This document shows, piece by piece, positions 1 through 64,000 of a stretch of 64,000 nucleotides of DNA. Source of the DNA: Verrucomicrobiia bacterium. Lineage in GTDB: Bacteria; Verrucomicrobiota; Verrucomicrobiia; Limisphaerales; JADLHS01. Below the pieces are notes generated by a model. That model was not told where the DNA came from. It searched no databases and saw only the letters and a list, made by a program, of their open reading frames with translations. Every line of letters starts with the position of its first letter. The first letter of the stretch is position 1. The stretch is taken from the NCBI GenBank assembly GCA_023953615.1, contig JAMLJH010000002.1:396592-460591 (forward strand). The letters are read 5' to 3'. The position numbers and the translations under genes were made by a program.

Positions 1-18
1 CAGCGGCCCAGTTGGTTT

Positions 19-1272
19 TCATAGCAACAGCATGGCGTCGCCGTAACTGAAGAAGCCATAGCGCTGGCGAATGGCTTCGTCATAGGCCGCCAGAATTTTT
101 TCGCGTCCCTCCATTTTTCCCGGTGTGGCGAACGCGCTTACCAGCATCAGCAGGGTCGCACCGGGCAGGTGAAAATTGGTGATCAGCGCGTCCACCACTT
201 GGAAGTCATGAGGCGGATAGATGAAAATTTTCGTGCGACGCAGACCCGGTTGAATTTCGATCTGATCCGGCTTACGCGCTGTGCCGTCCGCGTTCACAAC
301 ACTGCTTTCCAGAGCGCGAACACTGGTGGTACCAACGGCGACGATCCGTCTGCGCTCGCGTTTGGCGCGATTGATCGCACTCGCGACGGCTGCGGAAATT
401 TCGTAACGTTCCTCGTGCATGGTGTGCGCTTCGAGCGTGTCCGCTTTCACCGGGGCGAAAGTGCCAAGACCAACGTGCAAGGTAATGAAATGAATTTCCA
501 CCCCGCGAGCGCGCAGCGCCGCCAGCAACTCCTCGGTGAAATGCAATCCCGCCGTGGGCGCCGCTACGGAGCCGGGTGGCGTCGCGAACACTGTTTGATA
601 CCGCACATCATCCAGCGCGGCTGCAGCGGCGAATGGATCCGGCGGCGCCGGGTTTGCGGCGGATGAAATTTTGGCGTCGCGAGCCGGGCGGCGGATGTAA
701 GGCGGCAATGGAATCTCGCCGAGTTCCGCCAGCTCGTTCAAGATGTTGGGCGAGCCAAAAAATTGAAGGCGACGATGTCCCTCCGAATTAGTGTCGGTAA
801 CCGTGGCGCGGATTTTTTCGGTGAGTTGGATTTCGGTCCCCACCCGCGCGCGCTTGCCGGGCTTCAGCATGGCCCACCAATCGTTCAAGGAATTTTCCTC
901 CAGCAATAAAATTTCAAACGCGCCGCCAGTCCGTGCATTGACGCCGTGCAAGCGCGCTTTGATGACGCGCGAGTTGTTTAACACCAACACGTCTCCGGGA
1001 TGCAGGTAGTCCAGCAAGTCGTGAAACGTGCGGTGCTCCAGGCGTTCGGTGTCGCGATGCAGAACCATCAGTCGGGAAGTGTCGCGTTGGGGCGCGGGGA
1101 ATTGTGCGATCAATTCTGGTGGTAAATTGAAATAAAAATCAGCCGTTCGCACGGTGGGAGAGTAATGGTGACGCGCGGAATGCCAACCGTGAATTGAGAA
1201 TTGCCTCGAGAACGTACGGAAATCTGCCACCGCACTTTGAGCGAATCGAAATTGGCTCGTTGCGAGAACCAA
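19..1272 (-). CDS. queA: S-adenosylmethionine:tRNA ribosyltransferase-isomerase (QueA)
   Basis: 417-aa ORF with FYFNLPPELIAQ, VAVGTTSVRALES and ITNFHLPGATLLMLVSAF motifs typical of QueA. The first ~40 aa look non-homologous, so the in-frame GTG at 1152 is a likelier start. Confidence 0.9.
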   Translation of the reverse strand: MVLATSQFRFAQSAVADFRTFSRQFSIHGWHSARHHYSPTVRTADFYFNLPPELIAQFPAPQRDTSRLMVLHRDTERLEHRTFHDLLDYLHPGDVLVLNNSRVIKARLHGVNARTGGAFEILLLEENSLNDWWAMLKPGKRARVGTEIQLTEKIRATVTDTNSEGHRRLQFFGSPNILNELAELGEIPLPPYIRRPARDAKISSAANPAPPDPFAAAAALDDVRYQTVFATPPGSVAAPTAGLHFTEELLAALRARGVEIHFITLHVGLGTFAPVKADTLEAHTMHEERYEISAAVASAINRAKRERRRIVAVGTTSVRALESSVVNADGTARKPDQIEIQPGLRRTKIFIYPPHDFQVVDALITNFHLPGATLLMLVSAFATPGKMEGREKILAAYDEAIRQRYGFFSYGDAMLLL

Positions 1273-1431
1273 AGATAGGAAGTTTCAACGTATTGTGGCA
1301 GCGCGAACTGCCCCACTACTGGTGGTAGTTAAAAACACGATTTTTGGTAATTCGCAGTTCTTCAAATGCCACCCAATTTTACGACAGAAATTGGCTGTGA
1401 ATAACTTTCCAAAAAATATTCGCGTTAGGTA

Positions 1432-1500
1432 TTGACTAAAAGTGTGACTCAGTGTTTAACAGTGGCATGAAGTGTAGCAATGTGTGGCAAAGTGTTGGCT
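1432..1500 (+). promoter_or_regulatory. Candidate dcw promoter (TTGACT-N17-TTTAAC) overlapped by six phased MraZ-box-like direct repeats
   Basis: AGTGT/AGTGG/TGTGT pentamers start at 1441, 1451, 1461, 1471, 1481 and 1491, an exact 10-bp period. Two copies read AAAGTGT. The array ends 20 nt upstream of the mraZ ATG. Confidence 0.6.
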
Positions 1501-1520
1501 ATTTCCTTTGGCTCTGAGTA

Positions 1521-1991
1521 ATGTCTGAGATCGCCGCCATGACTGGAGTGATTTTCAACTCCGAGTTTCGTCACGGATGTGATGAGAAGCGGCGTATTCA
1601 AATCCCGTCCGCGTGGCGCACGGAAGAAGCGAACGCGCAGTTCACACTGATTGTGTGGCCGCAACGGAAAGAGGGCACATGCTTGCGCGGGTTGCCGCCG
1701 CAGAAAATGCGGGAGCTGATGGTGGAGTTGGATGCCATACCGAACAGCAATCCCAACAAACCGATTTTGAAACGGTTGATTGGCTCGAAGTCGGTGCAGG
1801 TGGACCTGGACAAAGCGGGAAGGATTTGCGTGCCGGAAACGCTCGCGGCGGCGGCGGGACTCAAGGCGGGGGAAGAAGTGGTGTTGGTTGGTTTGCTGGA
1901 TCGTTTCGAGATTTGGGCGGCAGACCGCTACGCACTGATCAGTGCGGCGGACCACGTCCTGGCGGAAGACGCGCTTAAGTTAATGGGTTAA
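1521..1991 (+). CDS. mraZ: Division/cell wall cluster transcriptional regulator MraZ
   Basis: Two SpoVT/AbrB-like halves (DEKRRIQIPSAWR and DKAGRICVPETL...FEIW). It is the first gene of the dcw cluster. Confidence 0.85.
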   Translation: MSEIAAMTGVIFNSEFRHGCDEKRRIQIPSAWRTEEANAQFTLIVWPQRKEGTCLRGLPPQKMRELMVELDAIPNSNPNKPILKRLIGSKSVQVDLDKAGRICVPETLAAAAGLKAGEEVVLVGLLDRFEIWAADRYALISAADHVLAEDALKLMG

Positions 1992-1993
1992 AC

Positions 1994-2497
1994 ATGAAGT
2001 TTGGAAAATTATTGGCGGTCGGCAGGAGTTGGGTGGGCGAACCGGGTAGCGGACGCTATCAGATGCGGAAGGGATTTGATCTGCCCAAGTTCATTTCGCC
2101 GAAGAATCCGTTCAAGCTGGAAAAGCCGGCTGAAGTTGTGGTCGCGCGTCCGGCGGTTACCGTCACGGCGACCCGCACGACAATTGAGCCGACTCCGTTG
2201 GTGGAGTCGGGGCAGCCCGAGCCGGTTCGACTTTCCGGGAGGGAAAAGTTGCGGTCAGCCGGACTGGTGTTGTTGGGAGGGGTCAAGAAAACCGGGGCGA
2301 CGCTGGTGCGAATGATTTTGTTTTGCGTGGATCACAACCCGTTTTCATCCATCGGAAAATCCAAGCTCGCGGGCGTTCCCCGGCTGGGCCATCCGAAGGT
2401 GCAAGGCGAGTTGTCACTGGATCGGGTGAAGATGGCGCGGAACGACCTGACGCATGCGGATTTGGAAGTGGTGTCGCTGGGTGGCGGACACAAGTGA
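1994..2497 (+). CDS. Hypothetical protein inserted between mraZ and rsmH
   Basis: 167-aa ORF starting 3 nt after the mraZ stop, on the same strand. No recognisable family. Confidence 0.45.
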   Translation: MKFGKLLAVGRSWVGEPGSGRYQMRKGFDLPKFISPKNPFKLEKPAEVVVARPAVTVTATRTTIEPTPLVESGQPEPVRLSGREKLRSAGLVLLGGVKKTGATLVRMILFCVDHNPFSSIGKSKLAGVPRLGHPKVQGELSLDRVKMARNDLTHADLEVVSLGGGHK

Positions 2498-2514
2498 ATT
2501 AACCCGGATGAACC

Positions 2515-3441
2515 GTGACCGAATTCAGCCACCAGCCGGTGATGTTAGCCGAGGTGTTGCAGGCTTTGCGTCCGCAGCCAGGTCAGGATTTTGCGGATGG
2601 AACGCTGGGCGCGGGGGGACATGCGGCGGCGGTATTGGCGGCGACGGCGCCCAACGGACGGTTATGGGCTTGCGATCATGATGCGGCGGCGTTGGCAGCG
2701 GCGGCAGAACGATTGGCTGAATTTGCGGGACGGTTTGAGTTGCGGCGCGGGAATTTTGCGGAATTGAACGCCTGGGTGCCGGCGGAAAGTTGCGCCGGAG
2801 TTTTGTTGGATTTGGGAGTGAGTAGCCCGCAACTGGACACGGCGGATCGAGGGTTCAGTTTTCAGAAAGACGGTCCGCTCGATATGCGGATGGATCAGCG
2901 GCAGGCCGAGACGGCCGCCATGTGGGTGAATACGCGATCCGCCGAAGAGTTGGCGAGGATTTTCTGGGAATACGGCGATGAGAGCCGATCGCGGGCGTTG
3001 GCGCGGGCCGTGGTGCGGCAGCGGGAAACGGGGCCGTTCACGACGACGCGGCAACTGGCGGAGCTGATCGAGCGATTGGCGCCGCGCGGCGGGCGGAAGG
3101 CGCATCCGGCCACGCGAGTGTTTCAGGCGTTGCGCATTGCGGTGAATGACGAAATTGGGTCGTTGGAGCGGGGATTGGATGGCGCGTTAAAAATCCTAAA
3201 ACCCGGAGGGCGGTTGGCCGTGATTACCTTTCACAGCCTGGAGGATCGGGTTGTAAAGCAGTGGGCGCGCCGACAGGCGCGCGATTACACGTTCGAGACG
3301 GTTGATGTGCCCGCGTTGCGCCGGCCCCGGGTGCCGGTGGTGAAATTGATTACGCGCAAGGCCGTTCAGCCGGGCGCGGTGGAACAGCGCGAGAATCCGC
3401 GCAGTCGGAGCGCGCAGTTGCGGGTGGTGGAGAAAATTTAA
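2515..3441 (+). CDS. rsmH: 16S rRNA (cytosine1402-N4)-methyltransferase RsmH/MraW
   Basis: HQPVMLAEVL, DGTLGAGGHA and ITFHSLEDR motifs, in the standard dcw position. Confidence 0.93.
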   Translation: MTEFSHQPVMLAEVLQALRPQPGQDFADGTLGAGGHAAAVLAATAPNGRLWACDHDAAALAAAAERLAEFAGRFELRRGNFAELNAWVPAESCAGVLLDLGVSSPQLDTADRGFSFQKDGPLDMRMDQRQAETAAMWVNTRSAEELARIFWEYGDESRSRALARAVVRQRETGPFTTTRQLAELIERLAPRGGRKAHPATRVFQALRIAVNDEIGSLERGLDGALKILKPGGRLAVITFHSLEDRVVKQWARRQARDYTFETVDVPALRRPRVPVVKLITRKAVQPGAVEQRENPRSRSAQLRVVEKI

Positions 3442-3810
3442 ATGGCCAGAAATCGGAAAAATCAAACGGTGGCGTTGCGGTTCGGGACCGCGCTGAAGGT
3501 GGCGGCCTTTTGCGCCTTCGCGGGCGCGGCGGCGGTGGGGTACGTCTGGCAGAAGAACCAGATTGATGTGCTGGGGCGGCAGATCAAGCAGCGCGAAATT
3601 CGCCTGGTCGAGCTGCGGGATCAAAACAAGAAACTGCGGGATCAACTGGCCATGCTGCAATCGCCCGGACAATTGGGGTTGAAATTGCAGCAACTGAATT
3701 TGGGTTTGGTACAGCCACACCCCGGTGACGTGTGGAAAGTAGCCGAACCTGTGGAGATTGCTGCCGGAGATTATTCGGCGGCGACGGCGCCCCAAGTGGC
3801 GAAACATTGA
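3442..3810 (+). CDS. ftsL: FtsL-like cell division protein
   Basis: 122 aa with one N-terminal TM segment followed by a coiled-coil/leucine-rich stretch. The start abuts the rsmH stop, and it occupies the dcw slot between rsmH and ftsI. Confidence 0.6.
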   Translation: MARNRKNQTVALRFGTALKVAAFCAFAGAAAVGYVWQKNQIDVLGRQIKQREIRLVELRDQNKKLRDQLAMLQSPGQLGLKLQQLNLGLVQPHPGDVWKVAEPVEIAAGDYSAATAPQVAKH

Positions 3811-3969
3811 TTTTTTGCCGCCGCCCGGGCTGCGGTCGTGAGGAACCGACTGCCCCGGGTGGCGCGCAAAATAAGACGGGTCGGGGCACGGAGTGAAGGG
3901 GCGACTGAACGGGAGCGGAGAACAATCCGTTGGCTGCGCAGCGGCGCCAACGAACAGTAGAGATTTTCG

Positions 3970-5886
3970 ATGGAAAAGAAACTGCAACACTATCGGTTCG
4001 TGTTGATGGGCGCATTGCTTGTCGGCGCGTTCGCCTTGTTGGCGATTCGATTGGTGGATCTGCAAGTGTGGCGGCACGATGAGTTGTCCAAACTGGCGCA
4101 ACAAAACACCGTTCGCCGGGTGCGGATTCCCGCGCGGCGCGGCGACATCTTGGACGTCAACGGCACGCTTTTGGCCTCGAGCCTCAAGGTAAAGAACATC
4201 TGCGCCAATCCGTCGTTGATCGGGAACTTACAGGCGGAGGTGGCGCGCGCCATTGCCCCGGTGCTCGGGGTGGACGAAGCCCAGCTTTACCAAAAACTGC
4301 TCGCCACCAACCGGATCAACCAGGCGGGTAAAGTAGTACCGCGCCTTTACGTGCCGGTGGCGCAACGGGTGCCCGTCGAGAAGTGGGAGCAAGTCAAGAA
4401 AATCATGGCGGCGTTTCCCGTGCCGGAGCTGGATCAAAAGCGGCATCGCACCCGTTCGGAAAAATTGTTTCTGCAAGGATTGCGCCAGCGCGCGATCGCG
4501 GTTGACGGCCCGGACGATCAGATACGCCAGTATCCGCAAGGCAGCCTGGCGTCTCATGTGCTTGGATTTGTCGGTCGCAATGGCGACACCAATTCCATTG
4601 ATTTCGGGCAATTGCTGGGCGTGGAAGGTATCGAACGAACCTTTAACAAAAAACTGGCGGGGGCCTCAGGTTGGCGGATGATTGAACGCGATCGGCGCGG
4701 CGATGAAATGGTGGCCTGGCGCGATCAAGACGTGCCGGCGCGAGATGGTTTCAACGTCGTGCTGACCATTGACGCCGTGGTGCAGAACATTTTGGAGGGA
4801 GCGCTGCGGGAGGGATTGGCCAACACGGAGGCGGTGAACATTACCGGTATTGTGATGCGGCCGCGCACGGGTGAAATTTTGGGCCTGGCCAGTTTGCCAG
4901 ACTTCAATCCCAACCAGGTGCCGCGCGATCCCGAGTTGCGCCGTAATCGGGTGATCAGCGACGTGTACGAGCCGGGTTCAACCTTCAAAGTCGTGCCGGT
5001 GTCCGGAGCGTTGCAAGACGCCCTGATCACGTTGGACACCCCGATTGATTGCGAGAAAGGCGCGTTCAGGTATGCCGGGAAAACGCTGCATGATGCGCAC
5101 GGAGGGTACGGATTACTGGCCGCCCGGAATGTAATCACCAAATCGTCAAACATCGGCGCCGCCAAGATCGGCCTGATCCTTGGCGAACAACGGCTCTTCA
5201 GTTACGTGACCGATTTTGGATTTGGCTGGCCGTCCGGCATTGCGCTGCCCGCCGAGGCGCGCGGTATTGTTCGTCCGACGCAGGATTGGAGCAAAGTTTC
5301 CATCGTTCAATTGCCGATGGGGCACGGTGTGGCGGTGACACGCTTGCAAATGACGATGGCCATGGCGGCCCTGGCCAACGACGGTTGGTTGATGCACCCC
5401 ATGATCGTGAACCGGTTACAGGACAATACCGGCAAGTTGATCACCCAATTTGAGCCGCAACGCGTTCGTCAAGTGGTTGGCGAAACCGCCGCCCGACAAA
5501 TGGTGGAAGCCTTGAAGACGGTGGTGCAACCGGGCGGGACCGCGGTGCGCGCGGCGCTGACCAATTACACTGTCGCCGGCAAAACCGGCACCGCGCAAAA
5601 ACCGGGGCGGGGCGGTTACCTGGCCGGTAAATACATTGCCTCCTTCATTGGCTTTTTCCCGGCGGACCATCCAGAGGTTTGCATTTCCATTGTCCTGGAC
5701 GAACCGAAGAACGGTTACTACGGCGGAGTCGTCGCGGCGCCGGTTTTCAAACAAGTCGCCAGTGCGGTGGCCGGGTATTTACACGTGCAACCGGACATCG
5801 AATCGGTCTCAACCAATTCCACGATTTCGCATTTGAATCCTGAACCGGCCCGGGCCTCGGGTCGGCTGACGTTAAATGGAAACTAA
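3970..5886 (+). CDS. ftsI: Penicillin-binding protein (FtsI/PBP3-type transpeptidase)
   Basis: N-terminal TM segment and the STFK, SSN and KTGT active-site motifs in the correct order. Confidence 0.92.
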   Translation: MEKKLQHYRFVLMGALLVGAFALLAIRLVDLQVWRHDELSKLAQQNTVRRVRIPARRGDILDVNGTLLASSLKVKNICANPSLIGNLQAEVARAIAPVLGVDEAQLYQKLLATNRINQAGKVVPRLYVPVAQRVPVEKWEQVKKIMAAFPVPELDQKRHRTRSEKLFLQGLRQRAIAVDGPDDQIRQYPQGSLASHVLGFVGRNGDTNSIDFGQLLGVEGIERTFNKKLAGASGWRMIERDRRGDEMVAWRDQDVPARDGFNVVLTIDAVVQNILEGALREGLANTEAVNITGIVMRPRTGEILGLASLPDFNPNQVPRDPELRRNRVISDVYEPGSTFKVVPVSGALQDALITLDTPIDCEKGAFRYAGKTLHDAHGGYGLLAARNVITKSSNIGAAKIGLILGEQRLFSYVTDFGFGWPSGIALPAEARGIVRPTQDWSKVSIVQLPMGHGVAVTRLQMTMAMAALANDGWLMHPMIVNRLQDNTGKLITQFEPQRVRQVVGETAARQMVEALKTVVQPGGTAVRAALTNYTVAGKTGTAQKPGRGGYLAGKYIASFIGFFPADHPEVCISIVLDEPKNGYYGGVVAAPVFKQVASAVAGYLHVQPDIESVSTNSTISHLNPEPARASGRLTLNGN

Positions 5887-6155
5887 AACCACATGAGAAT
5901 ATGAATCCAAACAGTATCTCCCATCGGTTGTTTGCCGCGGCGTTAAGTCAGGTGCCCGCCGGGGTCGCGAAAGGGGCGGAGCGGAGCCCGGATGCCGCGC
6001 GGCGGAAGGAAGTGGTCCGTCGCGAATTGCCGGCTCCCGAGGTGGCGGCGGCAAAATCCGCGGACTGGTCCTGGAGCGGTTGGCAGCATCCGATGCTGTG
6101 ACGTCGGGTGGCTCGCCGCAGCGGACCGGCGCAGCGGATGAATTCGGGGTGAAGA

Positions 6156-7553
6156 ATGGAAATGGAAACGGTGGGATTTGTGATGGCAGCGTGTGCGGGC
6201 GAATTGATTCGAGGTTCGCCGGCGGCGACGTTTTCGCGGATCAACACGGACTCCCGGAGCGCGCAGGCCGGGGACCTGTTCATTGCGCTGAAAGGGGAAC
6301 ATTTTGACGGACATAATTACCTTAACGAAGTGGTGCAAAAAGGCGCGGCGGCGGTCCTCGTCGAAAGCGGGCAAGGGACGCCGACGCTGCCGGATTGTGT
6401 GGTGATTCAAGTCGCGAATACGCGACAAGCTTATGGACAAATCGGTATGGCATATCGGAAAAAATTTTCGCTCCCGGTGATTGCGGTGGGCGGTTCAAAC
6501 GGCAAAACGACGACCAAGGAATTGATCGCCGCGGTGTTGCGGCAGCGACTCCACACGCTGTGGAGCGAGGCGAGTTTTAACAATGACATTGGGGTGCCGG
6601 CCACTTTGTTGCGACTGGATCGGGCGCATCAAGTGGCGATTTTGGAAGTCGGCACCAACCATCCGGGCGAGTTGGCCGGCCTGGTGGAATTGGTGAAACC
6701 GCGCTATGGCGTCATCACCAACATTGGTCGCGAACACCTGGAATTTTTCGGAAACCTCGCGGGAGTGGCGGAGGAGGAAGGCGCTCTGGCCGAAGCGCTG
6801 CCTGCCGATGGCCGATTGTTTTTGAATGGCGATGATGAATGGAGCGCCGCACTGATCCGCCGCACGAGAGCGGCGATCACGCGGGTGGGGGCCGGGCCGG
6901 ATTGTGATTGGCGCGTCAGCGCGGTGAAATTCGAATCCGACGGAACCAGTTTTACGGTGACGGCGCCCGAACCGCAGTTCAGCGGCTCGTATCGCATTGG
7001 TCTGTTGGGCCGCCACCAGGTGAGTAACGCGCTGTTCGCCATCGCGCTCGGCGCCGAGTTTGGTTTGAGCTGCGCCGAAATCGCGCGCGGACTGGCCGAT
7101 TGTGTTCCCGCGAAAATGCGTTTGCAACGCTACGAGGCGGGCGGCGTGCAGGTGCTTGATGACGCTTACAATGCGAACGCGGATTCGATGATCGCCGCGT
7201 TACGCGTGTTGCAGGAATTGCCTTGTGCCGGGCGGCGGGTGGCCGTTTTGGGCGACATGGCGGAGCTGGGCGTGGAGCGGGAGAACGCCCACGCGGAGGT
7301 GGGTCGTTACGCGGCGGAACTGGGCGTGGAACAGTTGATTGCCGTCGGCGAAATGGCGGGCGTGATGGGACAGGCCGCGCGGCACGCGGGTTTGGGCCGC
7401 GTGATCGAGCTGGCGAATGTCGAAGCCGCCGCTGCCGCCATCAAATCATTTTTGAAACCGGGCGATACGGTGTTGTTGAAAGCCTCGCGGAGCACGCGGT
7501 TGGAACGGATTGCGCAAGCGCTCAAAGCGAGTGAGAGCGCGAAACGGAATTAG
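6156..7553 (+). CDS. murF: UDP-N-acetylmuramoyl-tripeptide--D-alanyl-D-alanine ligase MurF
   Basis: INTDSR..AGDLFIALKGEHFDGH followed by the GSNGKTTTKE P-loop, and MurF-like length (465 aa). Confidence 0.9.
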   Translation: MEMETVGFVMAACAGELIRGSPAATFSRINTDSRSAQAGDLFIALKGEHFDGHNYLNEVVQKGAAAVLVESGQGTPTLPDCVVIQVANTRQAYGQIGMAYRKKFSLPVIAVGGSNGKTTTKELIAAVLRQRLHTLWSEASFNNDIGVPATLLRLDRAHQVAILEVGTNHPGELAGLVELVKPRYGVITNIGREHLEFFGNLAGVAEEEGALAEALPADGRLFLNGDDEWSAALIRRTRAAITRVGAGPDCDWRVSAVKFESDGTSFTVTAPEPQFSGSYRIGLLGRHQVSNALFAIALGAEFGLSCAEIARGLADCVPAKMRLQRYEAGGVQVLDDAYNANADSMIAALRVLQELPCAGRRVAVLGDMAELGVERENAHAEVGRYAAELGVEQLIAVGEMAGVMGQAARHAGLGRVIELANVEAAAAAIKSFLKPGDTVLLKASRSTRLERIAQALKASESAKRN

Positions 7554-7630
7554 ACCTCCTCGACGGTGATCGGGGCGGGAGTGACCGAAGGCCGGGCGGC
7601 GCTTCGGGGCGGGCATAGGATCGAAACCCA

Positions 7631-8815
7631 ATGTTGTTTTACCTCAGTCAAGCCATTATGAACTGGGCCGAAGGCACGGACTACGCCTCGAGCGTGTCCT
7701 TCCTGCGGTTGTTCCGGTACATCACGTTCCGCAGCGCGGGGGCGGCGGTGACGGCGCTCTTGCTGAGTTGGTGGCTGGGACCCAAAGTGATCGCGCGCTT
7801 GAAACAATTGAAGTTCGGCCAGGAATACAAGGATCTGGCCGATCAATCCGGCGCGTTTGAAACGCGGGTGTTGAGCAAGAAAGGGACGCCCACGATGGGC
7901 GGCATCCTGATTGTGTTGGTTTTGAATCTGACCGCGATTTTGTGGGCGCAGATGAATCCGCTGCTGGAATTGACCTTGTTGACCGTGTTGGTGTTGGCGG
8001 GCCTGGGATTCTATGACGATTACGCAAAAATCCTGAAACAACAAGGTGGCGGCGCGCCCCCGCGGGTGAAGTTGTGGGTGCAGTTTGCCGTGGCGGTCTT
8101 TGTGGCGGTGTATTTATGGAAACTACCGCAGGATAGCTGGCTGCGTTTCACCGAGACGCAGACGCCGGAGCATCATAATCTGGTCAGCACCCTGATGTTG
8201 CCGTTTTACAAATATCCGATTCCGTGCGGAGCGGTCATTGGTTTGCTGCTCGTAACGCTGACGATCGTGGGCAGTTCGAATGCGGTGAATCTGACCGATG
8301 GCCTGGATGGTCTGGCAATCGGTTGCACGCTGATCACCACGATTGTGTTTTTGGTGCTCACCTATCTGGCGAGCAATTTCAAATACGCCACCTACCTGCA
8401 AATCCCCTACGTGGATGGGGCCGGGGAACTGACGGTTTTTTGCGCGACGCTGCTCGGGGCGGGGATGGGGTTTTTATGGTTCAACTGTCATCCCGCTCAA
8501 GTGTTCATGGGCGACACGGGATCGCTGGCGTTGGGCGGGGCGTTGGGGTTGGTGGCGGTTTTGATTCATCAACCATTTTTGCTCGTCATCGCTGGTGGCG
8601 TGTTCGTCATGGAAGCGGGATCGGTCATCATCCAGAAGAGTTGGTTCAAGTACACGCGCCGGCGGCACGGGGTTGGACAAAGGGTTTTTTTGATGGCCCC
8701 GATTCATCACCATTTCGAGAAGAAGGGCTGGTATGAATCCCAGGTCGTCACGCGATTTTACATTTTATGCGTGCTGTTTGCGGTCGTCGCTTTGAGCACC
8801 TTGAAAATCCGATGA
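7631..8815 (+). CDS. mraY: Phospho-N-acetylmuramoyl-pentapeptide transferase MraY
   Basis: Polytopic membrane protein with NAVNLTDGLDGLA and GDTGSLALGG motifs. Confidence 0.95.
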   Translation: MLFYLSQAIMNWAEGTDYASSVSFLRLFRYITFRSAGAAVTALLLSWWLGPKVIARLKQLKFGQEYKDLADQSGAFETRVLSKKGTPTMGGILIVLVLNLTAILWAQMNPLLELTLLTVLVLAGLGFYDDYAKILKQQGGGAPPRVKLWVQFAVAVFVAVYLWKLPQDSWLRFTETQTPEHHNLVSTLMLPFYKYPIPCGAVIGLLLVTLTIVGSSNAVNLTDGLDGLAIGCTLITTIVFLVLTYLASNFKYATYLQIPYVDGAGELTVFCATLLGAGMGFLWFNCHPAQVFMGDTGSLALGGALGLVAVLIHQPFLLVIAGGVFVMEAGSVIIQKSWFKYTRRRHGVGQRVFLMAPIHHHFEKKGWYESQVVTRFYILCVLFAVVALSTLKIR

Positions 8816-9212
8816 AGCCGTCCCAGCAACAATCAACGTGGTTCAGTTGGAACAGACGCGTTCAAAACGAGCTTTCCTGCTTGCGGCGACGGGCTGGCGT
8901 TGTTAAAAAATTCAGCGAAACGGCGCCGTTTTCCGAGCGAAGGTTGAAGGAGACGATTACCGGTTTTGTGATGGTTCCACTTCGAGAATTTTTCGCGATG
9001 TTAAATTATTGCGCAAATCCATACGAAGTGGGACAAATCAATTAGTGGTGGTGCGTTGAAACCGCACCACAACATGCACGACAAATTGGAAGGTGGGTTG
9101 GTGCGAGCCGACCCGTTTGACGGAAGCACGGAAATGAATTTGTTGTCGCTCTTGTTGAGGCGGGAGTGGACAACTGAAAATTAACCAAATTAAACCTCAA
9201 TGAAAGGACGCG

Positions 9213-9950
9213 ATGCGCGCCAAGAAAATGAATAATGTCAGCCCCCTGATTCCCCAAGGCTCCAATCTGGAGCAACAAAACCAAGCCCGAGCCAGTCTCA
9301 AAACCAAAATCTTTTGCGCCCTGGGCGTGAATGTCGCCGTGTTGCTCGGGTTGTTGTTGATGCCGGGATGCAAACGCGAAACACCACCGCCACCGGTGGA
9401 TAATAACATGGACGATTTTTACAACACCGGAGTGTACACCGAAAGCAATCCGCCGGTGACCGAGGTGGAATCGAACTGGCAACCGGAACTGGTTGGCAGT
9501 AATGCCGCGCCCGCGCTGACTCCGCAAACCGAGACCGGGACAACGTCTTTCCCCGTCGTGGAACCCACGACCCTGCCAACGCCGCCGCCGCTACCGGAGG
9601 CGGGCACTTCCGAATACGTCGTGAAAAAAGGAGATACGTTTTCCTCCATCGCGCCCAAGTTCCACATCACCACGAAGGCGTTGCAGGAAGCGAACCCGAA
9701 CGTCGAGCCGACGAAGCTGCAGATCAATCAGAAGCTGGTGATTCCGGTGCCGGCCGCCGTGCCGTCGCCCACAACCGCAGCGGCTCCAGCGGCGGATGGG
9801 ATGAGAATTCATGAGGTTAAATCGGGAGATAGTTTGAGCGCCTTGGCGAGCACGTACCATACGACGGTCAAGGCCATCCAAGCCGCCAACGGTTTGAAAA
9901 ATTCGACGATCAAGGTGGGGCAAAAATTGAAAATTCCTGCCAGTAACTAG
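9213..9950 (+). CDS. Membrane-anchored protein with two C-terminal LysM domains
   Basis: N-terminal TM/lipobox-like segment (LLMPGC), a Pro/Thr-rich linker, then two LysM repeats (YVVKKGDTFSSIA..., HEVKSGDSLSALA...). It sits where murD normally lies. Confidence 0.8.
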   Translation: MRAKKMNNVSPLIPQGSNLEQQNQARASLKTKIFCALGVNVAVLLGLLLMPGCKRETPPPPVDNNMDDFYNTGVYTESNPPVTEVESNWQPELVGSNAAPALTPQTETGTTSFPVVEPTTLPTPPPLPEAGTSEYVVKKGDTFSSIAPKFHITTKALQEANPNVEPTKLQINQKLVIPVPAAVPSPTTAAAPAADGMRIHEVKSGDSLSALASTYHTTVKAIQAANGLKNSTIKVGQKLKIPASN

Positions 9951-9998
9951 GTGGGCCGTTGTGAGGGCGGCCTCCACGTCAGGGTCGCCCGGAATAAG

Positions 9999-11159
9999 AT
10001 GAAGACCGCTGTAACCACACTGATGGCTTGCGTTGCCGCCCTGCTCGTGTTGGGGCTGGTGATGTTGTACAGCTCGACGATGAACGATCTAAACCGGTCC
10101 ACGGGGCAGTTCACCGGTCCGAAGTTGTTCGTCTCCCAGTTGGTTTGGTGCGGCCTGGGATTGGGCGCGTGTCTTGTGGCGACGTTGGTTGATTATCGGC
10201 TGCTGCGAAAATACGCCTGGGTTTTGTATGCCCTGGCCGCGGGGTTGCTCCTGGCCGTGCTGGTGTTGCCCGAACCGTGGGGCAAACCCATCAACGGCGC
10301 CCGACGTTGGCTCAATTTGCCGTTCAGCAACGTGCAACCCTCCGAATTCGCCAAGCTTGCTTTGATCATCGTTATGGCCTGGTATTGCGAGCGTTACCAG
10401 CGCCGGATGCGTAATTGGACGCGCGGCGTCATTATCCCCGGCGGCATCATGGCGGTATTGTTGGGGCTGATTTTTGTCGAACCCGATCGCGGCACCACCA
10501 TTTTGCTGGCGGCCATTGGCGGGACCATGCTGCTCATGGCCGGAGTCCAATGGCGGTTTTTTGTTCCGCCCGCCTTGTTGGCAGTGGCAGGACTGGCCTT
10601 TTCCATCTGGCAGGATCCCATGCGCATGAAGCGGATTTTTAGCTGGCTCTACTTGGAGGAAAATCGTGAGGGCGTTGGCTATCAGGCGTACCAGGCGATG
10701 ATCGCCCTCGGCGCCGGCGGCTGGTCTGGATTGGGCTTGGGGAATGGTCGCCAAAAAATGGGTTTCGTGCCGGAGCACCACACGGATTTCATTCTTTCGA
10801 TCATCGGTGAAGAACTGGGATTGGTTGCCACCTTGGGCGTCGTGCTGGCTTTTGTGCTGATTTTTATCTGCGGATTTTACATCGCGTCGCGCGCCCGGGA
10901 CACGTTCGGCATGATGCTCGCCGCGGGCATCAGTTTTCTGATTGGGTTGCAAGCCTTCATCAACATCGGCGTTGTGACCAGCACGCTGCCCAACAAAGGA
11001 TTGGCGTTGCCGTTCATCAGTTATGGCGGATCAAGTTTGCTGGTCATGTTGACGGCGGTCGGGCTGTTGTTGAGTGTGGCGCGGCAAGGTCGCGCCCCTG
11101 AACCGAAACCGGTCAATCCCTTCACCGCGGACGAATTCCCCGAGGCCCAAACCACATGA
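9999..11159 (+). CDS. ftsW: SEDS-family peptidoglycan glycosyltransferase FtsW
   Basis: About 10 TM segments with VQPSEFAKLALII and PFISYGGSS motifs. The ORF opens at 9951, but the ATG at 9999 precedes the first TM segment. Confidence 0.9.
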   Translation: MKTAVTTLMACVAALLVLGLVMLYSSTMNDLNRSTGQFTGPKLFVSQLVWCGLGLGACLVATLVDYRLLRKYAWVLYALAAGLLLAVLVLPEPWGKPINGARRWLNLPFSNVQPSEFAKLALIIVMAWYCERYQRRMRNWTRGVIIPGGIMAVLLGLIFVEPDRGTTILLAAIGGTMLLMAGVQWRFFVPPALLAVAGLAFSIWQDPMRMKRIFSWLYLEENREGVGYQAYQAMIALGAGGWSGLGLGNGRQKMGFVPEHHTDFILSIIGEELGLVATLGVVLAFVLIFICGFYIASRARDTFGMMLAAGISFLIGLQAFINIGVVTSTLPNKGLALPFISYGGSSLLVMLTAVGLLLSVARQGRAPEPKPVNPFTADEFPEAQTT

Positions 11160-12352
11160 CGGCGACCTCATCCGCTCCCCTTCATGTCGCCATTGCTTGT
11201 GGCGGCACGGGCGGACATCTCTTTCCGGGACTGGCGGTGGCTGAACAACTTCGGGCTTGCGGAGTCGCGGTCAGCGTTTTGATTTCGCCGAAGGAGGTGG
11301 ATCAACAAGCGGTGCGCGCCGCGTCGGGAGTCGAGGTGGCCACGCTGCCGGCGGTGGCCTGGCAACGGGGAAGTCGGCTCGGATTTTTTCTCGGATTTTT
11401 CCAATCCTGGCGTGCCGCGCGACGATTGTTTCGTTCCCGGAATACTGCCGCCGTTTTAGCCATGGGCGGTTTCACCGCCGCGCCTCCGGTGTTGGCGGGA
11501 CGCGGGTTGCGCTGCAAAACTTTTCTGCACGAATCCAACACCATTCCCGGCAAAGCGAACCGTTGGTTGGCGTCGCGGGTGGACGTGGCGTTCGTCGGGT
11601 TTCCCGAAGCCTCGCGGCGTTTGTCGGCGCGGGAATTTGCGGTTACTGGCACGCCGGTGCGGGCGGAACTGCGCCGCGGTGACGCTGCGGCGAGTCGAAT
11701 GGAGTTGGGTCTCGACCCGGATCGCCCGGTCGTTTTGATCACGGGCGGCAGTCAGGGGGCGAGCCGCATCAACAACCTGATCTTGGAAACTTTACCGCAT
11801 CTGACCGGGCCAACCAGGAATTGGCAATGGCTGCATCTGGCCGGGACGCGCGACGTGGAAACGGTTCGCGCCGCTTACGCAGCCTGCGGAGTGACGGCGA
11901 TGGTGCATCCGTTTTTGAACCGAATGCCCCTGGCTTTGCGCGCCGCGACTGTTTGCGTCAGCCGCGCCGGCGCCTCTTCGCTGGCGGAGTTGGCCGCCGT
12001 TCGCTTGCCCGCCATTTTGATTCCGTTGCCCAGTGCTGCTGATAATCATCAATGGCATAACGCCCACGCCTACGCGGAAAGCGGTGCCGCCATTTTACTG
12101 GAGCAACCCACCGTGACTCCCGAGCGGCTGGTGAAGTCGTTGCAAGGGCTGATTGAGGACGCGATTGCCCGGGCCACCATGCAAACCGCGTTGGCCAAGT
12201 GGGATCACTCGAAAGCTGCTGAGATGATTGTGGGCCGGATTTTGCAAACGCTTGGTCGTTCGGTGGCGGCGGAAAAACTTTCGCTCGAAAAGCTGTCGGG
12301 AAGTGACGAGGAATCGCGATTGATGCAAATCGAAAGTGTGGTTGTGGTATGA
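11156..12352 (+). CDS. murG: UDP-GlcNAc:lipid I N-acetylglucosaminyltransferase MurG
   Basis: GGTGGHLFPGLAVAE N-terminal motif. It overlaps ftsW by 4 nt. Confidence 0.92.
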   Translation: MTATSSAPLHVAIACGGTGGHLFPGLAVAEQLRACGVAVSVLISPKEVDQQAVRAASGVEVATLPAVAWQRGSRLGFFLGFFQSWRAARRLFRSRNTAAVLAMGGFTAAPPVLAGRGLRCKTFLHESNTIPGKANRWLASRVDVAFVGFPEASRRLSAREFAVTGTPVRAELRRGDAAASRMELGLDPDRPVVLITGGSQGASRINNLILETLPHLTGPTRNWQWLHLAGTRDVETVRAAYAACGVTAMVHPFLNRMPLALRAATVCVSRAGASSLAELAAVRLPAILIPLPSAADNHQWHNAHAYAESGAAILLEQPTVTPERLVKSLQGLIEDAIARATMQTALAKWDHSKAAEMIVGRILQTLGRSVAAEKLSLEKLSGSDEESRLMQIESVVVV

Positions 12353-13299
12353 ATGTGTCACCCTTTCCGCCCGCCGCCGATGCCTCGCATTGTGACGCGC
12401 CGTTGCGCGGGTTGGAGTCGGTCGTTTCGGCCGCCACGGTCATCCGGCGCAATGCCCCTCTGGCTAAACGCACCACGTTCCGCGTCGGGGGGGCTGCGGA
12501 CTTTTATGTCGAACCCGCTTCGGAAACGGAGTTGGCGGCGGTGCTGCGTTGGTGTGCGGAATTTGCGGTGCCCTTTTTTGTCCTCGGTCGCGGCTCAAAT
12601 TTGCTGGTGCGCGATGGCGGTTTTCGCGGGGTCGTCATCTGTTTGGCGCATCCAAGTTTTAGCGCGGTGGTGGTGGATGGCGAACGGTTGCGTTGCGGGG
12701 CCGGGGCGCGCTTGAAGCAGGTGGCGGTTGACGCAAAGCGCGCCGGTTTGACGGGCGTGGAATTTTTTGAGGGCATTCCCGGCAGTGTGGGAGGCGCGTT
12801 GCGCATGAACGCCGGCGCGATGGGGAGTGAAACTTTCCGCGTGGTGGAATCCGTGCGCGTGATGGATGCAACCGGAGTTGGGCGCGATTTGGCGGCGAGC
12901 GAAATTGAATTTACCTATCGCAGTTGCGCATTGCTGAAAACGCATCTGGCGTTGGGCGCGGTTTTCAAATGCCGCGCTTCGACTCGTGAGGAAGTTGAAC
13001 ATCGGATGAAGGAGTTCAGCCTCAAGCGTTGGAGTTCGCAGCCGGCGGCTTCCAGCGCGGGTTGTTGCTTCAAGAATCCGCCGAACGTCCCCGCGGGCAA
13101 ATTGGTGGATGAATTGGGATTGAAAGGAACGAAAGTTGGCGGCGCGATGGTTTCCCTGGAGCACGGCAATTTTGTCATCAACGACGGCACGGCCACGGCG
13201 CGGGACATTTTGAATTTGCTGGCGCTGATTCAGGCCAAAGCCAAAACCGAGCGCGGCATTGAGCTGACGACGGAAGTCCAGATCGTCGGGGAGGATTGA
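12349..13299 (+). CDS. murB: UDP-N-acetylenolpyruvoylglucosamine reductase MurB
   Basis: TTFRVGGAADFYVEP, GRGSNLLV and GSVGGALRMNAGA motifs. It overlaps murG by 4 nt. Confidence 0.92.
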   Translation: MNVSPFPPAADASHCDAPLRGLESVVSAATVIRRNAPLAKRTTFRVGGAADFYVEPASETELAAVLRWCAEFAVPFFVLGRGSNLLVRDGGFRGVVICLAHPSFSAVVVDGERLRCGAGARLKQVAVDAKRAGLTGVEFFEGIPGSVGGALRMNAGAMGSETFRVVESVRVMDATGVGRDLAASEIEFTYRSCALLKTHLALGAVFKCRASTREEVEHRMKEFSLKRWSSQPAASSAGCCFKNPPNVPAGKLVDELGLKGTKVGGAMVSLEHGNFVINDGTATARDILNLLALIQAKAKTERGIELTTEVQIVGED

Positions 13300-13303
13300 A
13301 CCA

Positions 13304-14212
13304 GTGGCGATGATTGAAAAGCTGAATATCACGGTCATGTTGGGCGGCCCGAGTGCGGAACGGGAAGTCTCGCTGCGTTCCGGCGCGTCCGTCGCGGCGG
13401 CGTTGCGTTCACTGGGGCATCGGGTTGCGGAACTCGATCCGCAATCGCCGGACTGGAAACTGCCGTCGCCGACGGACGTGGTTTTTCTGGCTTTGCACGG
13501 GACCTACGGTGAGGACGGTACGGTGCAGGCCGAATTGGAGCAACGGGGCGTGCCTTACACCGGGTGCGATGCGGCGGCCAGCCGGATCGGATTTGATAAG
13601 GCGTTGACGAAGGAAGCGTTGGTTGCCGCCGGAGTGCCGACCGCCCGATCCCTCGTGGTGGCCACGTCGGACACACCCTGGCCGACGGGGTGGAATCCGC
13701 CGCTGGTCATCAAACCGGTGCGCCAGGGTTCGAGCGTTGGCCTCCAGTTTGTCGAACGACGGGAGGAATGGTCCACCGCTTTGGCGGAAGCCTTGCGCCA
13801 CGACTCGCGCGTGTTGGTTGAGGAGAAAATAATCGGCCGCGAAACGACCGTGGGCATCCTGGACGATCAACCGTTGCCGATTGTGGAAGTGCGACCGAAA
13901 TCCGGCACCTACGACTATCAAAATAAATACACCGCCGGCCGGACGGATTATTTTTGCCCGGCTGATTTTGATCCGGCCACCACGGAACGCATTCAGGCTG
14001 CCGGCCGCGCGGCGTTTAAGGCGGTGGGTGGTCGCGATTATGCCCGCGTGGATGTGATGGTGCGCACCAACGGTGATCCGGTGGTGTTGGAAATCAACAC
14101 GCTCCCGGGGATGACGGAAACCAGCTTGTTGCCCAAGGCCGCGGCGGCGGCGGGAATCACTTATCCGGAGTTGTGCCAGCGCATGGTTGCCCTGGCGCTT
14201 AAACGCAAATGA
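13304..14212 (+). CDS. ddl: D-alanine--D-alanine ligase
   Basis: GGPSAEREVSLRSG, HGTYGEDGTVQ and EINTLPGMT motifs. Confidence 0.93.
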   Translation: MAMIEKLNITVMLGGPSAEREVSLRSGASVAAALRSLGHRVAELDPQSPDWKLPSPTDVVFLALHGTYGEDGTVQAELEQRGVPYTGCDAAASRIGFDKALTKEALVAAGVPTARSLVVATSDTPWPTGWNPPLVIKPVRQGSSVGLQFVERREEWSTALAEALRHDSRVLVEEKIIGRETTVGILDDQPLPIVEVRPKSGTYDYQNKYTAGRTDYFCPADFDPATTERIQAAGRAAFKAVGGRDYARVDVMVRTNGDPVVLEINTLPGMTETSLLPKAAAAAGITYPELCQRMVALALKRK

Positions 14213-15168
14213 GTTGGATCAAACGCAAACCTGTCAACCGACGCGTTGGGCGCATTCACGTCCTGGATGTGAAATTGCGCTCGGATCAAGTGCGTCGCGC
14301 GCGTTTGCGCAAGACGAGCCTGGCGCTGGCGGCGTTGCTCGGCACGGTGGTTGGCGCGTTCGCGCTGTGGCACGCGGGACAGTGGGTGGTTGGCGAATTG
14401 GTTTATAGAAATTCAGCGTTCGCGATTCGCACCATCGAAGTGCATACGGATGGCGCGATCGCGCCGGATCAACTGCGTCGTTGGGCCAACGTCCGTCCCG
14501 GTCAGAATCTTCTGGCGCTGGACCTGGCGCGCGTAAAACGTGATTTGCAATTGTCCCCGGCGCTGGAAACGGTCATGGTCGAACGCATCCTTCCGCATAC
14601 GTTGCGCATCCAGGTGGCCGAGCGCGAGCCGGTTTTGCAGGTGAGCGTGCCCACGGTGCGCGCTCCAGGTCACTTGGAAGCGGCTGTTTTCTACATCGGA
14701 ACGGACGGCGTGGTGATGCTGCCGTTGGATGCAAGGCGGCGCACCCGGCCGCTGTTGGCTGCGGACGATGGATTGCCGCAATTATCCGGTTTGAACCTGG
14801 GAGACGTGCGACCGGGCCAGCGGCTGGCGTCGCCCGCCGTGCAGTCGGCATTGCGATTGGTCAATGAATTTGCTTATTCGCCGCTGGCGGGTTTGGTGGA
14901 CTTGCGGCGGATTGATGTCAGCGCGGTGGATGTCATTGTGGTGACGACGGCGCAAGGCAGTGAGGTAACCCTCGGGTTCGAGAATTTGGAACAGCAATTA
15001 CGGCGTTGGCGGCAGATCCATGATCTCGGCGTGCGAACGCATCGGAACGTCGCCAGCATTGATTTGTCCGTGTCGAACAATGTCCCGGTGCGCTGGCTCG
15101 AGGCGAACATTGTGCCGCCGCCCGCCAAGCCCCCTAAACCCATTCGAAACAAGAAACGCAATGTTTGA
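14209..15168 (+). CDS. ftsQ: Cell division protein FtsQ (POTRA domain)
   Basis: Single TM segment followed by a POTRA-like segment (IRTIEVHTDG...RIQVAEREP), in the dcw position. Confidence 0.8.
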   Translation: MSWIKRKPVNRRVGRIHVLDVKLRSDQVRRARLRKTSLALAALLGTVVGAFALWHAGQWVVGELVYRNSAFAIRTIEVHTDGAIAPDQLRRWANVRPGQNLLALDLARVKRDLQLSPALETVMVERILPHTLRIQVAEREPVLQVSVPTVRAPGHLEAAVFYIGTDGVVMLPLDARRRTRPLLAADDGLPQLSGLNLGDVRPGQRLASPAVQSALRLVNEFAYSPLAGLVDLRRIDVSAVDVIVVTTAQGSEVTLGFENLEQQLRRWRQIHDLGVRTHRNVASIDLSVSNNVPVRWLEANIVPPPAKPPKPIRNKKRNV

Positions 15169-16381
15169 TTCCTCTTCAATCGTCGTTGGTCTGGAAATCG
15201 GAACGTCCAAGGTTTGCGTGATTGTGGGCGAGGTCAATGGTGAATCCGCCCCCAACATCATCGGGGTGGCGCGCTTAAAGTCTCGCGGAGTGCGCAAGGG
15301 CGAAATCATAGATCCCCGGGCGGTGGAGGAAGATGTGCGCACGGTTATCAGCGACGTGGAAAACCAGACCAAAGTTGAAATCAACAGCGTTTACTTGGGT
15401 GTATCGGGCGGCCACATCCGCGGTTTCAATAATCGGGGCATGCACCCGGTGGTTTCAGCGGATCGCGAAATCAGTCACGAGGACGTTGCGGATGTCGTCA
15501 AGAACGCCAAAGCCATCAATCTGCCGCAGGAGCACACCGTGCTTCATGCCATCCGCCAGGACTTTTTTGTGGATGGCCAGAATGGCGTCAAACGGCCCGT
15601 CGGCATGTTGGGGGCGCGGTTGGAGGTGGACGTTCATGTCGTGCATGGACATTTGAACCGCCTGCAGAATGCCGTGCGTGTGGTGCGCGGCATGCAACTG
15701 GAGGTGGAGGAGGTGGTTTTTAACGGCCTGGCGTCATCGCTGGCGGTGCTGACGCCGGTGCAAAAAAATCTCGGCGCGTTACTCATAGATTTGGGGGCGG
15801 GCACGACGAATTACGTGGTGTACGAGCGGGGCGTGGTGCGGCACACCGGCGTTTTGGCGGTGGGCGGCGATCACGTGACCAACGATCTGGCTTACGGTTT
15901 GAAGGTGCCGCAAGGTCGTGCGGAACAACTCAAGATTGCCCACGGTCATGCGTTGATGGCCGCGAGAGATGAGGATCTGAACGTCGAAATCAAGAATGAT
16001 CTCGGGTTGCCGATGAACCGGATCAACCTGAATCATTTGCGGCGGATCATGTCGCTGCGGCTCGAGGAAACGTTTGAATTGATTGCTCAGGACGTGGCGC
16101 AAAAAGGTTTGCTGGAATATCTGCGCGCCGGCGTGGTCTTGACGGGAGGCGGCTCGCGAAGCCGTGGCATCACGGAACTGGCGGAGCAGGTGTTTGGGTT
16201 GCCGGTGACGGTTGGCAAGATCACCGGGGTCAGCAGTTTGAAGTCCTCCATTGACGAGCCTGAATTCGCGACGGGGGTTGGCCTGATTTATTTCGGCTCG
16301 TTGAAAAGTCGGCGGGAACAACAACGCCCCTCACTATTCGGCAGCCTCAAACACGCATTGGGAAAATTACTGCCTCGTTAA
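15161..16381 (+). CDS. ftsA: Cell division protein FtsA
   Basis: The actin-like fold begins MFDSSSIVVGLEIGTSKVCVIVGE, with DLGAGTT and LTGGGS motifs. The ATG at 15161 overlaps the ftsQ end. Confidence 0.92.
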   Translation: MFDSSSIVVGLEIGTSKVCVIVGEVNGESAPNIIGVARLKSRGVRKGEIIDPRAVEEDVRTVISDVENQTKVEINSVYLGVSGGHIRGFNNRGMHPVVSADREISHEDVADVVKNAKAINLPQEHTVLHAIRQDFFVDGQNGVKRPVGMLGARLEVDVHVVHGHLNRLQNAVRVVRGMQLEVEEVVFNGLASSLAVLTPVQKNLGALLIDLGAGTTNYVVYERGVVRHTGVLAVGGDHVTNDLAYGLKVPQGRAEQLKIAHGHALMAARDEDLNVEIKNDLGLPMNRINLNHLRRIMSLRLEETFELIAQDVAQKGLLEYLRAGVVLTGGGSRSRGITELAEQVFGLPVTVGKITGVSSLKSSIDEPEFATGVGLIYFGSLKSRREQQRPSLFGSLKHALGKLLPR

Positions 16382-16393
16382 CCTTGCAATTTT

Positions 16394-17707
16394 ATGGAAG
16401 CCCAAGCTGAAAAAACCTCAGGCGCGGCGAACCCCGACGCAACCGTTCGCGTTAAAATCATCGGGGTCGGCACGGCGGGCGCGATGTTGGTCAAGGCGCT
16501 GCCACTGTCGGAATTTGCCCCGGCCAGTTTGGCGTTCGTGAACACCGACGCTTCAATTCCGGTCGGGCCGCAACCGCAGTTGTTGCTGACGTCGCAACCG
16601 CTGCGGGGTTTGGGCACCGGAGGCGACCCCGAGCTGGGCCGTCAATTGGCCGAGGAGCGTTATGCGGATTTGCAGGCCATCTGTGCCCAGACTGACGTTG
16701 TCTTTCTGCTGGCGGGATTGGGGGGCGGCGCCGGCTCCGGGGTGACTCCGGTGTTGGCTCGAGCCGCGAAAGAAAGCGGAGCGCTGGTGCTGGCCTTCGT
16801 GACCCTGCCGTTTGCCTGCGAAGGGAATCGCCGCCAATTACAGGCGCAACAAGCCTTGGCGGAACTTAATGGCGAAGCTGACGCCGCGGTTTGCCTCGCC
16901 AACCAGAAAGTGCTGCCGCTGCTCAACGAGCGCGCGACGGTGTTGGAAAGTTTTCACGCCGGCGCGCAACTGTTGATCGAAGCCGTGCGCGGCGCGTGGC
17001 GTTTGCTGCAACGTTCGGGTCTGGTTCAATTACGCTTTCAGGACCTCTGCGCCGTCCTGCGGGAAAATCATGAGGCCAGTTGTTTTGCCACGGTGGAGGC
17101 TCAGGGCGCCACGCGAGGGCCGCTGGTGCTTGAGAAAATACTGGCTCATCCGTTGCTGGCGGGAGGAGAAGCTTTCACCGGCGCCACGAGCATGCTGGTC
17201 AGCATTGTAGGCGGCTCGGATCTGACGATGGCCGAGGTGGATGAATTGATGCGAAAACTTTCCGAACGCTGCATCGGCACCCGCATACTGATGGGGGCCA
17301 CGATTGATCCGGCTTTTCAGGATCGCCTCAGTGTCACCGTGTTTGTGGCTTGCGCTGCCAAAGCGGAACGCGCCGCCGCGGGCGGGCCGGACGGTCAGCG
17401 GAAACCAGCCGCCGCCACTCAGTTGGATGTCGAACTGTTGAATCCCGAAGACACCACTCGCCCGGAATCGCGACTCGAGCCGGCGGCGACGCCGCTGACT
17501 GCGGATCAACGCGCCACCATTTTGACCAAACAGGTTGGTAAATCGGGGCGCGTTCGTAAACGCGTCGCCAGCCCCCGCATGAAACAGACGACTTTGCCCC
17601 TGGACCTGGTGAGCAAGGGACGCTTCGATAAGAGCGAGCCGACAATTCACAAGGGAGAGGATTTGGACCTGCCCACTTACGTGCGTCGCGGCATTTCCCT
17701 GAATTAA
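16394..17707 (+). CDS. ftsZ: Divergent FtsZ
   Basis: Tubulin/FtsZ layout (IGVGTAGA, NTDA, GLGTGGDPELG, GLGGGAGSG, PFACEGNRR) and a C-terminal FtsA-binding-type peptide (DLDLPTYVRR). The T1, T4 and T7 loops are non-canonical. Confidence 0.85.
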   Translation: MEAQAEKTSGAANPDATVRVKIIGVGTAGAMLVKALPLSEFAPASLAFVNTDASIPVGPQPQLLLTSQPLRGLGTGGDPELGRQLAEERYADLQAICAQTDVVFLLAGLGGGAGSGVTPVLARAAKESGALVLAFVTLPFACEGNRRQLQAQQALAELNGEADAAVCLANQKVLPLLNERATVLESFHAGAQLLIEAVRGAWRLLQRSGLVQLRFQDLCAVLRENHEASCFATVEAQGATRGPLVLEKILAHPLLAGGEAFTGATSMLVSIVGGSDLTMAEVDELMRKLSERCIGTRILMGATIDPAFQDRLSVTVFVACAAKAERAAAGGPDGQRKPAAATQLDVELLNPEDTTRPESRLEPAATPLTADQRATILTKQVGKSGRVRKRVASPRMKQTTLPLDLVSKGRFDKSEPTIHKGEDLDLPTYVRRGISLN

Positions 17708-17853
17708 GTCATCGCATTTCCACAGCGTGCAGTTGCCTCTCCGCGATTTTTCGCATCGGGCTTTTTGCGGGCATTTTTTGTAGAAATACGGATGTAAAAA
17801 TCAGTGGTTCCCGTAGTTGCGGATTTTCCTGATTGGGAAAAGACTGAGACTCA

Positions 17854-18573
17854 ATGAAACGTCCAGTTGTTGTTTGTCTGGCTGCCGCGATGATGATGTC
17901 GGGTGGAGTGTACTCCAGCCTCGCGGGACTTTACAACGGAAGCTTCGAATCGTGGGATGTCGTGGGCTGGTCCGTTAGCAACGACATGGGCACCCGGGCG
18001 TCAGATTTGTCCCTGCGACCCGCCGGACTGGTCCGGACGATGTCTTCCTGGGGCGAAAATTTCAATCTCAGCTCGACGCTTACTCCCGCAGCCGGACAGC
18101 GCTTTCTGGCGCTCAACACGCGTGCCGCTGGCGATTTTCTGGGTAACGACAGCTATCAAACTTACGTGAGCCAGACGCTTGATTTCGGGATCGGCGATAC
18201 TTTGTCCGGCTGGGCGGCCTTTTTTGCTGGGGACGATACTCCCTCCGATTCGGCTTGGGTGCGGATTTTCGACTCACAAGGTGAACTCGTGGCGACGCCT
18301 TGGCAGGCAACCTCGGGAGCCGTCGCGGCCGCTTTGCTTGATCCTTCCGCGCCGAGTTGGAGTCTCTGGCAATGGTCCGCACCGGCGGCTGGTTCGTATT
18401 TATTGCAACTGGGTGTTTCGACCAGTGACGCCAATAACGATGCCAGTTACGGTTTCTTTGATGGCGTGAACTTCCAATCCAGCCCTGTGCCTGAACCCGC
18501 TTCGATGACCATCGCGTTGGTGAGCGGTTTGATTTGGGTGATGTGCCGGCAATGCTTTGGCCGGCGGTGCTGA
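17854..18573 (+). CDS. PEP-CTERM sorting-domain protein
   Basis: Signal peptide. The C-terminus has VPEPAS, a hydrophobic helix and a basic tail (GRRC). Confidence 0.8.
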   Translation: MKRPVVVCLAAAMMMSGGVYSSLAGLYNGSFESWDVVGWSVSNDMGTRASDLSLRPAGLVRTMSSWGENFNLSSTLTPAAGQRFLALNTRAAGDFLGNDSYQTYVSQTLDFGIGDTLSGWAAFFAGDDTPSDSAWVRIFDSQGELVATPWQATSGAVAAALLDPSAPSWSLWQWSAPAAGSYLLQLGVSTSDANNDASYGFFDGVNFQSSPVPEPASMTIALVSGLIWVMCRQCFGRRC

Positions 18574-18605
18574 GGCCGCCGAAGCGGCGCTGCTTATTTC
18601 GGTTC

Positions 18606-18637
18606 AACAACGCCCCGGATGATTCCGGGGCGTTGTT
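18606..18637. terminator. 13-bp perfect stem-loop between convergent genes
   Basis: aacaacgccccgg / atgatt / ccggggcgttgtt followed by gttt, located between the 17854-18573 (+) and 18677-19804 (-) genes. Confidence 0.6.
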
Positions 18638-18676
18638 GTTTAAGCTTCGGATCGCTTCAACCTGGGAGCGCCGGGT

Positions 18677-19804
18677 TTAATGAGTGAACTGTGGCAGACG
18701 GATAATCTTGCCGCCTTGCAACGCCGAATCATGCGCGCACAATCCCACGCACGTCCAGTTGGCGGATTGTTTGGCATTCGGAAAGGGATCGCGATTCTCG
18801 ACCAGCGCCGAAGCGAACTCGTGGGTCAGATGCGGGTGACTGCCGCCGTGACCGCTGCCCTGCGTGAAACTCAAGTGGGTCTTCTTTGATGCGTCATAGA
18901 CCCCTTGTTTCGTGTATTTGGCGATGCTCTTGGGCAGGCGCTTGGCGAAGTCCGGGCAGGTAACGCGTTGCGGAATCTTGGGTTCGGGTTTCTTCGCCGC
19001 ATGCACCACCAGCGGTTCGTGTTCGATCAACGGCCACTCCACCGTCCGCTTCGAGCCATAAACGTCAATGCTCTCACGATACTGCCGCGCGGTGTCAAAC
19101 AAGCTGCGGATGATTCGGCCCGATACGTCGGTCCCCTTGAATTTGATGTGCGCCGTCTCCACGGCGAAAGGCGAACCGTAGCACTTGATCAGTTCCTTGC
19201 GGATGGTGCCCGAGCCGAAACACGAAACGTACTCCGCCGGTTTACCAATCAGTCCGGCCACCGGACCCACGCAATGCGTGGCGTACCACATCGGCGGCAG
19301 CCCGGGCCAATAATTTGGCCAGCCGTCCATGTCCTGTTGATGACTCGCTTGGACAAATTGCAGTTTGCCCAACTCGCCCTTGTCGAGCCGTTCCTTCATG
19401 AAAAGGTATTCCCGGGCGTACACCACGGTTTCCATCATCATGTATTTCAATCCCGTGCGCCGCGCCAGCTCCACGATCTTTTTGCAATCGGCGATGCTGG
19501 TCGCCATCGGGACGGTGCAGGCCACGTGCTTGCCCGCCTTGAGCGCGGCGATGCTCATCCAGGCGTGATCCGGGATGGGCGAATTGATGTGAACGGCATC
19601 CACATTCGGGTCCTTGAGCAGTTGCGCGAAATCCGTGTAACGGTTGGTCACGCCAAAGTAGTCGCCCACGGCGTCCAGTTTCTTCCGGTTACGCTGACAA
19701 ATGGCGTAACAATGAGTGTGTGGATGTTTTTGCCAGAGGGGAATAAATTCCGCCCCGAACCCCAGTCCGACAATCGCGATATTGAATTTTTTGCTCATAA
19801 TCAA
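18677..19804 (-). CDS. Gfo/Idh/MocA family oxidoreductase
   Basis: N-terminal Rossmann segment FNIAIVGLGFGAEFIP, with family-typical length and layout. Confidence 0.8.
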   Translation of the reverse strand: MIMSKKFNIAIVGLGFGAEFIPLWQKHPHTHCYAICQRNRKKLDAVGDYFGVTNRYTDFAQLLKDPNVDAVHINSPIPDHAWMSIAALKAGKHVACTVPMATSIADCKKIVELARRTGLKYMMMETVVYAREYLFMKERLDKGELGKLQFVQASHQQDMDGWPNYWPGLPPMWYATHCVGPVAGLIGKPAEYVSCFGSGTIRKELIKCYGSPFAVETAHIKFKGTDVSGRIIRSLFDTARQYRESIDVYGSKRTVEWPLIEHEPLVVHAAKKPEPKIPQRVTCPDFAKRLPKSIAKYTKQGVYDASKKTHLSFTQGSGHGGSHPHLTHEFASALVENRDPFPNAKQSANWTCVGLCAHDSALQGGKIIRLPQFTH

Positions 19805-20158
19805 TCTGTCCTGTTTCAGGTTTGGAACCGGGTGGCATGATGAGCGGATTCAGCGGGAAGAGCAATCTTCTGTTCGCGGTAAACGGAATAATTTCCTCGG
19901 CATTGATCGTTGTCATCAAGGTCTTGATCAGCGCGCCGCCATCCGGAGCGGGGGATCACGCCACCTACAAACGCGAATGGGCGGGCCGGGCCGAAGCGCA
20001 GAGTTCAGTTATTGTCGAGAACGATTTGAGACGGTTGGCCTTGTGGCCTGGTCCGCGTCTCCCGGGTGGTCACGGTAACGCGCGTTTTCATAAACATCAT
20101 TGGGAGAATCCTGCGGCGTCCGCCTCACGTTTTATGGAGCCTCGGAGGTTAGCCGACT

Positions 20159-21190
20159 TCATCCCGCCCAGTTGAAGTTCACGAATTGGAATACGGCCCA
20201 CGCCTGTAACAGGGCCATCAAAATCACATAGTACCAAAACATCCAACGCGGCCCTTTGGTCAATAGTTGCGCCATGACGACGAAGAGCGGAAACAGCATC
20301 ATGATATAGCGCCGGTAGGACATGAAATAACTGGTCAGCGGCGGAATCAAGCCACCGGGCAGCACATACCAAAACCACAGCCGATTGCGCTTCCACACCA
20401 GCGGCAGCAACGCGAGGAATAACAGGAAAAACCCCCGATCCAGCGCCGCATCCATCATCCCGTCCAGGGTTTGCAGGTTGGTGAACGCGCTCCAGAACGC
20501 CGGTAGATCGAACATGTTCGCAATCGAAGGGGAATACGGATAATGCTTTTGCGCGGCGAATCCCTCGAACGCATTGCCGGTCCAGAGATACATGAGTCCA
20601 AAATACGCGGCATAGCCGCCGAGGGGCGCCAGCAACAACCACGGCGCCGAACCGACCGTCCGGGGCGCGGCAACTTGAGGCGCTACCGATGGCGGCGTTG
20701 GAGTCGAATTGTTTCCGTTCTTCGAACGCCGTCGGGTGGTGATGATTTGGTGCAGTTGATTTAAGCGGGCGCGAAGGGTTGGCCAGGCTGGCCAGCCGCG
20801 TTCCCAGAAAAAGTAGGCGAGCGGCAGCAGGATGAAGATGCCCACTGGCCGCGCCAAGGGCAGCAGCACCCCGGCGACAACCACCCAAGTCCATCGCCGC
20901 AACTCCAAGCCCCAGAAGAACGCCATCAAAAGTACCAGGAAGAGCGATTCGCTGTAGGGAAACGAAAAGAACAGCGCGCCGGGAAACGCGAGCAGCAGGA
21001 TCAAGGCGTTACGCGCCGGGATTTCTCCGCACTGTCGGACCATCAACCGGTAGAGCAGGAGCAGGCCAATGAGCGACAACGCGTTGGCCAGCGACATGGC
21101 CATGAGCACAGGATGTCCGCTGAATAGAAGAACGCCGCCGACGCTACAACCCCCGGATGCGCACCCGACCAAGTTACCACGTTGCTGCAA
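20159..21190 (-). CDS. C-terminal ~325-aa portion of a PIG-V/GT-C-like integral membrane glycosyltransferase (split gene)
   Basis: Polytopic membrane ORF. Homology-like sequence begins near LLFSGHPVLMAMSLANALSLIGLLLLYRL and is the logical continuation of the 22071-22433 fragment. Confidence 0.55.
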   Translation of the reverse strand: MQQRGNLVGCASGGCSVGGVLLFSGHPVLMAMSLANALSLIGLLLLYRLMVRQCGEIPARNALILLLAFPGALFFSFPYSESLFLVLLMAFFWGLELRRWTWVVVAGVLLPLARPVGIFILLPLAYFFWERGWPAWPTLRARLNQLHQIITTRRRSKNGNNSTPTPPSVAPQVAAPRTVGSAPWLLLAPLGGYAAYFGLMYLWTGNAFEGFAAQKHYPYSPSIANMFDLPAFWSAFTNLQTLDGMMDAALDRGFFLLFLALLPLVWKRNRLWFWYVLPGGLIPPLTSYFMSYRRYIMMLFPLFVVMAQLLTKGPRWMFWYYVILMALLQAWAVFQFVNFNWAG

Positions 21191-22284
21191 AAATAGGCCT
21201 TCGGATCGGATCTTGGGTTACTCCATGGCGCGGGCAAATCCGAAAGTCTTAAATCGGTTTCTCGGGAGAGGACGAAGAACCACCAAGGAAGGCTCGCTGC
21301 GGGAGTGTGGAGAGGAAAGCTCCAGGGGTCGATAATCCCCACTTGCATGCGGGCGTTGACATTGGTGGCGCCACGAGCAACCCGCACTGGAGCAGTATTT
21401 GTCGCGGAAATGACTGTGAATGTCGTGTTTCCGTCGGATGTAATGCTCAGTGATTCCGAACCGGCTTGTTCCGTAATCAGCTGCCAGCGAGAACCGTCCC
21501 GCACGACCCGGAATTTGCTGAGTCCGTGGTTTATCGGGTGGCCCTGAGGAGAGTAATAATCCGCAGCGATCTCACCTGAGATTTGGATGGCTGCGCAAGC
21601 GTTCCCTGAGGGCAGGCTGGCCAGGCCCACCACTAAGGAAATTAACACTAACGGATACGGAGCCCGCGCCAAAGCACGTTTAGAATGGTGACCAAGAGCC
21701 AGTAACGTCAACGCCATCCCCGTTAACCCTAGCCAGATCACGAATGTAATTGCGTTCTCGTTGCGCCCAGCAGAGCCTACTAATGTTCCTAGTACTCCCA
21801 AGCAGTGGCAGCTGCTGCGCGGCGAAAAGAGCATCACCCCGGCGCGGTATATTGCGATCACCGCGCAAAGCCAGATCAGCCAGAGACCTGCCATGCGAGG
21901 TAGCCGAAAACCGGCAATGTTCGTAAACTTGGTAAAGTGTATTGAGGTGCTTACAAAGCCATCGGGGAATTCGGCGAGCCTCCGGGTTTCTTCCTTTAAT
22001 CTTTCCGGATCCAGTGCAGAGACCCGCAGAAATGGAGATGCCTTCCAGTTGCTTCTGAGCGCGCTTTGGATCACGAGATCGCAGAACAGGTCCGCCCCAT
22101 TTTTACCGGAAAACGAGTAACGCGCTTCGGTGACCAGAGCCAGCGCCTCAGATACGGCCAGAGCGGATAGAAGGCGCACGAGGGCGAACCCGATTGGTAG
22201 CCCACCTCGCTTAAGAACAGATAATGCGCGCCGTCCCAGGTCGCAAAATGAGTGGCCAGCGTGGGCGGGCCTTCGCGCGGCCAA
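21043..22284 (-). CDS. Hypothetical membrane protein encoded by the ~1 kb insert that splits the glycosyltransferase gene
   Basis: 413-aa ORF open across the whole insert. It has three TM segments starting at the internal ATG 21894 (MAGLWLIWLC...), then a beta-rich soluble domain. It is visibly more AT-rich than its flanks, both ends overlap the split fragments in other frames, and the start is uncertain. Confidence 0.45.
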   Translation of the reverse strand: MAARRPAHAGHSFCDLGRRALSVLKRGGLPIGFALVRLLSALAVSEALALVTEARYSFSGKNGADLFCDLVIQSALRSNWKASPFLRVSALDPERLKEETRRLAEFPDGFVSTSIHFTKFTNIAGFRLPRMAGLWLIWLCAVIAIYRAGVMLFSPRSSCHCLGVLGTLVGSAGRNENAITFVIWLGLTGMALTLLALGHHSKRALARAPYPLVLISLVVGLASLPSGNACAAIQISGEIAADYYSPQGHPINHGLSKFRVVRDGSRWQLITEQAGSESLSITSDGNTTFTVISATNTAPVRVARGATNVNARMQVGIIDPWSFPLHTPAASLPWWFFVLSRETDLRLSDLPAPWSNPRSDPKAYFCSNVVTWSGAHPGVVASAAFFYSADILCSWPCRWPTRCRSLACSCSTG

Positions 22285-22433
22285 TGCAGGTCACGCTGAT
22301 ATTCAGCTTCATTAAGATTGGGGAAATAGGTGATGGCGATCAGCGCGATGAGAAACGTGACCGCTTTGAAGCCCAGCACGATTCCCAGCCATTTTCGTCG
22401 GCTCGCAGTCCAAAAAGGTGGCGCGCTATTCAT
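22071..22433 (-). CDS. N-terminal ~120-aa portion of the PIG-V/GT-C-like glycosyltransferase (split gene)
   Basis: WDGAHYLFLSEVGYQ...AFYPLWPYL resembles the Mannosyl_trans2/PIG-V N-terminus. The ATG at 22433 overlaps the stop of the upstream prepilin-like gene (ATGA). Confidence 0.5.
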   Translation of the reverse strand: MNSAPPFWTASRRKWLGIVLGFKAVTFLIALIAITYFPNLNEAEYQRDLHWPREGPPTLATHFATWDGAHYLFLSEVGYQSGSPSCAFYPLWPYLRRWLWSPKRVTRFPVKMGRTCSAIS

Positions 22434-23212
22434 GGGGTGGTTGGGCGCCAGGTGGCGTGTTGTTGCAACCAGAGCACGTCCGCGTTGCCGGGCATTACGG
22501 CGTCGTCGCGTGGCGCGTTGAGGGTGCGCGCGTCGCGCCAACGGTGATTTTCCGCGTGACCGTCGGCGAAACTGACATTGCCGCTGCCCGTGTGCAACGT
22601 CTCCGGTTTGTCGCGCAACGTCCAGTTCGCGCTGGCGTTTGCGTCAAAATCTCTCTGCAAACCAAAAGCGCCATCGTTGATCGTCTCCACCTTTTCTTCC
22701 AGGAACGTCAGCGCCAGGGCGGGCGTCAGTCCGGTCAGGCCGCTCAACTTTCGGTACGTGGTGGCGGGCGGTTGTTGTCCGGGAGACCCCATGAAACCAT
22801 TGAGCGACACCGTCCGCACGCGGGGTTGGGTGACGCCCGCGACGGTGACCGGCCTGGCGGCGGGGCAACGCCATAATTCCACCCGGCCTCCCAGATAACG
22901 TCCCACCAGACTGCGCTGCAAATAAGTCGTGTTGGTGCAATCCGGTCCGGGCAACCCGAGCCAGCCTTCCACCCAGGTTTGTCCGAGCGGAACGTTTTGT
23001 CCGTCCTGATTGGGCGGCAGATGATCGTTGAAATCGCCGGCGTAAAGTTGCAGGGCGGTGGCAAATTGTTTGAGGTTCGAGAGGCAGTTGATCTGCCGGG
23101 CCCGCGCCTTGGCCCGGCTCAACGCGGGGAACAGCAACGCCGCGAGAATGCCGATGATCGCCATCGTCACCAGTAGTTCCAACAGAGTGAACGCGCGCCC
23201 GATCGTTTTCAT
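22430..23212 (-). CDS. Prepilin-type N-terminal cleavage/methylation protein, H-X9-DG (DUF1559-like) family
   Basis: GRAFTLLELLVTMAIIGILAALLFPAL N-terminus and the C-terminal SFADGHAENHRW motif. Confidence 0.85.
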   Translation of the reverse strand: MKTIGRAFTLLELLVTMAIIGILAALLFPALSRAKARARQINCLSNLKQFATALQLYAGDFNDHLPPNQDGQNVPLGQTWVEGWLGLPGPDCTNTTYLQRSLVGRYLGGRVELWRCPAARPVTVAGVTQPRVRTVSLNGFMGSPGQQPPATTYRKLSGLTGLTPALALTFLEEKVETINDGAFGLQRDFDANASANWTLRDKPETLHTGSGNVSFADGHAENHRWRDARTLNAPRDDAVMPGNADVLWLQQHATWRPTTP

Positions 23213-23585
23213 ATCAAGCCTTTGGATTGAATGATATGCGCTCCGGCAACCGGTCCGGGGCGGGCGCCAAGCTGACGGATGGCGGAATCAATTTATCTGG
23301 CAACGGCTCGATCCAGGCCGCTGCCGGGCAGGTTTCGGTTTTGACGTGCGAGGTCATCATACCGGCTTTCGTTTACCCGTGGCGGTTGTGGCTTGTGCCG
23401 GGAACAGCACACGAACGGGGAAACGACGCAACCTTTATCGCACAGGGTTCAGTTATTGTCGAGAACGGTTTCGGGATTTTGAAAATTACCTGGTCCGAGG
23501 TGAATGAAGCTTATCCCGATGGCGGCTCGGTGGTGTCGGCCCAGCATCGCTACGAACTATCGAGACGGTGGTTTGTCGTGGTGGC

Positions 23586-24350
23586 TCAGGTGCCGGCGGC
23601 CACGATGACTTCGATGCCTTGAGCGCGCAATTGCGTTACCAAGTCGCTCGGAGCTTGGTGATCGGTGACGATGGTGTGGATGCGGGCCAGATCGCTGAGC
23701 GACGATACCGAGCGTCGTCCGAATTTGGTGTGATCGAGGCACATGATCACTTTGGCCGCCGCGCGCATCATGGCGCGTTGAATATCAATCAATAAACCGT
23801 GTGAGTTGGTTAATCCATCCGGGGTGATGCCGCCCGCGCTCATGATTGCCACGTCCGCGTGAATCTTGGCAAAAGCTTCCACGGCGAGTGGTCCGACCAA
23901 CACGCCGAGGCGCGGATAAATCACGCCGCCACTTACCACGAGTTCCACTTTGCCCGCGGCCGAGTAGAGGTTGGCAACCGGCAGGGAATTGGTCACGATC
24001 TGCGGAGATTTGTCTTCCAGATACTTGGCGACGCAGAAGGTGGTGGTGCCGGCGTCAACGATGACACTTTGGTTGGGTTTGATCAGTTCGGCACAGGCGC
24101 GGCCGATGGCTTCCTTGGCTTCCAACTGATAGGTCTCCCGCGTGGAGAAGGTAAATTCGTCCGACTTGGGCACAATAATCCGCGCGCCGCCATGGGTGCG
24201 CTTCACCGTGCCCGCCGTTTCGAGCGCCGTCAGGTCGCGGCGCACGGTGGATACGGACGAGCCGACGTATTTTGCCAAATCTTCCAATGCGGCAAACTCG
24301 ACCTCTTGCAGGTAGGCTTCCAGACGGTGTTTTCGCTCTTCTGCCGTCAT
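23586..24350 (-). CDS. DeoR family transcriptional regulator
   Basis: HTH segment (LEDLAKYVGSSVSTVRRDLTALE) plus a DeoR C-terminal sugar-binding domain. It is divergent from the BMC operon, with ATG at 24350. Confidence 0.9.
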   Translation of the reverse strand: MTAEERKHRLEAYLQEVEFAALEDLAKYVGSSVSTVRRDLTALETAGTVKRTHGGARIIVPKSDEFTFSTRETYQLEAKEAIGRACAELIKPNQSVIVDAGTTTFCVAKYLEDKSPQIVTNSLPVANLYSAAGKVELVVSGGVIYPRLGVLVGPLAVEAFAKIHADVAIMSAGGITPDGLTNSHGLLIDIQRAMMRAAAKVIMCLDHTKFGRRSVSSLSDLARIHTIVTDHQAPSDLVTQLRAQGIEVIVAAGT

Positions 24351-24397
24351 TTTGAAGTGTATCGTGATAGATGTTGGAAGATTTTGCAAGATTTTAG

Positions 24398-24425
24398 TTG
24401 ACGGTTGATTAAAAATAATCAGAAT
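24398..24425 (+). promoter_or_regulatory. Candidate BMC-operon promoter (TTGACG-N16-CAGAAT) with an embedded palindrome TGATTA-N4-TAATCA
   Basis: The palindrome at 24406-24421 lies inside the promoter spacer in the deoR/pduL divergent region. This is a candidate DeoR operator. Confidence 0.4.
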
Positions 24426-24426
24426 A

Positions 24427-25113
24427 GTGCAAGTTATGGCTGTTGCTGCCCCTGTGCCTCATCGAGCAGTTATCGAACACATGGTTCGTCAGGCGGTTTA
24501 TTCGCGCCTGGGTAAACCACTTCCCCGGATGGCGACCGCTCCTCACCCGCTCGTGGTCAACATCAGCGCGCGGCATTGTCATCTCACTGAAGCGGCGGTG
24601 GAACAGTTGTTTGGCAAAGGGCATAAACTTACGGTTCATAAATGGCTCTATCAGGAAGGGCAGTTTGCCGCGAAGGAGACGGTGACCTTGATCGGGCCGC
24701 GCAGTCGGGTGATTTCCAATCTGCGCATCCTCGGTCCGTGCCGGAGTCTGAATCAGGTGGAGCTATCTTACACGGATGCAATCGCGCTGGGGTTTGAGAT
24801 TCCGCTGCGGTTATCCGGAAACATTGACGGCACTCCGGGTGCGATGTTGATGGGGCCGGCCGGTTTTTTTGAGATGGACCAGGGCATCATTCGCGCGTTG
24901 CGGCACGTTCACATGAGTCCGGTGGATGCGGAATTTTACGGGGTGAAGAATGGCGGCGCGATGAAGTTGAAGATTGGCGGAGATTGCGGGATCACGTTGG
25001 ACAAGATGTTGTGCCGCGTGGACCCGAGTTTCAAACTCGAGGTTCACATTGACACCGATGAAGGCAATGCCTGCAACCTGCAGCCCGGTACGCCGGTGGA
25101 ACTGCTGAAATAG
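24427..25113 (+). CDS. pduL: Phosphate acyltransferase PduL
   Basis: Duplicated PduL fold (NISARHCHL..., RHVHMSP..., HIDTDEGNA) and an N-terminal amphipathic helix (AVIEHMVRQAVYSRL) resembling an encapsulation peptide. The ATG at 24436 is a possible start. Confidence 0.9.
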   Translation: MQVMAVAAPVPHRAVIEHMVRQAVYSRLGKPLPRMATAPHPLVVNISARHCHLTEAAVEQLFGKGHKLTVHKWLYQEGQFAAKETVTLIGPRSRVISNLRILGPCRSLNQVELSYTDAIALGFEIPLRLSGNIDGTPGAMLMGPAGFFEMDQGIIRALRHVHMSPVDAEFYGVKNGGAMKLKIGGDCGITLDKMLCRVDPSFKLEVHIDTDEGNACNLQPGTPVELLK

Positions 25114-25139
25114 AATTTAAGCGCAGAAATTACAGAAAA

Positions 25140-25868
25140 ATGAAATTCCAAAGGGACCAGGCTTTTGATGTTCAATTCGATAGAATTGAAGGTCTTCGCT
25201 GGTACCCTTATGTGGGGAAGAACTTCGCCAAAAGCGAGGCGCGGATAATGATTTTTGCGCACAATATCCCCATACCTGCAAAGGACTACGACGCCAAGTT
25301 GGAGGAATGGAAAGCGAAAGACGCTTGGGCAACGTCCGAGACGATTGAAGAATATACCTATTGTCGTGGATGGTGGACGAAAACCTTCCGAGCTTTTCTG
25401 AAGGGAGCGGTTGGGTTGCAGAAAGATTTTGACGAGCAGTCGGATGTTGAAATCCTCAATAAAGTCGAATCGTTTATCAAACGGATCTCTTACGCCAACT
25501 TTATTCAAGGTTTGGTCAAGAGCGAAACACAAATTGCAATAGCCAAGCCAGAACAAATTGAGTTGAGTATAAAAGTTAACCGTGAAATTCTCAAAGTTCT
25601 TGGCGTCACTCACTGTATCTGTTGGGGCAAACCTGTTTACGAATATGTTCAGAGAATGGAAGGCTTCAGACTACTTTCCAAAACCGCCCTCGAAAAAAGC
25701 GGCTTTTCATCTTGTTCGCTCGATGTTGGTAATGGAATCGTGATGCGATGTCTGCGCGTTTATCATCCATCCATGCCTGGGTTCAGCCCGTTTAGGGTCG
25801 AGACCCAGTCAATCATTTCAAATTTTTTATCAATCAAAGCCTCCAATCCAATGCAACTGGCTACATAA
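25140..25868 (+). CDS. Hypothetical protein with weak uracil-DNA-glycosylase-superfamily-like motif order
   Basis: 242 aa in an AT-rich insert. Motif order is RIMIFAHNIP / YANFIQGLVK / VYHPSMPGF, which resembles UDG-fold families. This is a by-eye call only. Confidence 0.3.
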   Translation: MKFQRDQAFDVQFDRIEGLRWYPYVGKNFAKSEARIMIFAHNIPIPAKDYDAKLEEWKAKDAWATSETIEEYTYCRGWWTKTFRAFLKGAVGLQKDFDEQSDVEILNKVESFIKRISYANFIQGLVKSETQIAIAKPEQIELSIKVNREILKVLGVTHCICWGKPVYEYVQRMEGFRLLSKTALEKSGFSSCSLDVGNGIVMRCLRVYHPSMPGFSPFRVETQSIISNFLSIKASNPMQLAT

Positions 25869-25883
25869 CGGCCAAGAATAATT

Positions 25884-26132
25884 ATGAGGTACTATTGTCG
25901 ATATTGCGGTTCATCCTTTGCGAGCGTCTCTGCTCTAACCGCTAACACGTGTCATCGTCATCCAGACGGCGCAGCCAAGGGAAAGCATGCTTTATACGAG
26001 GGCGGCGAAAAGAAGCAATACACTTGCAAATTTTGTGGTTCAAATTTCTCGAGCCTATCGCTATTGACGATAAATACGTGTTACCGTCACCCAAATGGCA
26101 GCGGCAAAGGTAAACACGAAGCTGCATTGTGA
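25884..26132 (+). CDS. Small tandem Cys/His finger protein (2 repeats)
   Basis: 82 aa with two copies of Y-x-C-x2-C-G-S-x-F-x-S-x-S-x-L-T-x-N-T-C-x-R-H-P-[DN]-G-x2-K-G-K-H. Confidence 0.6.
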   Translation: MRYYCRYCGSSFASVSALTANTCHRHPDGAAKGKHALYEGGEKKQYTCKFCGSNFSSLSLLTINTCYRHPNGSGKGKHEAAL

Positions 26133-26176
26133 TTTTTTATTTAACCGTCAATTAACACCCAAACAGGAAAAAACAA

Positions 26177-26464
26177 ATGAGTGAAGCATTAGGAATGATT
26201 GAAACCAAAGGCTACGTTGGCAGCGTGGAAGCCAGCGACGCCATGGTCAAGGCGGCCAACGTCACGTTGGTCAAAACGGTGCCCATCGGCGGCGGACTGA
26301 TTACCGTCCTCGCCAAGGGCGATGTCGGCAGCGTCAAAGCGGCGGTGGATGCCGGATCCAAGGCGGCGGCCAAGGTGGGCGAGCTGATCAGTTCCCACAT
26401 CATTGCGCGGCCGCACGAGGATTTGTTAAAGGCGTTCGTCAATAGCGGAGTCGCCGCCAAGTAA
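26177..26464 (+). CDS. BMC-H shell protein (PduA/EutM-type, PF00936-like)
   Basis: [27 protein letters not shown]...HIIARPH. Confidence 0.93.
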
Positions 26465-26490
26465 CCAGTTTAACCACAACCGAAACCATT

Positions 26491-26769
26491 ATGGCACAAC
26501 AAGCAGTTGGAATGATTGAATGTAAAGGGCTTTGCGCGCTCATGGAAGCGTGCGATGCCGCACTCAAGGCCGCGAATGTCACCATGACCGGCTGGGAAAA
26601 AGTCGGCAGCGGTTACGTGACCGGATTTTTCCGGGGCGACGTCGCCGCCGTGAAAGCCGCCACCGATGCCGGCGCCGCCGCCGCCGCGCAAGTGGGGCAG
26701 GTGATCAGCGTCCAGGTGATTCCGCGGCCGCACGATGATCTGGGAATTTTGGGCAAATGGCTGCAATAA
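26491..26769 (+). CDS. BMC-H shell protein
   Basis: [27 protein letters not shown]...VIPRPH. Confidence 0.92.
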
Positions 26770-26848
26770 ATGCGGAACGCGGAATTCGGAGTGCGGAATT
26801 AGCTGCGCGCCGAGTTCATTCCGCACTCCGCAATCTGCACTCCGCATT
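26769..26848 (+). repeat. Compound palindromic element filling the BMC-H/ackA gap
   Basis: Perfect 13-bp stem (26787-26799 with 26818-26830) plus an outer 8-bp stem (26769-26776 with 26841-26848). It runs from the shell-gene stop codon to the nucleotide before the ackA GTG. Confidence 0.75.
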
Positions 26849-28111
26849 GTGAAGATTCTCGTCGCCAACATTGGCAGCACCTCGCTGAAGTGGCGGTTGT
26901 TCGATTTCGCGAACACCGTGGCTGCGACATCCCGTCGCCGTGCGGGGGACGCGACGCTCCCGTCGCGTGGTTCTGGCGGCGAAGCGTCACTGCCGCGCCT
27001 GTTGCACAAAGGCGGCTTCGAGCGCGTGGCTGATTATTCGCAGGCAATCGAGGGTTGCTTGACGCAGCTCAAGGATGCCGGCGCGTTGGCCAGTGAAAGT
27101 GAACTCACGGCGGTAGGCTTCAAAACGGTGATTGCCAAGAACGTCACCGGTTGCGTGCGGCTCGATGAACGCGTGCTGGGCGCGATGGAGGCTTACAACG
27201 GTCTCGCTCCGGCGCATAATCCACCGTACATCACCGGCATCCGCCTGTTTGGAAAACGCGTGCCGGGGGTGCCGTTGGTGGGACTGTTCGAGACGGCGTT
27301 TTATCAATTCGCACCCGAGGCGATGATGCGTTACGCCGTGCCGCAAGCCTGGCTCGACATTGGCATTCGCCGTTGGGGATTTCACGGCGCGAGCCATAAA
27401 TACATTGCCGAACGATCGGCGGAATTGCTGGGCCGCGATGACGTCGCCGAACGCGTGCGCAACCTCTACGTCAACGGTGGCCAGACTCCGGTCAACGATC
27501 CGCCGTTGCGCGTGATTTCGTGTCACCTCGGCGGCAGTTCGAGCATCACCGGAATTTACAACGGCGTGGCGATCGGCACCAGCATGGGCATGAGTCCGCA
27601 ATCGGGTTTGCCGCAAAACAATCGGGTCGGCGATCTGGATGCGGAAGCGATTCCCTACGCGGTGAAAACGCTGGGACTCACCATCGAGGAAGCGCAGCGT
27701 CAACTGACCCGGGAATCTGGGTTAAAAGGTTTGAGCGGCGCCTCGAACGACATGCGCGATGTGGCGGCTGCGGCGGAGCAGGGGAAGGTGGAGGCGCGGC
27801 TGGCCGTGGAAGTGTTTGTGGCGAGCGCCCGACACTGGATGGGCGGCTACTTTTTCGAAATGGGCGGCGCGGACGCTTTGGTGTTCACTGGCGGCATTGG
27901 CGAGAACCGGGCGGAGATCCGTCGCGCCATCTGCGCGAACCTGACCGGATTGGGCATCGAACTGGATCCGGCTTTGAATAACGCACCCCCGGCGCACGAA
28001 GCCACGATCAGCACCGCCAATTCGCGGGTTAAAATCATGGTCGTGCCCACCAATGAAGAACTCGTGGTGGCCCGGGAAACCAAACGCTTATTGGAAACAG
28101 CAAGAAATTGA
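26849..28111 (+). CDS. ackA: Acetate (acyl-phosphate) kinase
   Basis: VKILVANIGSTSLKW, FHGASH and EELVVA motifs. The GTG start at 26849 was chosen by family N-terminus, although the ORF opens at 26735. Confidence 0.9.
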   Translation: MKILVANIGSTSLKWRLFDFANTVAATSRRRAGDATLPSRGSGGEASLPRLLHKGGFERVADYSQAIEGCLTQLKDAGALASESELTAVGFKTVIAKNVTGCVRLDERVLGAMEAYNGLAPAHNPPYITGIRLFGKRVPGVPLVGLFETAFYQFAPEAMMRYAVPQAWLDIGIRRWGFHGASHKYIAERSAELLGRDDVAERVRNLYVNGGQTPVNDPPLRVISCHLGGSSSITGIYNGVAIGTSMGMSPQSGLPQNNRVGDLDAEAIPYAVKTLGLTIEEAQRQLTRESGLKGLSGASNDMRDVAAAAEQGKVEARLAVEVFVASARHWMGGYFFEMGGADALVFTGGIGENRAEIRRAICANLTGLGIELDPALNNAPPAHEATISTANSRVKIMVVPTNEELVVARETKRLLETARN

Positions 28112-28144
28112 AATTCATACGTAATCAACAAACAAAATAAAACT

Positions 28145-28426
28145 ATGCCTCAAGCAATTGGATTAATTGAAACGCGCGGACTCGTGGCTCTCGTGGAGGG
28201 CACGGACGCGATGCTGAAAGCGGCCAACGTGGAACTCGTCGGCCCCATGACCCAGGTCGGCAACGCTTTGGTCACCGCGTGTGTGGTGGGCGACGTGGCC
28301 GCGGTCAAGGCGGCGACGGATGCCGGCGCGCAAGCCATCAAAGCCATCAAAGGCGAACTGGTCAGCGTGCATGTCATCGCCCGTCCGCACAACGACGTGG
28401 CGGCGGTGTTGCCGAAGAAGAAGTAA
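28145..28426 (+). CDS. BMC-H shell protein
   Basis: QAIGLIETRGLVALVEGTDAMLKAANV...VIARPH. Confidence 0.93.
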   Translation: MPQAIGLIETRGLVALVEGTDAMLKAANVELVGPMTQVGNALVTACVVGDVAAVKAATDAGAQAIKAIKGELVSVHVIARPHNDVAAVLPKKK

Positions 28427-28428
28427 GC

Positions 28429-28496
28429 GTGGCTGCGCTCGTGAGAGCGCGGCTGACTTGCATGTAAAATGCGGCGCTCTCACGAGTCGCCGCCAC
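28429..28496 (+). promoter_or_regulatory. Long intra-operon stem-loop after the third BMC-H gene
   Basis: 13-bp perfect core (28438-28450 with 28474-28486), extendable to ~22 bp with a few mismatches. It lies between the shell-gene stop and the BMC-P start. Confidence 0.65.
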
Positions 28497-28508
28497 AAAG
28501 GCAAAACT

Positions 28509-28820
28509 ATGTTCTTGGCCAAAGTCGAAGGCTCGGTGGTCGCCACCAAGAAAGACCGGAACATGTCGGGGCGCAAACTGTTGTTGCTTCGTCCGCAACT
28601 CGTGGATGAAAAAGACCCGACGAAATTTCGCCCCGGCGCGAACACCATCGTGGCCGTGGACGCGCTCGGCGCGGGGTTGGACGAGATGGTGATGTTCACG
28701 CAGGGCAGCAGCGCGCGGCTCGCGCCCGGCATGAAAGACGCCCCGGTGGATGCCGTCATCATCGGCATCGTGGACAGCGTGGACGTGCTGGGGAAACAGA
28801 TTTATAGCGGTAGAACGTGA
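28509..28820 (+). CDS. BMC-P pentameric vertex protein (EutN/CcmL family)
   Basis: MFLAKVEGSVVATKK...AVDALGAG...AVIIGIVDSV. Confidence 0.9.
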   Translation: MFLAKVEGSVVATKKDRNMSGRKLLLLRPQLVDEKDPTKFRPGANTIVAVDALGAGLDEMVMFTQGSSARLAPGMKDAPVDAVIIGIVDSVDVLGKQIYSGRT

Positions 28821-29239
28821 GTAAACAAAACAACAATCAAGTTGTAGGAAACATTGGTCTTTACTACGTGTGCTATCGCTTGTCTCAACGTGGTTGGAAT
28901 GTGATGCCAACTGCTAGAAACGCGCGAGGGATAGACGCGTTGATTTATAGCCAGGATGCAACACGGGTTAAAACTATCCAAGTTAAGGCGCTCTCTAGGA
29001 GAAGTCCGGTGCCTCTCGGTTCCAACCTGGACAATCTTTTCGGAGATTTCATCGTTGTTTGCCAGAGTGTAACGACGAAGAAGCCAGCCTGTTATGTTCT
29101 TACGCCAGAAGAAGTCAGGCGATTAGTGCATAAAGGAGAAAAGGACGGCAAAACCAGCTTTTGGTTGCAGCCAAAGCATTACGAAAAAACTGAGTTTCAT
29201 GAGAACTGGGACAGGATAGGTTCGGGATCCAATGCTTGA
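28817..29239 (+). CDS. PD-(D/E)xK-type nuclease-fold protein (putative)
   Basis: 140 aa with GNIGLYYVCYRLSQRGWNV...ARGIDALI...IQVKA, giving the D...(Q)xK motif order. It is AT-rich, and its GTG start overlaps the BMC-P stop (GTGA). Confidence 0.45.
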   Translation: MSKQNNNQVVGNIGLYYVCYRLSQRGWNVMPTARNARGIDALIYSQDATRVKTIQVKALSRRSPVPLGSNLDNLFGDFIVVCQSVTTKKPACYVLTPEEVRRLVHKGEKDGKTSFWLQPKHYEKTEFHENWDRIGSGSNA

Positions 29240-29248
29240 TCAAGTAAG

Positions 29249-29280
29249 TTTATGAGCACAGCGAGCGAGACTTTGAACCG
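29249..29280 (+). pseudogene. Orphan duplicated 5' end of the aldehyde dehydrogenase gene
   Basis: tttATGagcacagcgagcgagactttgaaccg matches 30091-30122 at 27 of 32 nt (MSTASETLNR versus MSTVNETLIR). Confidence 0.7.
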
Positions 29281-29356
29281 GAATGCTCCAAGCTTTGAAA
29301 GATATTTCAAAGGGGGGGGACAAATTGTCCCCCTCCTTTCTAAATTCCAATCTAAT

Positions 29357-29776
29357 TCAAATGTGCTTCGGTGGGGGGTGCCGTGCGCGGAGAATTTCTT
29401 CGTGACGGATGGCTTGGGCCACGTCGCGGTTCAAATTCAAAGCGGCAACGGTGGCGCGTCCAGTCGGACTGATGCCGACCACGCGGACGCCGTCCCAGCG
29501 GAAATGCAATCGCCAAGAATCACGGCGGGGACTGAACAATCTGACTTCATTCCCCGTTTTGGGATCAATGGCTTTCATTCGCGCTCCTTTGCGAAGCGAG
29601 CACGAAACACACGCCAGCGCCAGATTGTTCAGCGTCGTTGCGCCACCAGCATCCGTCGGGATGACGTGGTCAATATGAAAAGTCGCCTCTTGGGAAACCT
29701 GCGAAAGTCCGCAGTACTCGCAACGATTTCCGGCACGCTGGATGGCCTGACGCCGCAGTTGCGCCGGGATGGTCAT
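29357..29776 (-). CDS. HNH endonuclease
   Basis: CEYCG...HIDHVIP...GGATTLNNLALACVSCSLRK motif set. Confidence 0.85.
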   Translation of the reverse strand: MTIPAQLRRQAIQRAGNRCEYCGLSQVSQEATFHIDHVIPTDAGGATTLNNLALACVSCSLRKGARMKAIDPKTGNEVRLFSPRRDSWRLHFRWDGVRVVGISPTGRATVAALNLNRDVAQAIRHEEILRARHPPPKHI

Positions 29777-29780
29777 GTGA

Positions 29781-30005
29781 TCAGTGGCGTCCGTTGCTCA
29801 ATCGTTGCGAACGCAAACGCAACAGGGAAAGCAGGTCAGCCAATTCAACCAACCCCTCAGCCTCCCGCTTTTCGGCGAGTGTCAGGCGATTCCCTTGGTC
29901 TTGCTTGTCCAGCAACGCGTGCAGCCGTTTCTCCACGCCTTTTGGCAGGCGAAACTTTGCCAGATCGCCCGGCATCTCAACTATCAGTTCGATGGCTTGA
30001 GACAT
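29781..30005 (-). CDS. Small helical protein upstream of and co-oriented with the HNH gene
   Basis: 74-aa ORF ending 4 nt before the HNH start. Family not recognised. Confidence 0.5.
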   Translation of the reverse strand: MSQAIELIVEMPGDLAKFRLPKGVEKRLHALLDKQDQGNRLTLAEKREAEGLVELADLLSLLRLRSQRLSNGRH

Positions 30006-30093
30006 ATTTACTTTCCGTTTCTGAGGCCGAATTTAGCAGAAGTGGGTCGGGGTGTCCAAGCTCGGAATTCCCTTCGTTAAAAAGCAACTATTT

Positions 30094-31590
30094 ATGAGCA
30101 CAGTGAATGAAACTTTGATCCGCGACGTGGTGGCGGAAGTGTTGGGACGCATCGGCGGCGCGACTGCCTCCAGCACCACGACGGCGAATCCAGCTCCGGC
30201 CAAAAGTGAATCGCGTAATGTGCGTGCGCCGCAGGTGACCGTGCCGGCGTCGCGCGGAAAATTCGGTGTGTTTGCCACGGCGAACGAGGCGTGCGCGGCG
30301 GCTCAGGAAGCTTTTTTGTTGTTGCGAGAAAAGGGCGTGGCGGCGCGGCGCAAGATCGAGGGAATCGTCAAGACGTTGGCGGAGAAAAACGCCGAGGCTT
30401 GGGGCAAACTCGAGTTGGATGAAACGAAAATTGGTCGGCTCGATCACAAGATTGAGAAGCTCAAAATCATCCGGCTGGTGCCCGGTGTGGATTGGCTGCG
30501 ACCGGAAGCTTTGAGCGGCGATCACGGCATCACCCTGGAGGAATTCACGCCGTTTGGCGTGGTGGGCGCGATTACGCCAAGCACCCATTCCATTCCCACG
30601 TTGAGTGGCAACATTGTCAACATTGTCGCCGCCGGGAATGCGGTGGTGTTCAATCCGCATCCCAGCGCGGCGCGTTGCGCGGCGGCGGCGGTGCGAACTT
30701 ACAACGAAGCGATTTATCGCGAGACCGGCATCGAGAACATCGCGTGTCTGGTGGAGCAACCAACGCTGGAATCCTTCGACGCGCTTTGCAAAAACGAGTA
30801 CACGAAATTGCTGCTGGTTACTGGCGGTCCGGGTGTGGTGAAAGCGGCGATGCAAACCGGCAAGCGCGCCATTTGTGCCGGACCGGGGAATCCGCCGGTG
30901 CTCGTGGATGACACCTGCTGCGCGACTCGCGCGGCGAAAGCGATCATTGCCGGGGCCGCCTTTGACAACAACCTCCTCTGCATTGGCGAGAAGGAGGTTT
31001 TCGTTTTGGACAGCGTGGCGAACAAGTTGATGCAGCGCCTGGCCGAGAACGGCGCGGTGAAGTTGAGCGACGCGCAATTGGAAAAACTGACGCAGGCGGC
31101 GTTCACCTTCAAGCCGGGGCAGGGCGGCGGTTGTTCTCACGCCAGCGTGAACAAGGAATTCATTGGCAAGAATCCTGAAGTGCTGGCTCAAGCGGCCGGA
31201 CTGAATCTGCCGATGGGCACCCAGTTGTTGTTCGCCGAAACGTCCGCCGACCATCCCTTCGTGCAGGAGGAACAGATGATGCCGTTTCTGCCGATTGTGC
31301 GGGTGAAGAGCGTGCGCGAAGGCATCCAACTGGCCGTGCAGGCCGAGCACGGTTATCGCCATACCAGCGTGATTCATTCGCATGACGTGGAGCACATGAC
31401 CGCGATGGCGCGGGCGTTGGACACCACGTTGTTTGTAAAGAACGGTCCTTCACCCGCAGGCCTGGGCCTGGGTGGCGAAGGTTATTTGAGTTACTCCATC
31501 GCCACCCCAACTGGTGAAGGCGTGACCAATCCGCGCACCTTCACGCGCGTCCGGCGATGTGTGATGGTGGACAATCTGAGAATTTATTAA
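30094..31590 (+). CDS. CoA-acylating aldehyde dehydrogenase (PduP/EutE-like)
   Basis: ALDH fold with the catalytic Cys context (NNLLCIGEKE), an N-terminal amphipathic helix (TLIRDVVAEVLGRIGG) and an Ala/Thr/Pro linker resembling an encapsulation peptide. Confidence 0.88.
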   Translation: MSTVNETLIRDVVAEVLGRIGGATASSTTTANPAPAKSESRNVRAPQVTVPASRGKFGVFATANEACAAAQEAFLLLREKGVAARRKIEGIVKTLAEKNAEAWGKLELDETKIGRLDHKIEKLKIIRLVPGVDWLRPEALSGDHGITLEEFTPFGVVGAITPSTHSIPTLSGNIVNIVAAGNAVVFNPHPSAARCAAAAVRTYNEAIYRETGIENIACLVEQPTLESFDALCKNEYTKLLLVTGGPGVVKAAMQTGKRAICAGPGNPPVLVDDTCCATRAAKAIIAGAAFDNNLLCIGEKEVFVLDSVANKLMQRLAENGAVKLSDAQLEKLTQAAFTFKPGQGGGCSHASVNKEFIGKNPEVLAQAAGLNLPMGTQLLFAETSADHPFVQEEQMMPFLPIVRVKSVREGIQLAVQAEHGYRHTSVIHSHDVEHMTAMARALDTTLFVKNGPSPAGLGLGGEGYLSYSIATPTGEGVTNPRTFTRVRRCVMVDNLRIY

Positions 31591-31759
31591 CCACGGATGG
31601 ACACAGATGAACACGGATTAGTACGGGACGCTGGCTTTGGCCCGCTTCAGTGTTCGCGCGTCAACGGCGTTCGAAAATTGAAGCGACCTGAAGGCCGCGC
31701 TCCTGAGCGTTCCGGTTTCATCCGTGTTTATCCGTGTTTATCCGTGTTTATCCGTGGTT
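31589..31759. repeat. MITE-like element with ~30-bp terminal inverted repeats built from 10-nt subrepeats
   Basis: The left arm 31589-31618 matches the reverse complement of 31730-31759 at 26 of 30 nt. The right arm holds about four tandem tccgtgttta units. It fills the gap from the ALDH stop to 8 nt before the next start. Confidence 0.7.
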
Positions 31760-31766
31760 TGATTTT

Positions 31767-32045
31767 ATGTTATTGGCGCGCGTCGAAGGCAACATCGTGG
31801 CGACCCGGAAACATCCGAGTCTCAACGGTTGGCGGCTGGTGATTTGTCAACCGGTCAATGCCGACGGTCAGAACGCAGGCACGCCGCAGGTGGCGATTGA
31901 TGCGTTGGGCGCCGGGATGCATCAGCAGGTGGTGATTTCGTCCGACGGTTCGGCGGCTCGTCGCGCCGTGGGCGATGCGCAAAGCCCCGTGCGTTGGTTG
32001 ATCGTTGGAATTGTGGACGAGCGTGAACCGGGAGTGCGCGTATGA
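31767..32045 (+). CDS. BMC-P vertex protein (EutN/CcmL family)
   Basis: MLLARVEGNIVATRKH...AIDALGAG...LIVGIVDE. Confidence 0.88.
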   Translation: MLLARVEGNIVATRKHPSLNGWRLVICQPVNADGQNAGTPQVAIDALGAGMHQQVVISSDGSAARRAVGDAQSPVRWLIVGIVDEREPGVRV

Positions 32046-32347
32046 AACTGGGCACGGTCATCGGTCGCGTTACGTTGAGCAAGACGATCAAGTCATTTGA
32101 AGGCGGGCGGTTCTTGATCGTAAGCCCGTTTTCCCGCGAACAATACGCCGCTGGATTGGCGGCCCCGCCGACGCTGGGCAAAGACCCGAGTCTGGTGGTG
32201 TATGACGCCATCGGCGGTGGCGTGGGGCAGGTGATTGGTTATGTGGAAGGGCGCGAAGCGGCGCAGCCGTTTGTCGTGCCGACGCCAGTGGATGCGATCA
32301 ATGCCGCGCTCGTGGACGACATGTTTTATCGCCCGTGGTCAGGGTGA
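32042..32347 (+). CDS. BMC-P vertex protein (EutN/CcmL family), divergent
   Basis: MKLGTVIGRVTLSK...VVYDAIGGGVGQ...AINAALVD. It overlaps the previous gene by 4 nt. Confidence 0.8.
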   Translation: MKLGTVIGRVTLSKTIKSFEGGRFLIVSPFSREQYAAGLAAPPTLGKDPSLVVYDAIGGGVGQVIGYVEGREAAQPFVVPTPVDAINAALVDDMFYRPWSG

Positions 32348-32372
32348 TCGGGGTTGGAAGGACTTTTAAGTT

Positions 32373-33431
32373 ATGAAAAATGTCATCAGTTTGAAGGATG
32401 TGGAACGGATGCAACGCGAGGGTCGCAGCCTGAGTAGTTTGCCGGCCGACGCCATTTTAACGCCTTCGGCGCGCGATTTTCTGAACGACCTTCGCTCGGT
32501 CGTGCCTCAGCCCTCCACTCTAGTCAAGTCCGCCGGCGTCGCCGCGGCCAAACCGCTGCCACCGCGTCAACCGATCAATTCCAAGTCGTCGCCCGCCGAG
32601 CTGGAGACGTTTTTCAATTCACCCTACGCGCACAGTCTCAAGGAGCAGATTTGCCAGATGGGGCAGCGCTTGTGGCAGCGCGCTTATGTGGACGGTAACG
32701 GCGGGAACATGGCGATTCGCGTGGGAGAGGACGTGGCAATTTGCACGCCGACGCTGGTGAGCAAAGGCGCGTTGAAGCCGGAAGACATGTGCCTCGTGGA
32801 TTTTGAGGGCCATCAATTGCTCGGCATGAAAAAGCGCACGAGCGAAATTCTCATGCACTTGCAGATGATGAAACGGCAGCCCAAGGCAATCGCCACCTGC
32901 CATTGTCATCCGCCCTACGCGACCGCCTTTGCGGTGGCGAACGTCGCGCCGCCCACCTGCATGTTGCCCGAGTTTGAAGTGTTTTGCTCGGTCGGCGTCG
33001 CGCCCTATCGCACGCCGGGCACCTCGGACATGGGCAAGCTGGTGGCGGATTTGACGGATCAATACAACACGATTTTGATGGCGAATCACGGCGTGGTGAC
33101 CTGGTCGCACAACAATCTCGAAGAAGCCTACTGGCGCATGGAGATTGTGGAAGCGTATTGCCGCACGATTGTGGTGGCCGGGCAATTGGGCCATCCGATC
33201 AACACCTTCACCGGACCGCAAATGAAGGATTTGTTGAACATCAAGGAGAAGCTGGGTTTCGTGGACCCGCGGTTCGAGATGAAGGAATGTGAGTTGTGCG
33301 ACAGTGGCGAATGGCGTCCGGGCGTGACGTGCGCCGTGCCGCGCCCCGAGGCGGCGGGCGCGGGCTTTGATCCGGAAGCGGAAAAGGCGGTGCAGGCCAT
33401 CACGGACCAAATTCTCAAGCAGATGAAATGA
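32373..33431 (+). CDS. Class II aldolase/adducin-family protein (fuculose/rhamnulose-1-phosphate aldolase-like) with terminal extensions
   Basis: The core has GNGGNMAIRV, HCHPPYATAF and MANHGVVTW. It also has a ~90-aa N-terminal extension with a Pro/Ser linker and a C-terminal amphipathic helix (EKAVQAITDQILKQM). Confidence 0.85.
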   Translation: MKNVISLKDVERMQREGRSLSSLPADAILTPSARDFLNDLRSVVPQPSTLVKSAGVAAAKPLPPRQPINSKSSPAELETFFNSPYAHSLKEQICQMGQRLWQRAYVDGNGGNMAIRVGEDVAICTPTLVSKGALKPEDMCLVDFEGHQLLGMKKRTSEILMHLQMMKRQPKAIATCHCHPPYATAFAVANVAPPTCMLPEFEVFCSVGVAPYRTPGTSDMGKLVADLTDQYNTILMANHGVVTWSHNNLEEAYWRMEIVEAYCRTIVVAGQLGHPINTFTGPQMKDLLNIKEKLGFVDPRFEMKECELCDSGEWRPGVTCAVPRPEAAGAGFDPEAEKAVQAITDQILKQMK

Positions 33432-33784
33432 GCAGTTGGGTTTTGCAATTAAGTGCCAGTGTGGGGCGGGCGACTTGGGGGTTGCTGGCCTTGTTACTGG
33501 CAGTTTCCGGTTGCGGATCACTCGTGGCTCGTTCAGAACGCAAAGCCAATCCGGATGGTGATTTTTCCAAAGTATATGGTGGTGTGCAGTATGACTGGCA
33601 ATTTATAGCGCATCCGATCGCCAACAGCCGCGCATTGGGTGCTCCCGCAGCGATGGGGTTTTTAGGAACGATTGAAGGGCTGGTTGATTTGGGGCCATCG
33701 TTGGTTCTGGATACGCTGCTGTTGCCTTTTGACCTGACGTGGAAACCGACGCCGTTGCCAACCGAAGAGGCGTCATCGCACTAA
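33428..33784 (+). CDS. YceK/YidQ-like small lipoprotein
   Basis: Lipobox LLAVSGC and a YGGVQYDW motif. It overlaps the aldolase stop by 4 nt. Confidence 0.5.
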   Translation: MSSWVLQLSASVGRATWGLLALLLAVSGCGSLVARSERKANPDGDFSKVYGGVQYDWQFIAHPIANSRALGAPAAMGFLGTIEGLVDLGPSLVLDTLLLPFDLTWKPTPLPTEEASSH

Positions 33785-33806
33785 TCAGTTGGCTTGTGGT
33801 TTTACA

Positions 33807-33910
33807 ATGAAATCCCTCGATCAAAAACTGGCTGAAATTAAAGCGAATCCCGCTTCGCGCGCGTTCATTCTGGCCGACGCCAAAGACGCCGACATGGCGT
33901 ATGGCGTGCG
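33807..33910 (+). pseudogene. Orphan duplicated 5' end (~104 nt) of the gene at 34732
   Basis: Near-identical to 34732-34838 (MKSLDQKLAEIKANPASRAFILADAKDADMAYGVR versus MTKSLDQKLAEIKANPNSRAFILADAKDADMAYGVR). Homology stops abruptly after ggcgtgcg. Confidence 0.85.
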
Positions 33911-33990
33911 GGTGATTAAGGAGCAGATTTCCAGTCAAACGAAGTATAACGTGCCCTTCAGTTTTTTGACAGGCATGGTATCGTTGTCAC

Positions 33991-34251
33991 GTGAATGCTG
34001 TAACCATTGAAATTCCCGAGGGCTTCAAGAAGAGCTTTGGCGAGACGGACGAGGAAATCCGCCGCAACGCCAAACTCGAACTCGCCATCGTGATGTATCG
34101 CGAGGGCAAGTGGTCCACGGGCAAGGCTGGGAAATTCTGTGGAATGACGCGCATCGCATTCATGGACTTGCTGCGAGATCGCAAAGTTCCGATGCCGTAC
34201 ACAAGAGAGATGTTGGAGCAAGACCTGGCTTATGCCCGCAGTTGTAGCTGA
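33991..34251 (+). CDS. UPF0175-family antitoxin-like protein
   Basis: 86 aa with ...LELAIVMYREGKWSTGKAGKFCGMTRIAFMDLL, the family-typical HTH-like C-terminus. It is paired with a DUF3368 gene. Confidence 0.7.
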   Translation: MNAVTIEIPEGFKKSFGETDEEIRRNAKLELAIVMYREGKWSTGKAGKFCGMTRIAFMDLLRDRKVPMPYTREMLEQDLAYARSCS

Positions 34252-34735
34252 CTCATCTCCGATTGTTTATCTGGCGCGGATTAACCGGCTTGAACTGCTC
34301 CGGCGGCTTTATTCGGAGGTGTTTATTCCGGCGGCCGTGTGGCGTGAAGTGGCGGTCGAAGGTGCGGAGCTTATCGAAGGCCGGTCACTCCGGGCTGCTG
34401 CGACCGCGGGCTGGATTCGGGTGGATAATTCCACAGCGGCGTCCGCGCACCAAAATCCGCTGCTTACGCAACTGGACGATGGCGAGCGGGAAGCCATTGC
34501 GCTGGCGATCAGGCTGGAGGCGCTGCTTATTATTGACGAAGCGGAAGGCCGGGCGGTGGCTCTGAAGCTTAGCGTTAAATTGACCGGAACCTTGGGGGTT
34601 CTTGTTCAGGCCATCCGGCGGGGATTCCTGCCGCGCCTCAAGCCTGAGCTTGACCGCTTGATGGGCGAAACAAATTTCCGTTGCACGGATGAACTGATTG
34701 CGACGGCACTGAAGGATGTTGACGAGAAACCATGA
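34232..34735 (+). CDS. DUF3368-type PIN-like nuclease (toxin-like partner)
   Basis: The VVADSSPIVYLARINRLELLRRLY..VFIPAAVWREV N-terminus is typical of DUF3368. Its stop overlaps the ATG of the downstream gene (ATGA). Confidence 0.7.
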   Translation: MPAVVADSSPIVYLARINRLELLRRLYSEVFIPAAVWREVAVEGAELIEGRSLRAAATAGWIRVDNSTAASAHQNPLLTQLDDGEREAIALAIRLEALLIIDEAEGRAVALKLSVKLTGTLGVLVQAIRRGFLPRLKPELDRLMGETNFRCTDELIATALKDVDEKP

Positions 34736-35982
34736 CCAAATCCCTCGATCAAAAACTGGCTGAAATTAAAGCGAACCCCAATTCGCGCGCGTTCATTCTA
34801 GCCGACGCCAAAGACGCCGACATGGCGTATGGCGTGCGCGCCACCGGTCCGCGCTCCTACTTGGCCCGGCGCGGTGCGCGCCCGGCCCAATTCTCCCCGG
34901 AGGTTTGGTCTCGGGAAGAGTTTGGCTTTCGCAATCTGCCGGAGTTCTTGGACATCATTCGTGAAGTGACGCACCAGGGGTTGGTGGACATCATGTTGAT
35001 GTCGGCCTACGTGAACGAACAACTCACGATCAAGGAAGGCTTGTTTCAAAATTCCCACGTTACGCCTGCCGCTCGCGCGAACGATACCACCGATGTCTGG
35101 GCCGCGCGGCACGGTTGTTACATGGGTGAAGCGTCGCAACCGTTTCGGACGGCGAGCATTGATCACATTCAATGCGGCGAAGTGGAATGTGAGCGGGGTG
35201 CGACTCCCGATTTTCCCGGCGCCAATCTGGGACTGTATTCGATCACTTACGTGAACGATTTGGAACAGGACCGCGAGGCGTTGCTGGCTTACAAGGAATT
35301 TCGCGAGGAGGCGGAGCGCAAGCAGTTCCGGCACTTTTTGGAAGTGTTCGATCCCAACGTGGACAGCGGCATTCCTGCGGAAAACCTGGGCGAGTTCGTC
35401 AACGACAACATCCTGCGCACCCTGGCGGGCGTGCCGGAGGCGGGGCGACCGTTGTTTCTGAAGGTGGTGTATCACGGTCCGCGCGCCATGGAAGAACTTT
35501 GCCAATACGATCCCAACATGGTGGTCGGCATCATGGGAGGCAGCGCGGGCACGACGCATGATGCGTTCAAGTTGATTCATGACGCGCAAAAGCACGGCGC
35601 GCGGGCGGCGTTGTTTGGTCGCAAAATCAACAACGCGGAGCACCAACTGGCGTTTATCGAAATGCTGCGCTTGATCACCGACGGCAAAATCAGTCCCGAG
35701 GAGGCCGTCCGTGCCTATCACGGCGTGCTGCAAGGCAAGGGCATCAAGCCGCAACGCGCGTTGGCGGATGATTTGCAACTAACCGGGCAGTCCATGAATT
35801 ATGCCGGGACGGTGCCCGCGTCGGACGGTCGCAGCGGATCAGCGCGAAGTGAGATGAGTCGTCCTGCAAGTTCGACCGGCACCGCAACCGACTGGCCGCG
35901 ACAGGCCGATGGTTCGCCGGACTTTGCCCGGATGAATTCGCAGCAGCGATTCGCCTACGATCGGGCGCGGTTGCAGCTCTGA
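34732..35982 (+). CDS. Conserved hypothetical protein, possibly a DeoC/LacD/FbaB-like class I aldolase TIM barrel
   Basis: 416 aa. ILADAKDADM, PLFLKVVYHG and GGSAGTTHDAF...GARAALFGRKI resemble the DeoC/LacD family layout. The C-terminal ~70 aa are low-complexity. Assignment is tentative. Confidence 0.35.
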   Translation: MTKSLDQKLAEIKANPNSRAFILADAKDADMAYGVRATGPRSYLARRGARPAQFSPEVWSREEFGFRNLPEFLDIIREVTHQGLVDIMLMSAYVNEQLTIKEGLFQNSHVTPAARANDTTDVWAARHGCYMGEASQPFRTASIDHIQCGEVECERGATPDFPGANLGLYSITYVNDLEQDREALLAYKEFREEAERKQFRHFLEVFDPNVDSGIPAENLGEFVNDNILRTLAGVPEAGRPLFLKVVYHGPRAMEELCQYDPNMVVGIMGGSAGTTHDAFKLIHDAQKHGARAALFGRKINNAEHQLAFIEMLRLITDGKISPEEAVRAYHGVLQGKGIKPQRALADDLQLTGQSMNYAGTVPASDGRSGSARSEMSRPASSTGTATDWPRQADGSPDFARMNSQQRFAYDRARLQL

Positions 35983-35984
35983 GA

Positions 35985-36941
35985 TCAGCGTACGCCCGCC
36001 TCGTCGAGTTGGAGTCGTCCGCGATTTGCATCCAACGTGGCCCGAACGCCGACGGGCAAGGTGGCGTTCATCGCCACGTGACCGAAGGGCAGGCCGGTAA
36101 CGATCGGAATTTTTAACGGCAGCAGGCGTTCGCGGAAAACATCCTCCAAAGTCTGACGATATTCCTTGGCGGTTTGGGCGCGCGGATCCTGACAGTTGGC
36201 GTTGATTCCGATGGCAATACCCGCGACCTGTTGCAACCGCCCGCAATTCAGCAGGTGGGTCAACAGACGATCCCAGCGATAAGGTTCTTCCCCCACGTCT
36301 TCGAGGAAGAGGATGGCGTTTTTGAAGTTCGGTTGCCACGGGGTGCCGATCAGCGTGTTCAGAATGGTGATGTTGCCGCCGATGAGCCGACCGCGGGCCA
36401 TGCCGCGCCGTAGAATTTTCACCGTTTTACCCGGATAGCCGGTGGCGATGTCGTTTTGCGGCGCCGCGGAAGCGAGGGTACGCAAAAAACTTTGCACCGT
36501 GAACGCGGGGAGCCGTTTGAGCGCAAAGTCGGAGTTCAACATTGGCCCGTGGAAGGAGATCAAACCGGCCTTGGATAGAAACGCGCCGTGCAGTGAAGTG
36601 ATGTCGCTGTAGCCGATGAAAATTTTCGGATTGGCCCGGATCAAACGGTAGTTCAGCCGGGGCAGTAATCGCGCGGTACCGTAACCGCCCCGCACGCAGA
36701 TGATCGCGTTCACCTGGCGATCGGTGAACATCCGCATCAAATCATCGGCGCGCTCGCGGTCGGAGCCGGCGAGGAAACCGAGGCGTTTGTGCGCGTTCGG
36801 CGCGAGCTTGGTTCGGTAGCCGAGTTTTTCGAGCACGGCAATGGCGCGGTCCACATTTTTCGGATCGGGCGGCGCGCTGGCGGGAGCGACGATGCCCAAG
36901 GTGTCACCGGGATTCAGGCGAGGCGGAAAGACAAGTTTCAT
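35985..36941 (-). CDS. ldcA: LD-carboxypeptidase (peptidase S66, LdcA/MccF-like)
   Basis: LNPGDTLGIVAPAS, GYSDITSLH and FGH motifs. The ATG at 36941 lies inside the longer ORF that runs to 36998. Confidence 0.8.
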   Translation of the reverse strand: MKLVFPPRLNPGDTLGIVAPASAPPDPKNVDRAIAVLEKLGYRTKLAPNAHKRLGFLAGSDRERADDLMRMFTDRQVNAIICVRGGYGTARLLPRLNYRLIRANPKIFIGYSDITSLHGAFLSKAGLISFHGPMLNSDFALKRLPAFTVQSFLRTLASAAPQNDIATGYPGKTVKILRRGMARGRLIGGNITILNTLIGTPWQPNFKNAILFLEDVGEEPYRWDRLLTHLLNCGRLQQVAGIAIGINANCQDPRAQTAKEYRQTLEDVFRERLLPLKIPIVTGLPFGHVAMNATLPVGVRATLDANRGRLQLDEAGVR

Positions 36942-36981
36942 CAGTAAAAATTGGCAATGGGGGTCCGAAGGGAAGGCGCCG

Positions 36982-39543
36982 TTAAATCTGCGGATCAAGC
37001 GGCGGGTTTTCCTTGTCGCGTAATCCGATCAGGAGCGCCTTGGTCTGAGTGTAAGTGGTTTCCAAATCCTGGATGATTTTCATGGCGCCGTAAACTTCAC
37101 CGGAGTTGCCCAGCACTTCCAGTTTTTGACTCAATTCCACGACCTGGCGCGCGCCCATGTTCAGGCTCATGCTTTTCAGCGCGTGAGCGTGAAAGGCGAG
37201 TTGCTTGGGGTCTTCGACGGCTTGCACCAGTTGTTTGATGTGCGTGGGTGCGGTCTCGAGATAGAGGCTGATCAATTCGCTTAACATGCTGACGTCTTCG
37301 GTGGGCGCCATTTCGCGGAGGTCGGCAATGATGCTGGCGTCGAGCAGTCCGGGCGACAGCGACTCGGGATTGCGCATGAAGTAATTGGTGTCGTACTTCA
37401 CCACCTTGGTTGGCCCCCAACGTTCGAGGGTGGCCTGCAAATCCGCCACGCGAACCGGTTTGGAAATGTAATCGTCCATGCCCACGGCGAGACACTTTTC
37501 GCGATCGCCAATCAGCGCATTTCCGGTCATGGCCACAATCACCGGGCGCTTGTCCCGCGTCCAGCGTTCGCAAATGGTCCGGGTACATTCGTAGCCGTCC
37601 ATTTCAGGCATCTGCACGTCCAGGAAAAGCACGTCGTAGGGTTTCTGTTCCAGCGCCTTGATGACTTCAACCCCGTTGGTGGCCAGATCCGCCTGGTACC
37701 CCAATTTGTTGAGGACGCTGATGCCGACCTTTTGGTTGATCGGATTGTCATCGGCCAGCAGGATGCGCAGCGGCAGGCGGCGCGCGAAATCCGAATCGAG
37801 TCCGGGCGTGAACGGAGGTTTGCGATCCGGCTGCACGCGCACTCCGAGCATGCGGCCGAGCGTTTCCAGCAACAAACCGGGACGAATGGGCTTGTGAAGA
37901 AAATGGGCTTCGGTCATCCCCGCCGCGTGCAGGTCTTCGGTGCGCAAACGGGCCGTGGAAAGCAAGAGCAGCGGCAGCGACTTTCGGGTGGGTAATTTTT
38001 GAATTTCGCGCGCCAACGCGAAACAATCCATGCCCGGCAGTTGCGCGTCCAGGATGATGACTGAATATCCGGTGGGTTCGCGCAGTAAGGCCAGCGTCTG
38101 GTCGGCCGTTCCGGCGATGGTAACCTGCATGCCCCAGCTTTCCAGGAGTTGCCGCAAAACCCGCGCGTTGCTCGTGCCGTGTTCCGCCAGGAGCACGGAT
38201 TCGTTGGCAAGCTGCCGTTGTTTTCCGACCCACGCGGGCGGCGTGACCGTGCCGGTGCTCTGCACGAGAATGGTGAAATGGAACGTGGCGCCGCTGTTGG
38301 CGTCGCTGTCCACCCAGATGCGGCCGCCCATTAATTCCACGAGGCGCTTGCTGATCGCCAACCCCAATCCCGTTCCGCCGAAGTGGCGCGTGGTGGATGC
38401 GTCCACCTGGTGAAAGGATTTGAACAGGCGATGCTGCTTTTCCAACGGAATGCCGATGCCCGTATCGCGCACGCTGAAGTGCAGCAACCATTCCTCGCGG
38501 CTGACGGTCGTGCCGTCGGTGGCGCCGTCCAATTCACGAATGGCGGCCGTGGCTGGAGTTACTTCCACCACCACTTCGCCTGAAGGCGTGAATTTGACCG
38601 CGTTGCTGAGCAGGTTGACCAAGACCTGGCGCAGCCGGATCATGTCGCTGAGGATGATTTTGGGCAGCGAATCGTCCACGGTATAAACCAGATCCAACCG
38701 CTTTTCGGCGGCTTTGGTGGCCAGCAACTCCAACGCGTCTTCCACGCAGCCGCGCAATTCAAACGGATGATGGTCAAGCTCCAGTTTGCCGGCTTCGATT
38801 TTGGAAAAATCCAGGATGTCGTTGATGATGGTCAGCAAGGCATCGGCGCTGGTGCGTACGCCTTCCACGTACTCGCGCTGCTCCTCGGACAGGTCGGTGT
38901 CGAACAACAGCGAAATCATGCCGACCACGCCGTTCATGGGCGTGCGGATTTCGTGGCTCATGTTGGCCAGAAACGCGGACTTCGCCAGCGTGGCTTCCTC
39001 GAGCTTCTGGTTCAGGGACAGCAATTGCGAGTTGCCGTTGACCAATTGTTGCTGACTTTCCCGCAGCGCGCGGTAAGCGGCGTCGCGTTGGATTTGATTG
39101 AGGTAGGCGCGCGAGTGATAGCGGATGCGCGCCAGGAGTTCCAGCCGGTCCGGCAGTTTGACCAGATAATCATTGGCGCCCAGGCTGAACGCCTGGCCTT
39201 TGATCTGTGGATTTTCGTTGGTGCTTAAAACGATGATGGGGATTTCGCGGGTGACGGGATTGGCGCGAAATTGCGTGACGAGGCTGAGTCCATCAATGCC
39301 GGGCATGACCAAATCCTGCAGGATCACCGTGGGGCGCAGTTGCGCCGCCAGGGTCAAGGCTTCGCGCGCATCGGCGCAGTAATGGAAATCAATGTCCGGT
39401 TCGGTGACGAGCGCGCGGCGGATGGCTTCGCACACCATGGCTTGATCGTCCACCAGAAGCACCATGACGTGATAATCCGGGAGCTGGGGAAACGTGAGGC
39501 GGTTTCCCTCCGGAGAGTTGGTTTCAGTGTGCTCAGTTGCCAT
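36982..39543 (-). CDS. Hybrid sensor histidine kinase (REC-coiled coil-HisKA-HATPase-pseudoREC-REC-Hpt)
   Basis: N-terminal receiver (LLVDDQ...[10 protein letters not shown]), [19 protein letters not shown], a second receiver ([10 protein letters not shown]...DVQMPEMDG) and a C-terminal Hpt ([14 protein letters not shown]). It overlaps cheB by 11 nt. Confidence 0.9.
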
Positions 39544-40570
39544 GATCTTGACCCAAGATAGAAATGAGGCGTGGCGCGATTTTGTCCAGCGCTAAAATTT
39601 CCCGGGCCGCCTGCAATTCCACCGCGGCCTTGGGCATGCCGTACACCGTGCTGCTAAGTCGGTTTTGCGCAATCGTGAGGTGGCCCGCAGTGCGCAAGGC
39701 TTTTAATCCCTCGGCCCCGTCGCGCCCCATTCCGGTCAGGAGGATTCCCGTGACCGAACCGCGCCAGTATCGGGCGACACTATGGAAGAACACATCCACC
39801 GACGGACGATAAGTGCTCGAGTCCGGCTGTGCGGAATAACCCAGGTGCATCGTGTGGGACATCACGAGATGACGATCTTTCCCGGCGAGATAAACGCGTC
39901 CGGGCGCCAAACGATCTCCTTCCGCAACCACGCGCACCCGCAACGGAGTGCGGGCGGCGAACCAACCCGCTAATCCGGGCGCGAACTGTTGGTCCACGTG
40001 TTGCACCACGACAATTGCGGCAGGGAAGGTGGCCGGCAGCTCGCCCAGGATGGTGGTCAACGCCGCCGGCCCGCCCGCTGAGGCGCCGATCACAACCAAC
40101 TTGGTGAGTTGGCGGGGTTGCGCTTCAATAGGAAGTGACGGGGCTTTGGCTTTACGGGATTTCAGCGACTTGGGGGCGCCCAGCAGTTTTTCAATGGTAC
40201 CGATTTTCGCCAGCAATGGAGCAACCTCTTTCGGTTTTTGTGTGGCTCCGAAAATTGGAACGTCCACCGCGTCCACGGCACCCGCGCCCATCGCGGCAAA
40301 GACGTGGGCGATGTGGTCTTCGACCTTGGCCGTGGCTACCACGATGGCGCAAGGGTTTTTGGCCATGATTTGTCGCGTGGCTTCGACGCCATCCAATCGC
40401 GGCATGAACAAATCCATCAAGATCAGGTCCGGGCGAGCCTGCTCGCAACGCGCGACGGCCTCCGCGCCATCTTTGGCGATCCAGATGATTTCGTGTTGCG
40501 TATGCGCGTTGATACTGCGCCGCAACGCTTCGGCCGCGAGCACCAGATCGTTGACGATGCCGATTTTCAC
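39533..40570 (-). CDS. cheB: Protein-glutamate methylesterase CheB/WspF-like
   Basis: REC domain plus a CheB methylesterase domain ([19 protein letters not shown]). Confidence 0.92.
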
Positions 40571-42852
40571 CAGCCGGCCTCCCCAATGAGATCCACCACG
40601 GCCCGGATCAGGGTTTCATCCTGAAAGCTGCCCTTGGTTAGATAATAGTCCGCGCCTGCGTTGAGGCCGCGCAACCGGTCTTCCTCGCGATCTTTATAGG
40701 AAACAATCATGACCGGAATGAGCCGCAGACGCTCTTCATTTTTAATCAAAGTGGTCAGCTCGATGCCGTCCAGCCGCGGCATATCCACGTCGGTAATCAC
40801 CAAGTCGTAATCTCCGGCGCGCACGGCGTTCCAACCATCCATGCCGTCCACGGCCACGTCGGCGACGTAACCGGCGGCGTCCAGCAATTTGCGTTCGAGT
40901 TCGCGCACGGTCAGGGAATCTTCCACCACCAGCACGCGTTTCTGCCGGTGACCGGTTGCCGGCCCGGTCGCGGGAGGAATGGCCGTATGCCGACCGCTGG
41001 TGGCAAATTTGTCAATGCTGCGCAGCAAGTCTTCCACGTCCACAATCAGCACCGGCGCCCCGTCGTCCATCAAGGCCGCGGCGCTGATGTCCTTGATTTT
41101 GCCAAGCCGCGGGTCCAGCGGTTGGACGACGAGTTCCCGTTCGCCCAGGAAGCGATCCACTTGCAAACCGTAATGTTGATCCGGTCCGCTCAAAATGATG
41201 AGGGACAGATCGCCGGAACTGTCTGGCGTTGCCCCCGAGACATCCAAAATTTGTTGCGCGTTGAGCAGGCCGATGTACTGGTCGCCCCGTCGGAAATGGG
41301 GCTGTCCTTCGAGCGTCAGAATTTGCGGGCGAGGCAGTTTCAAACTGCTCACGATCTGCGTCAGCGGAAATGCGTAAGGCTCGCCGCCGATTTCCACCAG
41401 CAACGCGCGCAATACGGAAAGCGTCAACGGCAGTTGCAGTTGAATGCGCATGCCGCGCCCTTTCAAGGTGGACACGCGCACGCTCCCCCGGACGCTGCGG
41501 ATCATGTTTTGCACGATGTCGAGGCCGACGCCGCGTCCGGAAATTTCCGTCACCGTTTCGCGCAGGGTGAACCCGGGCAAAAAGAGGAATTGCAACAACT
41601 CCGGTTCGGTCATCGTTTCCACCGCCGCCGGCGCGATGAGCTTGCGCCGGTTGATGGCCTCGCGAACTTGTTGCGGATCCAAGCCCGGCCCGTCGTCGGC
41701 CAGGGTGATTTGCAACATTCCGGCGCTGTGCCGCGCTTCCAGGCGGATGGTGGCCTCGGGCGGTTTCCCTTGTTCGAGCCGGACGGCGGGAGTTTCCGCG
41801 CCATGATCCACCGCGTTGCGCAACAGGTGGGTCAAAGGCGCTTCGAGTCGCTCGAGGATGTCACGGTCCACCTGGGTGGTTTCACCGAGAATTTCAAAAC
41901 GGACCTGTTTGCCCAGGCTTTGCGCCAGATCACGCACCATGCGATGGAAGTGTTGGACGCCATCGCCGAAGGGGCGCATCCGGGTGCGCAGCGCTTCCAG
42001 GTAGAGGCGGTTCGCCAGTTGGGCGGTACGGCGTTCGTGTTGATCCAGTTCCTGTAACCGCTCCTCCAATTGCTGCGACAGCTCGCGAATTTGTTGCGCG
42101 GCGTTGGCCGCCGATTGTTGCCTGACCGGGTCAACGTCGTTGTGGCGCAACTGGTCGAGGGTGGCTTCGAGCGCGGTTTGCTGGCGTTTGATCCGTTGCA
42201 ACTGCGCGGTGAACGGACGCAGCCAACGCGATTCCACCAACGTCTCACTCGCCAGCGCCAGCAGGCGATTGAGATTTTCCGCCGACAGCCGCAAATAACG
42301 CTCCGTGGTTTCCGCCGGCGGCGCGGCGCCGGTGGCGGTGGCAATTTCCGCGCTGCGGAAGTGGGTGGTATCGCCACTGGCCGGGGCGTCGGTGATTTTA
42401 ATGGGCGGAAATTCACCGGTGGGCGCGGCGATGATGGCGTGAATTTCCAGAAGCCATTGCTCCAGATGCGCCTGATGTCGCTTCTCCCAGTTCGCCGGAT
42501 TTTTGTCGGCTTGTTTGCCAAGCTCGGCCAACCAATCCACGCCGCGGAGCAGCGCGTTGGTGTGCTCGGGTCGCGGCGTCAGCCGGTTTTGTTGCGCGGC
42601 AACAAAGTAATCCTCCAAGGCGTGCGCCACCTGGATGCCGGCTTCCAAATTGACGATCCGCGCCGCGCCTTTGTAGGAATGGGCCGCGCGCATGAGCGAT
42701 TCCAGTTGTTCCGGGGTGGCGGGAGTGCGCTCCAACGCCAGGATGCCCGCGTTCAACAAGGCCGTCTGGCTCTCGGCCTCCGTGCGGAAAAGTTCCAGCA
42801 TCGTGAGGTCGGCCACAGAGCTTGCCTGGTTTGACTCGGGTTTCTTCATCAA
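40567..42852 (-). CDS. cheA: CheA-type histidine kinase with C-terminal receiver (WspE-like)
   Basis: Hpt (AHSYKGAARIV), dimerisation and HATPase domains (DDGPGLD, GRGVGLD), a CheW-like domain and a REC domain (VVEDSLTVRE...DVDMPRLDG). Confidence 0.92.
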   Translation of the reverse strand: MMKKPESNQASSVADLTMLELFRTEAESQTALLNAGILALERTPATPEQLESLMRAAHSYKGAARIVNLEAGIQVAHALEDYFVAAQQNRLTPRPEHTNALLRGVDWLAELGKQADKNPANWEKRHQAHLEQWLLEIHAIIAAPTGEFPPIKITDAPASGDTTHFRSAEIATATGAAPPAETTERYLRLSAENLNRLLALASETLVESRWLRPFTAQLQRIKRQQTALEATLDQLRHNDVDPVRQQSAANAAQQIRELSQQLEERLQELDQHERRTAQLANRLYLEALRTRMRPFGDGVQHFHRMVRDLAQSLGKQVRFEILGETTQVDRDILERLEAPLTHLLRNAVDHGAETPAVRLEQGKPPEATIRLEARHSAGMLQITLADDGPGLDPQQVREAINRRKLIAPAAVETMTEPELLQFLFLPGFTLRETVTEISGRGVGLDIVQNMIRSVRGSVRVSTLKGRGMRIQLQLPLTLSVLRALLVEIGGEPYAFPLTQIVSSLKLPRPQILTLEGQPHFRRGDQYIGLLNAQQILDVSGATPDSSGDLSLIILSGPDQHYGLQVDRFLGERELVVQPLDPRLGKIKDISAAALMDDGAPVLIVDVEDLLRSIDKFATSGRHTAIPPATGPATGHRQKRVLVVEDSLTVRELERKLLDAAGYVADVAVDGMDGWNAVRAGDYDLVITDVDMPRLDGIELTTLIKNEERLRLIPVMIVSYKDREEDRLRGLNAGADYYLTKGSFQDETLIRAVVDLIGEAGW

Positions 42853-42904
42853 CTGACTTCGCTTGGTTTACAGGTCAAATCCGATTTCAAAAGTCTGGCC
42901 GTGA

Positions 42905-43933
42905 TTACGTTAAGTTTCGGTTCAACGCCGCCATCAGTGCTTCCGGATCGAGTAATCCGACGGTGTGTTGACGCCACGGAAAAATGCCGTTGGCGCAATG
43001 GCGTCCACCCTGAACGAACAGGCTGGGTGGTTTGCGCAAATCGGCATTGTGAAACCGGTGAACGCCATAAACTTCGTCCACCGGGAACGCCGCGCGTTGC
43101 CCGCGCCATTCGGCGACCATCAATCGCTCCTGCCGCTGGCCGTGGATCAAGGCTCTGGGAGCTGTTTCCAATCCAAGCAAACGATTCAGCGCGGCGCAGA
43201 TCAGCAGTTCGCCGCGAATGTTGACGATGCCGAGCAACACCGTGTGGCGACAATGTGGAATGGTGTGCAGCGGCCGGCGCTCGGCAACTTCCTGAAAAAT
43301 TTCCGTGGGTAACGCAAGCCATTCCCCCAGCAACCGGAAAATCACGACGCTGGTTTTGGCCGGAGTGGCGACACGTTTTTCCGGCGCAAAATGCAAGCTC
43401 CATTCGCGCCGGTAATCGGATGGAATGGGGCGATTGAGAAATTGCGATGCCGCTCGCGCATACGTCGGGCAGTGATGGCAGTGGCCATGTTGCGCGAGTT
43501 TCGAGCAGGAATGATCGCCATACACGCCGATGCGATTCCAACAATCGTCCACCGGCGCGGGCAGGTTGCCGGTTTGGGTGACCGATAGTTTGAAGGACGG
43601 CCCGGCAATGGTCCGCTCGATCCGCTGGAGGTGTTTCCCCACGGGTTCGGGTTCAACGTGAACCACTTCGGCTTCGACCCGGACGAAATGTTGGGTGCCG
43701 GGTTCATCGGGCAAATGGGTTTCCGTTCCGGTATTGCGTGTGAGTTTGGGCGGCGGTGGCGGAGTGGCAGGATTGACGACGGCATCCGCGGTTGTGACCA
43801 AATTGGTTGGAAGCGGATCCTCAGCGGGCGGCGGTTCAGCCGCCCAAGCCTCCGCTTCGGCGCGCGTCAAATGTTGCGTGCCCGGCTTGTCGGGTTTCGC
43901 GGGCGCGGCAGGATCGGGCTTGGCGCGTTTCAC
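42905..43933 (-). CDS. CheW-domain protein with an N-terminal repeat and Cys/His cluster (WspD position)
   Basis: C-terminal CheW fold preceded by C-X11-C-X8-C-X2-C (CWNRIGVYGDHSCSKLAQHGHCHHC) and a duplicated PGTQH[LF]xRxEAE segment. Confidence 0.8.
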   Translation of the reverse strand: MKRAKPDPAAPAKPDKPGTQHLTRAEAEAWAAEPPPAEDPLPTNLVTTADAVVNPATPPPPPKLTRNTGTETHLPDEPGTQHFVRVEAEVVHVEPEPVGKHLQRIERTIAGPSFKLSVTQTGNLPAPVDDCWNRIGVYGDHSCSKLAQHGHCHHCPTYARAASQFLNRPIPSDYRREWSLHFAPEKRVATPAKTSVVIFRLLGEWLALPTEIFQEVAERRPLHTIPHCRHTVLLGIVNIRGELLICAALNRLLGLETAPRALIHGQRQERLMVAEWRGQRAAFPVDEVYGVHRFHNADLRKPPSLFVQGGRHCANGIFPWRQHTVGLLDPEALMAALNRNLT

Positions 43934-43940
43934 TTAAACC

Positions 43941-45200
43941 TCAAGGGCTGGACTTGTTTCCGATTTCCAGTTCACGCTGCCGGGCAACCCGGGCCAGGCG
44001 CCGTCGGAAAAGTTTGGCGCGGGCCGCGTGGCCTTGTTGTTCCCACCAAACCGCCGAACGTTCGAGTGATTCGTAGTGCGTCGGATCGAGATAAAGGGCC
44101 TTGCGATAAAAATCAATCGCCGGTTGATCGTTCCGCACTTCGTGAATCAAACCGATCAGGTAGTAACTTTCCGCGCAATCCGGGTGTTGCCGCAGATGAC
44201 TCCAGCATAAGGCCACCGCTTCTTCGTGCCGCCCGCTGGCCGCCAGTTCGTGCGCGTGACTGAGCAGCGCCGCGTCGCGACCGGTTGATCCTGCCGCGCC
44301 TGCAGCCAACGTGATCGGTCGCACCAACGGAATGAGTTGGCCCGATCGGTCCGGGATTGGGTCGGGCTGAATGGTTTTGGAACGTGAACGGCGCGGCGAG
44401 CGGTGCGAAAGGAATTTTCCCTTGTGACACGCAAAAGCCAGCGGCCAGCCAGCGTGGATGAAGCCGCATTTGGCGGCGATGGGCGGTTCCGCGGGGCCGA
44501 CAAAAAGCGTTCCGTCCGGGGCGAGCGAACGGTGCAATTTGGCCAGGGCGGAAACCTGGGTGGCGCGATCAAAATAGATCAGCAGATTGCGGCAGAAGAT
44601 GAAATCGTAGGGCGGCACCGCCACCAGAAAGTCGGCATCCAGAATGTTGGCACGTTGGAAGGAAACCTGGCGGCGCAGCGTTGCGTTCAGCGCAAAGCCG
44701 CCTTTCACCGGGCGGAAGTGGCGCTCGCGAAATTCGAGGTTCGTGCCACGAAAAGAATTTTTGCCGTAAACGCCGCGCGCCGCGCGGGTCAACGCGTTTT
44801 GCGAAATATCCATCGCGTCAATTTGAAACGCGGTGGCCGCCACTCCGGCATCCACCAGGGTCATGGCCACCGAAAACGGTTCTTCGCCACTGGAGCAGGG
44901 GACGCTGAGGATGCGCAGCGTCTGTTTCGGATGCCGGGGCCGCCACTGTTCCGTTACGATTTTGGCAAAGGCGTCGAACGGCGCGCGATCACGGAAGAAC
45001 CAGGTCTCGGTGACGACGATGGCTTCAATCAGGTCGTCGAGTTCTGCGGGCGATTCGTGCAATTTCTGTTCGTAATCGGCGATGGATTTGAGTCCGTGCC
45101 GCTCCATGCGTTGCTGGATGGTCTGCCGGATGCGCCCGGAGCCGATGGCGGCGGCTTCCAAACCGATGCGGCGGCGCAACAAGGTTTCAATCCGTAACAT
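43941..45200 (-). CDS. cheR: CheR methyltransferase with C-terminal TPR region (WspC-like)
   Basis: CheR SAM-binding domain (ETWFFRD, CSSGEEPFS, FCRNLLIYF) plus a TPR-like tail. Confidence 0.9.
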   Translation of the reverse strand: MLRIETLLRRRIGLEAAAIGSGRIRQTIQQRMERHGLKSIADYEQKLHESPAELDDLIEAIVVTETWFFRDRAPFDAFAKIVTEQWRPRHPKQTLRILSVPCSSGEEPFSVAMTLVDAGVAATAFQIDAMDISQNALTRAARGVYGKNSFRGTNLEFRERHFRPVKGGFALNATLRRQVSFQRANILDADFLVAVPPYDFIFCRNLLIYFDRATQVSALAKLHRSLAPDGTLFVGPAEPPIAAKCGFIHAGWPLAFACHKGKFLSHRSPRRSRSKTIQPDPIPDRSGQLIPLVRPITLAAGAAGSTGRDAALLSHAHELAASGRHEEAVALCWSHLRQHPDCAESYYLIGLIHEVRNDQPAIDFYRKALYLDPTHYESLERSAVWWEQQGHAARAKLFRRRLARVARQRELEIGNKSSP

Positions 45201-45663
45201 GCGTGGACTCCAATAAGGGGTTTGGATTTGGCGCGTAATTTTCCTGCTGCAACAGCCGCTCCAAATCGAGGAGATAAATGACGCCTTCCGCGTCTTTCAA
45301 GAAACTGTCGGCCAGCGGTTTTCCCACCACCGGGATCTCGGTTTTCACCAAATCCTCGGGTTGGCAGCGCAGCGTTTCCGTGGCGCGCTCGACGATGAGG
45401 CCCAGCCGCCGTTCGGGCGCGGCTGCGGTTTGGTGCTGGATGATGATGATGCGCGTGCTGAAATGTTCGGCGGCCGGTCGCCCGAGGAGCAGCGCGCATA
45501 AATCCACCGCCGCCACCGGTTGGCCGCGATAGACGAACACCCCGGCCAGTCCCGGCGGCGCTTGCGGAATTTTTTTCAATTCCAGCAACGGCACAATCTC
45601 CAGCACGCGCCGGGCTTCCAGGGCGAATCGCTCGTTTCCAAGTTGGAACAACACAAACAACAT
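45187..45663 (-). CDS. cheW: CheW coupling protein (WspB-like)
   Basis: 158-aa single CheW domain that overlaps cheR by 14 nt. Confidence 0.88.
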   Translation of the reverse strand: MLFVLFQLGNERFALEARRVLEIVPLLELKKIPQAPPGLAGVFVYRGQPVAAVDLCALLLGRPAAEHFSTRIIIIQHQTAAAPERRLGLIVERATETLRCQPEDLVKTEIPVVGKPLADSFLKDAEGVIYLLDLERLLQQENYAPNPNPLLESTHVTD

Positions 45664-45667
45664 GGCG

Positions 45668-47275
45668 TCATTTCACCTCGAGCTGGAAGCGCGCCACGCT
45701 GGATTGAAGACTGCGGGCGGCTTCGTTCAACTGTTCGATGGCCAGATTGGACTGGCGCAGCGAGTCGGCGGTTTGATGCGCGGCTTCGCTGAGCTGGGTC
45801 AAAGTTTCGCTGATCTGCTGCGCGCCGGTGGACTGGGCGTGCATGCCTTCGCTCACGGTGGTGAAGCGCGGGGTCAACAATTGCACCTGGCTGATGATTT
45901 GCGCCAGTTGCTTGCTGACCTGGTTGATTTCATCCACGCCTTGCCGGACTTCTTCGGAAAATTTATCCATGCCCATCACGCCCGCCGTCACCGCCGATTG
46001 CATTTCCTTGACCATCTTCTCGATGTCGTAAGTGGCGACCGCCGTTTGGTCGGCCAGGCGGCGGATTTCCATGGCCACGACCGCAAAGCCCAGTCCGTAT
46101 TCGCCGGCTTTTTCCGCTTCGATCGCGGCGTTGAGCGAGAGCAGATTGGTTTGATCCGCCACCTTGGTGATGGTGGTGACGACGGCATTGATGTTCCCCG
46201 CTTTTTCGTTCAACGCCGCCAGCCGGCTCCCGATGGTTGCCGAAGCGGCCATGAGCTGGCGCATGGTGTTTTCCATGCGGGTGATGCCGTTTTGACCGCT
46301 GCCCGCCAGGTTTCCGGTTTCATGCGCCACGTCCACGACTTCCTGCATGGTGAGGTCGAGTTCGCGCGAGGTGGCGGAAATTTGCTTGGAAGTCGCGCCG
46401 ATTTCGGCAGTCGTGGCGGCGATTTCCGTCGTCGTGGTTTGTTGTTCGCGCGAGGTGGCGGCAATCTGCGTCGCGGTAATGTTCACCTGCACGCCGGAGC
46501 GTTGCACTTGTCCGACCAGAATGGAAAGGTCATCCGCCAGCCGGTTCAAACCCTCGCCCAATACGCCAAACTCGTCCTTGCGGTTCAACACCACGCGCTT
46601 GGTGAAGTCGCCGTTGCGCATCCGCTCCATGACGTCCACCAACTGCTTCAGGGGAATGGTGATGGCTGAGGAAAGCACAAAGCGGAACACCAGAAAAACC
46701 AGACCCAGCATGGCCGCCAACCCCAGCACCACGAACAACCCGGTCCGGCTGGCCTGCAGGTCCGCCTCGTGCCGCACTTGCTCGAATGCCATTTTAACTT
46801 TGTCCACCACGTCTTTCCGTTGCTGAATGACGGCGGGATTGGATTTCAGGAAGAAATCGCGCGCCTCCAGCGGGTCCTTTTCCAATCGCTCGATCACTCC
46901 TTTAACGTGTAGTTCGAGCGTCAAGGTTACAAAGCCGTCCAGCGCGTCCAGGGCGTCCTGGACACTTTTATGGGAATGAAGTTGGCGCAATTCCAGCACG
47001 CAACTTCGGAGGTCTTCCATTCCCGCTTTGATATTCGCGTATTCCGCTTCCGCGATTCGGGGTTTGCGGAATTCAAGCACCGTGGCCCGCAGGGCGTCGC
47101 TGATCACGACCAGGTCATAGCCGATGCGGGTTTCCGCCACGTGCAACTGCTCGCTGCTGTGCAGACTGCGTTCGCGGCTGTGCTGGCTGAAAAAGGCCAG
47201 TCCCACGGCGATCAGGATGATCGTGATGAAGATCACGAGCATCGTGTAAAGGCGTTTCCAAATTGACAGATTCAT
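45668..47275 (-). CDS. Methyl-accepting chemotaxis protein (WspA-like)
   Basis: Two TM segments, a periplasmic helical domain, a HAMP domain and the signalling hairpin (LLSLNAAIEAEKAGEYGLGFAVVA). Confidence 0.92.
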   Translation of the reverse strand: MNLSIWKRLYTMLVIFITIILIAVGLAFFSQHSRERSLHSSEQLHVAETRIGYDLVVISDALRATVLEFRKPRIAEAEYANIKAGMEDLRSCVLELRQLHSHKSVQDALDALDGFVTLTLELHVKGVIERLEKDPLEARDFFLKSNPAVIQQRKDVVDKVKMAFEQVRHEADLQASRTGLFVVLGLAAMLGLVFLVFRFVLSSAITIPLKQLVDVMERMRNGDFTKRVVLNRKDEFGVLGEGLNRLADDLSILVGQVQRSGVQVNITATQIAATSREQQTTTTEIAATTAEIGATSKQISATSRELDLTMQEVVDVAHETGNLAGSGQNGITRMENTMRQLMAASATIGSRLAALNEKAGNINAVVTTITKVADQTNLLSLNAAIEAEKAGEYGLGFAVVAMEIRRLADQTAVATYDIEKMVKEMQSAVTAGVMGMDKFSEEVRQGVDEINQVSKQLAQIISQVQLLTPRFTTVSEGMHAQSTGAQQISETLTQLSEAAHQTADSLRQSNLAIEQLNEAARSLQSSVARFQLEVK

Positions 47276-47377
47276 GAGCGCAGATGGCTGGGACGCATAA
47301 TCACGCTCCCAAGCTGGAAAAACAAGAAGGTTTGTTTATCTCCCGCCATCGGGTAAGCTGGCAGAGCCAATAAAACC

Positions 47378-47995
47378 ATGAAGGCATTACCAATAATTCT
47401 GGCTTCTCAATCACCACGCCGCCGGGAATTGCTCCACCTGCTCGACCTGCCGTTTCAAGTCGTGCCCAGCGCGGCCAAAGAAGTTCACGACAAACAACTG
47501 ACCGCCTGGGAAATGGCGCAAGTAAACGCCTACCGCAAAGCGCGCGCGGTCGCCCGACGTTTTCCCGACGCGCTGGTCATCGGCGCGGATACCATGGTTT
47601 ATCTGGATCGGGACACCCGCCTGTTCGGCAAGCCGACCAGCCATCGCGACGCGGCGGACATGCTGAAAGCGCTTTCCGGTCGCGTCCATGCCGTCATCAC
47701 TGGCGTGTGCCTGCTGCACCTGCGCGAGCGGCACCGTCGGGTGTTCACCGATTGGACGGACGTGCAATTTCATCCGTTGACCGCTGCGCAGATTCGCGCT
47801 TATCTGCGGTTGATTGATCCGTTGGACAAGGCCGGCGCTTATGCGATTCAGGAGCATGGCGACCGCATTATTGCGGCGCTCTTTGGCTCCTACAGCAATG
47901 TGGTGGGGCTGCCCTTGGAACGCTTGCGCGAGGAACTCAAGGCGTTCGGATTTTTTCAGCGGCGGATCAAGCCCTTGAAGCGGCGGAGCAAATAG
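47378..47995 (+). CDS. maf: Maf-like nucleoside triphosphate pyrophosphatase
   Basis: LASQSPRRRELL, GADT and GAYAIQ motifs. Confidence 0.9.
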   Translation: MKALPIILASQSPRRRELLHLLDLPFQVVPSAAKEVHDKQLTAWEMAQVNAYRKARAVARRFPDALVIGADTMVYLDRDTRLFGKPTSHRDAADMLKALSGRVHAVITGVCLLHLRERHRRVFTDWTDVQFHPLTAAQIRAYLRLIDPLDKAGAYAIQEHGDRIIAALFGSYSNVVGLPLERLREELKAFGFFQRRIKPLKRRSK

Positions 47996-48010
47996 TTGGT
48001 CTGCGCGGAG

Positions 48011-48175
48011 TTTCCGCCTAAAGGCGGGACTACGAACAACACGATACGAGCGACTCAATACGAACGATTCAAAGCGGCGGGGTAGATGAGTTGTCGTCTT
48101 TGACTTGTGGAACTCCGCCTGAAGGCGGAACTACAAGCGACGTGATACGAACGACTCAATACAAACGTTTTGGAG
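48011..48175. repeat. Two copies of a ~60-nt hairpin-containing intergenic repeat
   Basis: 48011-48073 and 48111-48175 share ccgcct[a/g]aaggcgg[g/a]actac[g/a]a...gatacga[g/a]cgactcaatac[g/a]aacg. They lie between convergent genes. Confidence 0.75.
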
Positions 48176-48186
48176 TGGTGGTGAGT

Positions 48187-49011
48187 TCAGGAGCGACCGG
48201 TTAGCGCGACCGCGCTGTGCTCGATCCAGCCGAGGTGATGGGCTTCATCGGTCACTTGCAGCCAGGCGTCTTTTTGATCCAACACCCGCAGTTCCGCGCC
48301 ATCTTGCGCCGTGAACGCCGTGGCGGATTCTTCAAACGGACTGGTGCGCACGGCGGCCTGATGGCGAATCACAATGGCGATGCTTCCCGGCGCCTGGGTT
48401 GCCGCCGCCAGTTTGGCTCCGATCAACAAGGCAAGGGAAGCGACGACCCCCATCGCAATCCAGCCGCGCAACGCCGTGCGCCAGTGCGGGCGGAGCACCC
48501 GCGCGATGAGCAGCGCCAACGTGATCCAGATCGCCGCCGTCGCCAGTCCCAGCCATTCCGAGTTGGATAATGCGCCGAGTTTTTGTTGCCAGCTTGATGG
48601 AATGAAACGCGGGCCGTGAACCTGGTTGCGCGCAAATTTCAAGTTCGCGCGCACATCCGGGTCGCGCGGCGTCAGCGCTTCCGCCTGGCGGTACGCCGCG
48701 ATCGCTTGACCGAGGTGACCCGCCTTGAAACGCGCGTTGCCGAGATTGAAATAAAGCGCGGCGGAGGTGGTCCCGTTTGTGAGGATTTGCTCGTAAGCGT
48801 CCGCTGCCTCGGCAAATTTGCTTTGCGCGTAAAATTGATTGGCCGCGTCAAATTGCGTGGCCGGATCCGCTGCTCGGCTGAAGGGCGTGAAGCTGAACAG
48901 AAATAGCAGCGCGAAACCGGCGGTTGCCCCAAAGCGAAGAATGTGGGGGTACGAAACATCTGTCCGCTTGAGCGGCGTCCAACCCATGCTGGTTTGACTC
49001 GGGTTACTCAT
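48187..49011 (-). CDS. TPR plus SH3b domain membrane protein (BatE-like)
   Basis: TPR repeats (FYAQSKFAEAADAYEQIL..., YFNLGNARFKAG...), TM segments and a C-terminal SH3b-like domain. Its start overlaps the batD-like stop. Confidence 0.6.
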   Translation of the reverse strand: MSNPSQTSMGWTPLKRTDVSYPHILRFGATAGFALLFLFSFTPFSRAADPATQFDAANQFYAQSKFAEAADAYEQILTNGTTSAALYFNLGNARFKAGHLGQAIAAYRQAEALTPRDPDVRANLKFARNQVHGPRFIPSSWQQKLGALSNSEWLGLATAAIWITLALLIARVLRPHWRTALRGWIAMGVVASLALLIGAKLAAATQAPGSIAIVIRHQAAVRTSPFEESATAFTAQDGAELRVLDQKDAWLQVTDEAHHLGWIEHSAVALTGRS

Positions 49012-50825
49012 GATTTCACCTCGTCCAATTCGCGCAGCACGGATTCCAGTTTGGGAATGAAAGCCGCCAGTTCCTGACTCGAACGGATCGGCGCGTAGCG
49101 CGCCAGATTGGTGGCCTGGAAAAGTTCCTGCGTCGCGGCCAGCGTGGTTTCCGTCACGCCGCGCGGACGGAGTTTCTCGTCAACAACCGCTTCCGTGATG
49201 GCTGAGGCCGGCAGATCGAGGCGCTCGCCGAGCTTCTCTTGCAACAGACGCATGAGTTCCGCGAAGAATGCCTCCGATTGGTTTTGCTCCGCCAGGACGC
49301 GCAATTTCTCCTGACCGTCCCGCAACGTGGCTTCCACCTGCCGGCGCCGACGCAGACGCGGGTTGTTCGTCAGCGCCTCAGTGCGTCTGCGCCACCACAT
49401 CGCGCCAATCAACGCCAGCGCTGGCGCGAGATTCAAAGTGACGAAAGTCGGACTGAAACCCACGGAGGCCGGGCCGGACGATGTTTTTCCGAGTCGCGTT
49501 TTGATGGGCACGATGTCGAGTTGCGGCGGTGGCGTGTGATTCGCAGTCGGGTGATTGGCCACGACGGTTGGCGCGACCACCGTTCCGCCGGGACGAACGA
49601 TGAGCGGCGTTCCGGGTTGGCTCAGAGTTTGGTACGTTTTCGTCTCGGGATTGAAGAAGGCAAAGGTGAATGGTGGCAATTCCTTCAGGTCGGGGTTTTC
49701 CGGCGACACGATTTGCTCGAAGGTTTTTGTGCCCTGCAGACCCAGTTGATCGGAGGTTTCGATCCGCGACGTGGGCGGGTACGTTTTGAAATCTTTCCAA
49801 GTGGTCTGCTCGGGCAGCGTAAGCGCATCCAACCCGCCATGACCGCTGATCGCCACCCGCACGGTAATCGGATCGCCCGTGGTGACATTGGTCGGGCCGG
49901 CGCTGACCGTCATGGAGAAATTTCCCACCGCCCCGGTGAAATTGGCCGGACGACCTTCCGCCGGCAACGGCTGGCATTGTAATGATTGCGCGTCGCTGGC
50001 GAGGGAAAGTTGCCGCCGTTCTTTGCTGAACATGCCGAACGGATCAAAGAGATCGCGCCGCCGGTTGTTTGACGGCAGTTCAATTACCATCGCGGCGGTG
50101 ATGGGACCGACCGTGAGCGGCCCGGTTTTGATGGGTGTCAAACTCACCGCAATCGGCACCACGGTGTAGGCCGCGTTGCCGACTTGCATCCGCCGCCGCG
50201 GCAGTTCCGCCATTTTGCCGACGGTCAGGCCTTCCGCCGGCGTGGCGGTAAATTGAAATTGCCCCGCGTTCACGCCATCGCGCAGGTAGAGCTGAAACTC
50301 GCCGGTGATGATTTCGCCGAGGTAAACATTGGTCTTGGGCAGTTGCAATTGCAGAAAGGCGGGTTGCGATCCGTGGGCCACCGCCTCGGGCGAAGGTGTT
50401 CCGGCCTTGAGTACGGTGAGGTGGATGGGTTGGGTGATTAGCGTCTGTTGGCCCAGCGTCACCTTGACCGGCGGAATGACAAACTCGCCCACGCGCAACG
50501 GGGTGATGGTGTAATTGTGTGTGATCTTGGCCGTAGTCTGGCCGTTGACAAAACTGAACTGGCTCGAAGGGCCGTTGTAGGCGAACTGAAGTCCGGATAC
50601 GGCGGGCGCCGGCGGCGTGCCTTCGGGTTGCGCTCCGTCAAAGGTCAGTGAGAAACCCACGCGTTCGCCGAGATAAACCGTGTCCCGATCCACACTGGCC
50701 GTAAAGGTGACGGCGGTGGCAACCATCATCGAGAGCCACCAACCCAATCCACCCGCCAGCCCGCGCGACACTGCGGTGCCGCGCTGCCGCCGGATGATTT
50801 TATTCTGCCGCGAAAACCTTTCCAT
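49008..50825 (-). CDS. BatD-like (oxygen-tolerance family) protein
   Basis: 605 aa with a signal/TM segment, repeated beta-rich modules, one late TM segment and a helical tail, matching the layout of BatD proteins. Confidence 0.55.
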   Translation of the reverse strand: MERFSRQNKIIRRQRGTAVSRGLAGGLGWWLSMMVATAVTFTASVDRDTVYLGERVGFSLTFDGAQPEGTPPAPAVSGLQFAYNGPSSQFSFVNGQTTAKITHNYTITPLRVGEFVIPPVKVTLGQQTLITQPIHLTVLKAGTPSPEAVAHGSQPAFLQLQLPKTNVYLGEIITGEFQLYLRDGVNAGQFQFTATPAEGLTVGKMAELPRRRMQVGNAAYTVVPIAVSLTPIKTGPLTVGPITAAMVIELPSNNRRRDLFDPFGMFSKERRQLSLASDAQSLQCQPLPAEGRPANFTGAVGNFSMTVSAGPTNVTTGDPITVRVAISGHGGLDALTLPEQTTWKDFKTYPPTSRIETSDQLGLQGTKTFEQIVSPENPDLKELPPFTFAFFNPETKTYQTLSQPGTPLIVRPGGTVVAPTVVANHPTANHTPPPQLDIVPIKTRLGKTSSGPASVGFSPTFVTLNLAPALALIGAMWWRRRTEALTNNPRLRRRRQVEATLRDGQEKLRVLAEQNQSEAFFAELMRLLQEKLGERLDLPASAITEAVVDEKLRPRGVTETTLAATQELFQATNLARYAPIRSSQELAAFIPKLESVLRELDEVKS

Positions 50826-51028
50826 TTGGGACGATCAGTCTTGTCAGATGCCGTTGGCGACGCAAGGTTCCGTTCACCGCCGCTCCACCCAACGAAGGAA
50901 TGGACAATCTTCCGCCGCTTTTGTTCGGAAGAAATGGCCGGGGGCAGCGGGCCAAAACCGGACGTTGCCGACGCGGGTTGCGGTTATTCTTGGCAAGGAT
51001 TTGAGCGAACGGCAAGCTGACTTCCGGC

Positions 51029-51580
51029 ATGGCGTCAGACCTGACTCAATTTCAAGCCTTACTCGCAACCGCGGCCCCGGCACAACTTGGTCCGCAACCT
51101 CGGCCGGGCACTTTGCCCCGGGCCGAACTGGAAGCGCGCCTGACCGCGTTGCTGACGCCAGCGCCGCCGTCCGCCTCGCGCCGGCAACTGGTTCGCGCGC
51201 TGGTCCTGCTTTGGCACGACCATTTGGATGCCGCGCACACGCTGGTGCAGAGTCTTCCCGATCCGGAAGCCAGTTTCATCCACGCCATCATGCACCGGCG
51301 CGAACCTGATTATTGGAACTCCAAATACTGGTGGCGGCGGGTGGGAGCGCATCCGGTCTTTTCCGAGCTGGCGCTACGCGCGCAAGAACTCTTCGCCGCG
51401 CAACCCGGGGTCGCCGCGCTGAAAATTTCGCCGCCGTTGATCCGCAACGGGCGCTGGGTTCCGGATGCGTTCGTGGATTTGTGTGAGCGCGCCGTGAACG
51501 AAAACCTGCCGCTGGATGGTTTGCGTGAACTGCAACGGCTTGAGTTCGCGACCTTGCTGGAGTTTCTGTTGCGGTCATGA
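51029..51580 (+). CDS. Hypothetical protein
   Basis: 183-aa ORF overlapping the downstream transporter gene by 4 nt. No family recognised. Confidence 0.45.
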   Translation: MASDLTQFQALLATAAPAQLGPQPRPGTLPRAELEARLTALLTPAPPSASRRQLVRALVLLWHDHLDAAHTLVQSLPDPEASFIHAIMHRREPDYWNSKYWWRRVGAHPVFSELALRAQELFAAQPGVAALKISPPLIRNGRWVPDAFVDLCERAVNENLPLDGLRELQRLEFATLLEFLLRS

Positions 51581-52521
51581 ATCCGACCGGCACCATCCTC
51601 AATGCCATCATTCCGGTGTTTGGCGTGATGGCGCTGGGCATGGTCATTCGCCGGCGCAACTGGTTGACCGAAGCGGCGGACCGCAGCCTGATGCAAATTT
51701 GTGTCAACGTGCTCCTGCCCTGTCTGATCCTCGATAAATCCTTCGGTAATCCGGCCCTGTCGGAAGCGAGCAATCTCCTCCTGGCGCCCCTGCTGGGTTA
51801 TTTGCTGGTGGCGTTTGGTGTCTGGCTGGCGTGGCTGCTGCGACCGCACCGCGCCTTGGCAACCGCTGCGGCCAGTCGCACCTTTGCGGTCACGGTCGGC
51901 ACGCATAATTACAGCTACGTGCCGTTGCCCCTGGCGCTCCTGTTGTTTGATGGCAAAACCGTCGGCGTTCTGTTCCTGCACATCATCGGCGCGGAACTGG
52001 CCATGTGGTCGGTGGGCGTGATGGTGCTTTCCGGCGGCGCGTTGCGGGACTGGCGCAAATTGCTGAACGCGCCGCTCTTCGCCATTCTCATCGCCATCGT
52101 CAGCAACGCCGTCGGTGCGGACCGGCACGTTCCCGCCGTCCTCAGTACCGGCATCCATTGGCTGGGCGGCTGCGCCATTCCGCTGGCGCTGCTCTTGATC
52201 GGCGCGATCATGGCCGACCGCCTGCCGGAATTTGTTTCCCGCCAGGGCGGCCGCGTCATCGGCGCGGGCGCGTGGTTGCGTCTCGGTTTGCTGCCGCTGA
52301 GTTTTCTGCTCGCGGCAAAATTGATTCCCCTGACGGTGGAGCATCAGCGGGTGTTGGTGTTGGAAGCGGCGATGCCGTGCGCCGTGTTTCCGATGGTGCT
52401 TTCAAAACTGTATCCCGGCGAACCACTCGTCGCCATCCGTACCGTTCTCAGCACCGCCGTGATTTCCCTGATTACCACGCCCCTTTGGATTCGCCTGGGA
52501 CTGAAATGGCTGGCGCTTTAA
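51577..52521 (+). CDS. AEC (auxin efflux carrier) family transporter
   Basis: About 10 TM segments, and the N-terminus ILNAIIPVFGVMALGMVIRR is typical of the family. Confidence 0.7.
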   Translation: MNPTGTILNAIIPVFGVMALGMVIRRRNWLTEAADRSLMQICVNVLLPCLILDKSFGNPALSEASNLLLAPLLGYLLVAFGVWLAWLLRPHRALATAAASRTFAVTVGTHNYSYVPLPLALLLFDGKTVGVLFLHIIGAELAMWSVGVMVLSGGALRDWRKLLNAPLFAILIAIVSNAVGADRHVPAVLSTGIHWLGGCAIPLALLLIGAIMADRLPEFVSRQGGRVIGAGAWLRLGLLPLSFLLAAKLIPLTVEHQRVLVLEAAMPCAVFPMVLSKLYPGEPLVAIRTVLSTAVISLITTPLWIRLGLKWLAL

Positions 52522-52689
52522 TTGCGCCTGAACCTTCAGCGCCGACGGACCGGACCGTGGTCGGGTAAAGCCCTTTGATGCAACGCATCCAACCGGCCGA
52601 ATTTGAGTTGAGCCGCCGGCAGCGTTGCTTCACTGAGAAGCGTTCTTGACGCAATCCACCAGCAGGCGTAAAACAAGACACAACAATCA

Positions 52690-52857
52690 ATGAGCACCAC
52701 CGCGAAATACGCCAAGGACATGGCTAAGGAATCGTTGAACGCTTTGGGTTCGACAATGGACGCCCAAGCCAAAATGAACGACTACCTGAATTCGGGTGAT
52801 GACTTGAGCGACGATGAAATCGAGAACTATATGCGCTACAGAGTTGGCAGGAAATGA
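52690..52857 (+). CDS. Small acidic hypothetical protein (55 aa; below the ORF-track cutoff)
   Basis: ATG at 52690 to TGA at 52857, read by hand (MSTTAKYAKDMAKESLNALG...). A TTGACG-N17-TAAAAC promoter-like motif lies at 52646-52674. Confidence 0.3.
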   Translation: MSTTAKYAKDMAKESLNALGSTMDAQAKMNDYLNSGDDLSDDEIENYMRYRVGRK

Positions 52858-52881
52858 TCCGACGCTCGCAGCCGAAGAAGA

Positions 52882-53259
52882 ATGAAGCCCGATGAAGTTG
52901 AGAGACTGATTTGCGCGGCGCGAAAGCCGGACGCGAGCTTTTACGAGCGACTGGCCGTCGAGATGCAAGCGCTCAACGCCTCTAAGAAAGCCAAGAAGCT
53001 TGAATCTTGGGATGCTGACCTGATTGGCAACCTTGAGACGACTGTTAAGGAACTGACTCGGGTTGTGGAAGCAGACTGGCAAGAGAACATGACGGAGAAG
53101 CTGCCTTGCGAGTTCGAATATCAAATGATCCGCGCCGCAGATCCGGTGGATCACCTGAAGGTGTTGACCCGCCTTTACAAGGACGGTGATCCTCAAAGCA
53201 TCTTTTACGGCCGCTCTATTGCGAAGCTGGAAGACAACAAGTTTGTGCTGTGGGCGTAG
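52882..53259 (+). CDS. Hypothetical protein
   Basis: 125-aa ORF in the AT-rich islet. No family recognised. Confidence 0.4.
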   Translation: MKPDEVERLICAARKPDASFYERLAVEMQALNASKKAKKLESWDADLIGNLETTVKELTRVVEADWQENMTEKLPCEFEYQMIRAADPVDHLKVLTRLYKDGDPQSIFYGRSIAKLEDNKFVLWA

Positions 53260-53331
53260 TGAGCCTCACTGCAACGGCGACTGACGGTTTTGGTGATGCT
53301 GTACACTAGACACAAGTCATACCTAAGCCCG

Positions 53332-53727
53332 ATGAGGATATTCCTAGCGACTCTACTGGTCGTCTGCATGAATGGCTGTTCGACACCGACTCACCGGGGC
53401 GACTCTGCCACGCAGCCAGAACCTGTCCTGATCATTTACCACGTTAAGCCGGGTGCAGAAAAAGCACTTGAGGACGTGCTTAAGCGTGCTTGGAAAATCT
53501 ACCGTAGAGAACGGTTGGTTATTGACCAACCACACGTCTGCGTGCGGGTTAACGGGGGTGCGGAGAAAGTTCGTTTTGTGGAAACGTTCTCTTGGGTCAG
53601 TCACTTCGCCACTGAACACCCCCCGGACTCCGTAAGAGAGATTTTGGAACAGATCCAGTCCTTGTGCGAAGATCGCGGAGGCAACAAGGGTGTTGAAGTG
53701 CGAAGGGCTGAAATCCTGATGCCCTGA
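53332..53727 (+). CDS. Small lipoprotein, possibly a dimeric alpha/beta-barrel (ABM-like) fold
   Basis: Signal peptide with lipobox (LLVVCMNGC), then an ~100-aa domain (LIIYHVKPGAEKALEDVLKRAW...). The ORF opens at 53290. Confidence 0.45.
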   Translation: MRIFLATLLVVCMNGCSTPTHRGDSATQPEPVLIIYHVKPGAEKALEDVLKRAWKIYRRERLVIDQPHVCVRVNGGAEKVRFVETFSWVSHFATEHPPDSVREILEQIQSLCEDRGGNKGVEVRRAEILMP

Positions 53728-53780
53728 ACCGGCTGTCCCGCCCAAGTGGGAAGAGGAAAATCTAGCTCAGGACGGCTTAA

Positions 53781-54603
53781 TACCCGTCGCTACAAACTTC
53801 AATGAAACGCGGTCATGGGTTGGGGAGCGCACCCGTCTCGCGTCGAACACCGGATGAAGCGGATTAGCCCAAGCTGGTGCGAACACCGGATGATTTGGAT
53901 TGATCCAATCTGGTGCGGTTTCTGTCGGGCGAGACGCCCGCCAGCACACGCGAGACGCGTATGCTCCCCAGTTGCCGTTGCACGATCGCGACCGCGAAAT
54001 ACGCCAACCACGCGAAAACTGGGACGGGAACAATGGCTTTCCCGGTTGCCATTTCCTTTCGCGTGGTTCGCGGTTCATCCGGTGGTTGTCAGTCGTGGAG
54101 TCGGAGTGGCTAGGGTGACGACTCTGGCGACGACAATAGATTCGCACCTTCTGACCACAAGCTGAACTCTCGTGGTGACCAAATGCTACCCGTTGCTACG
54201 AACTTTAAGAAAACGAGGTCATGGGTTGGGGAGCGCACCCGTCTCGGGTGCAGGTTCGACGCGTCCCGCGTCGAACACCAGATGAAGCGGATTAGCTGCA
54301 AGCTGGTGTGATTCGATTGGAGTTTGGGTGGAACGGGCCACTGGCCCGTTCTGTCGGGCTACCAGCCCGGCAGTCGAACGCAAAGAGTGCGAACTCAATG
54401 GGGTGCGATCTCCGTGTACTCGGCTGGGCGGCAGGTTGCCACCCAGAACGGCCAAGTTGGCCGTTCCACCAGGACCAACTGCATCGTTCCGGCTAAGTCG
54501 GTGTGGTTTCTGTCGGGCGAGTCGCCCGCCAGCACACGCGAGGACGCGTATGCTCCCCAGTTGCCGTTGCACGAGCACCCCCGCCAAATACGCCAGCCAC
54601 ATG
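53781..54603. repeat. Non-coding region built from two ~100-nt modules, each present twice, plus short GC hairpins
   Basis: Module X is at 53781-53879 and 54187-54308, with a 21-nt indel. Module Y is at 53912-54012 and 54499-54603. The hairpin cores are gggcgagacgccc, gggcgagtcgccc, gggccactggccc, gggctaccagccc and ggccaagttggcc. Confidence 0.8.
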
Positions 54604-54670
54604 AAATCTCGGGCAGGAACGGCTTTGAGGTCAGACTGTCCGATTGACGGCAGGAGGCTGCTTGGTCAGG

Positions 54671-55684
54671 ATGAAACGGATGGCGTTCATTATCCGTAAC
54701 TCAATTGTGTCGCTGCTGATGGTCCTGTTACTCGCCAGTTGTACCACGGTGCGAAAATCTGACGTTTCGCTGAACGGGTCGGCCATGGCGTTGATGGCCG
54801 CCACGGCCGATCTGGCGGCGGCGGGCGCGTCGCGGTTACCGGCGGATTATATCTGGGCAACACTGCGGGATCGGGCTGACGATCCCCAAGTGCAAGCGGC
54901 TTTTGATCGCGCGTTGCTCCGTCCCACCCGGGCGGCCCAAGGCGCGTTGTTACGCGCACTGGAGTTCAAGTTCATTCACGATCCGGGATGTTCAGGGCTG
55001 GATATTTTGGGGCCGGAGTTGAGCGATCACTTTCGCAACTTCAACTGGCAGGAGGATGATTTTCCGGGTGGCCCGAAAGGTCCGAATGAGCAGTTTGCCG
55101 ATGTCATGGTGGACGCCTTGGACCTGGTGCGTCCGGAGCGCCGGGCGAACCGTTCGCGCGCCGCGGTTGTTTTGCGGCAGGAGGTCAATGACGGCGTTTG
55201 GAATTATATCACCAACCAATGGCTGGCCGTTCCGGGACAGGAGCAGTGGAAGCTGAATCGTCACGCGCTGTCTTCGTTTGAGCGGATGCGCGAACAGGCG
55301 CGAACCGAAGGCGTGGATTTGATCATCCTTTCGTCGCATCGTTCTCCGCAGACGGCGCAAGCCAATGCGGCTCGCGCGGGCAATGCCAATGCCGTGGCCA
55401 GTTTTTCCGCGCACTCGCTCGGGCTGGCGATTGATTTCAAGATGAGTCAGGACGGGGAATTTCAAACGCGCGAAGGGTTCACCCGTCCGATGTCGGAACT
55501 GGTGCGGATGCGCCAATCGCCGGTTCATAAATGGCTGCTGCTGCGCGGCGAGGCGTTCGGATGGTATCCCTACCAAAATGAACCGTGGCACTGGGAGTAT
55601 AATCCGCCCGGTTTTCGCGATTTGTACTGGGCTGGTTTTCCGGGCGGCGCCCCCGCACGCGGGATCATCATTGACGGGCCATAA
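54671..55684 (+). CDS. Peptidase M15 (VanY/D-Ala-D-Ala carboxypeptidase-like) lipoprotein
   Basis: Lipobox (LLLASC) and SSHRS..Q, SAHSLGLAIDF, EPWHWEY motifs. Confidence 0.8.
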   Translation: MKRMAFIIRNSIVSLLMVLLLASCTTVRKSDVSLNGSAMALMAATADLAAAGASRLPADYIWATLRDRADDPQVQAAFDRALLRPTRAAQGALLRALEFKFIHDPGCSGLDILGPELSDHFRNFNWQEDDFPGGPKGPNEQFADVMVDALDLVRPERRANRSRAAVVLRQEVNDGVWNYITNQWLAVPGQEQWKLNRHALSSFERMREQARTEGVDLIILSSHRSPQTAQANAARAGNANAVASFSAHSLGLAIDFKMSQDGEFQTREGFTRPMSELVRMRQSPVHKWLLLRGEAFGWYPYQNEPWHWEYNPPGFRDLYWAGFPGGAPARGIIIDGP

Positions 55685-55907
55685 ACCAACTTCGCCCACG
55701 CCAGCGGCTCGCCAAAATAGCGATCAAGCAAGTGGTGACGCACACCATCGCTTTTGGCGCGGTTGATGATGACCTCCGTAAGCCCCGATTTTCAGCCGCG
55801 GATAACCGGTGAATATCTTTCAATAACTTCGTTTTGCGCTTACCAAATCCGGAGCGGAAAATTCAGATCGTCGCAGCGATGCGACGCTAAGTCGCTGCGG
55901 TTTCTTA

Positions 55908-56168
55908 TTGTCTCTATTCTCGTTGGTTTACGTCATGAAAGTTTTGCTGCAACACGTCCGTTCCCAGCTTTATCTACGGAGCTTGGGGTATTGGACCGTG
56001 AATCCCGAGTTGGCGCGGGATTTTCAGCAGCGGTGGGAAGCGCTTCGGTTCGCGAGCGAACACGTCATCACCGGGGTGCAATTGGTTGTGGACAATGTGG
56101 CGGCTGAGGAATTGGAGAGCGGTTTGTTGTTGTCCGCAAACGGCGCCGCAGTTGGCGCGGACGATTGA
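55908..56168 (+). CDS. Hypothetical protein
   Basis: 86-aa ORF with an alternative ATG at 55935. No family recognised. Confidence 0.3.
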   Translation: MSLFSLVYVMKVLLQHVRSQLYLRSLGYWTVNPELARDFQQRWEALRFASEHVITGVQLVVDNVAAEELESGLLLSANGAAVGADD

Positions 56169-56171
56169 ACC

Positions 56172-57458
56172 TCAACTGCCGCCCGCCCATTCGGGCTGGT
56201 GTTTCAGGTGGTAAAGCATTTCGCCCGCCTTGGGCACAAAGAGAATTCCTTCCGCCTCCCGATTCATGAAATCCATTTCGCGGATCGTCTCTGGATTACG
56301 GTAGCCCAGATTGATGTGGCGACAGAGCGACTCGGGGATGCCCGTGGCCAGAGTGACGCGGATGCGGCAATGTTCCACGCCATTTTCCATGCGGCCGATG
56401 CCGCGCACGTGCGTGCTGTGCGCGAGGATGCCCCAGGGGTAATGTTTGAATTGCTCCCACTGATTCACAAAATAGTCGCGGCAATGATACCCAATTTGTT
56501 CAATGATCCGGCCGTGGGTGACGGAAATCTCGCGCACATGCGGTGCGTAGATGATCAGTTCCCCGCCATCGGCCACCACCGGTTCGAGTTTGTACATGCC
56601 TTTGCCCGCCACCCAAAGGTCGTCATACATCAACGGAATTTTTGACAACACGGTGTGGAACGGGCGTTCCTTGTAGGTGATGTGGGTTTGTCGGGAAAGA
56701 TCGCTCGCCGCGTCCCAGGCACTTTCCGGGGAGCCGAACGTCAGACCGACAAGCGATTTATCCGGCGCAACGACGAGACAGAAGCAGGCCTTGGGCATTT
56801 TGACCAGGCCGCCGGCGCGATCCACGATCCGGCGCACCGGCGTCCATTTGTTGCCGATGATCATGGGGTTGGTAATCACGGCGCCGAGCCAGTGAAAGAA
56901 ATTCAAAATGCGCGGTCCGCCCACGCCCGGAAACAGGTACTTGTTGCCGCCGGAAAAGCCCACCACCTCGTGCGGGAAAACCGGACCGACAATGATGATT
57001 TGGTCGTAGTCAAAAACGAGCTTGTTGATTTCCACCGGCACTTCGATGGCAAACCGGCCGCCGGATAGCTCGCTGACCTCGGCGGGACTGAGGCGGCCAA
57101 TTTCCCGCAGCGCGTCGGGATTGTCCCATTCGTGATTAAAGAACCGCACCTTTGAGTAATCCTGGCGTCGTTGCGTCAGTGTGATTTCCAAACGATCGCA
57201 AATGGCCGCTTCGCTCATGGGCGGATGCGTGCCCAGCGCAATCAGCACGTCCAGCGCCGCGGTCGTCGCGCCGATCTGCGCGTAGATGGCCTGGAACAGC
57301 AGACCCAGCGGCGCGGTGCGCGTGTGGTCAGGGACGATGAGTAAAATTTTCTTTCCCCGGGATGCGGCCACCGGCAGCGCTTGTTGCACCAGTTGCGTTA
57401 CTTGTTCCGGAGACAGCCGACTGCCGGGCGCATGAAGTTGTAAAGCGGTTTCTGACAC
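56172..57458 (-). CDS. LarA-like (lactate racemase/DUF2088 family) protein
   Basis: The N-terminal KKILLIVPDHTRTAPL motif and the ~430-aa length fit the LarA family. Confidence 0.6.
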   Translation of the reverse strand: MSETALQLHAPGSRLSPEQVTQLVQQALPVAASRGKKILLIVPDHTRTAPLGLLFQAIYAQIGATTAALDVLIALGTHPPMSEAAICDRLEITLTQRRQDYSKVRFFNHEWDNPDALREIGRLSPAEVSELSGGRFAIEVPVEINKLVFDYDQIIIVGPVFPHEVVGFSGGNKYLFPGVGGPRILNFFHWLGAVITNPMIIGNKWTPVRRIVDRAGGLVKMPKACFCLVVAPDKSLVGLTFGSPESAWDAASDLSRQTHITYKERPFHTVLSKIPLMYDDLWVAGKGMYKLEPVVADGGELIIYAPHVREISVTHGRIIEQIGYHCRDYFVNQWEQFKHYPWGILAHSTHVRGIGRMENGVEHCRIRVTLATGIPESLCRHINLGYRNPETIREMDFMNREAEGILFVPKAGEMLYHLKHQPEWAGGS

Positions 57459-57549
57459 GCGGGAAAATTAGCAGAGGCGTCCGGCTAAATCCATTCCGCA
57501 AAGGAAACGGTTTGATCCTGCACCCGGCGCCGTCGGATTTGAATGGCGT

Positions 57550-58413
57550 TCAGATTTGCAGGCGCGTGAGGACTTCAGCCACGTTGGCTGGCCGGTGCGC
57601 CGGTTCTTTTTCCAGACAGGCGGCAACGGTTTCATCCCAGGCCAATGGGATTTTGGGTTTGCGCACGCCGGATTGAATCAAGCGTTCCGACATCGTAGGC
57701 GGAATGATTTCGTGCAGTTGCTGAAAGACGTCGCCATCGTGGAATGGTGGTTTACCGGTCAACAGTTCATAAATGGTGACGCCCAATGAATAGATGTCGT
57801 CGGAGACGGCGGGCGCGTCGCCAGTCCATTGTTGCGGACTCATATACCAATCCGTGCCGATCACGCGATGGTATCCGGGGTCGTGATCGTGAGCGCGCAG
57901 GGACCGCGCCAGCCCGAAGTCCGCGAGCTTCAAGCGTCCGCGCGAATCGAGAATGAGATTGGAAGGTTTGATGTCGCGATGCACGATACCGGCCGCGTGC
58001 GCAAAGGTGAGCGCCGCGCCCAGGTCCCGCAGCCAGGGCGAAATTTCCTCGCGGCTGAACCGCAGCCCCGGCTTGTCCACTTTCATGGACCAGAGCGACC
58101 AGCCGTCCACGTATTCCATCGCCACCGCCACGCCGTGTGCATCGCGTAAAAAGTCATAGACGCGCACGATGTTGGGATGGATCAATTGTTCGCTGCGCAC
58201 CGCTTCCACGCGCAACCGCTCGATTTCCCTGGCGTCGGCCAGTAAATGCGCGGCCAGAAATTTCAGCACCACCAGCCGCTCCCACTCGCGATCGTGTGCC
58301 AGCCACACCACACTCATGCCGCCGCTGCCCAGCGCGCGTTTCAAATAGTAACGTTCAAAAACTCGTTGGCCGGCCGTGAACGGAACTGGCGGACGACCTG
58401 ATGGTTGCGTCAT
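57550..58413 (-). CDS. Serine/threonine protein kinase (kinase domain only)
   Basis: GSGGMSVV, VLK, HRDIKPSNLIL, DFG and SPQQ motifs. ATG at 58413. Confidence 0.9.
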   Translation of the reverse strand: MTQPSGRPPVPFTAGQRVFERYYLKRALGSGGMSVVWLAHDREWERLVVLKFLAAHLLADAREIERLRVEAVRSEQLIHPNIVRVYDFLRDAHGVAVAMEYVDGWSLWSMKVDKPGLRFSREEISPWLRDLGAALTFAHAAGIVHRDIKPSNLILDSRGRLKLADFGLARSLRAHDHDPGYHRVIGTDWYMSPQQWTGDAPAVSDDIYSLGVTIYELLTGKPPFHDGDVFQQLHEIIPPTMSERLIQSGVRKPKIPLAWDETVAACLEKEPAHRPANVAEVLTRLQI

Positions 58414-58503
58414 TGCCCGACAACCTAGCAAAACCCCGTTGCGGATGGGTAGCAAAAGGAACTGGATCCCGTCGGGTTTCGTGTTGGCGACTGACTTTCC
58501 ACT

Positions 58504-59508
58504 TTGAAGTTACACGGGCAAATCTCTAGTTTGAGCGCCGTGCAAAACGAGTGGCCCAGTGTAACCGTCATCATTCCGGCGCGTCCCGATGCCGCCGAAG
58601 TGACGGCGGTGCCGGCCGCTCAGGCTCTGGATTATCCGGCGGCGCAGTTGGAAATCATCCTGGCGCGCGGCCGACAACCTTCCGTCCAACGCAACGCCGC
58701 GTTACGCGCGGCTCGCGGCGAATTGATTTATTTTCTCGATGATGACGCGCTGGCGCGACCGGAGAATCTGCGACGGGCGGTGGAACATTTTCGCGATGCG
58801 CGGGTGCAGATTGTGGGCGGCCCCAACCTTTGTCCGCGCGAGGCGTCGTTCCTGGAACAAGTGTTTGCCTTGGTGCTGACGAATTGGCTGGCGTTTGGTC
58901 CGAGCCGGGCGCGTTACGCGCCGGTCGGCGCGGTGCGGGACACGAGCGAGAAGGAATTGATCTTGTGCAATCTGCTGGGTCGCCGGGCGACGTTGCTGCG
59001 ACATGGCGGATTTAACGAAGCGCTGTATCCGAACGAAGAAAATGCGTTGCTGGACAACATCCAGAACGACGGCGGTCGGCTGATTTACGATCCGGAACTT
59101 TTCGTGTGGCGGCGTCCGCGACGCTCGTTAAAACAATTCACGCGGATGCTGTGGAATTATGGTCGCGGGCGCGCTGAACAATTCCGTTCCACGCCGACGC
59201 TGGGTTCATTGCTCAATTTCGTACCGCCGCTGTTTGTCGCGTACTTGGTGGCGGCGCTCGCGCTGGCCTGGCGCTGGCCGTGGGGGTGGCTGCCGCTGGT
59301 GGCGTACGCGCTGGTGATTGCCGCGCAGTTGTTGGTTTTGGGGCCGCGTGGCGGAATCATCCGCAGTGTGTGCGCGTTGCCCTTCCTGGTGGAAACGCAT
59401 GTGGTTTATGGTCTTGGTTTCTGGCGGGGACTGTTTACCCGACTTCATCCGACCGGGGCGAAACCAAATGGTGAAGTGCAATTGCAACGCTTCAGTCAGG
59501 CGCATTAA
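58504..59508 (+). CDS. Family 2 glycosyltransferase with C-terminal TM segments
   Basis: VTVIIPARPD, QRNAALRAARGELIYFLDDD, and C-terminal hydrophobic helices. Confidence 0.8.
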   Translation: MKLHGQISSLSAVQNEWPSVTVIIPARPDAAEVTAVPAAQALDYPAAQLEIILARGRQPSVQRNAALRAARGELIYFLDDDALARPENLRRAVEHFRDARVQIVGGPNLCPREASFLEQVFALVLTNWLAFGPSRARYAPVGAVRDTSEKELILCNLLGRRATLLRHGGFNEALYPNEENALLDNIQNDGGRLIYDPELFVWRRPRRSLKQFTRMLWNYGRGRAEQFRSTPTLGSLLNFVPPLFVAYLVAALALAWRWPWGWLPLVAYALVIAAQLLVLGPRGGIIRSVCALPFLVETHVVYGLGFWRGLFTRLHPTGAKPNGEVQLQRFSQAH

Positions 59509-60320
59509 CCACGGCGTTGCCGACTCGCTTCATACAGGAAAATCGCCGCCGCACTTGCGACGTTGAGCGAATCCACCGTCGGCGCGATCGGGATGGCGAC
59601 GGCGGCGTCACAGGCCGCCAGCACCGCCGGCGAAACGCCATGACCTTCCGCGCCGAACACGACACACAAGTCGGCGCGCAAATCGGTTGTGGGCAATTCC
59701 GATTGCTCCGTATGTGGATGCGCGGCGACGCAACGGATTCCGTGTTGTCGCAGTTGCGTGATGGCCTGAGCCAGATTCGCCGTTTCGATGACGGGCAATT
59801 CAAACACGGCGCCCATGGAGTTGCGCACCGCCCGCCGCAAATACGGGCTGGCGCAAGTTTCACCCACCAACAACGCTTGCGCCCCGAAGGCGACACAGTT
59901 CCGCACCAGTACGCCGATGTTTTCGGCACTGGTCAATCCATCGGCGGCCACTAGGAAACCTGATTTGGACCGACGCGCCAGCAGCTCGGGCAGGGGAGTG
60001 GGCGATGGAATTTTGGCTATGGCCATGACGCCTTGGAACAAGGTGAAGCCGACCAACGCTTCCAATGCCCGACGTTCGGTGACGCAATAGACGGAAATAT
60101 CCTCGGAACGATTTTGTAAAGCCGGTGCATATTCCGCCAGCCGCGCTTCCGGCAAGAGAACGGAAATAACCGCCAACGGACTGGCCAGCAGCCGATGCAC
60201 CACTTTATCGCCCTCGGCCACGAAGAGGCCATGTTCACGATGTTCGCGCGGTCGCTTTAACGTGCGGTAGGGCGCCAGGTTCGGCTGGTCCAGACTGTGG
60301 ATGCGTTCCAAGTGATACAT
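59505..60320 (-). CDS. TrmH/SpoU family RNA 2'-O-methyltransferase
   Basis: SpoU motifs (NIGVLVRN, VFGAEGHGVS, SLNVASAAAIFLYE). Confidence 0.85.
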   Translation of the reverse strand: MYHLERIHSLDQPNLAPYRTLKRPREHREHGLFVAEGDKVVHRLLASPLAVISVLLPEARLAEYAPALQNRSEDISVYCVTERRALEALVGFTLFQGVMAIAKIPSPTPLPELLARRSKSGFLVAADGLTSAENIGVLVRNCVAFGAQALLVGETCASPYLRRAVRNSMGAVFELPVIETANLAQAITQLRQHGIRCVAAHPHTEQSELPTTDLRADLCVVFGAEGHGVSPAVLAACDAAVAIPIAPTVDSLNVASAAAIFLYEASRQRRG

Positions 60321-60407
60321 GCGCGGATCAGGCTGGGACGTTCAAGCAACCGTTTCGCGCGGACGGGATGGTGGTTGGAAAGCCGGTTGGGTCAACGCGA
60401 ATGAGGA

Positions 60408-61250
60408 TCACAAACACAGCGTCGGGCACGGCACATTTTGTTGCGCCACATGCAGGTGAACGTGATTGGCGTGCAGCGTTTCGAGCCGTCGGGCCATGAC
60501 GCGTTGCGCCAGTTCGGGTTGGTTGCAATCGCGGCTGAGATGGCCGAGGTAAAGATACCGCAGATCGCCGGACATGATTTCGCCAACGCAATCCGCCGCC
60601 GCTTCGTTCGAGAGGTGCCCGTGCCGGCTGAGGATGCGCTGCTTCAAACTCCACGGACGGCGCGGGCACTCTTGCAACAGGCGCACGTCGTGATTGGATT
60701 CGAGCACGAGCGCGTTGGTTTTTTTGATGCGTTCCAGCACCAGCTTGGTGACGTGGCCGAGGTCGGTGGCGAAACCAATGCTGCTGCCGTTGGTGCGTAG
60801 CACGAAACCGACCGGATCCTGCGCGTCGTGGGGGATGGAAAAACTTTCCACGTTGATATCGCCGACTTCGAAACCGCCGCCCGCGACGAACAAACGAAAA
60901 TCCAATTGCGCCCGCTGATGAGCTTGCTGGATTTCCTCCATCGTGGCGCGGTTGCAATAGACCGGGATGCGCGCTTTTTCGGCGATGGCGACCAGCCCGG
61001 CAATATGGTCGCTGTGTTCGTGCGTGATTAAAATCGCCGTGAGATTTTCCGGCACGCGCCCCAACGTGGCGAGGCGTTGTCGGATCTGGCGTCCGCTGAA
61101 ACCGACGTCAATCAACAACCGCGTTTCATCGGTTTCGACGTAGGAAGCGTTGCCTTGTGAGCCACTGCCGAGGATGGTCAACTTAACCGCCACGCGAAAA
61201 CGGTAAGTCTTTGGTCCGAACGCGGCAACGCATTTTTCAGAAGTGCCCAT
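60408..61250 (-). CDS. MBL-fold metallo-hydrolase
   Basis: KLTILGSGSQGN, LLIDVG and ITHEHSDHIAGL motifs. The start is ambiguous: ATG 61250 or GTG 61193, while the ORF opens at 61436. Confidence 0.85.
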   Translation of the reverse strand: MGTSEKCVAAFGPKTYRFRVAVKLTILGSGSQGNASYVETDETRLLIDVGFSGRQIRQRLATLGRVPENLTAILITHEHSDHIAGLVAIAEKARIPVYCNRATMEEIQQAHQRAQLDFRLFVAGGGFEVGDINVESFSIPHDAQDPVGFVLRTNGSSIGFATDLGHVTKLVLERIKKTNALVLESNHDVRLLQECPRRPWSLKQRILSRHGHLSNEAAADCVGEIMSGDLRYLYLGHLSRDCNQPELAQRVMARRLETLHANHVHLHVAQQNVPCPTLCL

Positions 61251-61420
61251 TTCCGCGCACAACCGACGCGCATACCCCCCAGTCGCCGGGCTGAAGGGCA
61301 ATGGGAGTGCGGGCGAGCGCAGGCTGGCGGCAACGATTTTTCGCGCGAAGACTGTTTCGTGTCTTGAAAAAGTTTTTACTTCCTCGCAGACTGCTGGAAC
61401 GGATTCTACGAAACGGGTTA

Positions 61421-62707
61421 ATGAGTATGCAGGCAAAATTGGAATTGGAAGGTAAAGCGTATCACCTTCCCGTCGTGGTGGGCACCGAGGGCGAAAAAGC
61501 GGTGGACGTCGCGACGTTGCGGGCGGAAACGGGTTACATCACTCTGGATGAAAGCTACGGGAACACCGGTTCGTGCCAGAGCAGGATCACGTTCATTGAT
61601 GGAGAAAAGGGAATTCTGCGCTATCGCGGCATTCCGATCGAGGAGCTGGCGGAGCAATCGTCCTTCATCGAAACCGCTTTTCTGATCATCTACGGTCATT
61701 TGCCCAGCCGCCGCGAGATGGAGCGATTTTCAGAACTGTTGCAGGAGAACCAGATTCTGCACGAGAACATGAAGCATCATTTCGAGGGATTCCCGCCGTC
61801 CGCGCATCCCATGGCAATTCTTTCGGCGATGATCAACGCGGTCAGTTGTTTCTACCCCGAACTGATGCACGGTCACCACGGCGATTTTGAAATCCAGGTG
61901 GCGCGACTGATTTCCCAGGTGCGCACCATCGCGGCCTTCTCCTATCGGAAATCAAAGGGCGAACCGATCATTTATCCCAAGAAAAGTTACGCGTACACGG
62001 CCAACTTTTTGCACATGCTGTTCTCGGATCCCAATGACGATTACGAGGTCAAACCCGAGGTGGCGCGGGCATTGGATTTGATTTTTCTGTTACATGCGGA
62101 TCACGAACAGAATTGTTCCACTTCGACCGTTCGGATGGTTGCCTCCAGTCAGGCCAATCTCTACGCGAGCTGTGCGGCGGGCGTATGCGCCTTGTGGGGA
62201 CCGTTGCACGGCGGCGCGAATCAGGCGGTGGTGGAGATGCTCCAACAGATTCATCAGGAGGGCGACGACGGATCCAAATTCATCGCGGCGGCCAAGGACA
62301 AGACGAGTGGCCGCAAGTTGATGGGTTTTGGCCATCGCGTGTACAAGCATTACGATCCGCGCGCCAAGATCATCAAGCGGGCCTGCGACGAAGTGCTCGA
62401 TGCACTGCGGATTGACGATCCATTGCTCGCCATCGCGAAGAAACTGGAAGCCGCCGCGTTGCAGGACGGATACTTCATCGAACGTAAACTGTATCCGAAC
62501 GTGGACTTTTACAGCGGCATCATCATGCGCGCCCTGGGGATTCCCGTGGAAATGTTCACCGTGATTTTTGCCATCGGTCGCATGCCGGGTTGGATTGCCA
62601 ACTACAAGGAAATCACCGATGACCCGAAAAGTCGGATTTGCCGTCCGCGCCAGGTTTACGTCGGGGCCAGTCAACACCATTACGTGCCCCTGGCTCAACG
62701 CGTTTGA
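61421..62707 (+). CDS. gltA: Citrate synthase
   Basis: [20 protein letters not shown] and GFGHRVYK motifs. ATG at 61421. Confidence 0.95.
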
Positions 62708-62719
62708 ATTTCCAGGCCG

Positions 62720-62744
62720 AACTCCCGCGGGGTTGCCGGGAGTT
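62720..62744 (+). terminator. Weak stem-loop after gltA
   Basis: aactcccg / cggggttgc / cgggagtt. There is no clear T-tract. Confidence 0.3.
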
Positions 62745-62794
62745 TGAGAAAGTAACTTCGAGATGGAGTGCTGAGCAAAGGTCGGTTGTCGCGC

Positions 62795-63874
62795 ATGAAA
62801 CGCATCTTGGTCATTGATGATGATAATGATCTGCGGGGTCTGGTGGAGACCGCGCTGCGCGGGCGTGGTTACGAGGTGCTGACGGCAACGGGAGGTGAGA
62901 AGGGCATCGCCATCGCGTCGCGCGAGCTGCCGGATCTGGTTTTGTGCGACGTCAATATGGCGCCGCTGGATGGGTATGCGACGCTGTCCGCGTTGCGCCG
63001 TGAACGAACCACCGCCACCATTCCGTTCATCCTGATGACCGGGCGGGCGGATCAAGTCGGCATGCGCCAGGGCATGGAATTGGGCGCGAACGATTATCTC
63101 CCCAAACCTTTCAGCCTGGAGGATCTCTACGCGGCGGTGGAGACCCGCTTGAAAATGGCCGAGCAGATGCGGGAGCAGGCCGGCGAGGCGTTGCATGATT
63201 TGCGTCACAACATCAGCATGATGTTGCCGCACGAATTCCGCACGCCGTTGAATGGCATCGTCGGCTTTGGTGAAGTGCTCGCGGCGAATCCCGCGGAGGA
63301 CATTGCCGAAATGGGGCAAACCATCGTGGATAGCGCGATGGCATTGCACCGTCTGGTGGAGACGTTCCTCGCGTACTCGCAATTGGAAATTTTGCGCGTC
63401 AACAAAAAGGAGACGGAGCTGCTGCGAAAGCAATGCTGCGCGGGCGACTTGTTGACCGAACGGGAAGCCAGCCGGCAGGCGGCGGCGGTCGAGCGCGCCG
63501 GGGATTTGGAATTATCTTTGCAACCCGTCCTCGTTGCCATTTCCGATGAGTACTGGGTGAAGTTGGTGGGCGAAATTATTCATAATGCGTTCCGCTTTTC
63601 TACCGCCGGCCAACCAGTCCACGTCAGCTTGATCACTTCCGGAGACCTCGCGGTATTACAGGTGACGGATCGGGGCCGCGGGATGAGCGCGGATCAAGTA
63701 TCCCGCATCGGCGCGTTCATGCAGTTCGATCGCCACAAGCACGAGCAGCAGGGGTTGGGTTTGGGATTAACCATCGCCCGGCGGATTGCTGAACTGCACG
63801 GGGGCAGTTTGGTGGTGCAGAGCGAATTGAAGGCCGGCACCACGGTCACGGTAAAATTGCCACTTGCGACTTGA
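62795..63874 (+). CDS. Response-regulator/histidine-kinase hybrid (REC-HisKA-HATPase)
   Basis: ILVIDDDNDLR...CDVNMAPLDG receiver, HEFRTPLNG, and GLGLGLTIA. Confidence 0.88.
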   Translation: MKRILVIDDDNDLRGLVETALRGRGYEVLTATGGEKGIAIASRELPDLVLCDVNMAPLDGYATLSALRRERTTATIPFILMTGRADQVGMRQGMELGANDYLPKPFSLEDLYAAVETRLKMAEQMREQAGEALHDLRHNISMMLPHEFRTPLNGIVGFGEVLAANPAEDIAEMGQTIVDSAMALHRLVETFLAYSQLEILRVNKKETELLRKQCCAGDLLTEREASRQAAAVERAGDLELSLQPVLVAISDEYWVKLVGEIIHNAFRFSTAGQPVHVSLITSGDLAVLQVTDRGRGMSADQVSRIGAFMQFDRHKHEQQGLGLGLTIARRIAELHGGSLVVQSELKAGTTVTVKLPLAT

Positions 63875-63876
63875 GC

Positions 63877-63999
63877 TTATCGCGTCGTGCGCGCGTAAAG
63901 GTCCACTAATCCTGGAAGGTTCACCAATCGTCCGTCCGGTTTGCCTGCCGCGTTGTAGCGCAGGGGAGTTTTGATTCCATTTTCCACCGCGTGCGCCAC
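63877..63999 (-). CDS. 3' end of an unidentified gene running off the window
   Basis: Hand translation of the minus strand gives ...VAHAVENGIKTPLRYNAAGKPDGRLVNLPGLVDLYARTTR*, a 40-codon fragment only. Confidence 0.3.
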   Translation of the reverse strand: MAHAVENGIKTPLRYNAAGKPDGRLVNLPGLVDLYARTTR

Positions 64000-64000
64000 G

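Follow-up and report, generated by a model that had tools for sequence, protein, structure and literature searches.

The microcompartment operon at 24.4-36.0 kb of the DNA analysed here (a stretch of 64,000 nucleotides, hereafter the window), a PVM-type, sugar-degrading operon from a Limisphaerales bacterium (Verrucomicrobia), raises the question of how small accessory genes come to stand exactly at the boundaries of its genes. An earlier note, made from the sequence alone, had described four such blocks and had suggested either an addiction-type stabilization of the operon or an undescribed boundary-targeted insertion mechanism. All four blocks exist at the coordinates given there, and the gene calls made for them, i.e., a UDG fold, a PD-(D/E)xK fold, an HNH gene and a UPF0175/DUF3368-PIN pair, were confirmed by Pfam or by predicted structures. 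The reading that we favor, with a probability of about 0.6, is that the gene boundaries of this operon have been colonized repeatedly and independently by small accessory or selfish genes, and that the cassettes travel with the end of a neighboring gene as a homology anchor.

Block i (25119..26142, plus strand), a low-GC insertion, lies to the right of the core operon gene for the phosphotransacylase PduL (24427..25113, plus strand; Pfam PTAC on identical Logan contigs), which is conserved in relatives. Its 242-aa ORF (25140-25868, plus strand) gave no Pfam matches, and a structure search with its AlphaFold model (pLDDT 92) returned the uracil-DNA-glycosylase superfamily only. The following 82-aa gene (25884-26132, plus strand), previously called a Cys/His finger gene, does carry two Cys/His finger repeats, although its C2H2 matches are weak and fall just under the Pfam cut-offs. 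Block ii (28817..29239, plus strand; GC 0.46) is a 140-aa gene, c2, with a predicted PD-(D/E)xK fold; its model (pLDDT 92) matched nucleases of this type, namely the DREN domain of SPARDA, the homing endonuclease I-Ssp6803I and Hjc, and the gene starts with a GTG that overlaps the BMC-P stop codon (GTGA at 28817, as described before). Both blocks are indeed more AT-rich than their flanks, with windowed GC values of 0.42-0.48 in 25000-26200 and 0.45-0.47 in 28800-29400 compared to a window mean of 0.586 (sd 0.041), and their codon usage is likewise foreign (GC3 0.47, with GC 0.44-0.46, versus a GC3 of 0.66-0.76 in core genes).

Block iii is encoded on the minus strand and consists of a 74-aa gene with no known domain (29781..30005) followed by a 139-aa HNH endonuclease gene (29357..29776; Pfam HNH, E 1.3e-12). 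The left arm of this module (30006..30090, minus strand) holds a sigma70-like promoter match at 30058-30030, a consensus match only, and a 13-bp G+C-rich hairpin lies 3' of the HNH gene (29309..29340; -26.3 and -24.8 kcal/mol on the plus and minus strands, respectively); it is likely the terminator of the module, and a homologous hairpin was also present in L085. The block is bracketed by two 32-nt copies of the start of the aldehyde dehydrogenase (AldDH) gene (30094-31590, plus strand): an orphan copy at 29249..29280 (positions -3 to +29, plus strand; repeat D16) and the functional start at 30091..30122 (plus strand), identical at 27/32 positions. The 12-nt gap reported at 29240-29251 is real, but the ATG that follows it belongs to this orphan duplicate and not to a cassette gene.

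Block iv (33991..34735, plus strand) is a toxin-antitoxin pair, composed of a UPF0175 antitoxin (33991-34251, plus strand; Pfam E 1.3e-19) and a DUF3368/PIN toxin (34232-34735, plus strand; Pfam E 2.2e-12), which together match the PADLOC candidate system PDC-S70 (E 2.6e-43). It is similarly bracketed by the 5' end of a 416-aa class-I-aldolase-like gene, whose orphan codons 1-35 (33807..33911, plus strand) open a 67-codon ORF overlapping the UPF0175 start. The functional gene (34732..35982, plus strand; weak class I aldolase-family matches) has a new start, ATGACC, overlapping with the stop codon of the PIN gene, so that the reported ATGA overlap at 34732 joins toxin and 416-aa gene. The direct repeats (33810-33910 and 34738-34838; repeat D2) span 101 nt at 96% identity, and the z values of the repeats around blocks iii and iv were 16.5 and 94. 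These orphan gene ends demonstrate that DNA was inserted into pre-existing genes. No flanking repeat was found at blocks i and ii or at their homologues elsewhere.

The cargo of the window is heterogeneous, since besides the UDG-fold and zinc-finger genes, the PD-(D/E)xK gene, the 74-aa and HNH module and the UPF0175/PIN pair it comprises a lipoprotein gene and REP/MITE-like palindromes. The DUF1375/YceK-like lipoprotein gene (33428..33784, plus strand; Pfam and NCBIfam matches), a fifth, clade-specific insert with an ATGA overlap with the aldolase gene, had no matches in the 80 relatives and was internally deleted in L010. A REP-like palindromic element (26769..26848, inverted repeat I3; hairpin of -47.9 kcal/mol, z -7.2) separates the second BMC-H gene from the acetate kinase gene, and a MITE-like inverted-repeat element (31588..31760, I1 and I2; -76.2 kcal/mol, z -7.6) lies between the AldDH gene and the next BMC-P gene. 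This fifth insert, both palindromic elements and the direct repeats around blocks iii and iv had escaped the earlier note. In agreement with that note, a search of the window found no tRNA, and Pfam and NCBIfam found no transposase or integrase domain in any cassette ORF; an Rfam search of the window also gave no matches. No single insertion machine fits all of these cassettes.

The same junctions were compared in 80 related species (GTDB relatives), where they are mostly compact (12-50 nt, versus 1063, 1273 and 1300 nt in the window); at the P1|AldDH junction, 12-29 nt were found in most of 58 cases. Blocks i and ii were not found in any of the 80 relatives, and, in line with the earlier view that the blocks are insertions, the near-identical strain L001 lacks block i and L010, at approximately 92% nucleotide identity to the window, lacks blocks i, ii and iii. 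The block i site holds instead a 284-nt palindromic element in L001, of the same family as the MITE-like element of the window, and 89 nt in L010, whose P1|AldDH site carries a different cassette, a 151-aa gene. Across the order, 614 junction observations comprised 463 native, 100 mid-sized (palindrome-sized) and 51 gene-sized junctions, i.e., 151/614 were expanded. A small set of junctions gains, loses and exchanges inserts, whether strains, sister species or members of the whole order are compared. Nor was the cargo confined to the nucleases and toxins named in the earlier note: Pfam-verified cassettes of relatives included PDDEXK_3, 23S_rRNA_IVP, Y1_Tnp, Bro-N and GmrSD_N+HNH, but also carbonic anhydrase (Pro_CA), glyoxalase (Glyoxalase) and lactate/malate dehydrogenase (Ldh).

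Some distant relatives (L184, L186, L182, L085, L105, L113, L166, L060 and L073) carry cassettes of the window at the corresponding junctions. In particular, L184 and L186 have c2 homologues at the junction of block ii, and diverged UPF0175/DUF3368 pairs occupy that of block iv in L060 and L073. Blocks ii, iii and iv are therefore old, resident and polymorphic, and not unique to this genome. Homologues of c2 and of the block i gene c1a were also found in unrelated contexts, namely the gap between ruvC and ruvA within another operon (c1a) and toxin-antitoxin/transposase islands.

Relatives of the HNH gene of block iii numbered more than 419 in metagenomes, homologues of the 74-aa gene formed 683 clusters, mostly from Verrucomicrobia, and the 74-aa gene stood directly upstream of HNH in 78/80 loci; the two genes are a widespread two-gene module that forms one unit. 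Direct repeats of 31-123 nt flanked this module in 13/70 loci compared to 1/76 displaced controls, with no repeat at the remaining 57/70 loci. They adjoin the element, 1-32 nt past the HNH stop and 46-110 nt ahead of the 74-aa start, and represent 3' ends of neighboring genes with their stop codons (L103, L131, L136), the 3' end of a GNAT gene (L170) or the 5' end of AldDH (window, L113, L184). Even at P1|AldDH the joints differ (positions -3 to +29 in the window, codons 4-22 in L113, 57 nt in L184), and no repeat was found at the modules of this junction in L105, L166 and L182. Across this family, the two copies differ mainly at synonymous third-codon positions (17/19 mismatches in L131, 7/8 in L170, 2/2 in L103 and 2/2 in L181; codons 9-19 of the L184 repeat, 5/5 synonymous), and the repeat around the same toxin-antitoxin pair in L010 also showed 2/2 synonymous differences. 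This pattern implies that one copy came from another genome's functional gene, and it indicates homology-anchored integration rather than a transposase-type duplication. The exception is the window's own block iii, with three non-synonymous differences and one synonymous; decay after an in-situ duplication is possible there, given that its differences are mostly non-synonymous.

We propose that a cassette would move between related genomes on a piece of DNA carrying the end of its neighbor gene, which would find homology in the recipient's orthologous gene and act as the anchor there. The other end of the cassette would join illegitimately, or a circular form could integrate via a single crossover; in either case the old gene end would be left as an orphan and an intact gene rebuilt beside the cassette. 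Only events that leave the operon genes whole and translated would survive, which may explain why inserts stand precisely at gene boundaries where stop and start codons overlap. For the repeat-free blocks i and ii, ordinary double-crossover replacement, with the conserved flanking operon genes as arms, appears plausible from one strain comparison only: to the left of the block i site L001 differs by 26 evenly spread SNPs (1.5%) and to the right by 2 SNPs in 7.7 kb (99.97% identity), which places a recombination-tract boundary at block i. Homology-anchored integration, by homology-facilitated illegitimate recombination or by a single crossover, is a process with experimental precedent, and T6SS/Rhs/CDI arrays have been explained by it (PMC5361080). 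A boundary-targeted mechanism of an undescribed kind need not be assumed, as the footprint fits this process. The other cassettes share no common footprint.

Several other explanations must be weighed against homology-anchored arrival. Were the blocks ancestral accessory members of the operon, never inserted but differentially deleted in most lineages, this would account for distant relatives sharing the HNH module, c2 and the UPF0175/PIN pair at identical junctions, with a divergence similar to that of core genes (HNH 58-77%, AldDH 73-77%), and deletions do happen, as in the DUF1375 gene of L010 and the HNH gene of L185, where the 74-aa gene is kept. We nevertheless regard this as unlikely in view of the foreign composition of blocks i and ii, the orphan gene ends, the prevalence of compact P1|AldDH junctions, the different cassettes that sister taxa hold at one junction and the unrelated contexts of c1a and c2 homologues. 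A transposon-like HNH module, whose nuclease would make staggered cuts and whose repeats would be in-situ target-site duplications, seems equally improbable. It would account for repeats that directly adjoin a nuclease-encoding element and for the decay-like differences in the window's own copy; however, the repeats range from 31 to 123 nt in length, the copies in L131, L170, L103, L181 and L184 differ overwhelmingly at synonymous positions, unlike neutral orphan decay, neither terminal inverted repeats nor conserved ends are evident when the arms are read by eye, and the module has no transposase domain. We are somewhat less doubtful about homing, in which a free-standing endonuclease, the HNH gene product and possibly also the PD-(D/E)xK one, would cut the empty boundary of genomes that lack the cassette, and repair from a copy that carries it would spread it to that site. 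One precise site is polymorphic for presence or absence in many lineages, the closest homologues checked for the window's 74-aa gene all lie at P1|AldDH, modules resident in microcompartment operons form two clades (bootstrap 81 and 100), and c2 resembles I-Ssp6803I in fold and size (TM 0.57-0.61); provided that the break promotes recombination, homing would even agree with the homology-anchor footprint. Classical homing is not known to leave duplications, though, most HNH family members sit at unrelated sites, and the conserved 74-aa partner is without counterpart in known homing systems.

The suggestion that toxin-antitoxin and nuclease cassettes are kept because they stabilize the operon against loss found no support and is, in our judgement, very improbable. 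The pair is translationally coupled, tied in by the orphan ORF at the antitoxin start and by the ATGA at the toxin end, and it is retained in both the window and L010; against this, only 3/80 GTDB relatives (L010, L060 and L073) carry a pair at that junction and most keep the operon without it, cassettes are themselves lost or replaced, and a chromosomal operon has no plasmid-like segregation problem. More serious is the possibility that the operon is not special, and that Limisphaerales carry such inserts genome-wide, many short genes simply providing many junctions. Palindromic elements of many families fill junctions, c1a homologues also lie inside another operon, between ruvC and ruvA, and che-operon junctions in L018, one of only three relatives that share the flanking che genes, are expanded to 527, 82 and 77 nt, against overlaps in the window. 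Conversely, 7/12 microcompartment-operon junctions of the window are expanded, compared to at most 3 of ~12 for its dcw cluster and 0 of ~6 for its che operon, which together form a small control. A comparison of the window with L010 shows three large indels within the operon, while the 7.7 kb that follow are free of them, and resident modules are found repeatedly at one operon junction. The hotspot of the earlier note stands as turnover at junctions across the order, whereas an enrichment specific to this operon is unproven.

Homology-anchored arrival can finally be set against known systems. Like integron cassettes, those described here are small, mostly promoterless genes in one orientation that use a host promoter; unlike them, their ORFs lack an integrase, they occupy several sites rather than one attI, and no common repeat was evident among the blocks in a general, not attC-specific, repeat search. 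Defence-gene hotspots share the nuclease, toxin-antitoxin or restriction-like cargo between conserved genes and its strain-to-strain turnover, with PDC-S70, a GmrSD-like gene and a UDG-fold gene as examples; by contrast with defence islands and integration hotspots, there are here one or two genes per site, at several junctions of one co-transcribed operon, translationally coupled and without an integrase. REP/BIME and MITE elements occur inside operons, together with RAYT (IS200-like) transposases, and resemble the 70-230-nt palindromic junction inserts, including 26769-26848 and 31588-31760; an IS200-like Y1 transposase was flanked by such hairpins in two relatives. They explain the mid-sized class only, not the gene cassettes. 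T4-like phages have free-standing homing endonuclease genes (seg, mob; intronless homing), which are small nuclease genes between conserved genes, and their homing acts during phage co-infection. HNH or other nuclease genes are likewise present or absent at the same site here and may spread with flanking sequence, but gene-end duplications and a conserved small partner gene are not known from seg/mob systems, whereas gene-end repeats and a 74-aa partner are found here and cleavage is presumed.

The closest parallel is provided by T6SS effector-immunity, Rhs and CDI loci, where cassette displacement leaves orphans and has been explained by homology-facilitated illegitimate recombination (Kirchberger et al. 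2017, PMC5361080; de Vries & Wackernagel 2002, Prudhomme et al. 2002 and Meier & Wackernagel 2003, as cited therein). There too, a new module arrives beside a conserved gene that acts as a one-sided anchor, orphan gene-end remnants remain, and plain double-crossover replacement operates alongside. What differs here is that the locus is a metabolic operon and not a toxin-delivery locus, that the duplicated DNA (31-123 nt) comes from the 5' or 3' end of an ordinary gene, that self-contained nuclease or toxin-antitoxin modules form the cargo, and that the process recurs for one module family beside many unrelated genes.

Between 23.5 and 36.0 kb, the window carries a microcompartment operon of the PVM type (Planctomycetes/Verrucomicrobia), as judged from the Pfam assignments, on identical contigs, of its BMC-H, BMC-P, PduL, acetate kinase, aldehyde dehydrogenase (AldDH), class II aldolase and DeoR regulator genes. 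The DeoR regulator (23586-24389) lies on the minus strand and is followed by PduL (24427-25113), the first two BMC-H genes (26177-26464 and 26491-26769), acetate kinase (ending at 28111), a further BMC-H gene (28145-28426), BMC-P (28509-28820), AldDH (30094-31590), two more BMC-P genes (31767-32045 and 32042-32347), the class II aldolase (32373-33431) and a 416-aa gene resembling class I aldolases (34732-35982). This core gene order was kept in 80 Limisphaerales loci retrieved with the aldolase as query; from these relatives, the organism was placed in the Limisphaerales (Verrucomicrobia subdivision 3). An Rfam scan found no Rfam families.

An earlier note on this DNA had presented the operon as a hotspot in which small nuclease and toxin cassettes sit exactly at gene boundaries, and the four blocks that it listed were found where it had placed them: block i (25119-26142), block ii (28817-29239), block iii (the HNH and 74-aa genes) and block iv (a UPF0175/PIN pair, 33991-34735). 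Comparison with relatives established that these blocks are insertions, on the evidence of short native junctions, the near-identical strain L001 and the sister species L010. Across 80 species, the native junctions measured approximately 40–50 nt for PduL|BMC-H, 12–29 nt for BMC-P|AldDH and 7–27 nt for aldolase|416-aa gene. The GTGA and ATGA overlaps that had been claimed are real, and blocks i and ii are AT-rich (G+C 0.42–0.48 versus a window mean of 0.586). The 12-nt gap that had been read as a coupled junction does exist, but it leads to an orphan AldDH start codon, that is, to a leftover duplicate of the neighbouring gene's end, and not to a cassette gene.

The list of four blocks was correct but incomplete, since it missed direct repeats, a fifth insert and two palindromic elements. 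The fifth insert, a DUF1375/YceK-like lipoprotein gene (33428-33784), separates the aldolase from the 416-aa gene and has an ATGA overlap; none of the 80 relatives has it, L010 retaining just a few codons from either end of it (an internal deletion), and no flanking direct repeats were found around it. The palindromic elements, one REP-like (26769-26848) and one MITE-like (31588-31760), form very stable hairpins.

With regard to block i, its 242-aa gene gave no match in profile searches (Pfam and others). The top Foldseek matches of its AlphaFold model (pLDDT 92) all belonged to the UDG superfamily with a probability of about 1, but with TM values of only 0.38–0.59 and an identity of approximately 10%. 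In this protein, H41-N42 and H209-P210 are invariant and S211 is nearly so, resembling UDG motifs A and B. The accompanying 82-aa gene encodes two Cys/His finger repeats. In a different bacterium (L090, 6001-6732), a homologue of the putative UDG-fold gene was also observed between ruvC and ruvA, overlapping ruvA by ATGA, as a further boundary insert within a conserved operon. In another pair of loci (L097/L098), a 63%-identical homologue of the zinc-finger gene (3747-3992) occurs roughly 1 kb upstream from a homologue of the UDG-fold gene (5001-5696), within an island that also contains HEPN/MNT and BrnT genes; a loose linkage between the two genes is possible.

The 140-aa gene of block ii had no match in Pfam or in a sequence search of solved structures. 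Its predicted fold matched the SPARDA DREN domain, I-Ssp6803I (a homing endonuclease), Hjc and EcoRV (probability 1.0, TM 0.5–0.6), and its conserved residues, with D40 and Q55 invariant and K57 nearly invariant, follow the pattern D...QxK; on this structural model, the protein is tentatively assigned a PD-(D/E)xK fold. Its closest homologue (82%) also lies between BMC-P and AldDH, in locus L186, with overlapping codons, and in locus L184 the order is BMC-P, the 140-aa gene, an orphan AldDH start, HNH, the 74-aa gene and AldDH. Neither block i nor block ii had a homologue in any of the 80 related loci, and no flanking direct repeats were found around either block or in the homologue loci of the 242-aa and 140-aa genes.

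The block i site was polymorphic at very short evolutionary distance. In L001 (a Logan contig), a 284-nt inverted-repeat element replaces window positions 25119-26142. To the right of this site, the contig and the window share 99.97% identity along 7.7 kb; in the 1.76 kb to its left, they are separated by 26 SNPs that are evenly spread. Since divergence differs between the two flanks, the polymorphism coincides with the border of a recombination tract. The palindrome family that fills this site in L001 (3487-3770) is of the form AACCACGGATG...CATCCGTGGTT. Elsewhere in the same contig (525-1718), a 397-aa gene is inserted upstream of the DeoR regulator, where the window has 124 nt (23235-23358). 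In L010, which has approximately 92% nucleotide identity, 89 nt stand in place of block i and a different, Cys-rich 151-aa gene in place of blocks ii and iii.

Among 614 junction observations, 463 were native, 100 held palindromic inserts (70–230 nt, many families) and 51 held gene-sized inserts. Expansion was strongly uneven among junctions (BMC-H1|BMC-H2, 0/50; BMC-P|AldDH, 29/58; AldDH|BMC-P, 32/70). The 70–230-nt palindromes of the relatives are built of short tandem sub-repeats, e.g., AAATCCGAAATCCGAA, TTCCAAGTTCCAAG and ATGACGAATGACGAA. Cargo verified by Pfam included PDDEXK_3, 23S_rRNA_IVP, Bro-N, GmrSD_N with HNH, and DUF2513; the description as nuclease and toxin cassettes therefore fits part of the cargo, but relatives also carry genes of evident metabolic function (a carbonic anhydrase together with a glyoxalase-family gene; lactate/malate dehydrogenase, by Pfam). 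At the acetate kinase|BMC-H junction, a beta-carbonic anhydrase was observed in L055, L057, L061, L044, L072 and L079, followed in all except L079 by a glyoxalase-family gene; this in-operon enzyme is probably a real metabolic accessory rather than a selfish cassette. L044 and L072 additionally have an IS200-like Y1 transposase with flanking hairpins between AldDH and BMC-P. No flanking direct repeats were found at the 51 gene-sized inserts, except those of REP/MITE type around the 23S_rRNA_IVP, Y1_Tnp and Ldh inserts. Some cassettes have occupied operon junctions for a long time.

Within the window, 7/12 junctions of the microcompartment operon are expanded; the dcw cluster has no more than 3 expanded junctions out of about 12, and the che operon has none. 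The large indels between the window and L010 are confined to the microcompartment operon. Expanded che junctions do occur in L018, flanking synteny being kept in three loci only. In the dcw cluster, a low-GC gap of 398 nt (8816-9212) with no obvious gene or palindrome separates mraY from a 245-aa gene, and no separate murD-like ligase gene is evident between mraY and ftsW; these dcw names are provisional and come from N-termini only.

Block iv is, by both family profiles and gene arrangement, a predicted type II toxin-antitoxin pair. Pfam recognised UPF0175 (E 1.3e-19) and DUF3368 (E 2.2e-12), PADLOC matched its candidate system PDC-S70 (toxin E 2.6e-43, antitoxin E 9.7e-06), and the two genes, antitoxin first, overlap by 20 nt. 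The block is bracketed by copies of codons 2–35 of the 416-aa gene (33810-33910 and 34738-34838) that are 96% identical. L010 carries the block with the same 101-nt repeat, and both differences between its copies are synonymous, in agreement with an origin of one copy from another allele; in the window, two synonymous changes separate the copies, along with one changed codon whose residue is variable among orthologues. A 67-codon ORF begins at the orphan start of the 416-aa gene and overlaps the antitoxin start, an arrangement that would tie the pair to translation of the operon. Diverged UPF0175/PIN pairs without repeats are present in two relatives, L060 and L073, between the aldolase and the 416-aa gene. 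A stabilisation of the operon by addiction, as the earlier note had suggested, found no support, since most relatives have the operon without the pair and the cassettes are themselves lost.

One gene of block iii is identified as an HNH endonuclease both by profile (Pfam HNH, E 1.3e-12; HNH_5, E 1.3e-09) and by the beta-beta-alpha-metal residues of its sequence (CxxC...HIDH...NNL...CxxC). That the block consists of an HNH gene and a small ORF was correctly noted before; the HNH gene and the 74-aa gene are both on the minus strand. Two copies of the AldDH start bracket the block, the orphan at 29249-29280 and the functional one at 30091-30122, with 27/32 identical positions; they differ by three non-synonymous changes and one synonymous change, and this repeat may be older and decayed. 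Two candidates in this region were discarded. A 281-aa plus-strand ORF (29252-30097), which crosses the HNH module in antisense, opens with the orphan AldDH start and has no Pfam hit, was judged an artefact. A match of 'FKGGGQIVP' to a Bro-N protein of L045, considered as a possible remnant of an older cassette, coincides with the likely terminator hairpin at 29309-29340.

In metagenome loci, the 74-aa gene lay directly upstream of the HNH gene in 78/80 cases, and the two genes form a tight unit of approximately 0.75–0.85 kb. The 74-aa gene has 683 homologue clusters, mostly from Verrucomicrobia, and the HNH module is abundant and unannotated, its family numbering more than 400 loci in JGI metagenomes. 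When 350 nt on either side of the module were compared, direct repeats of 31–123 nt (80–100% identical) were found in 13/70 loci, versus 1/76 in control tests with displaced windows. The downstream copy begins 1–32 nt past the HNH stop in 8/13 loci, and the upstream copy lies 46–110 nt before the 74-aa start, likewise in 8/13. These repeats are the ends of neighbouring genes: 3' ends including the stop codon in three homologue loci (L103, L131 and L136), the 3' end of a GNAT gene in L170 and the 5' end of AldDH in the window, L113 and L184.

The positions at which the repeat copies differ carry most of the argument. Codon positions were assigned by phase count and by frames set by stop codons, the stop codon fixing the frame independently in L131 and L103. 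Mismatches fell at third codon positions in 17/19 cases in L131, 7/8 in L170, 2/2 in L103 and 2/2 in L181, and 5/5 were synonymous in codons 9–19 of L184. An orphan decaying in place would be expected to change at all three codon positions, and even with the intact copy evolving under selection only about half of the differences would fall at third positions; approximately 86% were observed. This excess argues that both copies belonged to functional genes during almost the whole time in which they diverged, and therefore that one of them came with the cassette from the orthologous gene of another genome.

At BMC-P|AldDH, the module is present in the window, L085, L105, L113, L166/167, L182 and L184, and missing from most of 58 junctions. 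It has the same antisense orientation in L085, L105, L113 and L166/167, and in L182 it occurs without the 140-aa gene of block ii. L185 holds a lone 74-aa gene (3501-3713) between BMC-P and AldDH, a decayed module from which the HNH gene has gone. The joints differ: in the window, the repeat spans -3 to +29 of AldDH, with a 76-nt arm that contains a hairpin; in L113, it covers codons 4–22 and lies 8 nt from the HNH stop; in L184, it is 57 nt long; and L105, L166 and L182 have none. In a 200-column alignment, the operon-resident modules fell into two clades (bootstrap 81 and 100), and all six were monophyletic in only 9/100 replicates. With moderate confidence, this suggests at least two colonisations of this junction, or a single old one followed by rearrangements.

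As regards the mechanism, insertion into pre-existing gene ends with intact genes rebuilt beside the cassette, the allelic origin of one repeat copy and a recombination-tract boundary at block i are observed. Two copies of a host segment, one of them from another functional allele, are the trace of a homology-anchored route, as in L131, L170, L103, L181, L184 and block iv of L010. We propose that a cassette would move as DNA carrying the end of its neighbouring gene, which would pair with the recipient's ortholog; the other cassette end would then be joined by an illegitimate event, or the cassette would be excised at the repeats as a circle and integrate by one crossover. Cassettes without repeats would probably travel by ordinary double crossover in conserved flanks; the shell proteins are 90–100% identical across the compared species. 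Selection would retain only events in which the genes of the operon stay intact and translated; this would account for the placement of the inserts exactly at boundaries and for the overlaps between stop and start codons. The earlier reading thus stands as far as insertion is concerned, but boundary placement can be explained by a homology-anchored route together with selection.

Other kinds of mobility fit less well. The presence or absence of the module at one precise site, BMC-P|AldDH, is what a homing gene would show, but homing genes insert without target duplication, and direct repeats of 31–123 nt flank the module in 13/70 loci, the window among them. For a transposon or an integron, in accordance with the earlier note, a profile search of the cassette ORFs found no transposase or integrase domain and a tRNA scan found no tRNA. 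Furthermore, the repeat length of 31–123 nt is too variable for a transposon, the module arms, read unaligned, have no evident conserved ends, and a general repeat search of 23000-37000 returned no repeat common to the four blocks of the kind that integron cassettes would share as attC sites. A bolder reading, which we consider possible yet rather unlikely (roughly 0.3), is that the 74-aa+HNH unit is an undescribed selfish element of 0.75–0.85 kb that spreads among related genomes with the first or last 30–120 nt of its neighbour as a portable anchor, perhaps by a break that its own nuclease makes, perhaps by way of a circle excised at the repeats, and re-homes to the same boundary in every new host, the operon being a preferred landing pad colonised several times independently, also by the toxin-antitoxin pair.

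If the homology-anchored route holds, a co-transcribed metabolic operon can tolerate a changing set of selfish nucleases and toxins at its internal boundaries over long evolutionary times, with selection filtering for preserved reading frames and translational coupling. Gene-end duplications that differ synonymously would then be a sign, in uncultured bacteria, that a cassette had been transferred by one-sided homologous recombination, a process otherwise known mainly from laboratory transformation and toxin-delivery loci, and the 74-aa+HNH module would be singled out as a candidate mobile unit. For microcompartment annotation, these inserted genes should not be taken as pathway components.

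Literature searches returned no prior description of cassettes in microcompartment operons, of HNH modules with gene-end duplications or of HNH toxin-antitoxin pairs. The fresh lead is the 74-aa+HNH module, which is abundant and whose flanking gene-end duplications are allelic in origin. The proposed route follows the same logic as homology-facilitated illegitimate recombination, which is known from transformation experiments and has been proposed for orphan-leaving T6SS, Rhs and CDI arrays (PMC5361080). As a whole, the finding joins known kinds of process, namely hotspot turnover of selfish and defence genes, colonisation of operons by REP/MITE elements and homology-anchored capture.

Follow-up and report, generated by a model that had tools for sequence, protein, structure and literature searches.

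What does it mean that the 5' end of an aldehyde dehydrogenase (ALDH) gene occurs twice in the 64,000-nucleotide stretch of verrucomicrobial DNA analysed here (the window), once at the head of the intact gene and once as an orphan upstream of it? The initial annotation read the two copies as brackets around an HNH endonuclease cassette, brought in together with a donor-lineage copy of the gene start, either by homology-anchored insertion or by intron-less homing. The region contains the following elements:

28515..28820, plus strand: eutN/CcmL-type BMC vertex protein gene (Pfam EutN_CcmL, E = 6.8e-26), left conserved flank of the hot spot
28817..29239, plus strand: orf140, in-line inserted gene of 140 aa between eutN and copy 1, predicted PD-(D/E)XK nuclease fold
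28833..29304: strain-specific segment of 472 nt, comprising orf140, a 12-nt spacer, the orphan ALDH start and 24 nt
29249..29280, plus strand: copy 1, orphan decaying ALDH start (ttt, ATG and 9.7 codons in all, MSTASETLNR)
29281..29304, no strand: 24 nt between the orphan and the Bro-N relic, which would contain an illegitimate junction
29305..29356, plus strand: relic of a Bro-N / PDC-S13-like gene, with a conserved internal hairpin at 29309-29339
29357..29776, minus strand: HNH endonuclease gene, 139 aa (Pfam HNH, E = 1.3e-12; HNH_5, E = 1.3e-9)
29781..30005, minus strand: p74, upstream partner gene of HNH, 74 aa, predicted two-helix hairpin
30030..30058, minus strand: promoter-like site for the p74–HNH operon (TGGACA, 17 nt, TG-TAAATT)
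30091..30122, plus strand: copy 2, functional ALDH start, encoding a conserved N-terminal helix and putative encapsulation peptide

The two copies of the ALDH start

Direct comparison of the 32-mers at 29249-29280 and 30091-30122 gave 27 of 32 identical positions, in agreement with the initial annotation. The similarity breaks off abruptly at either edge of the 32 nt, and the stretch identical in both copies is limited to the first 13 nt, start codon included. Scoring against simulated sequence, which had been set as a check, placed the similarity above chance: in 300 first-order Markov simulations of 64 kb, searched on either strand, the best match to copy 2 did not exceed 21/32. No second site of at least 22/32 was found elsewhere in the real 64-kb window. 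Chance, for which only the general frequency of short repeats speaks, is thus negligible as an explanation, the more so given the 13 identical leading nucleotides and the context of the ALDH start in a related locus (L178, see below).

Copy 2 is the true ALDH N-terminus, as annotated. The gene at 30094-31590 (plus strand) matches Pfam Aldedh with E = 3e-25, and its N-terminus, MSTVNETLIRDVVAEVLGR, fits the pattern M-S-x-V-N-E-x-L-I-R-D of 87 compared orthologues, in which a low-complexity linker follows the conserved part. Its operon neighbors encode BMC-H, EutN, acetate kinase and a class II aldolase. Judged by these features, we assign the gene to the BMC-associated ALDHs with a putative N-terminal encapsulation peptide; the operon is a Verrucomicrobiota PVM-type BMC operon.

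After MSTASETLNR, the reading frame opened by copy 1 continues in unrelated sequence, as had been noticed; the resulting ORF of 281 aa has no Pfam match and is antisense to HNH and p74. At four of the five mismatches between the copies, the orphan alone departs from the family consensus, and three of its four changed codons alter residues conserved in the 87 compared ALDH N-termini (V4A, N5S and I9N). Among the 87 sequences, position 5 is always N, position 9 is I or V, and position 4 is V, I, L or M and only once A. Because the orphan substitutions fall on conserved ALDH residues, most of the divergence between the copies reflects decay of the orphan. The divergence had been used as an argument for a donor-lineage origin of the gene start, an argument that does not survive this comparison.

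A transposon-type target-site duplication was rejected, as the initial annotation had also concluded for a simple duplication of this kind: the repeat is 32 nt long and diverged, repeat lengths in the cassette family vary from 31 to 286 nt, domain searches including Pfam and NCBIfam found no transposase or integrase domain, and no terminal inverted repeats were found at the cassette ends. Site-specific integration of the att type into a gene end was likewise discarded, with no recombinase domain and identity limited to the first 13 nt.

Natural alleles of the eutN/ALDH junction

To name the alleles, we call type A the Logan contigs that share 100% identity with the window from 28401 to 30200, and type B the contigs L169, L174 and L175. 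By blastn, type B contigs match the window at 28401-28832 and at 29305-30200; homology stops at 28832 and restarts at 29305. In place of the intervening 472 nt (28833-29304), type B carries 181 nt of the 5' end of a Bro-N gene (...AVFKGVGQIVLPLSKFRSNSNVLRWG), which continues in frame into the hairpin stretch. The HNH/p74 cassette of type B, 98% identical to that of the window, lies in the same place, after the internal hairpin of the truncated Bro-N gene, and lacks the orphan. Because this cassette exists without the orphan, and the orphan belongs to the 472-nt segment with orf140, the bracketed unit is not simply the HNH cassette. The earlier description of a cassette bracketed by the repeat holds insofar as the minus-strand HNH gene and its 74-aa partner do lie between the copies (29357-29776 and 29781-30005), but ~76 nt next to copy 1 are outside the HNH cassette. 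It had overlooked both the Bro-N relic and orf140 (28817-29239) between eutN and copy 1.

Window and type B are 98-99% identical across the operon, with two exceptions: 22 mismatches fall in 28558-28830 (~92% identical) and five in 29316-29349. Such a tract of raised divergence around a heterologous segment indicates a foreign origin by sequence comparison. In the outgroup comparison of eutN, the window variants were mostly private and not common to L178. The window shares 99.3% identity with type B over ALDH positions 30094-30400, so there is no breakpoint in this interval; a breakpoint within the ALDH 5' region, as would mark a functional start imported with the cassette, was not found.

The Bro-N relic is recognizable from full-length genes that carry the same hairpin at the junction (L002, L007, L013, L030 and L042); the L030 gene matches Pfam Bro-N with E = 7e-15 and PADLOC PDC-S13 with E = 7e-114. 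The hairpin has 13 pairs, six of them with compensatory change, and its covariation score was reached by none of 500 shuffles. It is not a dispersed REP-type repeat, being present in single copy in the 64 kb and, among 80 related loci, only at the eutN/ALDH junction. Nor was it recognized as a standard intrinsic terminator in a consensus scan. The 24 nt between orphan and relic (29281-29304) have no match in any fetched locus and fit neither parental allele well; by eye, they weakly resemble the type B Bro-N sequence.

At 44-49% GC, orf140 stands out from its flanks (~60%). It has no Pfam or NCBIfam match but belongs to a family with 2273 homologues. The best PDB fold match of its AF2 model (pLDDT 74) is the homing endonuclease I-Ssp6803I (E = 8.5e-5, TM 0.56), followed by the SPARDA nuclease, the N-terminal domain of Eco15I, Hjc and EcoRV. 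Seven aligned family members share an invariant D40 and Q55-V-K57, in which Q replaces the usual acidic residue of (D/E)xK.

We compared two orf140 loci at the junction, those of the window and of L178. The L178 allele (type C) has the order eutN–orf140–ALDH, with an orf140 homologue of 82% amino acid identity directly between the two genes, and its orf140/ALDH junction reads ...aataatTTTATGAGTGCTGTGAACGAAACTTTGATCCG. The "tttATG" context after orf140 is common to the functional ALDH start of L178 and the window orphan. The orphan, including its "ttt", is thus explained, because orf140 of L178 runs into an intact ALDH start. Note that the flanking genes of L178 are only 73-88% identical to those of the window; no type C allele of the window's species-level lineage was found among the fetched loci and contigs.

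Related loci, in which eutN orthologues were found as well, revealed how variable this junction is. In 78 genome loci, the eutN/ALDH gap is at most 45 nt in 37, 46-200 nt in 31 and more than 200 nt in 10, and at least five unrelated cargo genes occupy it. The ALDH start is present once in these 78 loci, the 37 compact junctions among them, and in L178. Alignment of orthologous loci, as had been proposed, yielded genomes with and without the cassette, interleaved by ALDH identity: L033 (HNH) and L042 (Bro-N) are 96% identical in ALDH and differ in cargo, and the ALDH of L166 is 89% identical to that of the HNH-free L012. At least 10 of the sampled lineages (window, L165-167, L033, L082, L088, L096, L149 and the P0025 contig) carry the HNH cassette at the junction, and the HNH proteins there form two distinct clades, 57-62% identical to each other. 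The eutN/ALDH junction is therefore an insertion hot spot with repeated cassette exchange.

L096 and L016 have ALDH-start orphans of 66-67 nt at the cassette edge facing eutN; in L096, 8 nt separate the orphan from the HNH stop. Thus, the HNH cassette can be directly associated with ALDH-start duplications. The closest HNH relatives of the window (78-86% amino acid identity: L165, L166 and L167) are all at the eutN/ALDH junction, and no clear ALDH-start orphan was found in these three. By eye, candidate ALDH-start relics of 6-18 nt, below scorable length, can be seen beside eutN in L082, L165, L033 and in Bro-N genes.

The p74–HNH module and its flanking repeats

The Pfam HNH match (PF01844) of the 139-aa protein spans residues 19-66, with C19xxC22, H34-x-D-H37, N50/N51 and C57xxC60 readable, which assigns the predicted protein to this endonuclease family. 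It has 5713 relatives at E ≤ 1e-10 and weak matches to Septu PtuB-type and IscB/Cas9 HNH domains. In 78 of 80 metagenome loci, the gene directly upstream of HNH is a p74 homologue, and the other two loci begin too near the contig end to judge; we therefore regard p74 as an obligate upstream partner of the HNH gene. We found 681 homologues of p74, and no match in Pfam, NCBIfam, PADLOC or PDB sequences. Sequencing runs such as SRR12234145, SRR24928191, SRR34578575 and SRR27197518 contain the exact p74 gene. Its AF2 model (pLDDT 83) has helices at 22-36 and 43-72 and no PDB fold match at E ≤ 0.001. By eye, a GTCCAA motif can be seen at comparable spacing from the start of p74 in the window, L165, L166, L033, L082, L088 and L081. 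The window cassette contains HNH and the 74-aa protein without family match; no methyltransferase was found in it.

In L081, the HNH gene (76% amino acid identity) lies between Fe-S/molybdopterin oxidoreductase genes, and most of the HNH relatives in L085-L164 (58-73%) are in unrelated genomic contexts. A literature search of incomplete coverage found no earlier description. We conclude that p74–HNH is a widespread, very common and so far undescribed two-gene module.

Significant direct repeats of 31-286 nt surround the p74–HNH cassette in 14 of 77 assessable loci, compared to 4.5-5% of pseudo-cassette controls (Fisher p = 5e-5). Tandem BMC paralogues contaminated the first control; when it was rerun on non-BMC loci, the value was still 4.5%, owing to a few loci with other repeats. 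The enrichment at p74–HNH is therefore real but not absolute. Note that the 286-nt repeat in L110 may be another repeated element and that the repeat in L125 may reflect a paralogous kinase motif. In eight of the 14 repeat-bearing loci the far repeat begins between -14 and +15 nt relative to the HNH stop, and in L138 the contig ends around the cassette are identical over 59 nt. Outside the window, differences between paired repeats of the cassette family fall mainly on third codon positions (22/26/60 by position, p = 1.7e-6), which points to one copy from another lineage rather than duplication on the spot.

A tentative reading, and on balance an unlikely one, is that p74–HNH is an autonomous mobile module that colonizes host gene ends by making or carrying long variable target duplications. 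It may use widely staggered nicks, or a circular intermediate carrying a piece of the target, with the interrupted gene always rebuilt; the flanking repeats may later permit precise excision and transfer between lineages, and the verrucomicrobial eutN/ALDH junction may be one preferred landing site. If true, the module would have a transposase-free mobility mechanism in common with restriction-modification complexes.

Origin of the window allele

Given the structures of L178, type B and the window, the window allele looks like a fusion of types C and B. We consider it probable (about 60%) that copy 1 is an ALDH-start remnant from recombination between two alleles of the cassette hot spot. Parent C would have been eutN–orf140–ALDH, with the PD-(D/E)XK-fold gene in line, and parent B eutN–BroN'–hairpin–HNH<–p74<–ALDH, with the Bro-N gene cut short just past the hairpin by the antisense p74–HNH. 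If C contributed its left part through ALDH codon 10 and B its right part, starting ~4-28 nt ahead of the hairpin, their joining would give the window order: orf140, ALDH codons 1–10, Bro-N relic, hairpin, HNH, p74 and intact ALDH. Such a fusion would need a single homologous exchange within eutN or ALDH, the conserved flanks, and one illegitimate join at ~29280/29281, with microhomology of at most a few bases; overall, the event would be a homology-facilitated illegitimate recombination (HFIR). The ALDH gene would have survived because the B part supplied a complete start, and the second start, no longer under selection, would have decayed. The fusion model expects an allele eutN–orf140–ALDH at >97% identity with the start ATGAGCACAG... 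Whereas both parental allele types, the breakpoints (28832 and 29305), the diverged tract and the orphan's substitutions at conserved residues are observed, the recombination mechanism, its direction (which start was resident, which imported) and any role of the encoded nucleases in starting it are inferences. Of the homology-anchored insertion proposed initially, the core is retained, two junction alleles joined by recombination, but an illegitimate join would also be needed and the unit is not the HNH cassette alone.

Alternatively, p74–HNH could have inserted into the ALDH 5' end with a long target duplication, the orphan then decaying and the Bro-N relic and orf140 arriving later. The repeats around 14 of 77 p74–HNH loci versus 4.5-5% in controls, the far repeat near the HNH stop in eight of these, the cassette-edge orphans of L096 and L016, the identical 59-nt ends in L138 and the documentation of the concept elsewhere (PMC2853133) are in its favor. 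In the window, however, the orphan lies 76 nt from the HNH stop with the Bro-N relic between, type B has a 98% identical cassette in the same position without it, L165, L166 and L167 have no clear orphan, and the sequence upstream of the orphan matches the L178 orf140/ALDH junction. We regard this origin as improbable. About equally doubtful is that orf140 is a free-standing PD-(D/E)XK homing endonuclease that homed into type B, co-converting the donor eutN 3' end and ALDH start, with illegitimate repair at the right end. Its best fold match, I-Ssp6803I, is of similar size, L178 and the window both carry orf140 in line at this one junction, its AT-rich sequence looks foreign, and the eutN 3' end, at 92% markedly more diverged than the rest of the operon, resembles a co-conversion tract. 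But the fold match is moderate (TM 0.56, pLDDT 74) and common to resolvases and restriction enzymes, an invariant Q occupies the acidic position of (D/E)xK in the seven aligned members, and the proposal builds on two orf140 loci and a predicted nuclease. If it occurred, homing by orf140 might be a trigger of the C/B fusion and not a competing structure.

Intron-less homing by the HNH protein, which would cleave the cassette-free eutN/ALDH junction and be copied in with a donor-lineage ALDH start, fares worse still and is very unlikely. That at least 10 sampled lineages have the cassette here, among them all the closest HNH relatives (78-86%), would fit it. Yet equally close relatives are found elsewhere, for example L081 (76%) and most of L085-L164, two HNH clades only 57-62% identical share the one junction with unrelated cargo, and the cassette in the window lineage sits in a Bro-N gene, not in an empty junction. 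Homing leaves no duplication, and none is predicted by double-sided homologous repair.

Among known processes, HFIR combines one homologous anchor with one illegitimate join and is described for naturally transformable bacteria and E. coli conjugation (PMC3240628). The fusion that we favor would resemble it in pairing homologous exchange in a conserved flank with a non-homologous join of ALDH codon 10 to a Bro-N fragment, and in placing foreign cargo beside a conserved anchor, where the diverged tract (28558-28830) would mark imported DNA. It would differ in having duplicated a gene start, deletion being more usual in HFIR.

Insertion with long target duplication has been described for restriction-modification gene complexes (Furuta, Abe and Kobayashi 2010, PMC2853133; the group's previous comparison of H. 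pylori genomes is cited there). Like these, p74–HNH is a small nuclease unit without transposase or integrase, flanked (in 14 of 77 loci) by direct repeats of >30 bp and variable length that are single copy in empty sites; the window repeat (32 nt, 27/32) is of this kind. In contrast, the partner is a predicted 74-aa helical protein and no methyltransferase is present, divergence biased to third codon positions is seen in many repeat pairs, the window insert lacks a set of restriction and modification genes, and its repeat encloses more than the HNH unit and not one unit from one event.

Free-standing homing endonucleases that spread by intron-less homing are exemplified by the phage T4 seg/mob genes (PMC2988022, PMC2790892). 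Here too, nuclease genes, HNH and orf140 (PD-(D/E)XK fold), are present or absent between conserved genes among close relatives, and divergence is raised beside the insert. Unlike a nuclease faithful to one site, the HNH family occupies numerous sites with no relation to each other (L081, most of L085-L164) and is accompanied by an obligate small partner gene. A further parallel is the serial displacement of T6SS effector-immunity modules in Vibrio cholerae, giving rise to immunity gene arrays (PMC5361080). Repeated cargo replacement at a fixed locus next to conserved genes and the piling up of relics (in the window, a Bro-N fragment and an ALDH start) are alike, whereas cargo and biology differ: what is left in the window is a gene start without function, and no immunity gene is retained.

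In conclusion, the orphan start is real and informative, yet it would reflect a known kind of event and not a new kind of system. The window repeat is a readable scar. With it, natural alleles (empty junction, Bro-N, Bro-N'+HNH, orf140, orf140/HNH fusion) allow the history of a hot spot within a metabolic operon to be retraced. Where the incoming piece carries a complete start, an operon gene dependent on a putative N-terminal targeting peptide can survive such events. That p74–HNH often lies between long, diverged copies of host gene ends extends to a further module a pattern previously reported for restriction-modification systems, and its loci provide many natural test cases for the long-duplication mechanism.

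The orphan start of the aldehyde dehydrogenase gene

The initial annotation described a diverged 32-nt repeat of the start of the microcompartment (BMC) aldehyde dehydrogenase gene (ALDH) on either side of an HNH cassette. Both copies were confirmed, with 27 of 32 nt identical. When the window was simulated 300 times with a first-order Markov model, neither strand gave a match to copy 2 better than 21/32, placing the observed similarity above chance; elsewhere in the real window no match to copy 2 of at least 22/32 was found. The features are:

29249-29280, + strand: copy 1, the orphan ALDH start, encoding MSTASETLNR and then departing from ALDH sequence
29357-29776, - strand: HNH endonuclease gene (Pfam E = 1.3e-12)
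29781-30005, - strand: p74, a 74-aa gene 4 nt upstream of the HNH gene
30030-30058: promoter-like site for the p74–HNH pair
30091-30122, + strand: copy 2, the true start, opening the ORF 30094-31590 (Pfam Aldedh E = 3e-25)

The N-terminus encoded by copy 2, MSTVNETLIRDVVAEVLGR, agrees with the pattern common to 87 compared orthologues. The long ORF begun by copy 1 has no family match and runs antisense to two real genes, the HNH gene and p74. Of the five mismatches, four are departures of copy 1 from the family consensus, which copy 2 retains; lineages vary at the remaining one (GAG versus GAA). Three of the four changed codons are non-synonymous, affecting V4, N5 and I9. Among the 87 N-termini, position 5 is invariably N and position 9 either I or V; position 4 is V, I, L or M, with a single A. 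Both copies use ACA, an uncommon codon, for Thr3. These orphan-side departures at conserved residues argue that the divergence mainly reflects decay of an unselected copy; it does not, as had been proposed, speak for a donor-lineage copy. The evidence that the copies have two origins lies in allele comparison rather than in their divergence.

Composite structure of the window allele

The exact p74 protein was found on more than 24 Logan contigs. One allele (type A) is 100% identical to the window over 28401-30200. Contigs of a second allele (type B; L169, L174 and L175) match 28401-28832 and 29305-30200 but carry 181 nt in place of 28833-29304. The replacing stretch, the 5' end of a Bro-N gene (MGEPQPERRIALFQKREVRR...AVFKGVGQIVLPL), continues in frame into a hairpin at 29309-29339 and onward to the HNH stop. 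This frame indicates that in this lineage the HNH cassette sits inside a truncated Bro-N gene, just past the internal hairpin; window positions 29305-29356 are a Bro-N relic.

The 472 nt specific to the strain contain both the orphan start and the in-line gene orf140. In the related contig L178 the order is BMC-H, EutN, orf140, ALDH, and the orf140/ALDH junction (...aataatTTTATGAGTGCTGTGAACGAAACTTTGATCCGTGAC) has the same context as the window orphan, "ttt" included. Comparison with type B and L178 thus points to the window allele as a fusion of the left part of eutN–orf140–ALDH (to ALDH codon 10) with the right part of BroN'–hairpin–HNH–p74–ALDH. The bracketed unit is composite, and the orphan accompanies orf140, not HNH.

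Over the operon the window and type B share 98-99% identity, except for 22 mismatches in 28558-28830 and five in 29316-29349. These clusters mark the DNA around the heterologous segment as a tract of more distant origin. No breakpoint was detected in the ALDH 5' region (99.3% identity between window and type B), and an outgroup test for the recipient of the tract singled out neither. The 24 nt at 29281-29304 match both parental alleles poorly.

We favor homology-facilitated illegitimate recombination as the origin of the window allele, with a probability of roughly 0.6. One homologous exchange in a conserved flank and one illegitimate join would produce the observed structure, and ALDH would stay intact as the type B part supplies its own start. 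Such recombination is experimentally documented in other bacteria (PMC3240628), and the event is a variant of known processes. It is possible that the encoded nucleases initiated the breakage. The alternative of HNH-driven homing addresses a module that occupies the eutN/ALDH junction in at least 10 sampled lineages. However, p74–HNH pairs also occur in unrelated places, such as L081 (76% aa identity) between Fe-S/molybdopterin oxidoreductase genes, and the two HNH clades at the BMC junction share only 57-62% identity, leaving homing unsupported. Of the initial proposal, recombination between lineages with a homology anchor is retained; the HNH cassette as the unit, the divergence argument and HNH homing are not.

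Cargo at the eutN/ALDH junction

The junction lies in a PVM-type bacterial microcompartment operon, which comprises BMC-H genes, acetate kinase, EutN, ALDH, two further EutN genes and a class II aldolase. The best 80 ALDH relatives come nearly all from Verrucomicrobiota MAGs (subdivision 3, Limisphaerales or Pedosphaera type). Among 78 assessable loci, the distance from EutN stop to ALDH ATG is at most 45 nt in 37 (typically 10 nt), 46-200 nt in 31 and longer in 10. Long gaps are occupied by unrelated cargo:

p74–HNH pair: window, L033; p74 remnant in L016
Bro-N protein, ~285 aa, same strand: L002, L007, L013, L030, L042
PDDEXK_3 gene: L054
113-aa ORF: L033
orf140: window

The full Bro-N gene of L030 matched Pfam Bro-N (E = 7e-15) and the PADLOC defence candidate PDC-S13 (E = 7e-114). 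ALDH is 96% identical between L033 (HNH cargo) and L042 (Bro-N cargo); different cargo in such close relatives argues that the junction is a hot spot with fast turnover.

AT-rich orf140 (28817-29239, + strand) occurs in two lineages, each time as an in-line insertion separating eutN from ALDH. Its family comprises 2273 proteins of roughly 150 aa and has no Pfam model; the best relative (82% aa) is on L178 (705-1139). The predicted structure (pLDDT 74) adopts a PD-(D/E)XK fold, with the homing endonuclease I-Ssp6803I as best PDB match (E = 8.5e-5), followed by SPARDA nuclease, the Eco15I N-terminal domain, Hjc resolvases and EcoRV. In the seven aligned family members, an invariant Q takes the place of the acidic residue of the motif. 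orf140 is a candidate for a free-standing homing endonuclease or for a nuclease with a defence role.

The hairpin (13 bp, AAAGGGnnnnnnC AAATT GnnnnnnCCCTTT) was found in the window, L002, L007, L013, L030, L033, L042, L050 and L169. It shows six compensatory pairs, with 91% of cells paired and a covariation score reached by 0 of 500 shuffles. It lies within the coding sequence of the Bro-N/PDC-S13-like gene, the encoded peptide changing with the stem. Recombination breakpoints fall at the hairpin as well (29305 for window versus type B, and the point where window/L033 homology begins), as do the ends of contigs L013 and L050.

The 113-aa ORF of L033 (2580-2925), directly 3' of eutN and without family match, starts with ATGAGCACTGCAAATGAA (MSTANE), similar to the first six ALDH codons and to the window orphan (MSTASE); it may be a further cargo gene on an orphaned ALDH start. 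The ALDH/eutN2 spacer (31588-31761) forms an inverted repeat whose unit is a periodic 10-nt motif (TCCGTGTTTA, four times at 31711-31760; reverse copy at 31588-31632), which also precedes the ALDH start in L165, L050, L054 and L004. In type B strains a 121-aa 23S_rRNA_IVP/bAvd-like gene replaces this spacer, so the operon has a second hot spot for cassettes here. Just 5' of the first BMC-H gene, in a low-GC stretch, an 82-aa ORF (25884-26132) contains two copies of a Cys/His-rich motif (C-x-x-C...TCHRHP / TCYRHP).

The p74–HNH module and its flanking repeats

Searches found 5713 relatives for the HNH protein (E ≤ 1e-10) and 681 for p74. A p74 homologue lies directly 5' of HNH in 78 of 80 metagenome loci; the other two begin too near the contig end to be judged. 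No match to p74 was found in any library searched. Its model, a predicted two-helix hairpin (pLDDT 83), has no PDB fold match.

At every retrieved cassette locus, the 600-nt sequences lying 5' of p74 and 3' of HNH were compared with each other. In 14 of 77 assessable loci they share significant direct repeats of 31-286 nt, as against 4.5-5% of pseudo-cassettes placed elsewhere (Fisher p = 5e-5). Eight of the 14 have a downstream repeat that begins between -14 and +15 nt relative to the HNH stop. In nine loci with an assignable reading frame the repeat lies at a host gene terminus, a 3' end or a 5' start. Such repeats cover 3' gene ends in L114, L153, L086, L119 and L158 and 5' gene starts in L155, L125 and L096. 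Copy differences in the nine coding cases fall 22/26/60 on codon positions 1/2/3 (p = 1.7e-6 versus equal shares); in L114 (3/4/21) and L153 (1/1/8) they are nearly all synonymous. The excess at position 3 argues that both copies evolved as coding sequence. This pattern suggests that one copy came from another lineage and that the cassette travels from one lineage to another along with part of the adjacent gene. In L096 and L016 an ALDH-start orphan of 66-67 nt lies at the cassette edge facing eutN; the one in L096 is separated from the HNH stop by 8 nt. The metagenome contig L138 (1282 nt) contains p74–HNH and the 3' part of a gene, dehydrogenase-like by eye; its ends, around the cassette, are identical over 59 nt. 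Either the molecule is circular, or the assembler collapsed a long, perfect direct repeat.

The flanking repeats resemble those described as "insertion with long target duplication" in restriction-modification complexes; a cycle comprising invasion, amplification and release has been put forward to explain that process (PMC2853133). Unlike these complexes, p74–HNH has no methyltransferase, and many of its repeat pairs are diverged. The wider behaviour of the p74–HNH module merits systematic study.

Follow-up and report, generated by a model that had tools for sequence, protein, structure and literature searches.

How can a toxin-antitoxin (TA) gene pair come to lie between two copies of the start of the gene that follows it? 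The question is raised by a 64,000-nt stretch of DNA from a Verrucomicrobiia bacterium (GCA_023953615.1, contig JAMLJH010000002.1, positions 396,592 to 460,591; hereafter the window), in which the 5′ end of g416, a conserved gene for a 416-aa protein, is found both behind a lipoprotein gene and behind a UPF0175-PIN pair. The spread and persistence of TA pairs that have no mobility genes of their own are poorly documented at base-pair resolution. The present locus offers both parental arrangements, a stacked junction that can be read base by base, the pair-free allele L090, and evidence of allele movement between lineages.

Results

The direct repeat and its surroundings

The gene g416 (34732-35982, plus strand) stands at the end of a microcompartment operon of the Planctomycetes/Verrucomicrobia type, and more than 590 g416 loci turned up in the genome collection. 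The gene matches no Pfam family and has weak similarity to class I aldolases of the DhnA/LsrF type; the window protein appears in NCBI as P0241 (cluster listing), although an exact look-up of it gave no match. Upstream lie a class II aldolase gene (32373-33431, plus strand; Pfam Aldolase_II, E=4.8e-40), which precedes g416 in about 60 related loci, and a DUF1375/YceK-like lipoprotein gene (33428-33784, plus strand; Pfam DUF1375, E=4.7e-7; NCBIfam YceK/YidQ). The start of the latter overlaps the aldolase stop in an ATGA, and it is the gene that precedes g416 in the TA-free version of the operon (see below); it is internally deleted in L091 and reduced to a remnant ORF in L092.

Comparison of the window with itself aligns 33810-33910 with 34738-34838 over 101 nt with 4 mismatches (96% identity). 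Given this length and identity, the repeat cannot have arisen by chance in 64 kb, and the near-perfect repetition of the g416 5′ end claimed in an earlier, sequence-only reading of the region is thus borne out. Start codons included, the copies span 33807-33910 (copy 1) and 34732-34838 (copy 2) on the plus strand. All the differences listed in that reading are present, namely an additional ACC codon in copy 2, aatcccgcttcg versus aaccccaattcg and ctgg versus ctag, as is the abrupt end of homology past GGCGTGCG. The anatomy it described also holds: a truncated copy 1, a cargo of about 820 nt with antitoxin and PIN genes, and a full-length gene whose start lies in an ATGA overlap. Copy 1 comprises the first 34.7 codons of g416; it begins with ATGAAATCC, 22 nt past the lipoprotein stop, and breaks off after the last shared bases. 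Its context is native, as had been proposed: in the conspecific L178 and L179 the lipoprotein gene is followed directly by g416 with the start ATGAAATCC, and L178 and L090, both TA-free, share the sequence upstream of copy 1. Copy 2, with which the intact gene opens, begins with ATGACC. Only these bases are of the TA-bearing type; from nt 7 onward the sequence is that of the native lineage, with the haplotype (C..AA..A) of the TA-free allele L179. In all TA-bearing relatives g416 starts with ATGAC(N)AAATCC or an equivalent, and in all TA-free alleles with ATGAAATCC. A read-through ORF of 67 aa (33807-34010, plus strand) joins copy 1 to the sequence behind it and ends 17 nt within the antitoxin gene; NCBI annotates it as a hypothetical protein (P0244). 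Counted from a TTG at 33789 it reaches the 73 aa given in the sequence-only reading.

An error of assembly or binning, which that reading had itself named as a way in which the duplication might dissolve, is a general risk with metagenomes, and many of the short contigs indeed end at the repeat. Three independent contigs nevertheless cross the junctions at 100% identity: L086 (32868-34574) and L089 (33683-34680) cover the lipoprotein gene, copy 1 and cargo, and L088 (33810-34767) runs from copy 1 through the entire cargo into copy 2. Logan contigs identical to the window come from at least 6 separate sequencing runs; others stop at 33839 or 33910, as expected where a graph with k=31 meets the repeat. 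The same structure occurs in a different genome, L091 (GCA_039806955.1; 92.7% nucleotide identity), and four SNPs distinguish the copies. We therefore reject an artefact, to which we attach practically no probability.

The enclosed gene pair

The first gene of the cargo encodes a UPF0175 (COG2886) antitoxin-like protein (33991-34251, plus strand; GTG start; Pfam E=1.3e-19, 70.1 bits against a cutoff of 27.9) and the second a DUF3368/COG2405 PIN-like toxin (34232-34735, plus strand; Pfam DUF3368, E=2.2e-12, 47.1 bits against a cutoff of 27.3); both assignments of the sequence-only reading are thus recovered above the Pfam cutoffs. The antitoxin and PIN genes share 20 nt, and the PIN stop and the g416 start meet in an ATGA (34732-34735). 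Adjacent, co-directional and overlapping, with the antitoxin upstream, the genes have the layout of a type II TA pair, which is also found in more than 20 relatives. Proteins of the COG2405/DUF3368 class are catalogued as potential TA toxins, UPF0175 is found exclusively in COG2405 genomic context, and the active site is incomplete in part of the COG2405/DUF3368 family (PMC5499597). Among 30 homologs of the window PIN protein the acidic residues E85 and D102 never vary and D7 hardly does; its profile match to PDB 2mdt is weak (E=0.0046). The antitoxin shares 98% of its amino acids with that of L091 and 88% with that of L098. Between the window and L091, dN/dS is 0.07 for the antitoxin and 0.73 for the PIN gene, the latter value deriving from just 12 differences. 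Makarova and colleagues reportedly noted in 2009 that UPF0175 occurs only beside COG2405. We take the pair for a type II module, resident and probably addictive, that belongs with the VapBC-like COG2886/COG2405 systems; the PIN protein would be its toxin, and the module would be read with the operon from a position suited to translational coupling with g416.

An ORF and Pfam scan finds that the cargo encodes only the two TA genes, with no transposase or integrase, and that no recombinase gene lies within or adjoining it; a repeat search of the window finds no terminal inverted repeats at its ends. A transposon or IS insertion was rejected on these grounds and on the size of the duplication, 101 nt as against the short (2-15 bp) duplications of such elements. 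An integrase-mediated att element was likewise rejected: there is no recombinase, both copies belong to the native lineage, and the inner junction is a fusion between genes.

The junction behind copy 1

At this inner junction copy 1 runs in frame into what is left, in decayed form, of the final ~12 codons of an aldolase gene (33911-33947, plus strand; hereafter T2), recognized by alignment to the aldolase ends of TA-bearing relatives (VIKEQISSQTK-Y versus AITEQILARMK-stop, the old stop now being TAT). Its intact counterpart is the 3′ tail of the window's own aldolase gene (T1, ending in AVQAITDQILKQMK and the stop). T2 is followed by a spacer (33948-33990, plus strand) of the TA-bearing operon version, colinear with that of L097; T2 and spacer together align locally to L097 with a score of 28 (z=6.5, reached in 0 of 1000 shuffles). 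The 80 nt past copy 1 are colinear with the TA-bearing version from the 3′ end of its aldolase gene through the stop and the spacer, and the cargo is not a free cassette. The remnant is just ~58-67% identical to any present-day aldolase tail. At the left joint GGCGTGCG abuts GGTGATT, where aldolase genes read GC(C/G)GTGCAGGCGAT; GTGC/CGTGC is common to the junction and to GC(C/G)GTGCAGG in the aldolase. That the break fell at the best available microhomology was considered and rejected: longer matches between aldolase tail and g416 exist elsewhere in every lineage. The spacer carries a -10-like TG-n-TAnnnT motif (TGGTATCGT, 33976-33984) 7 nt before the antitoxin start, a putative promoter, and comparable motifs are seen by eye 8-12 nt ahead of the start in ~15 related loci; a consensus promoter and terminator scan of 33300-35100 yielded nothing informative.

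Two operon versions

Related genomes contain two versions of the region. Version A, aldolase-lipoprotein-g416, is found in L178 (a 24.6-kb contig) and L179, which are 98% identical to the window and have neither pair nor repeat; L092 is also TA-free, with its lipoprotein remnant. Version B, aldolase-UPF0175-PIN-g416, occurs in more than 20 related Verrucomicrobia, among them L094/L098, L096, L097 and L099-L101. There the pair lies directly between aldolase and g416, the PIN stop usually overlapping the g416 start in an ATGA, and there is no duplication. The closest PIN homologs (73-80% identity) all show the order aldolase, 37-44 nt, UPF0175, PIN, ATGA, g416, and every PIN homolog of at least ~44% identity for which downstream sequence is available lies directly upstream of g416 (0-40 nt, often with ATGA). 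Two points of the sequence-only reading must be revised here. The duplication does not belong to the pair at this site, as it is absent from most TA-bearing relatives (L003, L011, L013, L042, L079, L094/L098, L096, L097, L099-L101 and L107-L113), an outcome which that reading had itself named as one that would refute it, and the ATGA coupling was not created by the event that made the repeat, being standard in L013, L042b, L094/L098, L096 and L097. No version-B allele was found among conspecifics, so that the exact parents are not in hand. We also considered horizontal transfer of the pair by setting toxin identity against host identity; the discordance is just mild (g416 core 85% and PIN 55% for L101; 84% and 72-73% for L096/L099), and we make no strong claim.

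Loss, mosaicism and probable movement

The stacked structure is polymorphic. In L090, window 33416-33910 continues directly into 34839-36410 with 100% identity. The pair has been lost precisely, and this TA-free allele looks like a product of clean excision; the repeat allows such loss. Across the four copies in the window and L091 the variant sites form a mosaic, copy 2 of L091 being 100% identical to copy 1 of the window. Between these two genomes a tract of low divergence extends over about 32850-34770, with dS of 0.03 for the PIN gene, 0.14 for the antitoxin and 0.13 for the aldolase, as against 0.2-0.33 for aldehyde dehydrogenase, g416, S66 peptidase and kinase. It seems that homologous recombination has carried the stacked allele across a species boundary.

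Recurrence in other lineages

As the sequence-only reading had surmised, the window is not alone. In L102 and L105/L106 a g416 5′ fragment of independent origin precedes the resident UPF0175-PIN pair, and these fragments end within ~4 nt of the window break site. The genes upstream differ among the duplicated lineages: the lipoprotein gene, a PemK/MazF pair and a gene X. The L102 remnant ORF ends in an ATGA overlap with the antitoxin start and that of L105 27 nt before it. On long contigs the ends of short g416 remnant ORFs cluster at codons 32-40, in a search that reports just ORFs of about 45-118 aa and is biased accordingly as to detectable break points. The break site is a GC-rich near-palindrome, and in the window a predicted hairpin (z=-2.45) has its foot there; in relatives the hairpin is mostly not significant. 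An origin of the L102 and L105 leaders from aldolase or LDH tails is not significant, and the promoter-proximal part of the L102 leader alone resembles L111 (p=0.006).

The sequence-only reading had drawn a parallel with an HNH insertion 4 kb upstream, and this stands in part. Here a fragment of 32 nt from the start of the aldehyde dehydrogenase gene (29249-29280, plus strand; 84% identical to 30091-30122) sits between a 140-aa gene (28817-29239) and an HNH endonuclease gene with its 74-aa partner (29357-29776 and 29781-30005; together 29357-30005, minus strand; Pfam HNH, E=1.3e-12). The form is therefore alike, with an upstream gene, a 5′ fragment of the next gene, a module and the full gene. 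The resemblance does not extend to a remnant of the upstream gene, a search for a BMC-P tail at the HNH insertion having found none. In the conspecific L178 a Bro-N-like ORF takes the place of the 140-aa gene and the 32-nt fragment, and tblastn finds the HNH pair at the identical site in L002 and L013.

Discussion

A probable stacked recombinant

As the 80-nt leader of the cargo is a version-B aldolase end with its spacer, the bracketed structure is a junction of two operon versions. We consider it probable that in the window two versions of the aldolase-to-g416 junction have been stacked by recombination, in an event of the type called homology-facilitated illegitimate recombination (HFIR), and that the pair did not transpose; among forming mechanisms HFIR is the most likely. 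Codon 35 of g416 from version A would have been joined illegitimately, and in frame, to the last ~12-14 aldolase codons of version B at the short GTGC/CGTGC microhomology, the remainder of the exchange being ordinary homologous recombination, hence the HFIR type. The product would have retained lipoprotein gene and TA pair alike, and because both were kept the first 104 nt of g416 are present twice. Later, the copies of the repeat may have recombined with each other, deleting the pair cleanly and shuffling variant sites between copies, while the whole stacked allele would move among related lineages by homologous recombination. Addiction might be the reason why stacked, rather than replaced, recombinants survive. 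This reason, like the direction and number of the steps, toxin activity and translational coupling, we infer; the structure, the anatomy of its junction, the natural occurrence of both parental versions and the polymorphism are shown directly. In keeping with such an event, the left boundary is a short GC-rich microhomology between otherwise unrelated sequences, the homologous start of g416 contains the right one, and both parental arrangements exist in related genomes (version A in L178, L179 and L092).

The native character of copy 2 counts against this history in its simplest form. g416 genes of L097/L098-like lineages have ~78-80% nucleotide identity to that of the window, and a version-B parent so divergent should have left a foreign-looking copy 2. 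Sliding-window identity to L092 versus L094/L096/L097 revealed no clear foreign tract at the g416 5′ end, with a weak dip in the first 90 nt. Also weighing against the HFIR account are the failure to find a version-B allele among conspecifics, the modest identity of the aldolase remnant, the GTGC patch that is not the best microhomology in any lineage, the recurrent break site in L102 and L105/L106, and leaders in L102 and L105 with no significant aldolase-tail signal. If the parent was divergent, a two-step history, later gene conversion or a true target duplication is required.

The last of these leads to a different account, in which a module enters by targeted insertion at g416 nt ~96-120 and truly duplicates ~100 nt of target. 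One could picture a staggered or site-preferring break, or a stalled replication fork switching template onto TA-bearing DNA and returning at the g416 start, so that the module is copied in and the native 5′ end duplicated, along a homing-like or template-switch path that recurs in different lineages. Such a path would account for two native copies with just ATGACC of TA-bearing type, for break points at codons ~35-36 behind different upstream genes and remnant ORFs ending at 32-40, and for the near-palindrome with its hairpin in the window. Random illegitimate recombination, on the other hand, does not predict a recurrent break point. Yet the break points are inexact, spread over ~25 nt; the hairpin is not consistently significant in relatives; the remnant search is biased by ORF length; most TA-bearing loci have no duplication; and copy 2 keeps the target intact, so that a nuclease would go on cutting. 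Moreover, PIN toxins of the COG2405/DUF3368 class are expected to be RNases (PMC5499597). On balance we find targeted insertion unlikely. We are equally doubtful of the broader notion that g416 nt 96-120 is a recombination hot spot reused to stack selfish modules, which would give TA pairs mobility with neither integrase nor transposase. If it were true, the modules stacked so far would include UPF0175-PIN, PemK/MazF and others, each event leaving a remnant of ~35 codons, and a TA pair between two gene starts would be a portable cassette with built-in homology arms, able to enter the operon of any relative, cross species boundaries and excise cleanly.

A recurrent break point could also reflect a single old junction, the unit copy 1-junction-TA-copy 2 being inserted upstream of any g416 by double crossover. 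The near-identical break point in three lineages with different upstream genes fits this, and the recent recombination tract by which window and L091 share their stacked allele indicates that such spread does happen. However, in the tree of antitoxin plus toxin the duplicated loci are scattered among non-duplicated ones (L101 being the sister of L102, and L097/L098 of the window), PIN identity between duplicated loci is just 50-55%, and the leaders of window, L102 and L105 have no significant mutual similarity. A common origin therefore seems distinctly improbable.

Least credible of these accounts, and very improbable in our estimate, is a tandem duplication in a TA-bearing ancestor. Short-homology tandem duplications are common in bacteria, and if the aldolase tail had exchanged unequally with g416 at nt ~100, the product would be TA-g416′-tail-TA-g416, which has the junction seen in the window and repeat copies that are identical at the outset. 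The lipoprotein gene would then have to take the place of the first TA copy, an additional and precise step. Copy 1, moreover, has the TA-free start ATGAAATCC and the upstream context of the TA-free L178 and L092, the lipoprotein remnants in L091 and L092 point to an old lipoprotein version in the clade, and tandem TA copies separated by g416′-tail were found in none of ~100 loci examined.

Comparison with known systems

Returning to the stacked recombinant, its TA pair resembles other type II pairs of the COG2886/COG2405 kind in consisting of two small, overlapping, co-directional genes, antitoxin first, both above Pfam cutoffs. It differs in that its sublineage keeps to a single place in a microcompartment operon, where the ATGA overlap links it to the gene that follows. 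To our knowledge no member of this kind has been tested experimentally. A widespread operon of Verrucomicrobia hosts a dedicated TA lineage joined to the conserved g416, a linkage relevant to anyone expressing or modelling the microcompartment operon.

Free-standing homing endonuclease genes (intronless homing) offer one analogy, as selfish modules that directly adjoin a conserved gene, at one and the same place in several lineages; the HNH pair 4 kb upstream holds such a position. In contrast to them, most PIN-occupied sites have no duplication, and any DNA cleavage by PIN would be hypothetical; a special site is hinted at just by the clustering of break points at codons 32-40. Elements with att sites in tRNA or tmRNA genes are likewise flanked by direct repeats of a gene end and restore an intact gene. 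The window, however, has no integrase, its inner junction is fused to the tail of another gene, and its repeat of ~100 nt is native on both sides rather than an element-borne replacement.

Closer is HFIR as described by de Vries & Wackernagel 2002, Prudhomme et al. 2002 and Meier & Wackernagel 2003, in the accounts given by PMC5361080 and PMC3240628. There, too, one side of the exchange is homologous and the other joined at a few GC-rich bases of microhomology, and non-homologous genes are gained beside a conserved anchor. The window case differs in being deduced from sequence and in a product in which 101 nt from the start of the anchor gene are duplicated; and the recurrence of a window-type break point in other lineages is not predicted by classical HFIR.

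For T6SS effector-immunity arrays and for Rhs orphans, a displacement of the HFIR type in which the old module is retained has been proposed (PMC5361080). In the sequential displacement model of T6SS, Rhs and CDI orphan arrays the new module arrives attached to a segment of a conserved gene, the old module is kept next to a short leftover of that segment, and retention is attributed to the cost of losing a protective gene (PMC5361080). The window is a mirror image, its conserved segment being the 5′ end of the downstream gene, and it involves cytoplasmic TA pairs and unrelated small genes, with no secretion system. The locus suggests both that a duplicated gene start can act as homology arms for a module and that addiction can convert what would be a plain replacement of alleles into stacking, in line with the proposal made for the T6SS immunity arrays.

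A repeat-bracketed toxin-antitoxin pair in a microcompartment operon

The operon, in a Verrucomicrobium with Pedosphaera/Limisphaerales-like relatives, runs from a DeoR regulator through a PduL-type phosphotransacylase, shell proteins, acetate kinase, aldehyde dehydrogenase and more shell proteins to a class II aldolase (32373-33431), a DUF1375 lipoprotein (33428-33784), a repeat-bracketed cargo and a conserved gene of 416 aa (g416; 34732-35982). The last has no Pfam family and is very widespread, with thousands of homologs named only "hypothetical protein" at source; it is invariably found at this operon's end, and its resemblance to DhnA/LsrF-type class I aldolases is weak and confined to the C-terminal third (E~1e-4). 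The cargo comprises a UPF0175 antitoxin-like gene (33991-34251) and a DUF3368 PIN-like putative toxin gene (34232-34735), both assigned by Pfam. Such pairs are catalogued as the putative toxin-antitoxin type COG2886/COG2405, UPF0175 being reported solely adjacent to COG2405 (PMC5499597).

The duplication around this pair, first noticed in the sequence-only reading, is confirmed as a direct repeat of 101 nt with four mismatches (33810-33910 and 34738-34838, window self-comparison). Start codons included, copy 1 (33807-33910) opens with ATG and copy 2 (34732-34838) with ATGACC, one codon more; homology ends abruptly, directly after GGCGTGCG. An assembly artefact is ruled out by spanning Logan contigs, which come from several sequencing runs and agree with the window at 100% identity, and by a second genome. 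Two contigs (L086, L089) cover the lipoprotein gene, copy 1 and the cargo, and another (L088) runs from copy 1 across the cargo into copy 2; other contigs stop at 33839 or 33910, forced branch points of the k=31 graph. The second genome, L091 (GCA_039806955.1; 92.7% nucleotide identity across 12 kb), has the same repeat structure.

Two arrangements of the interval and their junction

Upstream neighbours were compared in 80 genome loci carrying a g416 homolog. The aldolase directly adjoins g416 in about 26 of the 80, an LDH/MDH-like gene intervenes in 28, other genes in a few, and the UPF0175-PIN pair lies immediately 5' of g416 in six. The closest PIN homologs (73-80% identity) all show one order, which we call version B: aldolase, 37-44 nt, UPF0175, PIN, an ATGA overlap, g416. 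A PIN-profile scan of metagenomes agreed: all homologs that reach ~44% identity and have downstream sequence available were linked to g416; weaker homologs had other contexts. None of the version-B loci listed here has a duplication. Version A, aldolase-lipoprotein-g416, occurs in the window's own species: L178 (a 24.6-kb contig) and L179, both 98% identical to the window, lack pair and repeat, and their g416 has 415 aa starting MKS. L092 (g416 89% identical at the amino acid level) has a lipoprotein ORF remnant and no pair, and the lipoprotein gene of L091 has an internal deletion. More than one module can occupy the interval: L105 (1973-2564) stacks a PemK/MazF pair and a UPF0175-PIN pair, and L042 has two UPF0175-PIN pairs (3462-4194 and 5253-6000) separated by an LDH-like gene.

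The 80-nt leader that separates copy 1 from the antitoxin start can be aligned colinearly with version B, in turn with the final ~12-14 codons of the aldolase, its stop codon (which has become TAT) and the spacer; in local alignment with L097, z=6.5 and none of 1000 shuffles reached the score. The fusion is in frame, ...YGVR being followed by VIKEQISSQTK-Y in the window, against ...AVQAITEQILARMK-stop in the aldolase, and GTGC/CGTGC at the joint is common to both parents. The start of copy 1, ATGAAATCC, is that of every version-A gene, and the start of copy 2, ATGACC, that of every version-B gene. Since the leader is a version-B aldolase tail and spacer and the copies start A-type and then B-type, the window reads as version A joined to B, aldolase-lipoprotein-g416(1-104) being fused to aldolase tail-spacer-TA-g416.

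From nt 7 onward copy 2 is native-lineage sequence, unlike L097/L098; its haplotype is that of pair-free L179, and that of copy 1 is L178's. A B parent already in a conspecific background, implying a two-step history, would account for this, as would a true target duplication by the event, or later homogenisation of the copies. As to the last, later exchange between copies is supported by a mosaic of variant sites across the four copies (two in the window, two in L091) and by the identity of L091 copy 2 with window copy 1. Comparison of aldolase 3' ends with g416 starts (L099/L096 and the window) showed that the aldolase tail, ACGGACCAAATCCTCG in L099 and GACCAAAT in the window (33400-33415), closely resembles the pair-bearing g416 start ATGACCAAATCCCTCG, 8-10 nt being exact; either chance or the way in which that start arose could be behind the likeness.

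Recurrence of the break point

In two other lineages, too, a g416 5' fragment precedes the lineage's own UPF0175-PIN pair: residues 3-36 in L102 (80% nucleotide identity to its full copy), behind a gene X, and residues 1-37 in L105/L106 (about 86-88%), behind an LDH-like gene and the PemK/MazF pair (Pfam E=1.4e-28). No relation of their leaders to aldolase tails, or of one leader to another, could be demonstrated, and in the antitoxin-plus-toxin tree duplicated loci are scattered amid non-duplicated ones. Even so, both fragments break off no more than about 4 nt from the break point in the window. When the 67-aa remnant ORF was used as a query, further short g416 remnants turned up on long contigs, ending at codons 32, 38, 39 and 40, besides three outliers, possibly frameshifted genes; covering only ORFs of about 45-118 aa, the search biases end positions somewhat. 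The break point lies at the downstream edge of g416's most conserved nucleotide block, in a GC-rich near-palindrome. Best available microhomology did not account for the clustering, nor did hairpin tests on the window and relatives give a consistently significant hairpin that would. This recurrence is the one surprising element of the locus.

Other variable junctions

The sequence-only reading had likened the architecture of the locus to that of the HNH insertion 4 kb upstream, as a pointer to a recurrent mechanism. Its observation is confirmed, and its interpretation is right in part. The HNH layout (shell gene, 140-aa gene, 32-nt aldDH fragment at 29249-29280, HNH pair on the other strand, full aldDH) is formally the same but has no detectable upstream-gene remnant, which makes the parallel a weaker, though plausible, one. 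L002 and L013 carry the HNH pair at the same site; L178 carries it with a Bro-N-like ORF in place of the 140-aa gene and fragment. The 140-aa gene (28817-29239) has no family hit, and its start overlaps the shell gene's stop (GTGA). Each close relative holds a different small gene at the shell-aldDH junction, such as the Bro-N-like ORF (L178:305-550) or an unrelated ORF of ~150 aa (L091:5213-5665).

A block of inverted and tandem TCCGTGTTTA-type repeats (31588-31760) separates the aldehyde dehydrogenase gene from the shell gene that follows, where L178 and L179 have a 23S_rRNA_IVP/bAvd-like gene of 121 aa instead (Pfam E=8.3e-37); we take this to be another variable junction of the operon. Upstream of the operon region, the 32-nt GCRCAGRGTTCAGTTATTGTCGAGAACGRTTT occurs at 19996-20027 and 23440-23471 (91% identical, 3.4 kb apart) in apparently non-coding stretches, and may be a shared regulatory site. 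Several direct repeat families (36-78 nt, 78-95% identical, spacing 100-590 nt) lie at 53781-54620 and 48013-48181.

Probable function, loss and spread of the pair

The pair looks intact: PIN residues D7, E85 and D102 are conserved, and antitoxin dN/dS between window and L091 is 0.07. PIN dN/dS (34232-34735 vs L091:9501-10004) is 0.73, from eight non-synonymous and four synonymous differences (12 in all), against 0.05-0.11 for genes beside it; the counts are small, and relaxed constraint or very recent common origin could be responsible. In about 15 loci a TG-n-TAnnnT motif, judged by eye, lies 7-12 nt 5' of the antitoxin start and suggests a putative promoter of the pair's own. Taken with the remnant ORFs, which in each of the three duplicated lineages stop at or close to the antitoxin start, and with the PIN stop/g416 start overlap of many lineages, it suggests translation linked along the operon.

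L090 equals the window minus 33911-34838, with 100% identity on either side: probably a clean repeat-mediated deletion of the pair or, less likely, a chimeric unitig formed via 45 identical bases at the repeat end. Window and L091 diverge by about 2% from ~32850 to ~34770 and by 6-8% on the flanks; dS is 0.03 for PIN, 0.14 for the antitoxin, 0.13 for the aldolase and 0.2-0.33 for aldDH, g416, S66 peptidase and kinase. L178 and L179 lack the pair although they are nearer to the window than L091. The stacked allele was therefore apparently exchanged by homologous recombination over a ~7% divergent boundary, or lost in conspecifics. Most economically, the pair is predicted to be a selfish, addictive module that resides in a conserved operon; by analogy, addiction would account for recombinants that regain an upstream gene yet keep the pair, not swapping it out.

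Origin of the stacked allele

Neither a transposase or integrase gene nor a terminal inverted repeat is present in the cargo. The simplest origin would be homology-facilitated illegitimate recombination: one illegitimate join, guided by short microhomology, would fuse the 5' part of version-A g416 to the version-B aldolase tail, and homologous recombination would complete the exchange. The same process has been put forward to explain Rhs orphans and the stacking of T6SS immunity genes (PMC5361080). What surrounds this known type of module is thus a recombination scar, informative but essentially ordinary.
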